DNA of 64,000 nt from Schmidtea polychroa (lineage: Eukaryota), in contig CM097885.1 in the NCBI GenBank assembly GCA_044892525.1, forward strand, positions 3,906,001 to 3,970,000. The letters are read 5' to 3'. The position numbers were made by a program, and so were the translations under genes. Below, piece after piece: positions 1 to 64,000 of this stretch; within the stretch, counting starts at the first letter, position 1, and the number at the start of each line of letters is the position of its first letter. The notes under the pieces were generated by a model. It had not been told where the DNA came from, searched no databases, and saw nothing but the letters and a program-made list of their open reading frames with translations.

Positions 1-959
1 CTTCCCCCTTCAAAACCGAAGGTTAACAATTGAACCAAAATTTACAAATTTAGTGATAATTGCTGTTGGTGATCTCATCGGTCTCCAGTTTTTCATCTTG
101 ATGATATTTTTCCTATCTATATCTTCTGGATCTTCCACATATATTTCACCTTTTACTTCATAAAATATCGCGCTGTATTAAAGTTGCAATCTACATTTTT
201 GCATTTCTCCTCATATATAATAGTGGACTGTTTTGTTCGAGATACTTTATTGGTGGCTTTGAAATACGATTTGGTTTTCATTTGATAATTTGCTGCGTCG
301 AATTTTGCTTCGTATTCTTTTATCTCTACTGAATAGGTGTCGATAACTATTACTCTGGATACGGAGTCTTCTCGTAGGGGGTAGGTTCCTCCTTGACATG
401 CTTTTTTTGCTGAGTTAATTCTTCTACAGTTCGTTTGTTATCATTTGCAAAAAAAACATAGATTTTTCTCCCAACTCGCAACTTACCTTTAGAAATGGAG
501 CTTACTTGCTTATTGATTTTCAAAGACTGTGCACATTCCCAACAAGGAGGTTGGCATGGGTATATTGATGGTAAAAAAATCAAATTTTCATAAATGCCTT
601 TAAGTAAATCTATCAGCGACACTAGGACATTTTAACAACACAACGAACGAATCTGAGGTTCCAAAAAAATTTCTTATAACTTATATTTAAGATCCTGGTT
701 GTCTTATTTTCTATTTTTTTTAAAGCTTAAGGATATCAAGATAAATTTGGTAAGTAAAATTCATTCATTAAATTTATCAAATTTGTGAATTTAATTATTA
801 ATTAAATATTAATTATTAATTTACATGAAATGTTTTTTGTTTTAATAATATTGTATTTGAACATTTAGCTAATGAAAAAGTGAATAAATTTATGAAATGT
901 TACATTATTTAATGTGAAATCATTTCATTAGCTGTTAAAAAGATCTCATTACAAATGCA

Positions 960-1480
960 AATATTATTATCATTATTATATTAGCAATAATATTATTAGC
1001 AAATCGGACACGAGACCTTTAATTGATCCAAATTTCATGAAAGATGCAAAGCAAAAATTAATTAAAGCAAATCATTTATTGATTAAAAGAATGCGTAACA
1101 GAATTTGATAGAGTTTAGAAAGCACCGATTGCCCTCATCGCATCGACAGATCTCATTTTGGTAAACTTACCCAAACTGATGTGAAAGCAATTTGGACCAT
1201 TTTATCAGTATTGTTGTTGCGGATTGCATTGAAATGCCTCACAAATAGCCGGCGGAAGTGAAATGTTAAGGCATTAATATTTTTGATTTAAGGCAATTTT
1301 AGTATTGCATTTAGGTGCATTTTACTGCCATTCAATACAGCAATAATTTCTCCACAACTCATATAACATCAGCAGCAGCGATGTCGTTTTTCTCGTCGGT
1401 TCCATTCGTCATAGGAGCGCTTGATTTGTTGAGGCGATTTGTCAGCGCTTATATTCGGGTGGATTTTGATTGGATTATTT
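960..1480 (+). pseudogene. Ndc80/Hec1-like N-terminal CH-domain gene fragment (copy 1 of 6), with small introns, a frameshift and a stop
   Basis: Conceptual splicing gives KSD(T/P)RPLxDPNFMKDAKQKLIK|SLESTDCPHRID..KLTQTDVKAIW..VEMPHK*..|VHFTAIQYSNNFSTTHITS..SSVPFVIGALDLLRRFV. This resembles Ndc80 KDPRPLxD...FKDLGYP..LSKS...TWPHIVAALVWL. Recognised by eye. Confidence 0.55.
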
Positions 1481-1680
1481 CTTTCACATTAATTATTAAT
1501 TTAATTATAATAAATATAATGATAATATCGGATGGAAGGCGCGGGGGGGAGAATGACAATGATTATCTTAATAATTATCTCATATAATAAATCAATAATA
1601 ATAATAAGGCAAATAATAAATCAGATCAAAAGCCAAAATAAATCAATTTTTTATTGCAATGTTTTTTAAATTTATAAGAA

Positions 1681-3129
1681 TTATGCAATTCTGCACCTGA
1701 GCAGCAATTTATCATATTTGGCTGCTAATTGACGGATTGAGCGATCATTATCATAAATGCAAATCAGATTTATCGGACCCTCATCATAAATGCGAATTGG
1801 ATCATTTCTGCTCTTTGACGGTTTCCTCCATCCGGCTGCATCAGGGCAATCTGAATATTTCATTGACTTGCTCCTATAAATGCTGCCATTTGCTGGATCG
1901 ATCACATCGATTGTCACCGATTGATTGAACGGCCAATCCAATTGCTCATCATTTGCCCCACGCATCACACAGAAACCAACCTCAACCCCAAGACCCCCAA
2001 TCTCCACCGCCAAACACATTTTGTAACCGATTTGCCCGGAATAAAATGCCTCGCTGTAAATCCATTCATTTCTCTTTTGTTGTGAAAATTTATCGATTTC
2101 CCATTCAAAATATCCATAATTTATATATTTTTCACTTCCTAATTTTGTTTCAATCAGCCGGATTTCCTTGGCGCATTTCGCCATTTCAAGCTGCAACTGA
2201 ATCTCAAATTCAAATATTTCAATAAATCAATAAATCACTTTTTCATTCTCCCGTTGCAGCCGCTGCTCGCATTTCTCGTTAATCTCATCAATTTGCTGTT
2301 GACATTTTGATTCAATCACCTCAATTTGCTCTCTGATCTGCTTTGCATCAATAACAAATCAATAACAAATCAAATCAATAATCAAACTTGATTGATTGAT
2401 CCAATATTTGTCTCCATCTCCATTCTCAATGAGCGATTCTCATTCTTCACTGCCACCATTTCCTCATTCAATGCTTCTATTTCTGCTCTGTTCTCCGCCT
2501 CTTTCCTTTCAATATTGCCCAGTTTCACCTACAATCACAAATATCAATTAAATTAATTACAAATAAAATTTTACATTGATATTAATAATTTCCTCACGCA
2601 ATTTGGCATTCTCCTCTCTCATTGCCTGCATCTCATTGCACAAATTGCTGATCTGATCAATCAGTAATTTGCTATGACCTTCATTGTTCTCATTGAGATG
2701 TATTTTCATTTTGTCCTTCTCTACTTCATTCATTTCGCATCCAATTCTATTGAACGGGCATCTAATTGGCTGCTTGTTGCATGCCCTCATGTGGCTCTCC
2801 ATCACCTCTAATTCATCTTTGAATTGACAATTTTTCATTGGGCATTTCACTATCACTTCTGAAATCCGTAAATTGATCGCCTGATCTTCATAAACATCTT
2901 TAATAAAATTTATCATTTTCTTTCCACAATGCTTTGCTGCTCCTGGACAGAATTTATCGTTTCCAACCAAATAATGCTCAATGCAATCAGAACAAAAGCG
3001 ACAACCGCAAGGAGCATTGCAAGCCTTTATCATTAAACATTTGCAAATTCTGCATTTCAATTCACTGCTGATTTCATTATCAAATTCAAATTTATTTCTC
3101 TTCATCATTTCCCATACGCTTGCAAACAT
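1681..3129 (-). CDS. traf: TRAF-family protein copy 1 (RING + TRAF zinc finger + coiled coil + MATH), 4 coding exons, about 437 aa, apparently intact
   Basis: Exons 3129-2575, 2528-2388, 2340-2239, 2196-1681, joined by phase-0 GT-AG introns of 46, 47 and 42 nt; no stops. RING CRICKCLM..CGCRFCSDC..CP; ZnF CPFNRIGC..H; MATH FEWEIDKF..YSEAFY..GYKMCL..MRG..DEQLDWPF. Confidence 0.9.
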
Positions 3130-3328
3130 TTTATCTAAAATTAACAAAATTATCAAAATATTTCAACATTTTACAACATAAATCATAAATCATACTTATT
3201 ATATTGATTATTTCCTCTGACGTTTACAATTTCAATATTTATAATTTGTATTTTGATGTAGATAAACAAAGATTTTATAAATATTCGGAATATTATTAAT
3301 GTTAATTATCAGTGTTTTTCTCATTTAT

Positions 3329-6300
3329 TTATAAAATTATATTATAACAATCTTTCATTAGCTTTGATTCAAATGATTTACCTCTGTCACAGTTTATTAT
3401 CCTTGGTGCTCCAAACTTCATTATCCACTCTTCTTTCAGTAATCTTACCACTGTTTTTTCATCTTGCGATTTCACTGCATATAAAGAAATAAACTTACTA
3501 TGATGATCTATAATCCCAAGAATATATCTTTCTCCTTTCATTTCAAGTTTAATTGGATTCAAAAATCTATATAGATTGTTTCAAATAGTTTCGAGTCACT
3601 TTTGCAAATTATTTCTTTTTTTGTTTTAGTTGTATCAACCTTTCTTTTCTGACAGTTTTCACAGGATTGTACAACATTACGAATAGATTGCTCCAAATCT
3701 TTCATATCAAAATTGTTTGATACATACATTTTTACTTTATTAGTACCCGCGTGACAGAGCTTTTTATGATATTCTATGATGAATTCAGACTTGTTTTCTT
3801 CTGGAATCCAAATTTTATTATTATTTGTCATAATCACTCCGTTGAAATATTTAAAAAAATGTTTTATCTGGCATCAAATTATTATTTTCTTTTATATTTT
3901 TTATTTCTTTCGAGTTCTTTTGTCATATATTTTCAATATTATCAGTCATCAGTGTCAAAAATCTTGTTTCTAATTTACCCATTTTAGAATTTTCATGAAT
4001 CATTTGCAATTGAACACATGTTTCACATTCTTTTCTAGATTAAGCGTCGGCATTATTGTGGTTATCACCTTTTCTGTATTGAATCTCCATGTCCAGACCA
4101 TTAAGATGGTTTATCCAAGTTTGAAATTATGGGGTAATAGCTTTCTTTGTCTTCATCATAAATGTAATGGCTTTGTGATCCGTCCTCAAAATAAACTTTT
4201 TACCATATAGATAATGCTTAAAATCACCAGTAAAATAAAATATAGATAGTAATTCCTTTCTTGTTATACAATAACCCAACTCATGTTTATTCATAGCTTG
4301 GCATCTATATGCGATTACTCTTTCTTTACTTCCATCTTTTTGAGACAGAACAGCACCAATGCGGTCAAAACTTGCATCTGTATCTCAAATGAATGGCTTC
4401 GAAAATTCTGGGAACTTCAATACAGGTGTAGATGTCAATTTCAGTTTTAAATTTTGAAATGAAGCTTCACACTCATCATTCCACATCAGCTTCTTTTGTT
4501 TACTTCCACATAACGCTTCTAATACTTTGAAATCTTTGGTGTAATTTTCTATAAATCTGCGATAGTAATTTGCCAAGCCTAAAAATCCTCTCAAACTTCT
4601 TACGCATTTAGGTCTTTCAAAATGTTTAATAGTTTCAATCTTGCTTTCATCCGTACGTATTTGATCTTCACCAATGATATGACCCAAAAATTTTACTTCT
4701 TTCCTTTTGAATTGACATTTTTCTGGACTTATTTTAAGATTTGCTAATTTAATCTTTTGAAAAACCTTTTCAATGGTACTATAATGTTCATTCAATGTCT
4801 TTGAAAATATAAGGATATCATCCAGATATACAATTGTTCCATTCCAATTTTATTCTCCAAGAACCAAATTCATAAGTCTTTGAAATGTTGCTGGTGCAGC
4901 TGCTATTCAAATGGAATTCTGTTAAAGTAATATTGCTTGCTTTTTGTCGAAAATGCTGTTTTCAATTTTGATGCATCATCGAGTTCTACTTGATAATAAG
5001 CATTGCCTAAATCAATTGTCGTGAAAATCTTTGCTCCGTCAAGAATATCTAATAATTCATCAGTATTTGGAATGGGAAAAATCGGTCTTTCGGTTATATT
5101 ATTTAAAGCATGGTAGTCCAAGCATATTCTTATATCACTACTGTTTTTCTTTTTAACACATACTAATAGAGAATTCCAAGGAGATGTACATTCTGATATA
5201 ATGCCATATTTCAACATTTCTTGAATATTTTCTTCAATTTTTTCTATTAAATGTATAGGTTGTGGCCTTGGGTTTATTACAATCGGACTACCTTTAGTAA
5301 GTATTTCATGCTTTAATAGTTCGGTTTTCCCAACATCCCATTTATGTTTCATAAAAATACCGTCAAACGTGGAAATTAAATTATTTATTATCTTATCTTC
5401 ACTTATGTGGTTATTAAATATATTTTCCATAATTGCATTTATTTTGTTTGTACGGTTTTCTATTTGCAATTGCATTCCAAATCTTTCGAGAAAATCTATA
5501 CCTCCTATTAACTTTGGGTTTATATTTTTGGCTACAACGAATTATACTTTTTTAATACCAGAAATTTTATCAACTTTTACATTTAATAAAGTTTTACCGC
5601 AAATTGCAATCGGGCTATCATTCGCATTTTTTTTTAAATTACTTGTAGTCATATTCAAATTTCCAAGTTTTTTAAAAATATTATAATCAATCACACTTAT
5701 TTTACCTCCAGTATCTAATAGGCATACTAATTTTACATTATTAATCATCACGGTAACACTGGGCCCTCTCTGCATTTTATCATATACTATTATATCATTC
5801 CGTTTATCACGATTAAGAACATTTATTTCATTAGAAGTTAGAGGTGGGTCTTTAAAAACTTCATCCATACAAAATTTATTAATGTATATATAAATATAAT
5901 TTCTATAATCAAAAACACCATCACAACAGTTATCATCCAAACTATCACAATCATTCAAAATCATAGAAGCCTTACTCATATCATTAATTACCTTTAATTT
6001 ATTGCTCCGATCGCCTCCTCGTGTGGTGAAGCATTCCCATTTGGGTACTCAAAATCAGCCTCTGGATCTTCGTCACCGAATGCAGCCACTGATTTATGGA
6101 ATTTTCGACATCTGTCTGGAAATAACTAATGGCACTGATGTTTGAAATGTCCAGATCTTTTACAATGGGCACATTGAATATTGGGGCATTCAGATCTTCT
6201 ATGACCTTCTTCGTGGCACGCCCAACATCGCAAAATTTGATTTGTTCGGACATGATCTCTCGAATGAAATTCCCTGGTATTATAAGGCTTACTTCTATTC

Positions 6301-6494
6301 ATAGTTTTCCATCCATTTGAAATAGCATATCGATGTTTTCTGGTAAGATCGCCATTGAATCTTGGATTATGTTGAGGTTCTCTTGTATATTCATCTTTGA
6401 ATCTGTGATTAGCTTCTCGTTCTCGATTTGATCTGTTATCATAACTATATCTTGATGAAAGCTTCAGCTTAACATTTGATGAGTGGGCGTCCAT
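3329..6494 (-). mobile_element. Ty3/gypsy LTR retrotransposon internal region (gag-pro-RT-RNaseH-integrase), frameshifted and truncated at both ends
   Basis: Gag knuckles CWACHEEGHRRSEC and CAHCKRSGHFKHQC; protease LLDTGG; RT IDLGNAYYQV and YLDDI-region; RNaseH FLGLANYYRRFI; integrase HKKLCHAG..CENCQ and DHHSKF..DRGKSF, in gypsy order. Confidence 0.92.
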
Positions 6495-6529
6495 AAAAAA
6501 CAGAAGATATATAAATATAAATGTTCATT

Positions 6530-6891
6530 CTGCTTGCAAAATATTTTGGAACCTCGGACTGACTCCTATACATGGCTCACTACCAGCTGAAAAGTGTGTT
6601 GAACTTGTAGATAAAAAGCTAGTAGATAATGGCCTTTCTTTAAATGAAAACATTGTTTGTATAACGACAGATGGAGCGTCAGTTATGACTAAAGTAGGAA
6701 GATTAATAAATGCAAAACAGCAACTTTGTTTCGCACATGGCATACAATTAGCCGTCATCAAAGTACTTTATCAATTTATTTTGAGATTTATTAATTTTTG
6801 AAATACCGGTATTGATACTGGGATCCAGGTACCAATAAATGTCAATACCGAAATACCGGTATTGTTTTTTTTTGTTTTTTTGCAATCCCTA
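6530..6891 (+). mobile_element. hAT transposon remnant (transposase fragment plus right end)
   Basis: + frame reads NIVCITTDGASVMTKVG..QQLCFAHGIQLAV (hAT DGA and CxxH motifs). Ends in GCAATCCCTA, the reverse complement of a TAGGG-type hAT terminal repeat. Confidence 0.7.
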
Positions 6892-7270
6892 GTTGTGGAG
6901 AAATTAATGCTGTATTGAATGGCAGTAAAATGCACCTAAATGCAATACTAAAATTGCCTTATATCAAATTGAATAATGCCTTAACATTTCACCTCCGCCA
7001 GCTATTTGTGAGGCATTTCAACGCAATCCACAACAACAATACTGATAAAATGTTCCAAAATTGCTTTCATATCAGTTTGGGTAAGTTTACCAAAATGAGA
7101 GCTGTCGATGCGATGAGGGCAATCGGTGTTTTCTAAACTCTATCAAATTCTGTTACGCATTCATTTAATCATTAAATGAATCACTTTAATTAATTTTTGC
7201 TTTGAATCTTTCATGAAATTTGGATCTCTTAAAGGTCTCCTGTCGGATTTACTAATAATATTATTACCCA
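6892..7270 (-). pseudogene. Inverted partial copy of the Ndc80-like fragment
   Basis: Reverse complement of the 32660-33040 segment, including the same junction to a non-LTR RT fragment. Confidence 0.6.
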
Positions 7271-7985
7271 TTACTCCTTCCTTTCTCTTTGAATCTAGTA
7301 TCATGTGATTTATTTCACAATTGCGCAAGGTGAACATTAGACGTGAGTGTATAAAGATTTTATAGGCTGAGATTTCTTTTGCTGGGTGTAGGTGTGATTA
7401 GAAGACCTTTATAGTGTCTATGAGTGCTTGTTCTAGGCTTCCGTCTATATTATGTCTATGTTTATAAGATAAACCGACTCCTCAATATATATAAATATTC
7501 GAGCCGTTTATAATCGGTAGTTTTTCATTGTATAGTTCCGTAGGGCATTCGTTTTCATTGAGTGAGAAATATCCTGATTTTGATGGTTTAAAATTAACAT
7601 TTACTTTTGTGCAAGGTTAACTGTTTCTGTCAGTGCTTTTTAATTGATATTTAAGAGAGAGATGCTGGTACGATATCGCCTGCCTTAGCTAATATGCTGA
7701 TTTTATGTCCATGGAAAAGAAAAGGATGATCTCCTAGGATTTATTTAGTATAAAATCAATTGCTAACCAAAAATAAGTCATAGATATTGGGCAACCTTGT
7801 TTAACCCCCTTTATAAAAGGTACTGGAGATGATTTTTCTCCTTCACATTCAAAGAAGGTTTTTACGCCATTATACATATCTTTAGTTAGATTTACGGTTT
7901 TGTCGATAAGACCCATTTCTGTTAAATTGTGCCATATGAGGTCATGTTTGATGGACCCGAAGGCGTCTGAAATATCCAAATACGG
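7270..7985 (-). mobile_element. Degenerate fragment of a third NeSL-like non-LTR family (RT core)
   Basis: LDISDAFGSIKHDLIW..KGVKQGCPISMT is homologous to the RTs at 20056-22197 and 25308-28412. Near-identical pieces occur at 32272-32660 and 36100-36560. Confidence 0.85.
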
Positions 7986-7989
7986 TCTT

Positions 7990-8372
7990 GCCAACTTTCG
8001 CTGTAAGTGATGCTTCATTATCAATTCATAAGGTTCCTGATCGGAACGCATCCTGGTAATCCTCGTGCTGTATCGGTACAGGCCGCCTGGGCATTGATGT
8101 GGCTGACAGAAAGCTGAATAGCGGTGATTTCCACAATAATACTCAAACGCAGTTCTCTGCACTTTGCATTCCTTTATTGTTGTTCAATAAAATTCACTTT
8201 CTTAGTAGACATAAAAGATAGCATTTTCTGCTAAATGTATGCTCGCTGGATACGCTTCCTTGCACTCAATTGCATCAACTGATGAGCATATTCGAGTTAC
8301 CTTTGTGTCATGACAGTCAAACGCTGTCAATATGCCCATCATTACTAGGAACATTAGCATCATGCTTGTCAT
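7990..8372 (-). pseudogene. env-like viral glycoprotein N-terminal fragment (chuvirus-G / class III fusogen-like), with stops
   Basis: MTSMMLMFLVMMGILTAFDCHD..CSSVDAIEC..FYVY*E..ECKVQRTAFEYYCGNH: signal-like hydrophobic start, xFDC motif and C..R...YYCGxH motif. Homologous to 10200-10664. Confidence 0.55.
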
Positions 8373-8974
8373 ATTTCTCGTTCCTGCATTTCCGAATACT
8401 TTCTACGAATTCATAACTTCGGTTCTGGGTGAATTACATCATCCCAAAACTTATTTGCCGTCATCCTCGAGGTAACAGACCACTATTTCCACCTTTTGAT
8501 CTATTTTTCGATTTATGAGTTTAGTATCATTATTGATACTGATGTCAATACCTTCCCTCTTGTTAATCCTTGCTGCACGAATGCCTTTATTACATTTTGA
8601 ATTGCTCCCACTGGAGTATTTTTTGGTAATTTATCCATTCTCTTTCTGATTGATGCGGTTATTTTATGAACTGCAATTTCCTTTTTCATCGTCATTGCCA
8701 TAACAACAACATAACATTTTTCTGCTACCGTTTCCTCCCTTGCCTGCTCGTCTACCTCTTGGCTATCTCTGCTAAGGTTTTCATTTGATCTTTTCTGGGA
8801 CGCCTCGCTAAACTTTCTTTGGTTTCATGGGAGGTTTTACTGGATCCGGGTTTCTAGTGCTTGTGATGCGGTTGGGCAAATTGATATAAACCGAAGCTAT
8901 TTAGTTGATAGAAAAGTGATATAAAATTGTTGGAATTCAAAAATCGAATGGCTGTGAAGGATTTGCCTGACATT

Positions 8975-9398
8975 GCAGGAGGAATCTGCGGAACATTGTA
9001 AAGCCATTCAGTATCTAACGGATCAAGTTGGTCATGATCGCGATGTCAATGAATACATGGATCAGAAACTCATCGAGATAAAGGCAGGCTTCAAGAATCA
9101 ATAAGTCCCAAAGGTGTGGAAGCGATTTGAGGAAAAGAAAAGCACATTTGAGGAGACAAGTCAATTCTATGAAGCTGATATTGATTGGAAGCAAGATTGT
9201 GCTGACATTCAGCTGCAAAACCTCCAGGAAAGTCATGATTTTAAAGAATCAGTAATGAAAGGGGGAAAAGCGGCATTCTGTGAAGGAGAAAAAGAAAATA
9301 GTAAACCATTTGAAGCTGGCCTAGAAAAGCGCAAGAGAGAATTGATGAAACATTTTACCAAAGAACTTGCAGTAATCGATGAAAACTTTAAATTTTGA
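8975..9398 (+). pseudogene. Unidentified helical-protein reading frame with one internal stop
   Basis: About 140 coding-like codons (QEESAEHCKAIQYL..NQ*VPKVWKRFEEKK..DENFKF*); no motif recognised. Confidence 0.25.
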
Positions 9399-9949
9399 TT
9401 TTGTTATTGATGTTACTTTGTTATAATCATTAATTCATGTTTTTATTTTTGGTGTTTTATCCTTTGCTGAAGCCTTTTTTTATTTTATTCACTCAGATTT
9501 ATTTACAATCTTTTTAATTAGAAATTGTATATAAAATGTTTATTTAGGGGGTTAATAGCGAGTAATTTAATGAGATCATGATGTAAATGGTTTAGAAACA
9601 AAAACGTGCTGCTATCTAATCATAATTTCTAGTCAAAGTTTGTATAAAAGAAAAGCTGGTAAACAAACAAATATATTAATAGTTTTATATATAAAATTCT
9701 TAATTTTTGATTTTAAATATATCATTAATAAACTACTGATAAATTGTCAATATTATATATTGATTTTATTATATAATATTTTATATTGGCAAATAAGCAT
9801 TAAGAGTTAGGAAAGAGAGACGTACACAACAACAATAAGATAACGATTGAATATCGTAATTATAAATACAAAGTTAAAAGTAGTAATTTAACACCGCACT
9901 ACAGTGATATTTGCTTTCTGGGTTCCCAATTTCCATTGGTGTTAGCCAT

Positions 9950-12090
9950 TGCTGTTTATGCCGGTTTCTAGATTAACTTATATATTCTCCATTATGTTTC
10001 GTATTCTTTCTACTTGCTCTTTGTTAGCTAATTGTTCTTGTTGACTTTCTTGTCTGTGTCCTCTCCTTTCTGTCGTTTTTTATTAGAATTTTCTATAGCT
10101 TTGTCCTTGTCGTCTCGATTTCCTTTCCTTGCTTCTGCATTGGGATATCTGTGGCCCTCTGGCTTGGCCTTTCTCCATATGCATGCTATGCACCTTGGTT
10201 GCGGTTTATATGGCTGAAAAATGCGGTAATCACAACATTGATCTTCTGTAAAATCTGGTGCGGTGCTCGATATCTTTATCATCCCGGTTTGTCCTTGGAC
10301 TATTACTCCGCCATTCATCCTCAATTCTCCCGATCTAAAGAATTCGTTGCAGCCTTCTCCCGAAGCGTTAATTATTTCTCGTGCGATGTGTGGGAATGAG
10401 CTACACAATGGTATGCTAAATTCCGTTTGGTTATCATGCATTCCCTGGCTTGTGCTCGTTTTATATCGGATTCCACTTGGTATATGTAATACGTTTTCTT
10501 GCACTCCATTAGTCCCAGTTTGCTTGGTGTGGCTTGTTTGCATTTCTCGATATCTCTCAACTCTCAATTGAACATCTTTTCCGCATGGCTGATTTATCAC
10601 AATGGAATGCTAGAAATGCCGATGCTCCGTTGGAACATAGCATCCATATCATCATGGTCATCATTAATGAGTTGATCGCCGCTTTCACACTTCCCACGTC
10701 TTTTGTTGGTAACTCGAATTCTAATTGATTTAGCAGCTTCCTCTAATCTCATTTATCTTGGCCACCTTTCTCTGGTGCTGTATAAATCGTTTTCATCCTC
10801 CGGTACGCATAATGTCGGGTTCAATTTTCATTGCGATGATGGCGGCTGTCATTTGCAATTGGTTTATAAATTGTTTGTTGGGTATTTGAGGGCTGATAAT
10901 CCCATCAGCTTATTCATTAAGGAGGGTTATTGCTACCAAGCAATGTTCGCCGTTGTCATCTAGCCCTAGTGGTGCTATTACTCGTTTTGTGGTTTTATTT
11001 CTCTCTTTTATCAATTTTAGGATTATTACTGATACCGTGTTCCATAACTGTTTGGTGTCGTTACTTGCTTGTTTTCGCTGCGCAATCTTCGTAATTGTGA
11101 GTTTGTTATTATAATGATATCCATCAACAACTCCCGTAGCCATCTGGTCCCTTGTGCTGGTTTTATCTCATAGGATATTTCTCCCAGCTTTTCTAATCTT
11201 ATTTTCCATTGCTCTAGTTTTAACTGGTCTCTTGTTTTGGTTTCGGGCTTTTCTCCTTGATATATGTTCTCGGTGTGACCTCTCCGTCCACATCTGTTAC
11301 TAGCTACATATCGGAAGCAGTCTCTATCCCAATGGCAGGCTTTTCCACATGTTCTGCATTGCTTATTGTTGTTCATTCCGTTACAATTCGAAGAATTATT
11401 TCTTGTTTCCGTTTATATTATTATTATTAGTATTGTTATTATTGTTCATCTCGGGTCTTCTTTATTGCGCCTTAAATATTTGATGCGCTCCAGGTATGAA
11501 TTGTTTCCCTTTGAGGCCATTATTGTTGTTCTTATTGTCATGCTTTGTTGTCACCGTGGCTATCATTCCTTCCTCTTGCATCACATTCATTTTTGCAGCG
11601 GAATGTAGCTCGCATATGACTGGCCTCTTCTAATGTTTTATACATTTGGCATCTCACTGATGCTCGTATTTCTTCCCTTCACAAAAAAATTACAATAAAT
11701 ATCCGATTAAATTTTCCTCCTGTAATTTTCCATCCAAAGCTTTCTTTGCTAATCTCCTTAATTCACTTGCAAATAACGTCAATGATTCATTCGGTCTCTG
11801 CTTCCTTGCTGACAGTTCGCTTAACGCTTGGTTGATTAGTTTGCTGGCCTCAAAAGTTGATTTCCCATTTATTTAAGTCGAATTTCCGCTCTTCTAGTGC
11901 ACTATTGCACAGAAATAGTGGCAATCGTTACATGGTGGCTTCCGATGTCCCTCCGCATACCGTGATATGCACTTCATAATTTCTCAGGGAAATAGCGAGC
12001 TTATTCGCACTTCCAATAATTTGTTCGCCTCGAAATTTCTATTTATACTTTTCACATCGGTTCGCTGGTACATTTGTGTCGGCCATGGTT
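9950..12090 (-). mobile_element. Internally deleted env-bearing LTR retrotransposon (gag, integrase pieces, env-like gene)
   Basis: Gag KQRPNESLTLFASELRRLAKK and knuckles CRTCGKACHWDRDC / RCGRRGH; integrase-like fragment 10910-11143; env-like MMTMMIWMLCSNGASAFLAFHCD..ECMITKRNLAYHCVAHSHTS starting at 10664. Confidence 0.7.
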
Positions 12091-12193
12091 GTTTTTTTTT
12101 ATTTTTACTAATTCTATATCTGTTATTAGCACCGTCCGTAAATATATTCGTGTTTTTATTATAGTGTTTAAAAATTAATATTTCTAGTTATAA

Positions 12194-12600
12194 TTGTAGT
12201 GAGGCGTTACACGGCCTTAACAATATCTATATACCTATTATACTATATCATATTATATTATATTATATCTATAAATGCGCGGTGACCAGCGAATAAGGAC
12301 CAAGCAGAACACAATTACAGTCAATCAAAATTCGTGCGATCAGCAAATACTTCTACTTATCAATCAGGCTCTATTAATCAATCTCAGGCGAGTAAAGCAA
12401 ATTCGATGCCATGTTATCATTATCAAGATAAACTGTATTCGGCTCCCAATAGTTTTAGTGTTGGCTCTCATAGACCAACACCCTCATCCATTACAATTCG
12501 CGAAATACGTAACAAATCCTAACAATAATATGAACCCGAATAGATCTTTTTATCAAACCACCACACGTCTTTACAAATTCTGATCAATGTGATTATGCAA
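12194..12600 (+). repeat. About 400-bp dispersed repeat starting TGTAGTGAG; inverted copy at about 50630-50998
   Basis: Direct alignment by eye; homology starts sharply at TG. Possibly an LTR-like end. Confidence 0.7.
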
Positions 12601-12939
12601 AAAAAGGACCAGAACGGCAAAGGATATACATTTCCTCAAATATTGTATGCGAATGACAATGGTCAAATTGGTTCATGGACAAATCGGCAGGCTGTAAAAT
12701 CTTTAGAAATAATCGGACTATATGAAATTATTATTTTTAGTTAACATTTTGTAAATGAGAAATGGCTGTTGAATATGTTTATCTGGTCTGATTATATTTA
12801 CATTTTTTATGTAGTTTCTATTATATATTTTTGTTTTACTTATATATGAAAACTTTGTAATTCAAATTAAAAATTTTGGTAATTTAAATAAAAACTGACA
12901 TTAACTCTTTATGATTTATTTTATAAGTTTTCAATTTTA

Positions 12940-13146
12940 TCAGCCAATTTGTAGAAAAATGAGACCATTATATACATATAAGGAATTAATTAATTGGAAG
13001 CCAGTTAATACTAGCAACAAATGTATATTTGATTACCAGAAACCAATATTCCAAGAAATGAATGGAATGAAAGTTGTCGAAAATCATAATTCGCAACGCA
13101 ATAAAGTTCTCTTATGTCATGATATGAAAGGCGGTTATCTAGACGA
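12940..13146 (+). pseudogene. engase: Cytosolic endo-beta-N-acetylglucosaminidase (ENGase, GH85) N-terminal fragment
   Basis: RPLYTYKELINWKP..KVLLCHDMKGGYLDD matches the GH85 CHDMxGGYLxD motif; similarity stops after DD. Confidence 0.75.
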
Positions 13147-13379
13147 TGCTCTTACTGAAAATTCTATTGCCAAATTACCAAATCGGATTGCCCCAACCAC
13201 AACAATAATAAATGACGCTTTTATTGTTTTTAAAAAATGAATGGTAAATGAAAATAATTGTCAACTGAAACTCTTTAAAATAATAAAACACCATATTGAA
13301 ATAAAAATTAAGTAAAAATTTGAAAAATTTGAAATTACAACGAAAGACACAAAATATAGAATTCTAATTTTTATTCACA

Positions 13380-14561
13380 AAAGATCTGCTTAGAATTCAT
13401 AACTAACACCAAGCAAATAACTAGATACCAAACAACTAGATACTAACAACCAAGTATATACAACTAGCCACTAACATCTAGAAACTGTCTACATAGTACA
13501 AGATATCCACAACAACAACAACCGGATACCTAGAACTAGTTACCAACAACCTGTTACCAACTAGGTACTACAAATAGCTACCAAGTACCAACCTCAATTA
13601 AATACATGAAGAATCATCGGGTTTTGAGAATTGAAATTTTAAATGAAAAATTTTAAAAGAAATAAATTTTAAAGATGATTTTAAATGAAAATATTTCTTC
13701 AAAAATTAATTTTAATTTTTTTTAATTTTAAACCGCTGGAACAAAAATAGATGTCTTTGTTACTAAAAATAGAACTACCTTGGCGAGTCATCGGATCAAT
13801 GATCGGATCAAAAATGTTACTAAAAATACATTCAAAATGTTACTAAAAATAGATGTCTTTGTTACTAAAAATAGAACGACCTTGATGACTCAGCGGCTGA
13901 TAATTAAAACTTGATGATGATAATAATAATAATAATAATAATAATAATATTAATAATAAATTTTGAAAATATCTTCGAAAATAATAATAATACTATTGAT
14001 AATAATAAATAATATTGAAATTAATAATAATAAATAATAATAATACTATTGATAGTAATAAATAATAAATCCCATGGGCGCGTCATTGTCTTTGTTCAAA
14101 AAATAAATGAGTCATCGATGAGTACTTTTGTATTGCCGTTTGTTTGATATGTATATTATAAGGTTTGAAAAATTTAAACCTTGGATCCTTAGACTCTTTG
14201 ACCTTCAAATTTGGACCATGATACTTACATCTCAAATACCTTTTGTTTGATATGTATATTATAAGGTTTTAAAATTTTTGAACCTTGGACCCTTTCGGTG
14301 GTATGACCTTTGAGGGTATGACCATCATACTCATCTTTGTATTACCTTTTATTTGACATGAATATATCTATATGTATAATTTTTAAAGGTTTGGACCCTT
14401 TGAAGGTTTGAAGGTTCAGGACCATTCATAAACCTTTGAAAGTATGACCATGATACTTACATCTCAAATACCTTTAGTTTGATATGTATATTATAAGGTT
14501 TTAAAATTTTTGAACCGTGGACCCTTGGACCTTCGAACTCACCATCAAAAGTCCTTTTGAA

Positions 14562-14606
<45 letters not shown>

Positions 14607-14664
14607 AAAAATATTTAATTTTGGATACCCTTTGAAGATTATTGACCCACCATATACCTTCGAG

Positions 14665-14720
<56 letters not shown>

Positions 14721-15147
14721 TGAAAAATTCGAAGGTTTTTGACCCTTTGAAGGTTATTGACCAACCATACACCTTCGAGGATATGACCATCTTACTTACC
14801 TCTCAAATACCTTTCGAATGATTTGGTCAAGGTTTGACCTTAAAATATGACCTTGACCTTAAAGTATGACCTTAACCTTAAAATATGACCTTGACCTTAA
14901 AATATGACCTTGGCCTTAGAAAATGACTTTGCCCTTAAAATATGACCTTGATGAGTCATCCCATGGCCTTTTTGAGTCTTGGTCTTTGTTTCAATGTCCT
15001 TGATGAGTCATCGGGTGTTCCTCTGTTTCAATGACCTTGATGAGTCATATGTCTTTGTTTAAAATTTGACCTTGAAAAAAATTTTTTACCCACCGCCGGG
15101 GGGTGTGCCAGAGGTGACATGTGCAAGTGGTGACACATCCTACTACT
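13380..15147. mobile_element. Probable Polinton/Maverick terminal segment with subterminal tandem repeats
   Basis: Ends in ..GGTGACACATCCTACTACT (reverse complement AGTAGT, the usual Polinton terminus). Arrays of GTTACTAAAAATAG, ATGACCTTGACCTTAAAAT and (TA)n precede it. A related end lies at 51901-51919. No Polinton gene is seen. Confidence 0.45.
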
Positions 15148-15936
15148 TTGAGATGATCGCAATGATGACTGTTGCAACGGAAATTGTGATTATGATTGGC
15201 AGGACAACATCGACGATGGCCATTTTCACACGCTTTCAGAAATGATGTTTATATCATTGATGATCTAGTGAAAACATTGTTTGTGAGTAAAATAAGACCC
15301 TCCTGTGGCCCTTTAATCAATCTCTATCGCTATTAATATCAACCATTATCACTCGCGCTTTGTACAAAAACAAAGTTTTAACGGTCCTCATTCTAAATTA
15401 CAGTGGAAACTTCAATGGAGAAGTCTCGCCAGACCTGGTTCGAATCACGGCTGAGGCAACATAGCAGGTGAACAGAGATAAAGCGTTGGTGCTCGATCAA
15501 AGTTGGATGGAATTTTTATTGTAACTTGCGGATTACGTCATAACGTTACACTGGAAGATCGAATCAATACAGAACTGTGAGAGGAGAACCATTGAGTGAT
15601 GCAATAACTAAATATTACCATACAAGAGCAAGTCCAATGGCAATTCGTCATGAGAGCAGGCATTCATGTGAATATTGGCGTTACACCTATTCAGAGATGG
15701 AACTGTTTCCCGTTATTTCCTGTGGCATCACGAGGCTACTCAATCGACAGCATTGATTTCCTCACCTGAAAAAAGAAAGACAGCAAAGCCTTAACCCGGA
15801 AAGTGAAAAAGGACCCGGAAGCTGAAATCTGCGCGAACTAGCCTACCCGATTGGAAACCCGATTGGAATTGGAAAGCAATCATTTTGAATGATAATAAAT
15901 TTTATATATTAAATCATAAATGGAAATTAGTCACTG

Positions 15937-16315
15937 AGGAAGCCACTGATAGGGACCCAATGATAGGAAGCCACTGATAGGAAACCACTTATAGGGAGCC
16001 AATGATAGGAAGCCACTGATAGGAAGCCACTGATAGGAAGCCACTGATAGGAAGCCACTGATAGGAAGCCACTGATAGGAAGCCACTGATAGGAAGCCAC
16101 TGATATGAAGCCACTGATAGGAAGCCACTGATAGGAAGCCACTGATAGGAAGCCACTGATAGGAAGCCATTGATAGGAAGCCCCTGATAGGAAGCCGCTG
16201 ATAGGAAGCCACTGATAGGAAGCCACTGATAGGAAGCCACTGATAGGAAGCCACTGATAGGAAGCCACTGATAGGAAGCCACTGATAGGAAGCCACTGAT
16301 AGGAAGCCACTGATA
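15937..16315. repeat. 14-bp minisatellite (CCACTGATAGGAAG) x about 27
   Basis: Directly visible; explains the three periodic ORFs on the minus strand. Confidence 0.97.
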
Positions 16316-17459
16316 GTTTAAGCTTACGTTTTCAAATTCAGATCTCTATTTATTTAAGTAAAAATCCAAATTCAGGAATTTGAAGTGTCAAGAAACGACA
16401 AATAGAAAGGTCAAGTGAATATAATGATGATAGGGACATATGAAATAGGATACTGCATCTTCTATGATATTTCTGGGAACCTAGAGACACGTCAGGACAT
16501 TAGCAGACCTTGTGAGAAGCTAACCTTTAAATTATGGCTACTATTATGTTGCTATGGTTGATTTTAGTAAAAGAATTTTAATCCTGCGATCTTCGAACCC
16601 ACCTTTAGAAATTGAGTTCACATGCTGAATGATTTTCAACGGCTGTGTACATTCCAAACATAGTGGTTGGCATGGGTATATTGATGGTAAAATGTAAAAT
16701 ATTCATAGAGGCGTTTAAGTAAGAGTTAATGACAAATCTATCAGCAAGTCTAGGACGTTAAAATAACACTCGCCAGATTCTGTGTTATTTGCTAACCGAA
16801 CCTCTAATAATATCTTAACTAGTGACTTGGCCAAGAATTTATAGTGGGGGGGGGTTGAGTTGAGAAATATTTATTAATATTATGGTCAATCATTTGAAGC
16901 GTGGACGAATGAGGGTGCCAAAGGCGCGAAGCACTCATGATAAAGATGCCGTAATAATGACGTCATTCGTTGACTCAATAATATATCAGCGACTCTAGCA
17001 CAATACAACACACTGGCCAGATTCTGAGTTATATGCCAACCGAAACTCTATTGATATCTCAACAACTGCAAGTTTGATTTTAAGAACCTTTTACTTCAGA
17101 TGTACCTAACGAATTTTAGGTTCCTAAATATTTTCTTGTACACTTTCGAGTTAAGATCCTTTAGGTCGCCTTATTATATTTAATTTTTTATATTTTCAGG
17201 ATTTTAAAGATAAATTTCTTTGTTTATTAATTAGTAAAATTAATTCATAAAATTTATCAAATTTCTGAATTTAAATATTAATTAAATATTAATTATTAAT
17301 TTACATGAAATCATTTTTGTTTTAATAATATTGTATTTGAACATTTAGCTAATGAAAAAGTGAATAAATTTATGAAATGTTACATTATTTAATATTAAAT
17401 CATTTCATTAGCTGTTATAAAGATCTCATTACAAATGCAAATATGATTATCATTACATT

Positions 17460-18260
17460 ATCAATAATATGATTAGCAAATCTGACACGAGACCTTTAAG
17501 AGATCCAAATTTCATAAAGATGCAAAGCAAAAATTAAATAAAGTAATTCATTTAATGATTAAAAGAATGCGTAACAGAATTTGATAGAGTTTAGAAAGCA
17601 CCGATTGCCCTCATCGCATCGACAGCTCTCATTTTGGTAAACTTACCCAAACTGATGTGAAAGCAATTTGGAACATTTTATCAGTATTGTTGTTGCGGAT
17701 TGCGTTGAAATGCCTCACAAATAGCTGGCGGAGGTGAAATGTTAAGGCATTAATCAATTTGATATAAGGCAATTTTAGCATTGCATTTAGGTGCATTTTA
17801 CTGCCATTCAATACAGCAATAATTTCTCCACAACTCATATAACATCAGCAGCAGCAGCGATGGCGGGTTTCTCGTCGGTTCCATTCGTCATAGGAGCGCT
17901 TGATTTGTTGAGGCGATTTGTCAGCGCTTATATTCGGGTGGATTTTAATTGGATTATTTCTTTCACATTAATTATTAATTTAATTATAATAATTATTCAA
18001 ATTAATTGATTATATTAATTGATATTAAATGTTTTTGATTTAATTAATTGCTTTTATTTGATGATATAATTGATATTGATATTGCAATTGGCCATTTGCT
18101 GTGAGCGCCCCGCCGCCACATAGAACATTTGCAAATGCAAATCAAGCACTCAGCAGCTATCACCTCACCTATCACTGGATAGAATCAATCAGCCATCTCA
18201 GCCAGTGCGGAATGGATTGCGAGCTTGCAACGGTAGCTGATGCTCATTCATAACCCCTCT
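17460..18260 (+). pseudogene. Ndc80-like fragment copy with a further downstream exon-like block
   Basis: Near-identical to 960-1480 and 32660-33460, with an extra frameshift. Confidence 0.55.
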
Positions 18261-18373
18261 CGATCACTCCTGCCACTGCATTATTAATTTAATTATAATA
18301 AATATTGGATTACATGACTGGGGTTAGGGGTGCTTTATTCGAGGGTCCACCGATTATCGATCAATATTTTCAG

Positions 18374-18770
18374 GGTTCTCTGCGAGACTTTTTGACAGAG
18401 AACGGCCCTCAAAAAGAATATCTAATATCATTCGATTTGCTTAGCGGATTCTAGAGGGAATCGATTATCTCCACGGACAAAATATAATCCATCGATACTT
18501 GACAGGTTTGTCACCGAAACCGGTCGATTTGTGTTTTAGGAGCAAAAGGTCTATTGGATGAGAGTTTGAATGTGAGATTGCGCGGTTCTTCGAAGTGTTT
18601 CAGCGATATCTCCAGTGAGAATTTCTGAGTTGCCGCAGGCGATTCCAGTTTCGGAACTTACAATTGGACCGCACCGGAAGTGATGACCACTGAAGGTTAC
18701 GGCAGCATTGCTGATATTTGGTCATTTGGTGCAATTATGATTGAATTGATCACCGGTGAAATTGATTTTA
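18374..18770 (+). pseudogene. MAP3K (MEKK2/3-like) kinase-domain fragment
   Basis: GSLRDFLTENG..RILEGIDYLHGQNIIHR|small intron|..GTYNWTAPEVMTTEGYGSIADIWSFGAIMIELITGE; HRD and DFG motifs are destroyed. Confidence 0.8.
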
Positions 18771-18942
18771 TCTCCCAATGGCAAATCTGAGTAATTATTG
18801 ATTCAGGCAATTATTGATCCCTATCACGTTTTGACACCCTTTCAAGCAATTTTTTGAATTGGTACGACGAAGAAAAGCATGTTTCCCTCTCAGGTGCCCC
18901 CGTAAGCAATACTAGATTAATCACATCTCATAGGTCCACCAG

Positions 18943-21900
18943 GAAATCAAGGCTTTCATCTTCTCATTCGCAATAAGAAACTCCACCATCTTCGTCGATC
19001 CATATATAGGTAACTCGCTAATCCAGCACAACATCCGTACTTTCTTCGAATCCTTTCCATTTAGAGACTTCGCAGAATGGAATGAGATTGTCATGCCAAT
19101 GTATAATGGTAAAAACAACTGGTTTCTGTTCTTTCTTGACAAACGCCGTAAACTCGCTCTTATAATAGATTCTACAGTTAATGATTCTTACTCTTCTTAC
19201 AACGCTCTTGGCAATAACATCCTCACCACTATCCTTGACTTCCAAAAAATCATTACGCCTGTTGAAATTAAACTAGAGCAAATCCAATATCCACGATGTA
19301 TTAGTCCAGATGAATCAGCCTTCTTTGTGTGCCACATGACTGAATGTTTAATTTTAAATAGAAAATTAACTTCTCCCAATATTCCGAATATGATAGAAAG
19401 AATTAGGATAATATTGACAAAATTAGGTAATACTAGACTGCCTACTGATGATGTAAGAAAATATCGGACATTTATCAGTAGTCTTATAATTGATCTTAAT
19501 ATAGACGCAACCGACTGTGATAATGTACTAGGAGAAATAGAAAAAATAAACGCTAATATCAATGAGAAAAAATATTTAATTAAAAAACCCGCAGATATAG
19601 TCCATAAAAAACAAAAAAATAATAATGAATTAGTCATGATAAAAAGAAATAGGTACAAGTTTAACCCCAAGGAGGAGATTGCGAGAATTTTGAACAACGA
19701 GGTTAATTTTCAAAAGCCCATTATGGCAAATCTCCTTAAGCTTTTTGCAGGTGAAATAGCTAAGTGTCATCCTGAAACAATTAAATATATCCCAAATTAT
19801 CCTGAAAACCACTCGTCTACCCCATTCGATATTGACGAAATTAAATATATTTTCAAACAACTGGACAATACTGCTCCAGGAATGGATTTGATTACCCTAG
19901 CTAATTGGAGGAAAAATTTCTCCTGACTACCAACTAATACTTGCTATATGTAACAATATCATACGGAATGCCAACTGCCCTACAAACTGGAAAACGTTCA
20001 GAACAAAACTCATCCTAAAACCTGGAAAAAGTGAAACAAGTTTTGATGCAAGCTCATGGAGACCAATTTCAATAATGAATACTGCCTACAGAGTATTTTC
20101 ATCACTCTTAAACAACAGACTTCTTGGATAATTAAGGAAGGAAACCTTATATCTAGAAATCAGAAAGCCATAGGAGCCTCTGACGGTTGTGCAGAGCATA
20201 ACCTTATCCTACAATTAATTAAAGACTCCGCCTTCAGAACCAAGAGTGATCTGCACATTGTCTGGCTCGACATTTCTGACGCATTCGGCTCACTACCTCA
20301 TAACCTAATTTGGCACACTCTATCTGCAATGGGCCTTGACTCCAAAACTATTAAACTTATCAAAAATATGTATGATGGCGTAAATACTATCTTTGATTGT
20401 GAAGGGGAAAGATCCCCTGAGGTACCCATAGTTAGGGGAGTTAAACAGGGATGCCCCCTATCTATGACTCTTTTTTGTCTGGCCATAGACTTCATACTTA
20501 GAGGCATCCTCATCAGTCACCCTTTCATCTTTAATAACATGAACATAGGTATACTAGCATATGCCGATGACATTGTGCTGGTGTCTGACTCTTACGCCTC
20601 TATCAAATCTGCCCTATTAGAAACTACCCGGCTTGCTTCATTAGCCAACCTCAGATTTAAACCATCGAAATCTGGTTATTTTCACATTGATCACGAGCTC
20701 AACTTTTTTCCGATAAAGCTATATGGGGAAATCATTCCAAAAATAGATGATTCCAATCTATATAGATACTTAGGAATTGATTTTACCCACAAAAAAAGAC
20801 ACAACATAGACGACAGACTTGAAACTGCCGTTGAGGATACTAGAAAGATTCTCGAATCCCACCTCCATCCATCACAGAAAATAAATGCCTTTAAAATCTT
20901 CATCCATTCTCGTCTTATTTTTCCTTTTCGTAATTGTGAGATCCTTCATGGTGTCCTTGATTCTCATAAGGACAAAATCATCAAAAATAGAGAGCCCCAA
21001 AAAGGTTTTGACCAGAAGATTCGTAAGCTCATCAAAACATCTCTAGGAGATAAACTACTCCAAATTAACAATCATTTCATATACGCATCGGTGAAAATGG
21101 GAGGTATTGGACTAACCTCAGCCATTGATGAATATCTCATACAAAGTATTGTACACCTTGCTCGGGCACTAAATTCTTCTGATATAGGCTTCCAAAATCT
21201 AGTACTAATGGAACTTGCATTATCACGGGGTAATGGCAATATAGAGGCTGCCTTATCATGGATCAATGGTGATACTACAAAAAACTTTGGTTATAAATCA
21301 TTTTTTTCTAAATTCAGGAAATCCGTCGACCTCTTAAGATTAAAATATGGAATTTATGTCAAAATTGTCTTACTAGATGACATGTACCAGCTGGAAATAA
21401 AATACAAAGAAAGGATCAATTATTTCTTCTCCACAAATCTCAACAACACATCATCAGAACTCCACTCAATAATAGGCTTAATCCATGCAGAAAAATGGAT
21501 CAATCTCAAATGCCAAGGGCATATTGCTAAATCCATATTCAATAGTAGCGTGGCTGACTACCTGGTTAAAACTGACACTCTAACCGATGCTCAATACCTA
21601 TTCCTTCTAAGAGCAAGAAACAATCTCCTTAAACTAAACTATGCACCACATAGATTAAAGGCTAAAAAAAATACTCTATGTAGGCAATGCAATTCCCACC
21701 CAGAGACACAGGTGCATGTATTCAATCACTGCCCTGCAAAAATAAATGCAAGAAGAAATAAGCATACACGTGTACTAGAAGCGGTATGTCAATCTCTTCT
21801 TAACTATGGATTCAAAATGGACATCGAACGCAAGCCACAGGGAATCGAAACTACCTTAATACCTGACCTACTCATCAGATCATCGAGAAATAAAATTACC

Positions 21901-23003
21901 CACATTGTAGATATCAAAGTACCTTACGAGCAAAGGGAAAATTTTAAAAAAGCGGATGCAGATAATTACGAAAAATATGCCAATTTGGCAATCGAAATAG
22001 AAAAAACTCATAAAGTAAAGACTACATTGTCTACTTTGATAATAGGTACTCTAGGCTCTTGGTACAACAAAAACGACCAAGTTCTCAGTAAAATAGGTCT
22101 CTCCAAAACTGAAATAAAAAGCCTGGCTAGAAACGCTTGCACAGCTGCGGTAGTAAGCAGCTATCATATCTTTAGAGAACACACCCTTAAGGAATAATAT
22201 ATATATATATATATATATTTATAGTATATAATATCAATGCATACCCATATTTATTTGTACACTATGGTTATTATAAACGTAATACGATAAATACGTAGTT
22301 GTTCAGATTCTCATATGTCTCCTCCAGGGATTGAAAATACCTATAACAATGACTAATATATGTATATATATATGTATATAGGTATAGTTGTATTTATATA
22401 GCTCAAATACTTTACTATTATATTAATATTAACTAATGAGGGGTTTTACTTCTAATATTTTTACTTTTTTACTTTTAATATTTAATTACCAATGCGTTGC
22501 TATTTGCCTCAACTAATAACTCTATCCTCTTCTAATAATCTTTATTTAAACTTGAATAAATATAAATAGAATAATATGGCTTATGGGTAAATGTAGGGGT
22601 CCTTGTATGGACCCCGCCCATAGGATAATACTTTTTTAGGTGTTCATATCTGTAATATATTAAAACCCTTGATACTTTACGACATCCTTTCAATCCCTAG
22701 TATATTATAAGTACATCAGCTATTAACGCTATAAAAATCACAAATGGAGTCTTCCTACTCCGAAATTTTAATCTTAGTAGACAGGAAGCATAAGCTGATT
22801 GGACTGAAAGCCTCCCCAACCGATACTAAACCAAGCCAAAAAAAACCATGTTTGATGCCAGAGTTCCTGACTCCAGCATCCAATGAGAATAGACATAAAA
22901 ATATCAGATTATTTAAGGGTGAGAACCGTTCTCCCCTTCGGCCTTGTGCCAGATTGATGTACATAAAATAAAATTTGATTTTTTTTTTTTTTTTTTTTTT
23001 TTT
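18943..23003 (+). mobile_element. NeSL/R5-like RLE non-LTR retrotransposon A, 5'-truncated, with two compensating frameshifts (about 19915 and 20125) and a T25 tail
   Basis: Ulp1-like domain, RT (WLDISDAFGS, GVKQGCPLS, YADD), CCHC (CRQCNSHPETQVHVFNHC), RLE (PDLLI..VDIKVP). The flanks reconstitute the empty site seen at about 33960-34000. Confidence 0.92.
20056..22197 (+). CDS. RT-CCHC-RLE portion of element A (true frame from about 20126)
   Basis: ORF track 713 aa with YADD and PD..D.K motifs. Confidence 0.85.
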   Translation: METNFNNEYCLQSIFITLKQQTSWIIKEGNLISRNQKAIGASDGCAEHNLILQLIKDSAFRTKSDLHIVWLDISDAFGSLPHNLIWHTLSAMGLDSKTIKLIKNMYDGVNTIFDCEGERSPEVPIVRGVKQGCPLSMTLFCLAIDFILRGILISHPFIFNNMNIGILAYADDIVLVSDSYASIKSALLETTRLASLANLRFKPSKSGYFHIDHELNFFPIKLYGEIIPKIDDSNLYRYLGIDFTHKKRHNIDDRLETAVEDTRKILESHLHPSQKINAFKIFIHSRLIFPFRNCEILHGVLDSHKDKIIKNREPQKGFDQKIRKLIKTSLGDKLLQINNHFIYASVKMGGIGLTSAIDEYLIQSIVHLARALNSSDIGFQNLVLMELALSRGNGNIEAALSWINGDTTKNFGYKSFFSKFRKSVDLLRLKYGIYVKIVLLDDMYQLEIKYKERINYFFSTNLNNTSSELHSIIGLIHAEKWINLKCQGHIAKSIFNSSVADYLVKTDTLTDAQYLFLLRARNNLLKLNYAPHRLKAKKNTLCRQCNSHPETQVHVFNHCPAKINARRNKHTRVLEAVCQSLLNYGFKMDIERKPQGIETTLIPDLLIRSSRNKITHIVDIKVPYEQRENFKKADADNYEKYANLAIEIEKTHKVKTTLSTLIIGTLGSWYNKNDQVLSKIGLSKTEIKSLARNACTAAVVSSYHIFREHTLKE

Positions 23004-23210
23004 AATAATCAAAAATCACCTCATAGGGCAGCATTGAACCATTCTGACAGCTGTTGATGCTCACTGCGGTTTCCTTTCAGCACTGTTTCTTGTTACACGC
23101 CATCATCGGTTCTTGTTTGGTGCTCATCTGGTGCGCATTTGCACATATCCACGCCAACTGAACGCGATTCCTCACAGCAAGTTGATAAGCTTTCCAATTG
23201 AGCGCTTTAG

Positions 23211-23244
<34 letters not shown>

Positions 23245-23597
23245 AATTTTATTTTAACTAAATTTCTAGGGCCACCTGGCCAGGAAGGGGAGATCGATTC
23301 TCACCCTTATGTAATCTTCTGCTTTTATTCAATACTCTGTGGATGTTAGAGTGCAATACTCCTTCATCTAACGTGTTTTCTTTGAAACCTTCAGTCTGGC
23401 TTGTGGTCTGGGTTCCATTCTGAAGCTCCTGAAGTCTCATTCAACATTTATAGGTAGGCATCTTTGAGAAGAGTAGGTATAATCATGGCTAATCACAGGT
23501 TTGATCAGCCATGTCTCGTATAGATAGGAGATAGACTGATTGTAGATAAGGTTATGCTTTGGTATACTTATATATAGATAAAGATATAGATTTTTGT

Positions 23598-23940
23598 AGC
23601 AGGTCACATAGAATAGATTGATTGCACATAGGGCGTTCTTATATTGTATGATAGGAGAGATCAGGTAGTAGTTGATGTTTTCCGAGGGTTGATCGTGGGA
23701 ATGAATTCGGTTGTGATTGTAGCAGGTCTCAGTGTGATGATAGATTAGATTGATTGCACATGGGACGTTCTTATAGGAGAGATCAGGTAGTAGTTGATGT
23801 TTTCCGAGATTTGATCGTAGGAGTGAATTCGGTTGTGATTGTAGCAGGTCTCAGTGTGATGATAGAGTAGATTGATTGCACCGGGACGTTCTTATATTGT
23901 ATGATAGGAGAGATCAGGTAGTAGTTGATGTGTTCCGGGA
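23598..23940. repeat. About 120-bp tandem repeat x about 3 in the 3' UTR of element B
   Basis: AGCAGGTC..GATTGATTGCAC..GGAGAGATCAGGTAGTAGTTGATG recurs at about 23598, 23720 and 23843. Confidence 0.85.
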
Positions 23941-25307
23941 TTCTCTTAAATACATATAAAAGTTGGAGCAGGAAGGCTCCCCCGCGAGGTTTATAGCGCA
24001 GTGATAGTTACTTATTATAGTATACATTAAAAGGAGTTGAAGGTTCGGGTGATATAGTAGTATTAGAATATTAGTAGTGATAATAATAGTATCAATAGTA
24101 TAGTAGAGATTATTATAATATTAATATAAACAACTAAAAAGACCACCAAATAGGCAGAACCCCTACAAGGGTTCCTACATTAACCTATTCGGTGATTGAC
24201 ACTCAGTACCGTAATTATAGATGATGATATGTATAATAATATTAGTAAAATAATAATAGTAATAATAATAGTAATAATAACAACAACAATAACAATAATA
24301 GTAGAGACAATAGCAAAAGTATAAATAATAGTAACAAGTATTAGTAAGAAAGGTGTTAATAAGACAAGGGGAGGTAATAAGATAATAAGGGGAGATAATA
24401 AGATAATTTATAATGATAAATGGTGACAATGAGATAAGAATAATAATAAAAAACAAATAAGATTAAAAAAAAAAGGTGNNNNNNNNNNNNNNNNNNNNNN
24501 NNNNNNNNNNNNNNNNNNNNNNNNNNNNNNNNNNNNNNNNNNNNNNNNNNNNNNNNNNNNNNNNNNNNNNNNNNNNNNNNNNNNNNNNNNNNNNNNNNNN
24601 NNNNNNNNNNNNNNNNNNNNNNNNNNNNNNNNNNNNNNNNNNNNNNNNNNNNNNNNNNNNNNNNNNNNNNNNNNNNNNNNNNNNNNNNNNNNNNNNNNNN
24701 NNNNNNNNNNNNNNNNNNNNNNNNNNNNNNNNNNNNNNNNNNNNNNNNNNACAACAATAATAAACATGGCAGCAATAATAAAAAATAATAGAAATAACAG
24801 TTATCAACAATATTAATAGCAAAAGTAATAGTAGCAGATGCAATGAAAAACCAGCAAGAAATCACAGTAATAAGCAAGAGTGATAATGGTCATAACAGTA
24901 GCAAAAATAATGCCAATATCCAGCATATTATTATAGTATTGGAAGTTTGAGTTTTATGATTTTAGTATAGTAGAATCGTAAGTTGAGGTAAAAAATTAAA
25001 TTATGGGTTTAACAATGTTATTTTAATTTTATTTTTATAACTATATATCAAGTTATCATTAGTTTATTATTTAATAATATGATAGATCCATAATGTATAA
25101 TATTGCTTTCAATAGTTAGTTACTAAAAAGTATATAATAGAGGTTGTACATATGTCAGCGCCCAAGGAGGATTTTCTATGCTTAATATTAATTGAATTAT
25201 TGAGTGTATTATTTAGGAGGATAGCTTGATATAAGTATAATACAGCCATAATGGACAATATAGATAGTAATCAATGCTTTGAGTACAAATATATATAGAT
25301 AATAATA

Positions 25308-28300
25308 TCAGTCTTTGAGTATGTGTTCTCTTAGGATATGGTAGCTACTTATGACAGCCGCCGTGCAGGCTTTTCGAGCTAGACCTATAATTTCTTGTTT
25401 CGTGAGGCCAATTTTTTTAAGTACCTGATTATTGTTGCTATCCCAGGATCCCAGAGTACCGATTACTAGGGCTGAGATAGTGGTTTTGGTTTTGTAGGAT
25501 TTCTCAATATCAATGGCCAGGTTGGCGTATTTAATATAGTTATTTTTAACGGCAGTTTTAAAGTTTTCTTTTTGTTCGTAGGGGACTTTTATGTCGAGTA
25601 GATGAATGTTCTTATTTCTAGAAGATTTTATGAGAAGATCAGGTTTAAGGGTTGATTTTACACCCTGAGGTGAAGTTTCAATGTCAAAGTGAAAGTTATA
25701 ATTAGAGAGACATTCACAGACCGCTTCAAGGACGCGGGAGTGCTTATTTCTGCGCGCATTAATTTTCGCAGGGCAGTGGTTGAATATGTGGGCCTGTGTT
25801 TCGGGGTGTGAGTTGCACTGCCTACAGAGAATAGATTTTCTATTTTTGAGTCGATGAGGTGTGAAATTTAGGTTTAGTAGGTTGTTGCGCGCCCTAATAA
25901 GAAAGAGGTATTGGGCATCGCTGAGTATATCAGATTTGAGGAGAAAGTCAGCAGTGCTGCTGTCGGTTATAGATTTGGCAATATGACCCTGATATGTTAG
26001 GAGCGTCCATTTTTCTGCGTGTATATAACCAATGATGCAGTGTAGTTCAGAGGAGATGTTCTTCATGTTTTGTTCATTAAAGTAATTAATTCTATCTTTA
26101 TATTTGATTTCAAGTTGGTATAGGTCTTCTATAAGCACAATTTTGGCGTGTATGCCATATTTCCGACGAAGCAGATCAACAGATTTTTTGAATTTCGAGA
26201 AGATAGAATGAGTTGGGAAGGATTTAGAGATGTTGCCATTAATCCATGACATTGCAGCTTCAAGGTTACCTTTGCCTCGTGCTAAAGCAAGTTCCGTGAG
26301 GACAAGATTACGAAAGATGAGATCTGATGAGTTTAGAGCACGCGAGAGGTGTACTATGCTTTGTATGATATATTCGTCTATTGCAGCAGTAAGACCAAGT
26401 CCGCCCATTTTTATAGAGGCGTATAAGAAGTTGTTGTTAAATTGCAAGAGCTTATCCCCCAGAGAGGTTTTTATCATTTTTCTTATCTTATTGTCAAAAC
26501 CTTTTTGGGGGATACGATCTTTTATGATGGTATCTTTATGAGAGTCTAGTATTTTATGGAGAATTTCACAATTACGGAAAGGAAAGATCAACCGAGAGTG
26601 AATGAATATCTTGAAGGCATTAATCTTTTGAGATGGGTGAAGATGTGAGTTTAAGATTTTTTCGGTGTCTTTAATAGCGAGTTCAAGTCTTTCATCAATA
26701 TTGTGCCTTTTCTTATGTGCAAAGTCTACTCCTAGGTATCTGTAGAAGTTCGAGTCATCTACTTTTGGGATAATCTCATTGTATAGTTTAATTGGTTGGT
26801 GGTTATTATTGTCATTTAAGTGAAAATAACCTGATTTCGAGGGTTTAAATTTTAGATTGGCTAGTGAGGCGAGACGAATAGTTTCAAGGAGAGCTGATGT
26901 GATTGATGGGTATGAGTCTGAGATCAATACGATGTCATCTGCGTATGCTAAAATACCAATATTCATATCACCAAACATGAAGGGGTGAGAGAGAAGGATA
27001 TTTTTAATAATATAGTCGATAGAGAGGCAGAAAAGAGTCATGGAGAGTGGGCATCCTTGTTTCACTCCTTTCAGGATGGGAACTGAGGGTGATTTTTCAC
27101 CTTCGCAGTCGAAGATGGTCTTAACATTGTCATACATGTTGTTTATTAGCCTGATGGTGTTAGGGTGTAAACCAATTGTAGAAAGAGTGTACCAGATGAG
27201 GTCATGTGGTAGAGAGCCAAAGGCATCGGTGATATCCAGCCAGACAATATGGAGGTCAGATTTGTTTCGTATGGAAGCATCCTTAATGAGTTGAAGGATA
27301 AGATTATGTTCAGCGCATCCATCGGGAGTGCCGATTGCTTTTTGGTTTTTAGAGATAAGGTTACCCTCTTTGATCCATCCAAGGAGTCTGTTATTAAGGA
27401 GTGAGGAGAAAACGCGGTATGCTGTATTCATGATGGAGATCGGTCTCCATGAACTGGCTTCGTGGCTTATCTCATTCTTACCGGCTTTGAGGATAAGCTT
27501 TGTCCGAAAAGTTTTCCAAGTAGATGGGCAGAGGGAATTCCTTTGGATGTTATTACATATAGAGAGAAGAAGTTCAAAATCTGGTGATATCTTTTTCCAG
27601 TTGGCAAGTGTGATAAGATCTAAGCCTGGAGCGGTATTGTCAAGGTTGGAGACAATGTATTTGATCTCATCAGTATCAAAGGGAGTAAAGGAGTAGTTTT
27701 CAGTGAGGGAGCAAAGGAGGTTAATAGAAAGTGGATTTGATGTGACCAATTCCCCTGCAAAAAGTTTGAGAATATTGGTCATGGTGGGTTTTTGAAAGTT
27801 AGATTCATTGTTTAAGATCTTAGATATCTCCTCCTTGGGGTCGAATTTGTATCTGTTCCTTTTAATAACTAGTAATTCTTTGTCTAGTTTTTTTGATTTA
27901 TGAATAATGTCTGCTGGTTTTTTATTAATATATTTTAAGGCGTTAATATTTTCATTTATTTTTATAATTTCACAAAGGACTGTATCACAGTCAGTTGTAT
28001 CTGTATTTAAATTAATTATGAGGCTATTGATAAATGGGCGATATTTTCGCACATCATCACTAGCCATTCTGTTATTTAGTATTTTTTTAATTACAATTTT
28101 AATCCTATTAATCATATTCTGGATGTTAGGTGAGGTGATCCTATCATTTTTCATGAGGCATTCAATCATGTGGCATATAAAGAAGGCTGATTCATTAGGA
28201 GTGCTGCATCTAGGATATTCGGGGTATTGAAGATGGATAGTGATAGGGGAGACAATTTTCTGTAGGTCTAAGATGGTTTCGAGGATACTATTGGCAAGTG

Positions 28301-28574
28301 AAAGGTGGATAGAGGGACTTTCATCGGTTGTAGGGTCAATAAGTACTGCCAGCTTTCGGCGTTTGTCTAGGAAGAAGAAGAACCAGTTGTCTTTAGCATG
28401 ACACATTGGCATGATGATCTCGTTCCAATCAGAGAAGTCTTTGAAAGGAAAGGTTTCAAAGAAGGTCTTGTAGTTGTGTTGTATAAGAGCGTTACCTATA
28501 TAGGGGTCGACGAAGATGGTGGTAGGTCTGATGGCAAAGGAAAAGATGAAGGCCTTGATAGAGTGTTGTGACCA
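25308..28574 (-). CDS. Element B ORF2: inactive Ulp1-like protease + RT + CCHC + restriction-like endonuclease
   Basis: The 1034-aa ORF extends 54 open codons upstream to the ORF1 stop. Motifs SWRPISI, WLDITDAFGS, YADD, CRQC..H..NHC, KPDLLI..LLDIKVP. Confidence 0.93.
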   Translation of the reverse strand, partial: WSQHSIKAFIFSFAIRPTTIFVDPYIGNALIQHNYKTFFETFPFKDFSDWNEIIMPMCHAKDNWFFFFLDKRRKLAVLIDPTTDESPSIHLSLANSILETILDLQKIVSPITIHLQYPEYPRCSTPNESAFFICHMIECLMKNDRITSPNIQNMINRIKIVIKKILNNRMASDDVRKYRPFINSLIINLNTDTTDCDTVLCEIIKINENINALKYINKKPADIIHKSKKLDKELLVIKRNRYKFDPKEEISKILNNESNFQKPTMTNILKLFAGELVTSNPLSINLLCSLTENYSFTPFDTDEIKYIVSNLDNTAPGLDLITLANWKKISPDFELLLSICNNIQRNSLCPSTWKTFRTKLILKAGKNEISHEASSWRPISIMNTAYRVFSSLLNNRLLGWIKEGNLISKNQKAIGTPDGCAEHNLILQLIKDASIRNKSDLHIVWLDITDAFGSLPHDLIWYTLSTIGLHPNTIRLINNMYDNVKTIFDCEGEKSPSVPILKGVKQGCPLSMTLFCLSIDYIIKNILLSHPFMFGDMNIGILAYADDIVLISDSYPSITSALLETIRLASLANLKFKPSKSGYFHLNDNNNHQPIKLYNEIIPKVDDSNFYRYLGVDFAHKKRHNIDERLELAIKDTEKILNSHLHPSQKINAFKIFIHSRLIFPFRNCEILHKILDSHKDTIIKDRIPQKGFDNKIRKMIKTSLGDKLLQFNNNFLYASIKMGGLGLTAAIDEYIIQSIVHLSRALNSSDLIFRNLVLTELALARGKGNLEAAMSWINGNISKSFPTHSIFSKFKKSVDLLRRKYGIHAKIVLIEDLYQLEIKYKDRINYFNEQNMKNISSELHCIIGYIHAEKWTLLTYQGHIAKSITDSSTADFLLKSDILSDAQYLFLIRARNNLLNLNFTPHRLKNRKSILCRQCNSHPETQAHIFNHCPAKINARRNKHSRVLEAVCECLSNYNFHFDIETSPQGVKSTLKPDLLIKSSRNKNIHLLDIKVPYEQKENFKTAVKNNYIKYANLAIDIEKSYKTKTTISALVIGTLGSWDSNNNQVLKKIGLTKQEIIGLARKACTAAVISSYHILREHILKD

Positions 28575-31500
28575 TCATGCAGCCTCCTTATCAATATTAT
28601 TAGTAAATAGGATATTGTCAGGTATGTCCCTATTTATGATTTCATTATTTAGAGGTGATAGGATTGCCTCTTGCGTATCCAGAATATCATTAAAAAGGTT
28701 ATTTTTAGTATTAATATCTACGCTGTTACTGTAGTCATTATTCACGGGGCTATTCGGGGTCTCCTTATTGGGGTGATGATCCTCAATATGGTTTTTGGAG
28801 TCCTGATATTCTATCCACTCTCCACAGAAGCAATTAATTTTTAGATTGATGTCAAATTTTAAATTTTTATGATGTTTTATCATATGTGTATTTATTGTAT
28901 CTAAGGGTGTGTCAATGTCGAAGGATTGGAAGCACTTGTTGCAGTTTTTGTTTAGATTGTGGCATAAGAAACGGTTTGCGGAAGTAATTTTCAGGGTAAT
29001 AGTCTTAAGGAAGTCCTTGTTTACACTACAGTGGTGCTCAAATTGGTCGATGTGGTTATATAGGTTTCTAAGGGTGATGGTGTTCAAGATAGATCGGCTT
29101 CCTTCCCCTTTGGGTCTACATTGGTGGCAGTCGATCAAAGAGTCGTAGGTTATAGCGATGTTGTGAATTTCTTGGGCGTGTGACCTAATCCTATCAATAT
29201 CAGTGGCAGAAATTTGTCCACAAAAAGAAGTATGGTGGCATCCACGGCACTGTAATTTGCCCCGTAGATCAAAGTAGTATAATATTTCATCATTTATGTC
29301 TTTGGACATTGTATCTTTATTTATTATAGTTTTTCTCGTCTTTATGAGGTCTAAGGTGGGGGGTTTAAGAGTGTACGTTTTACCTCTAACCTCTAGGCTT
29401 TTTTGGAATTTTATGTCTTTTCTGTGGTGGATGGGAGTGGATGTGGTTGCGTATTTTGGTGTCTCTTTAGCAGAGGGTATAGTGTCCTTCAGGTTTATAA
29501 GGTTTGGTGATTTACGTTCAGTGTTTTCGACAGGGATAAGCCTTTTAGGAATAGGGTATGATCTATCAAGGTCAATGTTTTCGGAGGAATGAGAGTTGTA
29601 GGTTTTCTTTTCTTGCCTAACAGGGGTTATGGTTGTAGAGTCATCTAGCGGTGATGGTCTAACTGAGGGATATATTTTGGGTTCCTCGATTGAGTCGGTA
29701 GGTAGGGTAAGGTTATAAGAGTTGGATTTCTCAGGCAGAGGAGGTGAGGGGTTGTTAGTAGGAAGGGCTATGAGAGGGGCGTTTGAGGAAGGAGGTTCAT
29801 TGATAGAGCTTTGGTCAGAGGCACTGCTAGAGAGTACGACGTCATCACAGTCGGAGTTGAATAGATCGCTTGGGTATTCTGGAGGTCTGACATCCTCTCG
29901 GTCTGATATAGGGGATTCTATTGTGTCGTCAAAGTAACAGCTATAATGGGATGTATCGATACTGATCTCCGAACAGGAGGAGTCACTGTCAGGGTCATAA
30001 GATAGTTCAGATAAGCTAGGGCATGATGAAGTATCTTCTGGGGTGTGGGAAGAGGAGGCATTATTCATAGTATTAGATTTAATATATCTAACCTTTTTAA
30101 GGAGTTTTTCATTGGGTCCGATAACCTTAGGACAAGAAAGATTCGGAATAGGCTTGGAAAAATGTGGCCTACTACATGTTATTTGGTTATGGTAGGTTGG
30201 TTTCGATACTTTAGTATTGTTGGGTAGAACAGGGGGAGTAGATAACCTATCGGTGTTTACTTTATTAATTAATGAGATATTTTTTTTAGTAGATTTATTT
30301 GTGGTATATTCCATGTCCATATTGTCTATCAGGGAGGCATATCTATTATTTGTCATATTAATGATAGTAGTTTTAGCTGGGAGAGTGGGTAAAATATCAG
30401 GTGATGCAATGCCTGCAAGAGATGTAGAATTTTCGGTACTAATATTGTTGATTTCTTTTGAGTTAGGATTATTTTTATCATTTGTAGGTGAGATTTCTGC
30501 ATCTACATCATCTGCAAGAGTCGCCTTCTCAAATAATATTGAGGTCAATTGTCGATAGTTAATATATAGTATATAGAAGAAATTTCTAACAATAAAAGAG
30601 TTTACTTTTTTATTGTTATTTTTTAATTGGGTATGGATATCCTTAAAGAGGTAATTATTAAGGTTTATTAATATGGAGTTATAATTTTTAATGAGATACT
30701 TATTATTGTGGTAGGGTATAAGCCTCAGATCAAAAGGTGGTTTGTCGCTATTGGATGGTTCAAGGATATCTATCAGTTTATGGTAATTGCTATTAAGGTC
30801 CTTGAAGAAACAGATATAGGTGGCGGTTAGCATTTGTGGGTTTGAGGATTTAAGATGGAGAAATTGTTTTTTAATTTCCCTAAAAAAATTGGTTCCGATT
30901 TCACCAATGTTATGGAGGTATTCTGGGTCAGAGTTCTTATAAGAGGCTGAGGTATAATCAGTAGTATTAATATTGATGTGTTCGTCAGTAGATAAAGAGG
31001 TGGTAGGATTTTCAATAACTGAAGAAATAGCAAGATTGTCGCTGAAAGTGACTGTCTTTGAAGATGCGAGTCGGCCGTAGGCCGGCGAGCTGCGTGTTTT
31101 CTCGTGTTCCGAAGGAACACGAGAAAAATTTTTTCTAGAAAGAGTGTGGTAAGAGAAATTGTGATATTTAAACAAGGAAATATTTTTGTTTAATATCGAT
31201 AATTTATTTAATTCAATGAAATTAGATATATTAGATAAAATAGTGTTAATTAATTCACCTGAAAATGCTTTAGCATCAGGGACTTCTGGAGAATTTTCGT
31301 AATAATTAGTAATAATTTTTTTAATTATAAATTTAATTTTACTTTTAAAAAATTTTTCAAATTTATCATTTTGGTTATTAGTATAATTTGAATTATTATT
31401 ATAAGTTAAATTATCATTATCGTAGGTAGAAGTATTTTTATATTTAAGGTTATGAGGAAGGTTAAAAGATTTATTATTTAAATTTATATTATAATTATTA

Positions 31501-32027
31501 TCGCTATTCATAGTATAATTATCATTATTATATATATAAGATTTATTTGTATTAAAAATAGAGTTCAGATTAGAATTGTCATATGCAGTATAATTATTAG
31601 TAGGTTTAGAATTATTAATATTAAAATCAAAGTTTCCATTACTCAAGTTATCCCTATTATAATCTAATATACAATTAACATCATTAAGTTTACAGTTATT
31701 ACTATCATAGTTAAAGCAAATTGGTTTATTATCTTTATAATAATTTTGATTATAATTACCATTTTTTATTATGTGAATCTTTCGAGCTGGGCAAAAAGTT
31801 TTCCAAGAGGTTGCATAAATTTCGGATGTTTCATTCGCTTTAACATTCTTCACGGAATAATAGCTCTTAGGCATATGGTTCATTTCATTGTTGCGGGTTA
31901 GAGAACTTCCATTATTGATCAGCTCCTTGTGAATAAATGTATCCTTTATTTTAGTACATGTTGCAGCAAATGTGTCGTATTGCTTGAGGATTATCCTAGC
32001 TGGGCAATAAGATCTGATTTTCCTCAT
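28575..32027 (-). CDS. Element B ORF1: Asn-rich N-terminus, Ser/Pro-rich linker, four C-terminal C2H2-like zinc fingers
   Basis: Uninterrupted 1150 aa; CRGC..H..EIH, CHQC..H..EHH, CNKC..H..KHH, CFC..H..DHH. Confidence 0.85.
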   Translation of the reverse strand: MRKIRSYCPARIILKQYDTFAATCTKIKDTFIHKELINNGSSLTRNNEMNHMPKSYYSVKNVKANETSEIYATSWKTFCPARKIHIIKNGNYNQNYYKDNKPICFNYDSNNCKLNDVNCILDYNRDNLSNGNFDFNINNSKPTNNYTAYDNSNLNSIFNTNKSYIYNNDNYTMNSDNNYNINLNNKSFNLPHNLKYKNTSTYDNDNLTYNNNSNYTNNQNDKFEKFFKSKIKFIIKKIITNYYENSPEVPDAKAFSGELINTILSNISNFIELNKLSILNKNISLFKYHNFSYHTLSRKNFSRVPSEHEKTRSSPAYGRLASSKTVTFSDNLAISSVIENPTTSLSTDEHININTTDYTSASYKNSDPEYLHNIGEIGTNFFREIKKQFLHLKSSNPQMLTATYICFFKDLNSNYHKLIDILEPSNSDKPPFDLRLIPYHNNKYLIKNYNSILINLNNYLFKDIHTQLKNNNKKVNSFIVRNFFYILYINYRQLTSILFEKATLADDVDAEISPTNDKNNPNSKEINNISTENSTSLAGIASPDILPTLPAKTTIINMTNNRYASLIDNMDMEYTTNKSTKKNISLINKVNTDRLSTPPVLPNNTKVSKPTYHNQITCSRPHFSKPIPNLSCPKVIGPNEKLLKKVRYIKSNTMNNASSSHTPEDTSSCPSLSELSYDPDSDSSCSEISIDTSHYSCYFDDTIESPISDREDVRPPEYPSDLFNSDCDDVVLSSSASDQSSINEPPSSNAPLIALPTNNPSPPLPEKSNSYNLTLPTDSIEEPKIYPSVRPSPLDDSTTITPVRQEKKTYNSHSSENIDLDRSYPIPKRLIPVENTERKSPNLINLKDTIPSAKETPKYATTSTPIHHRKDIKFQKSLEVRGKTYTLKPPTLDLIKTRKTIINKDTMSKDINDEILYYFDLRGKLQCRGCHHTSFCGQISATDIDRIRSHAQEIHNIAITYDSLIDCHQCRPKGEGSRSILNTITLRNLYNHIDQFEHHCSVNKDFLKTITLKITSANRFLCHNLNKNCNKCFQSFDIDTPLDTINTHMIKHHKNLKFDINLKINCFCGEWIEYQDSKNHIEDHHPNKETPNSPVNNDYSNSVDINTKNNLFNDILDTQEAILSPLNNEIINRDIPDNILFTNNIDKEAA

Positions 32028-32271
32028 TTCATATGGATCAGCAGGTGATTCGTCAGGTGGGTTCTCATCGGTTCTATATATATGATTAGGATGTAATAAG
32101 TTTACTTTGTCGATTGATTTATCACTGGAAGAAGAGCCTCGTCCATGTGAATCTGGGGGAGCCGCAGGAGATCCGTGGAGTCGAATATCATCAGCTCTAA
32201 GAAAAAGTTTAGATAATAGTAGCAGTTATGAATAACGCCAAGTATTTCTCATTATTGGATGCCCGTACTAG

Positions 32272-33460
32272 CATCTCTCTCTTAAATATCAATTAAAAAG
32301 CACTGACAGAAACCGTTAACCTTGCACAAAAGTAAATTTTAATTTTAAACCATCAAAATCAGGATATTTCTCACTCAATAAAAACGAATGCCCTACGGAA
32401 CTATACAATGAAAAACTACCGATTATAAACGACTCGAATATTTATATATATTTAGGAGTCGATTTATCTTATAAACATAGACATAATATAGACGGAAGCC
32501 TAGAACAAGCACTCATAGACACTATAAAGGTCTTCTAATCACACCTACACCCAGCACAGGAAATCTCAGCCTATAAAATCTTTATACACTCACATCTAAT
32601 GTTCACCTTGCGCAATTGTGAAATAAATCACATGATACTCGATTCAAAGAGAAAGGAAGGAGTAATGGGTAATAATATTATTAGTAAATCCGACCCGAGA
32701 CCTTTAAGAGATCCAAATTTCATGAAAGATTCAAAGCAAAAATTAATTAAAGTGATTCATTTAATGATTAAAAGAATGCGTAACAGAATTTGATAGAGTA
32801 TAGAAAGCACCGATTGCCCTCATCGCATCGACAGCTCTCATTTTGGTAAACTTACCTAAACTGATGTGAAAGCAATTTGGAACATTTTATCACTATTGTT
32901 GTTGCGGATTTGTGTTGAAATGCCTCACAAATAGCTGGTGGAGGTGAAATGTTAAGGCATTAATCAATTTGATATAAGGCAATTTTAGTATTGCATTTAG
33001 GTGCATTTTACTGCCATTCAATACAGCAATAATTTCTCCACAACTCATATAACATCAGCAGCAGCAGCGATAGCGGTTTTCTCGTCGGTTCCATTCGTCA
33101 TAGGAGCGCTTGATTTGTTGAGGCGATTTGTCAGCGCTTATATTCGGGTGAATTTTAATTGGATTATTTCTTTCACATTAATTATTAATTTAATTATAAT
33201 AAATATTCTAATTAATTGATTATATTAATTGATATTAAATGTTTTTGATTTAATTAATTGCTTTTATTTAATGATATAATTGATATTGATATTGCAATTG
33301 GCCATTTGCTGTGAGCGCCCCCACTCCTCCGCCACATAGAACATTTGCAAATGCAAATCAAGCACTCAGCAGCTATCACCTCACCTATCAGTGGATAGAA
33401 TCAATCAGCCATCTCAGCCAGTGCGGAATGGATTGCGAACTTGCAACGGATGCTGATGCT
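32272..33460 (+). pseudogene. Third-family NeSL RT fragment (32272-32660) fused to an Ndc80-like fragment (32660-33460)
   Basis: FKPSKSGYF..YLGVD..HLHP..YKIFIHSHL runs directly into KSDPRPLRDPNFMKD. The same junction occurs inverted at 7270. Confidence 0.7.
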
Positions 33461-33584
33461 CATTCATAAACCCTCTCGATCACTCCTGCCACTGCATTAT
33501 TAATTTAATTATAATAAATATTGTAATACACGACTGGCGTTAGGGGTGCTTTATTCGAGGGTCCACCGATTATCGATCAATATT

Positions 33585-33805
33585 TTCAGGGTTCTCTGCG
33601 AGACTTGGCAAATGTGAGATTGCGCGGTTTCGAAGTGTTTTAGCGATAAATTCTCCAGTGAGAATTTCCGAGTTGCCGCAGACAATTCCAGTTTCGGAAC
33701 TTACAATTGGACCGCACCAGAAGTGATGACGGCAGTGAAGGTTATGGCAGCAATGCTGCAGCAGTCATTTGGTGCATTGAATTGATCGCCGGTGAAATTG
33801 AGTTT
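33585..33805 (+). pseudogene. Second MAP3K kinase fragment, internally deleted
   Basis: Homologous to 18374-18770 (GTYNWTAPEVM) but lacks the YLH..IHR segment. Confidence 0.75.
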
Positions 33806-34553
33806 AATCTGAGTATTTATTGATTCAGGCAATTATTGATCCCTATCACGTTTGACACCCTTTCAAGCAATTTTTCTAATTGGTACTACGAATAAAATCC
33901 CTCCCCCCGCATGTTCCCCTCCCAGGTGCTCCCGTAAGCAGCACTAGATTGATCACATCTCATAGGTCCACCAGTAAATCAATAATCACCTCGTAGGGCA
34001 GCATTGAGCCAACCTAACAGCTGTTGATGCTCACTGCGGTTTCAGCACTTTCAGCACTGTTTCTTGTTACACGCCATCATCGGTTCTTGTTTGGTGCTGA
34101 TCTGGTGCGCATTTGTACATATCCACACCAACTGAACGCGATTCCTCGCAGCAAGTTGATAAGTTAGGATTTCTATCTGAGGGCGAGAATTGTAAATGTG
34201 CTGCAAATATATATTAATGGGTAAATGGGACAATAACAGATATTCTTATGGAAGTTTTTGATTGTAGTTGTGGAAATTTTGAACTGTTAGTTAGTGGACG
34301 TCTGAAACGATTAAAAAATGACAGTGGACTAGTCGTGTTAGTCGCTATTATATTATATCTGCCTTGTATCAATTTGTTGCTGCTGATGCTGATAATATCG
34401 GATGGAAGGCGCACAAGGGGGGGGGGGGAGAATGACAATGATTATCACAATAATTATCTCATAATAAATCAATAATAATAATAAGGCAAATAATAAATCA
34501 GATCAAAAGCCAAAATAAATCAATTTTTTATTGAAATGTTTTTTTTGAATTTG

Positions 34554-35667
34554 TCATAACTTTTCAATTCTGCACCTGAGCAGCAATTTATTACTTTTGG
34601 CTGCGAATTTATAAATTGAGCGATCATTATTATAAATGCGAATTGGGTCATTTCTGTCATCTGATGGTTTCAACCATCCGGAATGATAAGGCCAATCTGA
34701 ATATTTCATTGACTGGCTCCTATAAATGTTGCCATTTGCTGGATCGATCATATCGATTGTCACCAATTGATTGAAAGGCCAATCCAATTGCTCATCATTT
34801 TCCCCACGCATCAAATAGAAATCGATATCAACCCAAATAGTCTGAGAACCCCTAATCTCCACTGCCAAGCAAATTTTGTAACCGATTGGCCCGGAATAAA
34901 ATGCGTCGCTGTAAATCAACCTATCTCTCTCTTGTTTTGAAAATTTATCGATTTGCCATTCAAAAAATCCATTATTTATATATTTTTCACTTCCTAATTT
35001 TGTTTCAATCTGCCGAATTTCATTGGCGCATTTTGCCATTTCAAGCTGCAACTGAATCTCAAATTCAAACATTTCAATAAATCACCTTTTCATTCTCCCG
35101 TTGCAGTCGCTGCTCGCATTTCTCTTTCATCTCATCAATTTGCTGTTGACAGTTTGCTACAATCACCTCAATTTGCTCTCTGATCTGCTTTGCATCAATA
35201 ACAAATCAATAACAAATCAAATCAATAATCAAACTTGATTGATTGATCCAATATTTCTCTCCATTCTCAATGAGCGATTCTCATTCTTCACAGCCGCCAT
35301 TTTCTCATTCAATTCTTCTATTTCTGCTCTGTTCTCCGCCTCTTTTCTTTCAATATTGCTCAATTTCACTTAAAATCACAAATATCAATTAAATTAATTA
35401 CAAATAAAATTTTACATTGATATTAATAATTTCCTCACGCAATTTGACATTCTCCTCTCTCATTGCCTGCATCTCATTGCACAAATTGCTGATCTGATCA
35501 ATCAGTAATTTGCTATGGCCTTCATTGTTCTCATTGAGATGTATTTTCATTTCGTCCTTCTCAACTCCAATCATTTCGCATCCAATTCTATTAAACGGGC
35601 ATCTAATTGGTTGCTTGTTACATGTTCTCATGTGACTCTCCATCATGCACAACTCTTTCTTACACAA
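34554..35667 (-). pseudogene. traf: TRAF copy 2, 5'-truncated (no RING), with a mutated splice acceptor and an open MATH exon
   Basis: Homology stops at about 35660. The intron 1 acceptor TGTAG is changed to TTTAA. MATH ORF 34554-35072. Confidence 0.85.
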
Positions 35668-36099
35668 GTCTTCTTACCTAAATGGTTAATTTGTTAACAA
35701 TGAAATTTTTGTTTCAGTGCTTACCTTTTATACTAATTTTTGCGTATGTGCGGACCAATCAAAATTGAGTGCCGCTTAATTATTTATTTTAATTTAATTT
35801 TTATGTTTCTTTGCTAATTTTCTTATTTTTTCTTTATTTTTATTATATTTTTTATTTATTTTCTTAATTTTCTTATTAACTACTTGATTTTTGTGTTATT
35901 TTCCTTATTATTGCAGTTTTTCTTATCTTAATTTTTAATTTTAATTTTTTGTTTTAGTTTTCATTGCCTAATTTATTATTTCTTCTTTATTATGTGTCTT
36001 ATTTTATTTTTAATTTTTTGTTTATTTTTACTCATTTGTTTATCATGTTTGTCTTAATGCTATTTTCTTATTTTTTATTTCAATTCAGCCCAACAGTAG

Positions 36100-36860
36100 T
36101 TTTTCATTGTATAGTTCCGTAGGGCATTCGTTTTTATTGAGGGAGAAATATCCTGATTTTGATGGTTTAAATTAAAATTTACTTTTGTGCAAGGTTAACT
36201 GTTTCTGTCAGTGCTTTTTAATTGATATTTAAGAGAGAGATGCTAGTACGATATCGCCTGCCTTAGCTAATATGCTGATATTATGTCCATGGAAAAGAAA
36301 AGGATGATCTACTAGGATTTATTTAGTATAAAATCAATTGCTAACCAAAAATAAGTCATAGATATTGAGCAACCTTGTTTAACCCCCTTTATAAAAGGTA
36401 CTGAAGATGATTTTTCTCCTTAACATTCAAAGAAGGTTTTTACACCATTATACATATCTTTAATTAGATTTACGGTTTTGTCGATAAGACCCATTTCTGT
36501 TAAATTGTGCCATATGAGGTCATGTTTGATGGACCCGAAGGCGTCTGAAATATCCACGGTCGGTCTTTGCATAGCCAAGTGATCCCTTAATAGTTTCAAA
36601 ATCTCCTCCTTAGGTTTAATTTTAAATTTAAATCTTTTTACAGATAAAAGTTCACAGTCAGATTTTAATTTTTTATGAATTACATCAGGCATTTTAGGGA
36701 AATTATATCTTTGTGGATTAATGTTTCCATTTATCCTTTCCAATTCATTTAGGGCAAATTGAGTATCAATTTTGTTTGTGTTTAGTTGTGTAGTTAAGGT
36801 ATTTATGAAGGATAAGATGATTGCAGATGAGAAAGGTTGATTAAGGTGGGTCATTACATC
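36100..36860 (-). mobile_element. Third-family NeSL-like fragment with an internal deletion
   Basis: PDVIHKK..KPKEEI..QRPT is fused directly to VDISDAFG; stops downstream. Confidence 0.8.
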
Positions 36861-39261
36861 TGGTGTATTCTATATGGATCTTGGTTTCTTTTGTCATCGC
36901 CAAGTCGAACTGAAGGAGACAAATAAATATTTGATGGCTGTCTATCACAGAAATAGCAAAGTTTGAGCATAAAGTTAACATCCCGACAAGAGTTCATTAA
37001 AACTGTCAAACCAAACTAGATGTTTACATATGATGATCACATGGTTTATGTAAATCCCAGCGGTTACATAACAATGTGTATGATTACGTCACCATCAGCT
37101 ACCCGATAATTGTGTAATACATACAAGGGACACGGTAATATTGGCACGGTAAGCTCACAGTATAATAGTGGGTAAATAACCAATTAAGTAACCAATAGAG
37201 AAAATATCGTCAAAACGACAATTTAGATTAGTTCCCTCACACGTTCATTGAGAATTCTTCTTACAGAGTTTCTTTAACTCAAAGATCGGCTATAATTTAG
37301 AAGTCGAGACGAGTCCATGATCATAATTGTCCATCTGAATTTGCAGAAATCAGCTATAGGATATTCCGTATAGAAATACATATTTCAATTAGCATCAACA
37401 TCCATGGGCGTATCTCGATTTTCGATGAATTTTTATCATCACGACCAACATGCGGCATTTGTTGGCCATTGATTAAGGCCATTGATGGGCATATAATAAG
37501 CATCCGCTTAATGTTAGGAGATTTAACGTAAATGCAATAATAGACGGCATAAAGAATTGCAAAGGCCCGAGAAATGGATTTAATCAAATAGACAAAGTTG
37601 TTTATCAGATCTACTTGACTCGATATGGGTGTTGATAATAAATTGAATTAATGTAAATTCACCCCGGAAACCGAGGAAAGCTTTAGGTCAATAAATAACG
37701 AATATAAAGAGATTGTTTATCCCCATAGCCGATCTACAGCTAGGACCGAACACCCGATATGACAAGAATATGATAAACAAAATAAAATTTTCTCGAATAA
37801 CTAATATCCAATTAAGTCCTTTTAATAAATCATCTGTCGGAAAAGTATTATTCTTAATCATTCTCATCTGAAGTCTCATAGTTCCTAAAGTTAAGCAATA
37901 AAAATCTTTCATCGACTCTAACCAAATCATATTTTCCCAAACTTATAGTACTTAATCATTAATAAACTGATGATTTAAATTCAATACAAAGGTAAAATTC
38001 ATCAATAAGAGCAGAAGGCCAAGGTATTACGGCTGGTGCACTGTAGGGATAGTTCGGAAATACCCGATAAAAGACGGGAAAAACATGTTTCCGTTGCACC
38101 AACAAGAGAATCAACTACAGTTGCCAAGGACCAGTTGTGTTGAGCAAGGATGCCATTTCCTACCTCTGATGGATCACGTTCTCTCCGGATCATCTAAACC
38201 CAATCGTGTATCTACGGAAACCACAGAAATCACTACAGCGTCGATACCTCTTCCTGATAATAAGTATCTCGCCTCATCTGCGAAGAAACGGAAACGGCCA
38301 TGTCGGGCCGAGAAGAATCAAAAGCGACGACATACTATTGCTGCTCTAGAAGTGACCCTGTTCACTGCTCAATCTTCTAAAGAGAAAGTTCCCAAGATCG
38401 ATATTTCCGGATAGTTTCCACCGAGATATCGCATCTACGAGAAGAAGCAAGGCTACAGGTTGACATAGACGCCCTGTTAGCTGAGGGCGAAATGTTTTAA
38501 ACTGCTCAAATGACCCGTATCCCGAATGAAGTGTGAAATTGTATCATGTCCTTTGACATTCGGTGTAGAATTCATTTGTGTTTTCACGTTGTGCAATAAA
38601 ATTTATTAGTGTTGAATTTGATATGGTCAACTTCGTTGTTTTAATTTTGTGTTTGGAATTCATGGAGAGTTATGTAATCTAGAGGTTTAATCATAGAAAG
38701 ACGTCCCTGGGACCAGGATGTCGGTTTGTGTAAATCAGACGAGGTAAGACCTTCAACGGCACTCTAGAACCCGAACTGTGAAATTTACCAGGAATAGTTC
38801 TCCCATGGGAGCTCACCTGCCTGTAGATTCCGACCTATGTACGCAGTACCAACGTGTTACATCACTACGGGCGCACATAAGGGAGATGATTCACAAACCA
38901 TGAAGATTACTTGGGTTATTCCATCTGAACATATAAATAGTTTCTTTTTCCCGCTAAGTAACCAACAAATTTATTTATTTTTACATAGCGATAATTTACA
39001 CTAAGTTCAAAGTTTTCTTTATTACTCTCACTAAATCTTTCGTTTAATTTTCTTCCATCAATTGGCAATTCTGTTTTCTCGCCGGTCACTTTTATACCTC
39101 TCTCGTAATTTGATTTCGCTGTGTAAAATTAGTTCGGATCCAATTTTACCCCGGGCATCCTCTTGTCGCTTTGAAGAATTTCTCCTTTGACGACTTACCT
39201 TAATTTGATTTTGATGTTCTCTCACATAGCTCAGGTTTTCCATTGTCCCGGGTTTTCCAGT

Positions 39262-39905
39262 TGTTATGTTAAATGTTTACTCTTAGCTTGTATCTAATTT
39301 GTATAAGATTATTTAAGAAATTTGATGAGCTCGAAAGAGTCTCCGTTAAAACTTGTGGCGGGACAATCGGGGTGCGTGTGTATCTGCGTGCTTATGACAC
39401 CCCAAATAAAATGTATAAAAAAATTAACAATAACAGTTGTAAACGATAACAATTTTTATTAAAGAAATAATATATATAAAATAATCGACCTGAAACCTCG
39501 GCTCATAGAAATTGGACAAGTCTTTATAATTTTCTTTTTTTATCTTTTTCGGGATTTTATTCTTGAATTGTTAATGTTTGATAATATTCCTTTTAATATT
39601 TTTCAGAACTTTAATCTCGAATTGTTTAGGTTTTATAATTTTCTTTTTTATCTTTTTCGGAACTTTATTCTTGAGTATCTTAAGATTAATCTTCTATATA
39701 ACTTTCTGTTTTCTTAGTTATCTAAATATCTAATTCGATTTTTTTATTTTGTCAATTTTTACTATAGCAAATTATCGCTATATAGTTTTTTTAATAATTT
39801 TAGTTCCAGGAAGTCGAGAACGCCAAAACAGAAGTAAAAATAAAACCTAATTGAGGTTCTGTTTTGGTTCATAATTATATTTAAAAAATGTAAAATTCTA
39901 CTACA
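39262..39905. mobile_element. Solo LTR (TG...CA) with 5-bp TSD CCAGT
   Basis: CCAGT at 39257-39261 and 39906-39910; homologous to 48600-49210. Confidence 0.85.
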
Positions 39906-40614
39906 CCAGTGTCTCTGATTCTCCATTAGTTAATTAAATTTTAATAAATTTTAGTTTTTTATAAGTAATGACCCCCAATGAATTTATTTTTTTCATAAAT
40001 GCCTTTAAGTAAATCTATCAGCGACACTAGGACATTTAAAAACACACCGAACGAATTTCAGGTTCCAAAATATTTTCTTATAGCTTTTATATTTAAGATC
40101 CAGCTGGTTGTCTTATTTTCTAATTTTTTTAAATATTAAGTATTTCAAGATAAATTTCGTAAGTATAATTCATTTATAAAATTTATCAAATTTGTGATTT
40201 TAAATATTAATTAAATATTAATTATTAATTTACATAAAATGATTTTTGTTTTAATAATATTATATTTGAACATTTAGCGAATGAAAAAGTGAATAAATTT
40301 ATGAAATGTTAGATTATTTAATATTAAATCAGGCCGCTAGCTGTTATAAAGTATCTCATTACAAATGCAAATGGCGGGCGAAGCAATGCAGAGTAACAAT
40401 ATGATTATTATTATATTATTATTAATTTATAAGATAAATTTTTTTGTAAAATTCATTTATAAAATTTATCAAATTTGTGAATTTAAATATTAATTTACAT
40501 GAAATCATTTTTGATTTAATAATATTATATTTGAACATTTAGCTAATGAAAAAGTGAATAAATTTATGAAATGTTACATTATTTAATATTAAATCATTTC
40601 ATTAGCTGTTAAGA

Positions 40615-41000
40615 AGATCTCATTAAAAGAATGCGTAACAGAATTTGATAGAGTTTAGAAAGCACCGATTGCCCTCATCGCATCGACAGCTCTCATTTTG
40701 GTAAACTTACCCAAACTGATGTGAAAGCAATTTGGACCATTTTATCAGTATTGTTGTTGCGGATTGCGTTGAAATGCCTCACAAATAGCTGGCGGAGGTG
40801 AAATGTTAAGGCATTAATCAATTTGATATAAGGCAATTTTAGTATTGCATTTAGGTGCATTTTACTGCCATTCAATACAGCAATAATTTCTCCACAACTC
40901 ATATAACATCAGCAGCAGCAGCGATGGCGGTTTTCTCGTCGGTTCCATTCGTCATAGGAGCGCTTGATTTGTTGAGGCGATTTGTCAGCGCTTATATTCG
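40615..41000 (+). pseudogene. Ndc80-like fragment copy
   Basis: Near-identical to the other copies but lacks the DPRPL exon. Confidence 0.55.
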
Positions 41001-41221
41001 GGTGAATTTTGATTGGATTATTTCTTTCACATTAATTATTAATTTAATTATAATAAATATAATGATAATATCGGATGGAAGGCGCGCGGGGGGGGGAGAA
41101 TGACAATGATTATCGCAATGATTAGCTCATATAATAAATCAATAATAATAATAAGGCAAATAATAAATCAGATCAAAAGCCAAAATAAATCAATTTTTTA
41201 TTGAAATGTTTTTTAAATTTG

Positions 41222-42654
41222 TCATAATTTTTCAATTCTGCACCTGAGCAGCAATTTGTCACTTTTGGCTGCGAATTGACGGATTGAAAGATCATCATCA
41301 TAATAAATGCGAATTGAATCATTTCTGTCATCTGACGGTTTCCCCCATCCGGCTGCATCAGGGCAATCTGAATATTTCATTGACTTGCTCCTATAAATGC
41401 TGCCATTTGCTGGATCGATCACATCGATTGCCACCGATTGATTGAACGGCCAATCCAATTGCTCATCATTTGCCCCACGCATCACACAGAAACCAGCATC
41501 AATACCCCAAAACCAATCACCCCCAATCCTCACCGTCAAGCACATTTTGTAACCGATTGGCCCGGAATAAAATGCCTCGCTGTAAATCAATTCATATCTC
41601 TTTTGTTGTGAAAATTTATCGATTTGCCATTCAAAATATCCATAATTTATATATTTTTCACTTCCTAATTTTGTTTCAACCTGCCGAATTTCATTGGCGC
41701 ATTTCGCCATTTCAAGCTGCAGCTGAATCTCAAATTCAAACATTTCAATAAATCAATAAATCACCTTTTCATTCTCCCGTTGCAGCCGCTGCTCGCATTT
41801 CTCTTTCATCTCATCAATTTGCTGTTGACATTTTGATTCAATCACCTCAATTTGCTCTTTGATCTGCTTTGCATCAATAACAAATCAATAACAAATCAAA
41901 TCAATAATCAAACTTGATTGATTGATCCAATATTTGTCTCCATCCCCATTCTCAATGAGCGATTCTCATTCTTCAATGCCACCATTTCCTCATTCAATTC
42001 TTCTATTTCTGCTCTGTTCTCCGCCTCTTTCCTTTCTATATCGCACAATTTCACCTACAATCACAAATATCAATAAATTAATTACAAATAAGATTTTACA
42101 TTGATATTGGTAATTTCCTCACGCAATTTGGCATTCTCCTCTCTCATTGCCTTCATCTCATTGCACAAATTGCTGATCTGATCAATCAGTAATTTGCTAT
42201 GACCTTCATTGTTCTCATTGAGATGGACTCCCATTTCATCCTTCACCACCTCATTGGTTTCGCATCCAATCCTATTGAACGGGCATTTTATTGGCTGCTT
42301 GGTGCATGTTCTCATGTGGCTCTCCATCGCATCTAATTCATCTTTGAATTGACAATTTTGCATTGGGCATCTCACTATCACTTCTGAAATCCGTAAATTG
42401 ATCGCCTGATCTTCATAAACATCTTTATTGAAATTTATCATTTTTTTCCCGCAATGTTTTGCTGCTCCTGGACAGAATTTATCCGCTCCATCCAAATAAT
42501 GCTCAATGCAATCAGAACAAAAGCGACAACCGCAAGGAGCATTGCAAGCCTTTATCATTAAACATTTGCAAATTCTGCATATCAATTCACTGCTGATTTC
42601 ATTATCAAATTCAAATTTATTTCTCTTCATCATTTCCCATACGCTTGCAAACAT
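41222..42654 (-). CDS. traf: TRAF-family protein copy 3, 4 coding exons, about 432 aa, apparently intact
   Basis: Exons 42654-42100, 42054-41914, 41866-41765, 41722-41222; GT-AG introns of 45, 47 and 42 nt, all phase 0; no stops. Confidence 0.9.
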
Positions 42655-43104
42655 TTTATCTAAAATTAATAAAATTATCAAAATATTTCAACATTTTACA
42701 ACATAAATCATAAATCATACTTATTATATTAATTATTTCCTCTGACGTTTACAATTTCAATATTTATAATTTGTATTTTGATGTAGATAAACAAACATTT
42801 TTTAAATATTGTATTTTAGCTTTGAGCGCAATTCATAATATTAATAATGTTAATTTTCAGCGTTTTTCTCATTTTAAATCTTAAAAAATTATTTAAATTA
42901 TAATTTGATAACAAAAAGTAAAATTTTAATGGAAAGTTAAATAAATCCAAATTAAAAATAGATCAAAATATAAAAAAATTATTAAAATAAAAAAAAAGTA
43001 ATTATTTAAAGAAATTTATCTGAAATTAGAATTTATTTGAACAGGTTAAAAAGAAATTCAAAATCATCAAAGCAAAAATAGAAATCTAAATAAAATCAAT
43101 ATAA

Positions 43105-43880
43105 ACATTACAAGCTTTAAGATACCCAGTGCAAATCCCAATAGTAGACGAGTTTCGAGCTTTTGGCTCTCATCAGTACTATGCGGGAGACGCGAAGATT
43201 TCTCTTCGCGCCAGTTAAGTATACAAAATTGCTGATTCAACTCGATTGCGTACTTTCTCTGGTACACTGGAAATCGCATTCACAGAAAATAATTCACAGA
43301 AAAAATATCTGCAAACTTGTAAAAATGGCGAATGAAAAATCATATTCACCTCTGGAGAACAAAATAGTATTGACACAGAAATTTTTCACAAGTGCATCCG
43401 TAAACCTTTAGCTAAGCTCAAACTTCTCTACCATTGGGATTTGCACTGGTTATCACAAAGCTTGTAATGTTTATATTATTCAAATGTTAGACATCCATTA
43501 CACCATTAAAATTCAATATTGTTTCTTGAAATACTTTTTAACAAAATAACAAAAAATTTTCATTAAATTTTTAAAGAAAAATTGTTTAGGATTTGAATAT
43601 AATTTAACTGGGTAAAGCTAAACGGGTTATTAATGTATTCAGGAATTGTGAGGTTTTGGCCATTGATCTAATGATCTCGATATGGTTATAAATTTTGGGA
43701 ATGATCCACAATTAGATAAGAATGAATGAATGTAAATTGACTGATATGTCGAATGATGTAGTGAATATTAGCATTGATACTAACAAACAAGATGAGCCAA
43801 AATATACGATGATATTGCCGTATTAGGAAGGATATAAAGATTTCAAAAGAAAGATAGGTGAACAACTAGCTAGACAAAGA
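43105..43880. mobile_element. Penelope-like element remnant with inverted pseudo-LTR pieces
   Basis: Hammerhead-bearing unit (-) at 43105-43225, an inverted partial copy (+) at 43395-43475, and a downstream PLE-linker-like MILPY*EGYKDFKRKI. Confidence 0.55.
43141..43182 (-). ncRNA. Type I minimal hammerhead ribozyme
   Basis: ATAGTA-CTGATGA-GAGC caaaa GCTC-GAAA-C tc G-TC^TACTAT: complete core, 6-bp stem I, 4-bp stem II, minimal stem III, GUC cleavage site. Confidence 0.9.
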
Positions 43881-46469
43881 TTTCTCTATATTAAAAATAA
43901 TAGTGAATCAAGTGAATTTGATTAATTAATTTGATAATTAAAATAAAAATGATGACAAATAATAACAAAAAAAATAATAAAGGTAAAATTATAATAATAA
44001 TAATATAAATAAAAAAATAATAATACTAATAGAAATAACAAAATGATTACTATAATATAAATAATTATAATTATTATTATTAATAATAATATTAATAAAA
44101 AAATATAATAATTAAAAAAATTAATAATAATAAAAAATTATACTAATTGAAATAACAAATTAATAAGAAAAATTATAAATAATAAAAATATATAAAATTT
44201 AATAAAAAAATAATAAAAATGACAATAATAATAATCTTAATAAATTATAATCTAAAAAAATTATAAAAATAAAAATTATTAATAATAAATATAGTTATAA
44301 TAAAATTAATAATAATAGAAAAAAATGATAAAAATATTCAAAGAAAGAATTTGAATTTAATAAACAATTAATTACTTACAATTAATTAATAAAGGAGTGA
44401 ATTCTGTACAATAATGAATTTAAAATTAATGTAATTTTGATGATAAAAATCAATAAAAAAATAAAAAACAATATAATTATATTTTTAATTAAAAATTAAT
44501 TTTAAAATAACAAAATATTCAATAATGTTTTTCCATTAAAGTTACTGAAAATGAAAAAACAGAACAGAAGAATAAAACTCTGTCCTAATAATAATTTGTT
44601 TATTTGTTTTTTCGGATTCCGTTGGCCAATTCGAAAATAATTCGCTCGATTATCCCGATCAAATGCATCAAAATTTCGACCGTTTTTCTTTTTGATTCAG
44701 AAATGTCAAAGCTAGACAAAGATTTGTGACCGAGAGCTTGTCAAGTATTGTCGTAGGCTTCATCATCTCTCGTAGAACTGACGAACAATCAACACAATAA
44801 TGAATCCAATAGAGAAATAACTGAAAATAAACAAATGCAAACATTTTGCCTAAAATGATCAAATAAAATTTCCAAAAATCCCAAAGATTGTTTTTCTAGT
44901 CAAGTTTTTCATTTTTGAAAAATTTTAAATTTTCGCCACAAAAATCTTGAAGAGATACAAAATTGTTGTTGTCAACAAATATATTGGTGATGTCGTCCTC
45001 TATATTTTTGCCGAAATAATTTTTAAAAAATCTCAAAGCCCCACGCTACGGCGAGATAAAGCTTAAAAGTTAACCTTAAAATCAATATTTGCAGTTTTTA
45101 ATCAATAATTACACATTTAAATCAATAATTGAATTTCTTTTTAAAAATCGTTTAAAATCAATAAATGCACTTTAAAATCAATAAAAATATTTTTAAATCA
45201 ATAATCACTACTTGACCTTAAAAGGGCCCCATGTGGATGACCAGAGTGCGATAATTAATGGTGGTTTGTCACTTGTATGCCTCTCTACTATGCCGAGAGC
45301 GGAAATTTCGGCAAATATAAAAGCATATCACACGTTTCCATGAAATCTCTATAAATTCCCATTATAAAAAGGAAATGGGTTGGGATAATTTCATATCATT
45401 TCATGCATCATCACAAACATTCCGCATGATTGCCTATTCTAAATTCGATTTCTGTTCCAATCAAATTGTATTTATTAATTACAAATAGCTCTGAAATGCA
45501 TTTAAAATCTTCATTTAATTTTTATTTAAAGATTTAACCAAAAAAAATAATTAGATTGATTTTCCTTACAGGCTGCCAAGCAATTTGTCTTTGGGTAGGC
45601 NNNNNNNNNNNNNNNNNNNNNNNNNNNNNNNNNNNNNNNNNNNNNNNNNNNNNNNNNNNNNNNNNNNNNNNNNNNNNNNNNNNNNNNNNNNNNNNNNNNN
45701 NNNNNNNNNNNNNNNNNNNNNNNNNNNNNNNNNNNNNNNNNNNNNNNNNNNNNNNNNNNNNNNNNNNNNNNNNNNNNNNNNNNNNNNNNNNNNNNNNNNN
45801 NNNNNNNNNNNNNNNNNNNNNNNNNNNNNNNNNNNNNNNNNNNNNNNNNNNNNNNNNNNNNNNNNNNNNNNNNNNNNNNNNNNNNNNNNNNNNNNNNNNN
45901 NNNNNNNNNNNNNNNNNNNNNNNNNNNNNNNNNNNNNNNNNNNNNNNNNNNNNNNNTTATAAATATTAAATAATAATAAATAAATAAAAATAATTATAAC
46001 ATAAATAAATATTAATAAATGTAATAAAATTAATTAATTTCTTTATTATTATAATAAAAATGTTAAATGAACCCACCAAATTCAGACCGATCCTAAAATG
46101 CCTTTCCCAAGAATTATGAGTTATCGTATCAGCTCAGCGGTCGTTTTGGATTCTTTGATTTCCATTTACCGGGCAATTGAAAGGGCTGAATTCAACGCTA
46201 ACAATCTAATTGAACTCCAGGAAGCCATTCGGCACTAAATGGGCATCAAATCGAGCAGTGAAATCATGAAACGATCTCAGAATGGCGACCAAATAACCGA
46301 AGAGATGCAAGCAGCGAATGAACACAACTAATTGAATGCGCTAACATCAGAGAAATATCCGAGGAATCCAATCGAATTGACAATTGCATTGAGACCGAGC
46401 ATGGAAAGCATTCACAATTGGCAGTGCAATCAGCCAGGGGGAATCCTCAGGTACGTGATGAACCATTTA

Positions 46470-46720
46470 TAGGAAATCCTCCACAAGCTGCAAATTATAT
46501 GCCGCTTTGTCTCTCCGTGTCGGTTGTATTTGCTTGATATCCATCTCGCCGCACTTTGGGCGCTGCCGTGGCGCTCCTTTAATCAATGCTATTATACACC
46601 TCTGCACATTCGGCATGCGCGCTCTCTCTGTCGCGGTTTCGTAATAGCTTATAATAGCATATTCCGCATGATAACCGCTCCTGGATGCGCATTGGCGGTG
46701 CTCGATTCATAATTTCTGAT
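46470..46720 (-). pseudogene. Degenerate RING-finger-like reading frame
   Basis: LSCGICYY/fs/..QRCIIAL..RPKCG..YNLQLVEDFL*; several zinc ligands are missing. Confidence 0.35.
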
Positions 46721-46964
46721 TACTGTTGCTCATCCATACAAATATATACATAGAGGTTTTGTTGTCATGGCTTTCCATTTGTCTATTTGCATTCCATACT
46801 TGAATTTCCCCTTTATTTCACGCACAGGAACAATCGGCCTCGTGTCCGTTTCCTTGCCTCATTATTAACCAGTCTGTTAATATTAACTCAAGAGCAAAGC
46901 CATCTTAACAAAATGCGAGAAATGGAAACTGGTTAATGAAATTAATACAGACGCTCATGCCAAT

Positions 46965-48032
46965 ATGGGAACTACATCAAATGATTTCAACATTTTTAGA
47001 AAACGATTCTATTTGTGGTCCATCAAAATATTCCTGATCTCATATTTTAAAGATAATGAAGCAACACTCCGAGCCCTATGGGAAGATGCAAAGATTACCA
47101 AATATTTTACCTGCCAGGAAGAACTTGGTGGAAATGGCTTTCGACATCTTCAATGCATGCTCGAAACATGCTGAAATTTCTCGATATCGGCAGTCCGAGC
47201 TCAATTCAAAATCCCCTTCATTAAAGGGCATCCAGCTTCTGAGAAAGCGGCCGTACTCGCCTATGCGACGAAACTGGAGACGCGGATCTCTGGGGGAATT
47301 CATCTCCAATATGGAACGCAGAGTAAGAAATATTCTGAAAATAATTATAAAATGCACTAAATTCTAATAATTTAAATGAGGCGATTGAAATAATTAAAGA
47401 ACAAGAGCCATTTCAGTTTCTTACTAAGCGAAAAGTTTTTATCGAAAGCCTAATGAGCGAATTCGGGAAAGCCACAGAAGCAAATTTTACCGATTTTAAT
47501 ATACAAAAAATAAACGTAAATGATATTTTTCGTGGGCCAACCGGAATGGGAGAAACCAATTTTGCACTAAGCCGCTTTAATAACCCCGTTCATGTGAAGC
47601 ATATTCAGATGCTTGGTCGAATTTCATCAAAAGGTAATCAAACAGATGGAATCGTTATATGCTGTAGGTAGATGTGAGCTAATGAATCAGTATGGGTTAT
47701 CGCGCATTTGATCGTCAAAAGTTAATCAAACAGATGGAATCGTCATAGACGAGTTATAATTTAACAAATTTTCAGCAAGCGAATTCTTGAGTTTGGTCGA
47801 CCTCGCGTTTGAAAATTGTGTCAATATAAAAAAATTCTCTATTGCGATATTTCCTAAATGCTTACCGCGTATTTTCTGTATAAATACGTTGAATAACCTT
47901 TCCCCTGATAACATTTCCCCCGAGATTCAGAGTGCGATCAATCGCCGAATAGTAATCCACCGTTTTGAAAGCAAACTTTATGAAAATTACATTAATGATC
48001 ATGAAGTAATATATATTTCATTTTCATTCTAG
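46965..48032 (+). pseudogene. rep: Endogenous CRESS-DNA virus Rep (HUH endonuclease + SF3 helicase), fragmented
   Basis: YFTCQEELGGNGFRHLQC (RCR motif II), LAYATKLETRI (motif III), GPTGMGET (Walker A, K>E), GIVIDE (Walker B), PRIFCIN (motif C) and AINRR (Arg finger), colinear across stops and frameshifts. Confidence 0.85.
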
Positions 48033-48089
48033 GTGATCTAGAACCCATACTTGAACTCGGATCAACGGTTCCGCAGCTTTATAAGAGAC

Positions 48090-48470
48090 CCAACAGATCC
48101 TTCACAAACTTAAGATGTCCCAATTGTTCGCATTCTATAAGAATCTTCAATGGTGTTTGCCAAGACTTTAATTTAATGTTCAAAAACTTGTTGAAACCTT
48201 TATCTGACAATTTAGATGGTTTCCATTGGCTCAGTCGGATTGACACGCATCGGATATCCTCTAGATGCTGCTCGAATGCACTGCAGTGAATTAGCAAGCC
48301 ATCGATATAGAGCATGCATTGATTTATTCCGTGCGTTACCCAATTCATTCATATCGGTCAATGAGGCTGCTGCATTTGTTAATCCGATTGCAATACCTCG
48401 CAATTGGTGTAGATCTCGTCCAATGATAATTGTTGCTTTCCCTTTGCCTTCTCCTTTGTTTTCAATTAGC
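48090..48470 (-). mobile_element. Gypsy RT fragment
   Basis: IGLTNAAAS and LYIDGLLIH..FEQHLEDIRCV. Confidence 0.65.
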
Positions 48471-48497
48471 CAATATTCCCTCCTCAGGCCGAGGCTG

Positions 48498-48565
<68 letters not shown>

Positions 48566-48570
<5 letters not shown>

Positions 48571-49320
48571 AGGTTCTCAAATCTCAACTTGATGGTTCCT
48601 GTTGTTATGTTCGAGGGTTTATCTTTACCTAATTGAATTACAGTATCTAAGTGACGTACTATAGTGCGTGTAAGGGGTATGTAGTAGTTAGTATTTAAAT
48701 GTATATGTTGTAAGGAGCTTGATGAACCCGATAGTGTCACCGTTAAAAATTGTGGCGGGACAATCGGGGTGCGTGTTTATAAAACCCTGATAAAATAATA
48801 AATAACAAACAATGTAACTATAAAACGTTTATTAATGAATAAAATTTATTTGACCTGATTTAGGAAATGTCTTGGTATCCCCTTTTTGATTAACTTGGAA
48901 GAAATGGACAATTGTAGTCAAACTTCAGAAACGTCTTTATATCCTCTTTTAGATTAGATTGGAAGAAAATGGGTAATTGTAATCAAGCTATAGAAATATC
49001 TATTTATTTTCTTTTTGTTAGCTTTGCTTTCAATTTATTTTCGACTTTTTCCCTATAGCGATAATTTACTATAGTAAATTATCACTATATAGTTTTTTTT
49101 TAAGATTTTTATTTCAGGACGTTGGGGGCGCCGAAACAGGAGTAAAAAAAACCTAATTGAGGTTCTGTTTTGGCCCATAATTATCATTAAAAATGTAAAA
49201 TTCTACTACAGTTCCTTTATAAATAAGAACACAAATACTGGTTCAATAAATTTATTTAATTATCACAATTACAAATTAAGTTAAAAATATAAAATTAACA
49301 ATCACCACAAATATATGCAT
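48566..49320. mobile_element. LTR fragment (family of 56252 onward) interrupted by a second solo LTR at 48600-49210 with TSD GTTCC
   Basis: The flanks rejoin to match 56252-56375; GTTCC at 48595-48599 and 49211-49215; the insert has TG..CA termini. Confidence 0.85.
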
Positions 49321-49339
49321 ATATATCCGAAAAGGCGGT

Positions 49340-50250
49340 AGTCACAACAATGATCTTCTGTGAAATCTTCTTCTACATCATCTTCTATGTCATCAAGCAT
49401 CTCATGGGAAATGGAATATTTCGGTACATGGCAACAATCCATGATAACTAAATGGAGTGCATCAATATGCAAAGTTGATTTAAAACTCAAAATATTTTAC
49501 CATATTATTTCCTTACAGCTGCTGCCTCATTAGGTGACTACATAACATCACTTTCTAAGGCTATCCCAAAGTTCACCAATTTGTTTTCTATCAAATTTTT
49601 TATAGTTTCTCCATTTCCTTGCTTAATTATTTCAGTTAAATCCAGAACTTAGCATTCAACTCTATTTGATTCTATTCCAATTACATGAGGTGTTACATTT
49701 ACCTTAGCGTCAGATAGTGCAATCTGTCCACTCATCCACTGTAATGGCAAATTTACGATTTTCTCTTTTTAATTTTTCAAATATTTGATAAAGTTCGATA
49801 CGTTTTTCTTTATGAAACTCGTTAATGCATTTAGAAATATTTTTTGTACTTATAGGCATTTTATAACCTTTCTGTTGCACGTCACCGCGTATATAGCTTG
49901 AGAATTGCCCATTGCTATGATTGACATTCCTTCAACAGCCGCCGCTTTGGACAATATTTAATTTGTTACCAAGATCAAATAGTATTTGTATCAGTTTGTT
50001 GCTTCTTGCTAAGAACATTGCTTTCTTCATAATTTTCAGTGGAGCCCGATTTACATATTGCTACATTGTGTCACGGCTTTAAATGGTTAATTATAGGAAT
50101 GGGAGAGCTTCTACATCATATTTTCATGTTGAAGCTACCACATCTGGCCTCACCAATTTTTGTTTCCTCTTTTTTATAAAACTTTCTTAGCTCTGACTTT
50201 TCTTTAAAATGAAACTTTATTATATTTCAACAATTACGCGTTTTTTCCTT
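49340..50250 (-). mobile_element. hAT transposase pseudogene
   Basis: RKFAITVDEWTD (first catalytic Asp region), GNGETIKNLIENKL..FGI and a HLVIMD segment; many stops. Confidence 0.7.
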
Positions 50251-51900
50251 TTCATAATTCTCTAGAATTGTTTTTAATATTTGCTTTTGTGGTGTTTATC
50301 CTAAGCAATTCTGGTTTCTTTGCTTTTATAGAATTAGATGATGAAATCATGAAATCACAAATATTATTGCGTACACAAAAAATTTTATTGTTTTCTTTAA
50401 ATTACAATTTTCTTAAATTATTTACATTTTTAAATTTTAACTCCAAGTGAATACATTCAAAAACTAGTATTTACTTAAACAATTAAAACAATATGATTTT
50501 TTTTGATTAAGCAAAAAAATGTAGTTAATTGTTCACTACTAATCATAAAAAGTAACAATTAATTATCAAGTTTCCAATTTTTTTTAGATATCCCAATCAA
50601 ATTATTTGTCCGTTATTTCTTGGATCCATAATTGATTTGTGTAGTGGTTTGATAAAAAGATCTATTCGGGTTCATATTATTGTTAGGATTTGTTACATAT
50701 TTCGTGAATTGTAATGGATGAGGATGTTGGTCTATGAGAGCCAACACTAAAACTATTAGGGGCCGAATACATTTACTCTTGATAATAATAACATGGCATC
50801 AAATTTGCTTTACTCATCTGAGATTGATTTATAGAGCCTGATTGATAAGTAGAAGTATTAGCTGATTGCATGAATTTTGATTGACCATAATTGTGTTCTG
50901 ATTGATCCTTATTCGCTAATGACCGCCCATTTATATATAATATAATATAGTATAATATTTATATAGATATTGTTAAGGCCGTGTAACGGCTCACTACAGC
51001 TTTTTTCAGTCGCTTTTCTTTTTCAAAGCTTTTTGTGTGTTTTAGTTTTTTAAATTATTCAAATATTGGGGGGGGGGGGGGGTATATTCAAATTGGAATG
51101 TCTAACTTGCAATTATGTAAAAGATTTCTTTACAAAACTTACATATTACTTATTAATGAAAATAATCTCGGCAATTAACCCAATTGCGCCTTCACTTACA
51201 ATCGTCTTGTTAGCCTTTGACCTTTGATTTATATAGATTTCGATAAGATTATTTTATGGCAAAATTCCACAATAACTTATTCCATCGATAGGACATTTTT
51301 AACTGCTTCCTTAGCATCACTTTCTCGTTAATCCTGGCTATTCTTTGTATCATTTGTTGTATTTGTCATACAGCAATAAGGACTGACTTGATAACCAAAT
51401 CCTTTCATCTTGACCATGTTTCTTTTGTTATTATAATGTGATAATGGTTATTGTATTATCATTATAATAATCATCATTTATATGATATAAATGTTTGGCA
51501 ACATCCATTGGAACTAATATTGATTGTGTAGGATATCAAAACAAAACTGACATACTTTCAAATAGACTTAGACTTTGTCGTACTTCGTATTTCATTGACC
51601 TCTCATTCCAGTTCTCAGGCTTAGTCAAAGAATAAATTCGTCAAGAAATCACGGATTTCAATAGCGAATATCTACTGAATTGCGGTGGTCATTTGCGACC
51701 TTATATATCAAACTTCATATTTGTTATTGAAGAGAAGACCTAAATCAGACGAGAGCAATTAGAGGAACATAAAACTAAGCGAAGATTTAAAAAAGAACTC
51801 TGATGTTTTGGTATTGGTAAATTGATATAAACCGAAGCTATTTAGTTGATAGAAAAGTGATATAAAATTGCTGGAGTGGGGAGTGAGAGAGGATTTCCTG

Positions 51901-51919
51901 GAGGTGACATCCTACTACT
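51901..51919. mobile_element. Short Polinton-like terminal motif
   Basis: GAGGTGACATCCTACTACT, matching the end at 15111-15147. Confidence 0.35.
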
Positions 51920-54383
51920 ACAGTCGACAGTCCCTTTCATACCTCTTTCCATTTCTTCTTTAGCTGATAAACCAGCATCTCTCTATGTTTAGCCATCCAT
52001 TCATTTTTCTTTCTTCTATGACGTCTTTCAAATTCAATATCTCATTCCTTGCAAATTCGAGTCACTAACTAACACTTCGTTCGCAATTTGGTAGCAACAC
52101 CATTATTCTTGTCGGACATATTCGCTACATAGTCAGTAAATAAGCACACAAGTTTACTCAAGTCGAAATGATAGTCATTCAAAATTTTCAATATAATTTC
52201 TTATCAATTGCCACCATAAAACACAGATACCTAAATATAATATATATATATTTTAAAGAATTAATTCATGTCTTAAATTCGAAATCTTTCATATTCTTCA
52301 GATATGACGAGTACTTTACTTAATTGCTAAAACATCGGTTTTTCCATTTTTCTTGACATTCGTTGAAAGAAAGTTTACATAATTTAAATCTGATAAGTAA
52401 ACATTCATGTTGAAGGACACCCACAATCAGATCATTCGTTTAAGAAATCCAGAAAATAACTCATTTAGTGTTTCACCATTTTGTCTGGTTCATCTTCTTC
52501 ATAATTATATATTTCATTTTCTTCATTACTAAGTAAAATAATTAAAATATTGTAGTAAATTCTTTATTTACTTACTTTATGGATACTAAAACGAAAGAAA
52601 TAAAGTTATATCAAAAATATATTTAAATAATTTAAATTTAAATAATTTGAATTTAGTTATTTAAACATATTTAAACATTAATATTATTATAATTTTATGT
52701 ATTCTAAATTTAATATATCCTTCATTTAATTTTTTAAATTCAAAAATTTATAATGAAGATTCTTTGAATTAAAAAATATTCTGTTAGTATTTCCAGGCAG
52801 AAAACAACGAATTCAATAATTAAATCTTAATTTTCATGTTATATATTTAGGTTTGTGGCCAGAAGTTAATCGCCATCTAATCGTTTGTTCTCAATTTCGC
52901 TCATTTTTGTTCAAAACATTCAGATGAGTTGTTATCTGAAAAGTTTCTTTTAGCTCAGCTTTGTTAAAACACTCACGGTATTCTTAAAAGATGTGACACT
53001 GGAAATAAATTAACAATGGGTGGTCATCCATACATGTTGTTGGTCTGAGCTGTCGATTTATTTGGAAATAGATATATTAAAAACATTTACGGTATCATTC
53101 AGTAAAATAATATAGTATTTTTGAGTATTTTTTAGTTAATTTATAAATAACAGTATTTGATATATCAATAAAGACCATATACTCCGAGTTTATCCTTGGC
53201 AAGATATTCTGTCCCCCTATGGGTATTGCTAGCAAGGGTACTGGTCACATTCAACATGTCGCAAGGGTATATTAATCATTTAGAAATTCTTATGTAATTT
53301 AGTGAGATGATCAGAAATTCGTGAATATTTTAAATGTAACTTACCGAATTCTTATTTCGAGCGACTAATTTATTGGTTAACTTTGTAGTCATTTAGAGCA
53401 AAAGGTAATGTATTCGTCTACAATAGTTAATAATATGAGAAAAACATGGTCATTATTCATTGATAATTTTAAATTCTTTATCATTTGGAGTAAATTTGTT
53501 TGAGGCAAAAATAATTAAAGGAGTCATAATAGAAATATGGTTATCATTTAACCAATTAAATGGCTTATTAGTTAGAAATATATATTATAAAGTAACAATT
53601 ATTTTCTAATTTAATGAGATGATCATTGGGCGTAGTATATCTTTGCGAGAATTTTAAGATGTTTGAGTAACCAAAACATGGATATTTTGTGCGATCAATT
53701 TATGAATATTGGTTAATTTAGTCATATAAAATAATAATAATATAATAAGGTAATTTAGCAAAATATCATTGTAAGATTTGTCCACCCGATAACAATATTC
53801 CTTCAATAGATTAACTGATATTCAACCTATTTAATTTCTAGAAATCTAATTAAAATCATAAATTTCCTTCAAAGATCACTTTTCTTTAGTTGTTTTCCAA
53901 TTCTTTTAAGTTAATATTTCTCAAGCTTTGTCAACGATATCCCCAAAATGAATAAAATAACTTCTTAAATAAAAATAATTTAAAGCAATAACTATTGATA
54001 TCAATTAATTCTAAAGATTTCAAATATCTCATTGTCAAAACCAAGTAAATTGATCATTAACCATTAATAAAACCGTGGATAATTAATAAAAACTGGATCT
54101 GAAACATAAATTACTGTGCAATAACATTCATCACAACCTCTAAAACGATATAATTTCACAGGAACTATTCATAGCTGACTATTCCTCTTGAAAATTTGAT
54201 ATTTTACCAATAAGAATATATAAATATTCAAAACATTCACTTGGCTCTTGCTATTTGTTTTATTTTTTTTACTTTTGTACAAGCGTGTATTCTTTTTTCA
54301 TGAATAATTATTCTAGATTTATCTCTTTCATCTGTCTTTAGGGGTGACCTCTAGTGGCCTATGTAATCCTTCGAATATATTCA

Positions 54384-56375
54384 CTATAACATCTTCTTTA
54401 TTTCTATTTCAAGTTCAAACATTTGATTTTCTTGTTGCTTCTTCGCTAAAAGCGGTATTAAATTTCCCAGGCTCTCAAGGTCCATTACTTCCATTTCAAT
54501 TTTATTTATTATTCGTAATGTCTCACTATCATCTACTAGATAATTTTTCAAAGATTCCTCTAATTCTTGTCTCAAAATAATCTGTCTATCTAATTCTGAT
54601 AATAATTGTTCATCTCTTTTTCTTTGCTCTCTTAATTCTTCATTGTCTAATCTAACTTCATTCGCATTCGCTTTAAATTCATTTATTGATACCTCCATTT
54701 TATTTCTTTCAATCAATCTTATATTTTGTCTTAAATTCCTTTAATTCATCTCTCAAAATCTCAATTTCGTCATTCGATTCCTTGATTTCCATACTATTTA
54801 TTTGTTTTATTTCAGGCTCTTTTTTAAATTGGACTCTATTAGGAGATTCGACTTGTATATTTCTACATGTTTTCGCTATATGACCATATTTCTTACAGTT
54901 AAAACACCTTATTTCCCCTCGAAAATTAACTCTATCTCTTCCATCATTACTAAATGGGCTAGGTCGTCTATTTCTATTAAAAATCTGTTGATTGGGACTC
55001 ATTCTTCTTCCTCCACAATTGTTTCTATCAACATCATTTCTGTTATCTCCATTTTTATTCCTATCAAATCGATTTGTTCGCGTATATTCGAAATAAATAT
55101 TCCTATTATTCTGATTATCACTAAAACGATTATTTTTATTATATCGATTATTTCCGAAATAACTCTCTCTATTATAATTTCTTTGACTCCTGTTATCTCA
55201 ATCATAACAATTATCTCTATTATTCATGTATGTATTTCTATCATTGAATTCTGAACGACCATTATTTCAATTATTCGATTTATCCCTTGGACTATTAAAT
55301 TTATAATTGTTATCAAAATTAAGACTTGGACTTGGACTAGACTTTTTTCTATTCTTAACATAATTAAGAATATAACTGTTTCAATTCCTTCAAAGGAATG
55401 TTGTCATCATTATCAATTGACTTATTTTTATCTTTCTCAACCTGAATTTCTACTGCTTCTATCGCAGAATTAAATTTATCTCTTTGTATCGCTTCAATTC
55501 TTCGTGACTTTTGTACTAACTCATTGAAATCTCAATATTCTACCATTATCAAAGATTTATATAAATGTTTTTGAATACCATTTCATAATTGATCCTCTAT
55601 TAATCTTGTCGTGTGTTCTCCAACACCAAAGGATTTTTGAGCTAATTCAGTTAAATTATAAACATATTCACTAATTGTTTCTCTACTACCTTGATATCTA
55701 TTTCGAAATTTTTGAACATTTATCTTCAGTAAGTCTCTCTCGATTACTATTTCACTTCTCAGATTCTCGACTAACTCTTCCCAATTTCTACCCTTACACT
55801 CTAAATTATTAAATGCTTGTAATGCATACCCTTTTAAATATAATGGTATTCTTCTTTTTAGTTCATCTCTTGTTCATCCACAAGCTTCCGCAAACTGGGC
55901 AATTTCATCAAAAAAATCATCAAATTTTTCAGGTTCTCCATTATGATGCTCTACTGGTAATGTTTTTATCAAAATATTACGATTATTATTTTCATCATCT
56001 CTATTTTGCCAAATATAATGGATGTTATCATTATTCTCATTATTATTCGCCATTCTGTATATTGTTCGATTTCTCAAATTATATATAATTTCAAGTAGAT
56101 TATCAATGTTATCACAAAAATTAATTAAGTACAAGTGTCCAATAATTTATATATATATATTCCCAATTAAGATACCCTCTGATCGCAATTCCTATCTCCT
56201 GAATTGATTTATTCAATTTTGTTTTAATTTAATCTTGTTCACGGCACCAAATGTTAAGGTTATCAAATCTCAACTTGATTGTTCCTATATAAATAAGAAC
56301 ACAAATACTGGTTCAATAAAATGTATTTGATTATAACAATTTCAAATTATATAATGTAAAATTAACAATCACCAC
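54384..56375 (-). mobile_element. Gypsy-like element 5' part: LTR edge (56252 onward), tRNA-His-type PBS, degenerate gag
   Basis: The minus strand reads ..CCTTAACA-TT-TGGTGCCGTGA, complementary to the tRNA-His 3' end. Gag FDDFFDEIAQFAEACG, FRNRYQG..ETISEY and knuckle CFNCKKYGHIAKTC. Confidence 0.8.
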
Positions 56376-56868
56376 AAATATATTTCAATTTGTATTGTAA
56401 ATGCGTGTGTATGTGTATGTATGAGCTCGGATGTGTAAAATAGGTATGCTCTAAATTATATTGCAATATCAATTCCTGAATTTGCAACTCTTCTTAGAAG
56501 CTCTTATTTTTTGGGTGTTTTGACTGATAAATCAGTCGACTTATGTATAAAACACCTGTTGACATTCCATTTCGAATGTCAATACACTCTTCTGAAAAAA
56601 TAAAATTCCTTTTTTAAGAATAATGTGCACATATTGCAATAAAAAACACAACAAACAATCCTGCACTCAGTGCAGAAGAAAAACAAATAAGGCACATTGA
56701 TTTCATTTAATTGTTTTCATTAAATATTTGCATTTCATTTTTCAAATAAAATCTTTTGCACAATATTGCTGATTCAACTCTATTGCATACTTTACCTGCT
56801 ACACTGGAAAAAAGATCAGCAATATTGTATACTTACCTAGCGCGAAGAGAAATCTTCGCGTCTCCTGC

Positions 56869-56910
56869 ATAGTACTGACGAGAGCCAAAAGCTTGAAACT
56901 AGTATACTAT
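56869..56910 (+). ncRNA. Type I minimal hammerhead ribozyme, second copy
   Basis: ATAGTA-CTGACGA-GAGC caaaa GCTT-GAAA-C ta G-TA^TACTAT: core intact, G-U in stem II, GUA cleavage triplet, palindromic ACTAGT stem III. Confidence 0.85.
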
Positions 56911-59369
56911 TGGGATTTGCACTGGGTATCACAAAGCTTGTAATATTTTTCTTAGAGAATAACTGTTGAGAATAGTGATCGGAGATGATTGTCAGAGAAC
57001 ACTTGATCGGAACGAGACGAGAAGTTATATATGAAGATATTTGAAGAAAGTTGTCGGAGAAAATTAAAGGAGAAACTAAAGCTAATTATTGATCATAGAG
57101 GGCTTAAAGAGTTTAACTAGTATAATCCAAGTCACTGCAAGAAAATAACCATCTCAAATTCCCCGTTGTTAGGACCAAACGGTAGCTAGTGATCCGTCAA
57201 CCCAGTGTTATTATCCAGTGCTATTCGTCACAGGGTGTCGTAAGAAGCACTAAATAATCGTCGGCCAGATTTTCGAACTAATTGTGTCATCGTGTAGTGA
57301 AAATTATTTGTGATTATCAATAAAGGGTCCTGATGTCGATTGTTATTTGTGAGTCAGTTAAAAGTACGCTTGGAGTCAGAGTAAGAATTTGTAATATATA
57401 AATATATAAATTCCCATGCATTCCCCAAGCCTACAATATTTAGGCCCTAACTTCAATGAAAGTATAATGACTAATTTTGTAACAAAATACTAGACAATCA
57501 TGTTTTCAATCACAATACTACCGAATAATATTAAGTATTTTGTTTATTTTTAATATTTATTAATAAGTGAGTAATATCTAGTGAATAATATTTAAAATAC
57601 AAACAATATTTCTTTCATAAAAAAAATTTAAACTACAATTTTATTTAATTAAATTTGGTACAATTTTTAATATGTGAACAATATGCGATTTATTGTTATA
57701 TTTACTATTTAAAGTGTTATTAGTGATTTTGTGTTAATTATACTCGCATTTAGTTGCATGAAATTATTTTGTTAAATAATAGATAGGCAAAATTCAAGAC
57801 CTACGACGAATTAGCCATTTATAACATTGGGTCAATGGGAAATAAAACCTCTCTTTACGACTGCTCACATTACGACATTTTTTCAGCAACCAATTATGTC
57901 GTAATAGCGGGGGTTTACTGTATATATATATATAAAAGGAAGGTATAATAAAATATAGTTAAAATCAGTAAGAAGTGCAAAATTAATTAAAATTTACTTA
58001 ACTTTTAAAATCAATATTGTACGAAGGAAACGGGTATGGTTGAATGACAAATTAAAAGAAAAATTCAGAAGATATAATGAAAATTTAATGAGTTCACAGC
58101 AAAGGTTATAGCGAAAAAACAAATGAACTAAAGTTAATTAATTCGTAATGAGAAGCCCGAGCTAAATGGAAGCCCGAGCTAATGGGAAACCCAAGCGCTG
58201 AAGGGAATCCAAATTCCATTGAGACTGAATGATTAGATAAGGAAGCAAACTCATATGAGCGCCAATCCGGGCAAACAAGTTACAATGATTTAACAACACC
58301 AAAAATATTTACCCAAGATTCCTGAAAGCTAATTATTTCCAATAATCTTAAATTCTGTAGATTAATGCCCTATCAGTAAAAGTATAAAATGAGAGCTCTA
58401 AAACAGACAAACCATTAGTTGGTCTAAGAAACTAGAGAGAAATTAACTGAAGAAGGCAGTCAGCGATCAGATGACGAAATCTAGTAATTGAAAGCAAAGT
58501 TTAACTCTCGTACAAGAAAAGGCTGTCTACCTTAGTGTGCAATATTTTTTAGAGAAAAAGGAAGAAATCCAATGACGAATTGTAATTTTGATTGAAGTTT
58601 ACAAAAGTAATTCTGTGTTGGGTTTCGATTTATTTGTTTAAGTAACAACACGAGGAGTCAGAGAAAACCGACTTGCAAAATAATAACACTTTTACATTTA
58701 GAAATTATGTGTATATTGAGCATCACCTTGGCCGAAAATATTATGATAACTGCTTAAATTGCTTGTAATTCTTATATTCAAAAAGCAAAATATTTTGCGT
58801 TGGATGCACCAATGCATCTCATCAAGCAGTTCAGTACAACACAACATCACAGATGACATATGCAAACACACAGCAATTTGCACAAATACACACAGATAAC
58901 CGTACACACTCGAAGAAAAATATTGCTGTTAATTAGGTACACCTAACTGCGAAAGTTAACATTGTCTATAATATACGTTGGTGTGCACACCACCTGAGGT
59001 GAGTCACCAATTATATGACAATGTTAACTTAATTTCATTTTTTCAATTTTTCAAAAATCGTTTTAAGGTAGGTTTTTCAATTGAAGTAATTTTTAGGACT
59101 TGAATTTTGATTTTATATAATTATGAGATCATTATTCAAGTTCTTAAATATTACTGTTAGTCAGCATTTATAATATTGATAATATATAACACTGATAATT
59201 AAATTTCAGGTGTTTTTTAGGAATTTTATGGTATTTTATTTGGATTTATTTCGTAAAAGTGTAAGTTAGATATTTTTATAATTATAAATAAGTAAAGTAA
59301 TCACCAAACATTTATTTTTTAAAGACATTTAGTAAAGAATGGATAAAATATTTTTTAGGTTTTTGTAAA

Positions 59370-59580
59370 GTGAAATGTTAAGGCATTAATCAATTTGATA
59401 TAAGGCAATTTTAGTATTGCATTTAGGTGCATTTTACTGCCATTCAATACAGCAATAATTTCTCCACAACTCATATAACATCAGCAGCAGCAGCGATGGC
59501 GGTTTTCTCGTCGGTTCCATTCGTCATAGGAGCGCTTGATTTGTTGAGGCGATTTGTCAGCGCTTATATTCGGGTGGATT
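59370..59580 (+). pseudogene. Partial Ndc80-like fragment copy
   Basis: Only the VHFTAIQY..RRFVSAYIR exon and its upstream intron are present. Confidence 0.55.
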
Positions 59581-59798
59581 TTAATTGGATTATTTCTTTC
59601 ATATTAATTATTAATTTAATTATAATAAATATAATGATAATATCGGATGGAAGGCGCGCGGGTGGGGGGGGGGAGAATGACAATGATTATCACAATAATT
59701 ATCTCATATAATAAATTAATAATAATAATAAGGCAAATAATAAATCAGATCAAAAGCCAAAATAAATCAATTTGTTATTGAAATGTTTTTTAAATTTG

Positions 59799-61172
59799 TC
59801 ATAATTTTTCAATTCTGCACCTGAGCAGCAATTTATCACTTTTGGCTGCAAATTTATAGATTGTGTAATCATTATAAATCCAAACTGGATCATTTCTGTC
59901 ATCTGACGGTTTCTCCCATCCGGCATGATGAGGGCGATCTGAATATTTCACTGACTTGCTCACATAAATGCTGCCATTTGTTAGAGCGATCACATCGATT
60001 GCCACCGATTGATTGAACGGCCAATCCAATTGCTCACCATTCGCCCCACGCATCACACAGAAACCAACCTCAATCCAATTACGCCCAATCGCCACCGTCA
60101 CGCATATTTTGTAACCGATTAACCCAGAATAAAATGCCTTGCTGTAAATATATTCATTTCTCTTTTGTTGTGGTAATTTATCAATTTGCCATTCAAAAAA
60201 TCCATAATTTATATATTTTTCACATCCTAATTTTGTTTCAATCTGCCGAATTTCATTGGCGCATTTCAGCATTTCAAGCTGCAACTGAATCTCAAATTCA
60301 AATATTTCAATAAATCAATAAATCACCTTTTCATTCTCCCGTTGCAGCCGCTGCTCGCATTTCTCTTTCATATCATCAATTTCCTGTTGACAGTTTGATT
60401 CAATCACCTCAATTTGCTGTCTGATCCGCTTTGCATCAATAACAAATCAATAACAAATCAAATCAATAATCAAACTTGATTGATTGATCCAATATTTGTC
60501 TCCATCTCCATTCTCAATGAGCGATTCTCATTCTTCAATGCCACCATTTCCTCATTCAATTCTTCTATTTCTGCTCTGTTCTCCGCCTCTTTCCTTTCAA
60601 TATTGCACAATTTCACCTCCAGTCATAAATATCAATAAAATTAATTACAAATAAAATTTTACATTGATATTGATAATTTCCTCACGCAATTTCACATTCT
60701 CCTCTCTCATGACCTGCATCTCATTGCACAAATTGCTGATCTGATCAATCAGTAATTTGCTATGACCTTCATTGTTCTCATTTAGATGGACTCTCATTTC
60801 GTCCTTCTCTACTTCATTCATTTCACATTAATTCTGTTGAACGGGCATCTAATTGGTTGCTTGTTACATGTTCTCATGTGACTCTCCATCATGCACAACT
60901 CGGTTTTGATTTCACAATTATTCATTGGGCATTTTAAAATTTTTATTGAAAAGAATAGTTTGAACTTCACAATATTTTGCTGCTCCTGGACAGAATTTAT
61001 CTTTTCCATCCAAATAATGCTCAATGCAATCAGAACAAAAGCGACAACCGCAAGGAGCATTGCAAGCCTTTATCTTTAAACATTTGTAAATTCTGCATAT
61101 CAATTCACTGCTGATTTCATTATCAAATTCAAATTTATTGCTCCTCATCATTTCCCATACGCTTGCAAACAT
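59799..61172 (-). pseudogene. traf: TRAF copy 4: exon 1 has a RING Cys>Tyr change, a deletion and frameshifts; MATH exon open
   Basis: CRIYKC; loss of the DVYEDQAINLRISEVIV segment; the frame is split across ORFs 60918-61199 and 60818-61060. MATH ORF 59799-60284. Confidence 0.85.
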
Positions 61173-64000
61173 TTTATCTAAAATTAACAAAATTATCAAA
61201 ATATTTCAACATTTACAACATAAATCATAAATCATACTTATTATATTGATTATTTCCTCTGACGTTTACAATTTCAATATTTATAATTTACATTTGATGT
61301 AGATAAACAAACATTTTATAAATATTGTATTTTAGCTTTGAGCGCAATTCGAAATATTATTAATGTTAATTTTCAGCATTTTTCTCATTTATTTTTAATA
61401 TTACAAAATTATTATGAAGGAATTCAAATAAAAATACCTAAAACTAATTTCAATTTTGTCCCGAATATATCATTTCATTTCAAAGCAACCGAATATAAAA
61501 GTGCGTCAGCAATTGATCCAGTAGGCCTTGAGAACTCCTTGCTGAATCCAGCTGACCGATGCCTGAAGCATTACCTGATCCATTGGGTAACAGAACATAT
61601 AGTCTCCTTTGGCCCTGACCGGCGTATCCGTCACACCAGCGCAAACATATTCCCATCAAGATCATATAGACTTTTACTTGAAATATACTCAGGTAATCTC
61701 GTAAGAAAAAAGAAATGAGCTTTCATATTTAAAATTATTGTAATGCATTGTAATATTATATTTTTTATTATTTATTATAATTTAATGTGGATTGTATTTT
61801 TAATCAACACGTGTTACACATAGAAAAAAAAGATTTTTTTAAAAACTATATAGCGATAATTTACCATAGTAAAAAAATCAATAATAAACCAATAAAGAAG
61901 CTAAATAGAATATTATTTTAAAAGATTAATTTCGGGAAGCACAACAAAATTTAAGTACTAATAAAAAGGAAGTATTAATTTCGCGAAGATTAAAAAAGAA
62001 TTCAGTTACTTAGTATTAAACTAAGGAAGCCGAAGACTAATAAATAGGAAATTTAAAAGATTCAATTACTAGACTTAAATTACTCTCTGGCAATCCGACA
62101 ATCCATCTAACACAAAAATCGTGAAAATAAATACCAAAAAATAAGGAAGGTTCTTCTTTTATTGTTTCAATTTGAAAAATATTTATTTGTTATATTTTAT
62201 TATCATTATGTTTAATTTATCTGTAGCTCACATTACACACATTCATCAGAGCTTTCCTGAAACATTTTATTTACTGGAGACTCGGCTGGGCTCTAGATCC
62301 TTTCTTTTTTCCACGAAGCATGAAATGAAAACAACAAACTTCTTAAAATAATACACTCATAACAACAGGAACCTCCCAACAATTATAATCATTGCTATAA
62401 CAATAATAAAGTGATAGTTACACTGGGTTTATCATAAAACGTAAAATTAAATACACATAAAAATTTACTGTCGGTTTTGTCCCAAGAAGTTCAGTAGATC
62501 AATAAAATACGGTTTGAATTAGCTATCAAATTGGATTTCTAAATGAAATTCGAATTATTCCTCAGGAGGTTCTAATTGGATTTATTGAAAGGTGTTTGAA
62601 GTCTAAATGGGTGTTTTGAAAGGTAAAGTGTCCACTGAGACAGTCCTTTATATAGATTTGTTAATGTAAACCGAACCAACCAGGATCAAGCCAGTGTGTA
62701 TTTTTGATCAATTTTTTATGAGTTTTTACCTTCTAAATTCCAATCATTTTTATTGGATTCTTTTATTTTTTGTTTTAATTTATTAATTTATTTTTAAATT
62801 ACACTCTTTTTGATTCTGATTGTTTGGTAAATCGCTTTCTTACACCATCTTTATCGCATGGATTCGGAGCTGTTTTCTGCATCTTAGTCTCTTTTGTCAA
62901 CGATTATTTCTTTGTTTTTATGTGCGACGTTTTGCATTTAACAGTTTTTATTATTTTTGTTATTTTATTACATCTTGTAATGTTTTTATTTCTGTTTACT
63001 TGATGTTTTGATTTCTTTTAAATAAACTTTATTCTTTTTCTATGTTGTGTTGGTGTCTCAGTTGACTCTTTACCTTCAATATTTTATTAATTAATACAAG
63101 AAAAGCTTATTTGGAAAATATTTTATTTTATTTCTTTTCAGCTCAACAAATCTATTGTTGGGCGTTCATGCGAAAACAAACCGGCAATTACTCACAACTT
63201 ATCATTGCGTAGGTCTATGGCTGAAGGTTGACTAAAGTGAAAACGATGGAAGATTTATGCGGAGAACATGAGGCAGGTGAGCCCCTACGTTAGGACAACT
63301 CCACCATGCTCTTCCTAGCGGGTGCTCGTTAGAAGGTGTCGAAGTTTACGAGAGTATATGCGCATAACTAATAGTTGAAAGCGGGTATTGAATGCGAGTA
63401 CCTAATTATATATATGTATTATATTTGTATTTGTAGATGCGTGTGTGTTAAGGAGATTTGCAGAGCCCAGTCGAGTCTCCAGTAAATAAACTGTCTTGGG
63501 ACAGCTGGGGTGAATGTGTGTATGTGAATCAAAAATAATGACAAAAACTAAAGAATAACAAATAATAACTAATTTTTTAACTCTAAACTTATATATGAGA
63601 ATGTGATTAAGATCTCCAATCCAGCATATTTGCGATGAACGATTAGAACGTCACCTTCAGAATGATTGATAAGGAAACATCATTTTATGCCATATCATAC
63701 TCGGATTCCAAAGGGCATGGTCGCTAGGTAAATTAATTTATTCGATATATATTGCTAGAAGTAACACGATTTGTAATATTTTATGTTTCATAACATTTTT
63801 ACAATTATCATTTATGAAAGAACTCTGGTGGATCTGTCTATCATGACTGTCTAGAGACGGTCGGTAGTAATTTAGTGGTGTCGAGGTGAGTCATGGTAAG
63901 TAGAGAAGCTTCTATTAGGAAATTTATTTGAGTGAATTGAGTTAAAGGCAGTTGGGAGTTCCCTTCGAGTGGCAAGAGAATATAGTTTCGTGAAACGTAA

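Follow-up and report, generated by a model that had tools for sequence, protein, structure and literature searches.

Two related non-LTR retrotransposon families of Schmidtea polychroa with a sense-strand T run at the 3′ end

Two related non-LTR retrotransposons, element A on the + strand and element B on the − strand, were found to end 3′ in a sense-strand run of T in a 64,000-nt stretch of the Schmidtea polychroa genome (assembly GCA_044892525.1, contig CM097885.1, positions 3,906,001 to 3,970,000), referred to as the window. Comparison with an empty copy of the insertion site of A indicated that the run had arrived with the insert. The families to which A and B belong are new, but their lineage is known, and so is this type of 3′ end, although it has been neglected. 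A and B are not a new kind of element; the trait is visible in published planarian data. The run is best explained by a U tract that is templated, lies at the RNA 3′ end or a few bases short of it, and has grown through slippage; we assign this reading a probability of roughly 0.55.

Textbook LINEs have a 3′ end of poly(A) or A-rich repeats, the L1 tail taking part in priming. A lineage with a sense-strand T end indicates that a U-rich end can serve R2-like enzymes as a starting point, and raises the question of how the RNA end is formed with a canonical AAUAAA just upstream. Repeat annotators that use poly(A) to orient or delimit LINEs will misorient or mis-trim these families. The present case contributes a clear instance for which an empty site is available, together with a comparative series (T5-6 in site-specific relatives, T25-31 here).

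In both elements the run is preceded by the identical 14-mer AAAATAAAATTTGA, followed by T25 in A and by T31 in B, the latter read as an A run on the + strand (Table 1); homopolymer lengths of this order may be misstated by a few bases in the assembly. The two runs are the only A/T homopolymers of at least 12 in the window. The 20-mer consisting of the 14-mer and T6 occurs exactly twice in the window, and with up to 3 mismatches allowed four matches were obtained, a number reached in 0/100 shuffles. The reverse-transcriptase frames lie on the same strand as the respective T run in both A and B, so the runs are sense-strand T. An AATAAA ends 6 nt upstream of the run in both elements, and the bases beyond T25 in A and beyond T31 in B are unrelated. 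The sequence-only reading had reported these ends, their sense orientation, the difference in run length between the copies (25 vs 31) and the unrelated sequences following the runs, and all were recovered here; its assignment of both elements to non-LTR retrotransposons with a 3′ T run agrees with the reverse-transcriptase frames and the insertion signature described below.

Table 1. Positions in the window of the features of elements A and B, of the intervening DNA and of the empty target site.
Feature	Position	Strand	Basis
Element A, 5′-truncated, lacking ORF1	18946..23006	+	alignment to B
Left target-site duplication copy of A, AATCAA	18945..18950	+	left flank matches paralog to 33982, right flank from 33977
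ORF2 homologue of A (putative Ulp1-like, RT, CCHC, restriction-like endonuclease), broken	18946..22197	+	translation, domain search
Conserved 3′ module of A: two adjacent hairpins, AATAAA 6 nt before run	22839..22978	+	alignment, folding
T25 run of element A	22979..23003	+	sequence reading, homopolymer scan
Inserted AAT between T25 and right target-site duplication	23004..23006	+	flank alignment to paralog
Right target-site duplication copy of A, AATCAA	23007..23012	+	flank alignment to paralog
Host spacer between the tails, 92.5% identical to 33977-34163	23007..23189	+	paralog alignment
21 nt adjoining the tail of B	23190..23210	.	no window match
T31 run of element B (A run on +)	23211..23241	-	sequence reading, homopolymer scan
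Conserved 3′ module of B: two hairpins, AATAAA, 14-mer	23242..23383	-	alignment, folding
3′ UTR of B, about 2.07 kb, including N run 24479-24750	23242..25307	-	alignments
ORF2 of B (putative Ulp1-like, RT, CCHC, restriction-like endonuclease)	25308..28574	-	ORF, domain search
ORF1 of B	28575..32027	-	open reading frame
5′ UTR of B, upper bound only; fragment of third related family begins at 32264	32028..32263	-	alignments
Empty paralogous target site for A, single AATCAA, T run absent	33977..33982	+	paralog alignment

A sense-strand T run is also the termination signal of Pol III, and the sequence-only reading had named Pol III-like termination among the possible origins of the tail. The resemblance of the terminal runs to such a signal is offset by the internal sense runs of at least 4 T that precede the tail, 22 in A (4 kb) and 38 in B (9 kb), some of them 7-10 long; in addition, neither a tRNA nor a Pol III-type RNA gene turned up at or near the sites. 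That A and B are Pol III transcripts with the T run as terminator is scarcely credible. An antisense SINE or poly(A) element was rejected as the source of the runs, since the run would then be located at its 5′ end.

Elements A and B each represent one of two related families, at about 70% nucleotide identity. Positions 18946-22223 of A align to 28559-25284 of B at 70% nucleotide identity, corresponding to 67% at the protein level, and positions 22839-23003 of A align to 23383-23217 of B at 76%. An inverted duplication or assembly artefact was rejected, as A and B differ by 24-30%. Both frames are open in B, and A is 5′-truncated and decayed, its ORF2 homologue carrying four in-frame stops and no frameshifts. 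The 5′ boundary of A is ambiguous over 18946-18951, owing to microhomology with the duplication. The truncation point (18946, equivalent to B 28559) lies 16 nt downstream of the position of the B ORF1 stop; that A starts almost exactly at the ORF2 coding start may be coincidence. ORF1 of B encodes 1150 aa. It is closed by a single TGA (28575-28577), after which ORF2 continues without a change of frame; ORF2 is open throughout and consists of 54 conserved codons after the TGA followed by a 1034-aa ATG-started ORF. No Pfam family was assigned to ORF1 of B, and no ORF1 similarity between families was detected by BLASTP or Pfam. The 3′ UTR measures 0.78 kb in A vs 2.07 kb in B and is unrelated between the two in its middle part. 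Tandem repeats of about 122 bp were observed at 23608-23942 in the 3′ UTR of B (−) and are absent from A. Besides the N run in this UTR, the window contains one at 45601-45956.

Domain searches with ORF2 of B gave an RVT_1 match at 3e-28. The best solved-structure matches were R2 retrotransposon proteins (9nl2, 8.9e-50), the 9nl2 alignment covering residues 197-705 and 801-1010 with a C-x2-C-x12-H-x4-C finger and a KPDL...D.K nuclease motif. A and B belong to the non-LTR retrotransposons with a restriction-like endonuclease (R2/NeSL/R4/CRE/HERO group), and A bears the signature of target-primed reverse transcription, namely a 5′ truncation and a short target-site duplication. Peptidase_C48 was matched weakly in A (18.9 bits, short of the 20.7 cut-off, at E 0.0015) and gave no match in the domain search of B; in relatives at 33-37% identity it was matched at 1.3e-12 to 1.9e-08, together with RVT_1. 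The predicted combination of protease, reverse transcriptase, zinc finger and restriction-like endonuclease fits a NeSL/LIN-type architecture, and the NeSL/R5/LIN affiliation guessed earlier is in keeping with this architecture and with the terminal motif. The domain searches of A and B gave no match to Exo_endo_phos (AP-type endonuclease), and no A run is present on the sense strand at the 3′ end of either element. With both AP endonuclease match and poly(A) absent, A and B are not classical L1-like LINEs. No tRNA and no Rfam family was found at or near the sites of A and B, and a small RNA gene as their target was rejected on this basis. The flanks of A and B are unrelated to each other, at variance with target specificity of the NeSL-clade type.

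Element A carries a 6-bp target-site duplication, AATCAA, with a matching empty site in a paralogous unit of the surrounding host repeat. The left flank of A (18721-18950) matches 33764-33982 and the right flank (23007-23189) matches 33977-34163, the hexamer occurring once in the paralog and twice around A. Since the empty paralog has one AATCAA and no T run, the T run arrived with the A insert; a T run pre-existing at the target was rejected for the same reason. Three inserted bases, AAT, are located between T25 and the right-hand duplication. The sequence-only reading had matched the flank of A to an empty site near 33975 devoid of a T run, which corresponds to the site found here, and had concluded that the tail belongs to the element and is terminal. 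Its derivation from the element is upheld by the duplication and the empty site, whereas its terminal position is contradicted by the AAT following T25 in A.

For element B, no empty site was found in the window; paralog similarity stops at 23189, and the rest of the host repeat unit beside the tail of B is missing. The 21 nt adjoining this tail matched nothing else in the window and are either diverged host DNA or sequence brought in with B. After the T run of B, no extra bases could be assigned to the insert. The 5′ side of B abuts a fragment of a third related family. A and B are placed tail to tail, 207 bp apart (window 22979-23241), and T25...A31 together with the conserved modules forms an imperfect inverted repeat of roughly 165 nt. 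This placement could be due to chance, to a local insertion hot spot or to attraction of one element to the end of the other.

The last ∼140 nt before the runs are 72-76% identical between A and B, despite the unrelated UTR middles. Folding gave two shared small hairpins, 30-60 nt upstream of the run, in both elements; the shared structure is suggestive only, as covariation cannot be shown with two sequences. Folds with and without the U run were no better than shuffles (z −0.1 to −1.6), and a structure involving the tail was rejected on these energies.

The same kind of end is present in published data. In S6 Fig of Kojima and Jurka 2015 (PMC4640811), copies of an S. mediterranea family end in aaaaataaaatttagt followed by T7 to about T15, with flanks after the T runs that are unrelated among copies. 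The first 12 bases of the window 14-mer are shared consecutively with the motif of this family, the short motifs being compared by eye. T runs of at least 10 are confined to the S. mediterranea block of the supplements of PMC4640811, and A runs of at least 10 occur nowhere in them. The words polyT, poly T, polyA and tail are absent from the main text of the same paper, and no discussion of T/U tails on non-LTR elements was found in the literature searched. The sequence-only reading was unsure whether the trait had already been described; it can be seen in this published family (PMC4640811, S6 Fig). The 3′ T run is thus a trait of the lineage, already recorded and not studied.

Similarity to the planarian LIN families (R5/LIN lineage, NeSL clade; Repbase LINn_SM) lies in a near-identical 3′ motif, which in one S. 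mediterranea family is aaaaataaaatttag(t), followed by a T run. A and B differ from them in having unrelated flanks, no tRNA or rDNA target and longer T runs; this comparison concerns the DNA ends. LIN15_SM and LIN25_SM end ...atttttaa before tRNA sequence (PMC4640811, S6 Fig), the longer form of the end being ...aataa(a)atttttaa. Three of the database relatives of ORF2, L001, L006 and L008, are likewise placed in tRNA genes.

These relatives were obtained with ORF2, for which the nearest database proteins showed 33-37% identity and were encoded on metagenome or read-archive contigs. Contigs were examined for eight relatives (L001-L008). L008 ends ...AATAAATTTTTAA, directly against tRNA D-arm-like sequence, and L006 ends ...AAAATAAATTTTTTACATTTTTAC, directly against the 3′ half of a tRNA-Arg-like gene; in L001 a similar tRNA 3′ half, with a T8 terminator, follows the element. 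The terminal form of the tRNA-gene-inserted relatives is AATAAA(A)-T5/6-AA, and the terminal motif is conserved across relatives; in L008, L006, LIN15 and LIN25 there are 2-3 bases between T5/6 and the tRNA gene sequence. The junctions, at 4600-4660 in L001, 5430-5475 in L006 and 6990-7005 in L008, abut either a tRNA-Arg-like 3′ half with a T-run terminator or the D-arm-like GTGGTAGAGC. By their junction sequences, the three are tRNA-gene-specific members like the planarian LIN15 and LIN25. No whole tRNA was reported by ARAGORN at the tRNA-like junctions, as expected for split genes. The distant relatives L004 and L005, on large contigs, were uninformative, being from 53-55% GC genomes with no A/T runs near the gene. 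No same-family copies of A or B were retrieved, the ORF2 protein search giving at most 37% identity. The conserved hairpin had no match in a metagenome scan, and a tail-motif scan returned 34 AT-rich loci, 0/34 with a reverse transcriptase.

According to the preferred reading, that of a templated U tract, A and B would have been inserted by target-primed reverse transcription of an RNA whose 3′ end would comprise two small hairpins, a short linker, AAUAAAAUUUGA, the U tract and zero to a few more bases. For its insertion, R2 relies on the 3′ UTR as a guide and does without poly(A). By analogy with R2, the reverse transcriptase would be positioned by the 3′ UTR, not by annealing of poly(A) to the target, so that no poly(A) would be required. 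The U tract would be copied into the insert as the sense-strand T run, and homopolymer slippage would alter run length, either as reverse transcription starts or when the DNA is later replicated, or on both occasions.

Run lengths form a series of 25 and 31 in A and B, 7 to about 15 in the planarian family and 5-6 in the tRNA-gene relatives. T25 with AAT in A, T5-6 with AA in L008, L006, LIN15 and LIN25, and T7 to about T15 in the planarian family fit a templated tract better than a tail added last; the run would thus be templated and its length set by slippage, a reading that draws on two copies in the window. Against the slippage part counts that the step from T5-6 to T25-31 is large. With AATAAA 6 nt upstream, normal cleavage and polyadenylation would moreover predict an A run after the T run; despite this AATAAA, none follows in A or B.

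Alternatively, the elements could have been inserted with a short T tract (5-6) that grew later by replication slippage, as a mononucleotide microsatellite does. Homopolymers are unstable and the relatives have T5-6; both runs are also pure although A has four in-frame stops, which suggests ongoing homogenisation. However, the two independent insertions belong to different families and are both long (25 and 31), and several planarian copies reach about 15. Expansion does not seem common at this locus either, as no further A/T run of 12 or more is found in 64 kb of AT-rich DNA. Growth after insertion is unlikely on this evidence.

Uridylation of the element RNA by a terminal uridylyl transferase, the U tail being copied at insertion, would account for a variable and homopolymeric run, as expected of a post-transcriptional tail. 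A tail added last should be terminal, yet the run is followed by AAT in A and by AA in the relatives, which likewise weakens the different 3′ processing (terminal uridylation) proposed in the sequence-only reading. Usual terminal uridylation tails are also shorter than 25-31 U, and this route is very unlikely.

In a further scenario, the nicked target strand would receive untemplated A residues from the reverse transcriptase before the enzyme engages the RNA; the RNA would then contain no U tract, and the length of the T run would be random. The variation in run length between copies agrees with this, and a tailing activity is known for the Bombyx R2 reverse transcriptase: 3-4 nucleotides are added without a template, and with manganese single strands are given tails of tens to hundreds of nucleotides (PMC8857657). 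Long tailing is seen only in manganese, which is unphysiological, and its significance is called uncertain by the authors (PMC8857657). Moreover, the first bases added at the nick of A would be the complement of AAT and not A, and the site-specific relatives keep a fixed, templated-looking T5-6 with AA. Untemplated addition of A is an unlikely course. That the template carries a long 3′ poly(U) synthesised independently of DNA, whether through terminal uridylation or through the reverse transcriptase of the element itself, is quite unlikely; if true, it would represent a mode of 3′-end formation and start-site choice without counterpart among described LINEs.

Like A and B, in which the Ulp1-like stretch is putative, NeSL-1 of Caenorhabditis elegans and Utopia-1_TSP have an Ulp1-like protease ahead of the reverse transcriptase, with a zinc finger and a restriction-like endonuclease at the C-terminus (PMC4640811); not every member of the NeSL clade has the protease. 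NeSL-1 and Utopia differ in target, which is spliced-leader genes for NeSL-1 and U2 genes for Utopia, and B in turn differs from both in its large ORF1 followed by one in-frame TGA. R2, which supplied the best structure matches, is alike in reverse transcriptase, linker, CCHC and nuclease; it differs in being specific for 28S rDNA, in its N-terminal zinc-finger and Myb domains, and in having neither protease nor ORF1.

The I factor, with (TAA)n, CR1 and RTE have simple-repeat tails other than poly(A), with a copy number that differs from one insertion to the next; slippage at the start of reverse transcription is the usual explanation. They are comparable to A and B in their short 3′ repeat unit of varying number. 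They differ in their AP-type endonuclease, and the repeat unit in A and B is a single T.

The arrangement of ORF1 and ORF2 in the same frame with exactly one TGA between them was observed in B and in 6/6 relatives with an upstream ORF (L001, L002, L003, L006, L007 and L008). The separating TGA is followed by CT in four of these seven elements. The 54 open codons of B from the TGA to the first ATG align to the N-termini of the ORF2 proteins of the relatives. The in-frame TGA resembles a site of programmed UGA read-through (gag-pol style) or recoding. We know of no description of this arrangement for the NeSL/LIN clade.

The host DNA consists of a tandem array of repeat units with TRAF-like genes and a protein-kinase fragment (Pkinase 4e-10). 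Units at 750-3300, 17230-18950, 32650-35700, 40100-42900 and 59300-61400 encode TRAF-like proteins (RING, zf-TRAF, MATH) on the − strand, and the kinase fragment, with an upstream in-frame stop, is present in two units. A single database relative, at 61% identity, was found for the TRAF-like ORF. Fragments of the third related reverse-transcriptase family, at 7227-7982 (−), 32332-32709 (+) and 36103-36809 (−), show 46-60% protein identity to ORF2 of B; none of them retains the C-terminal part or the 3′ end, and they were duplicated along with host repeat-unit sequence. LTR-type pol remnants at 4385-5979 (−) consist of separate short ORFs with aspartyl protease, RVT_1 and RNase H-like segments, and a tandem array with a 14-bp period extends over about 530 bp at 15853-16386.
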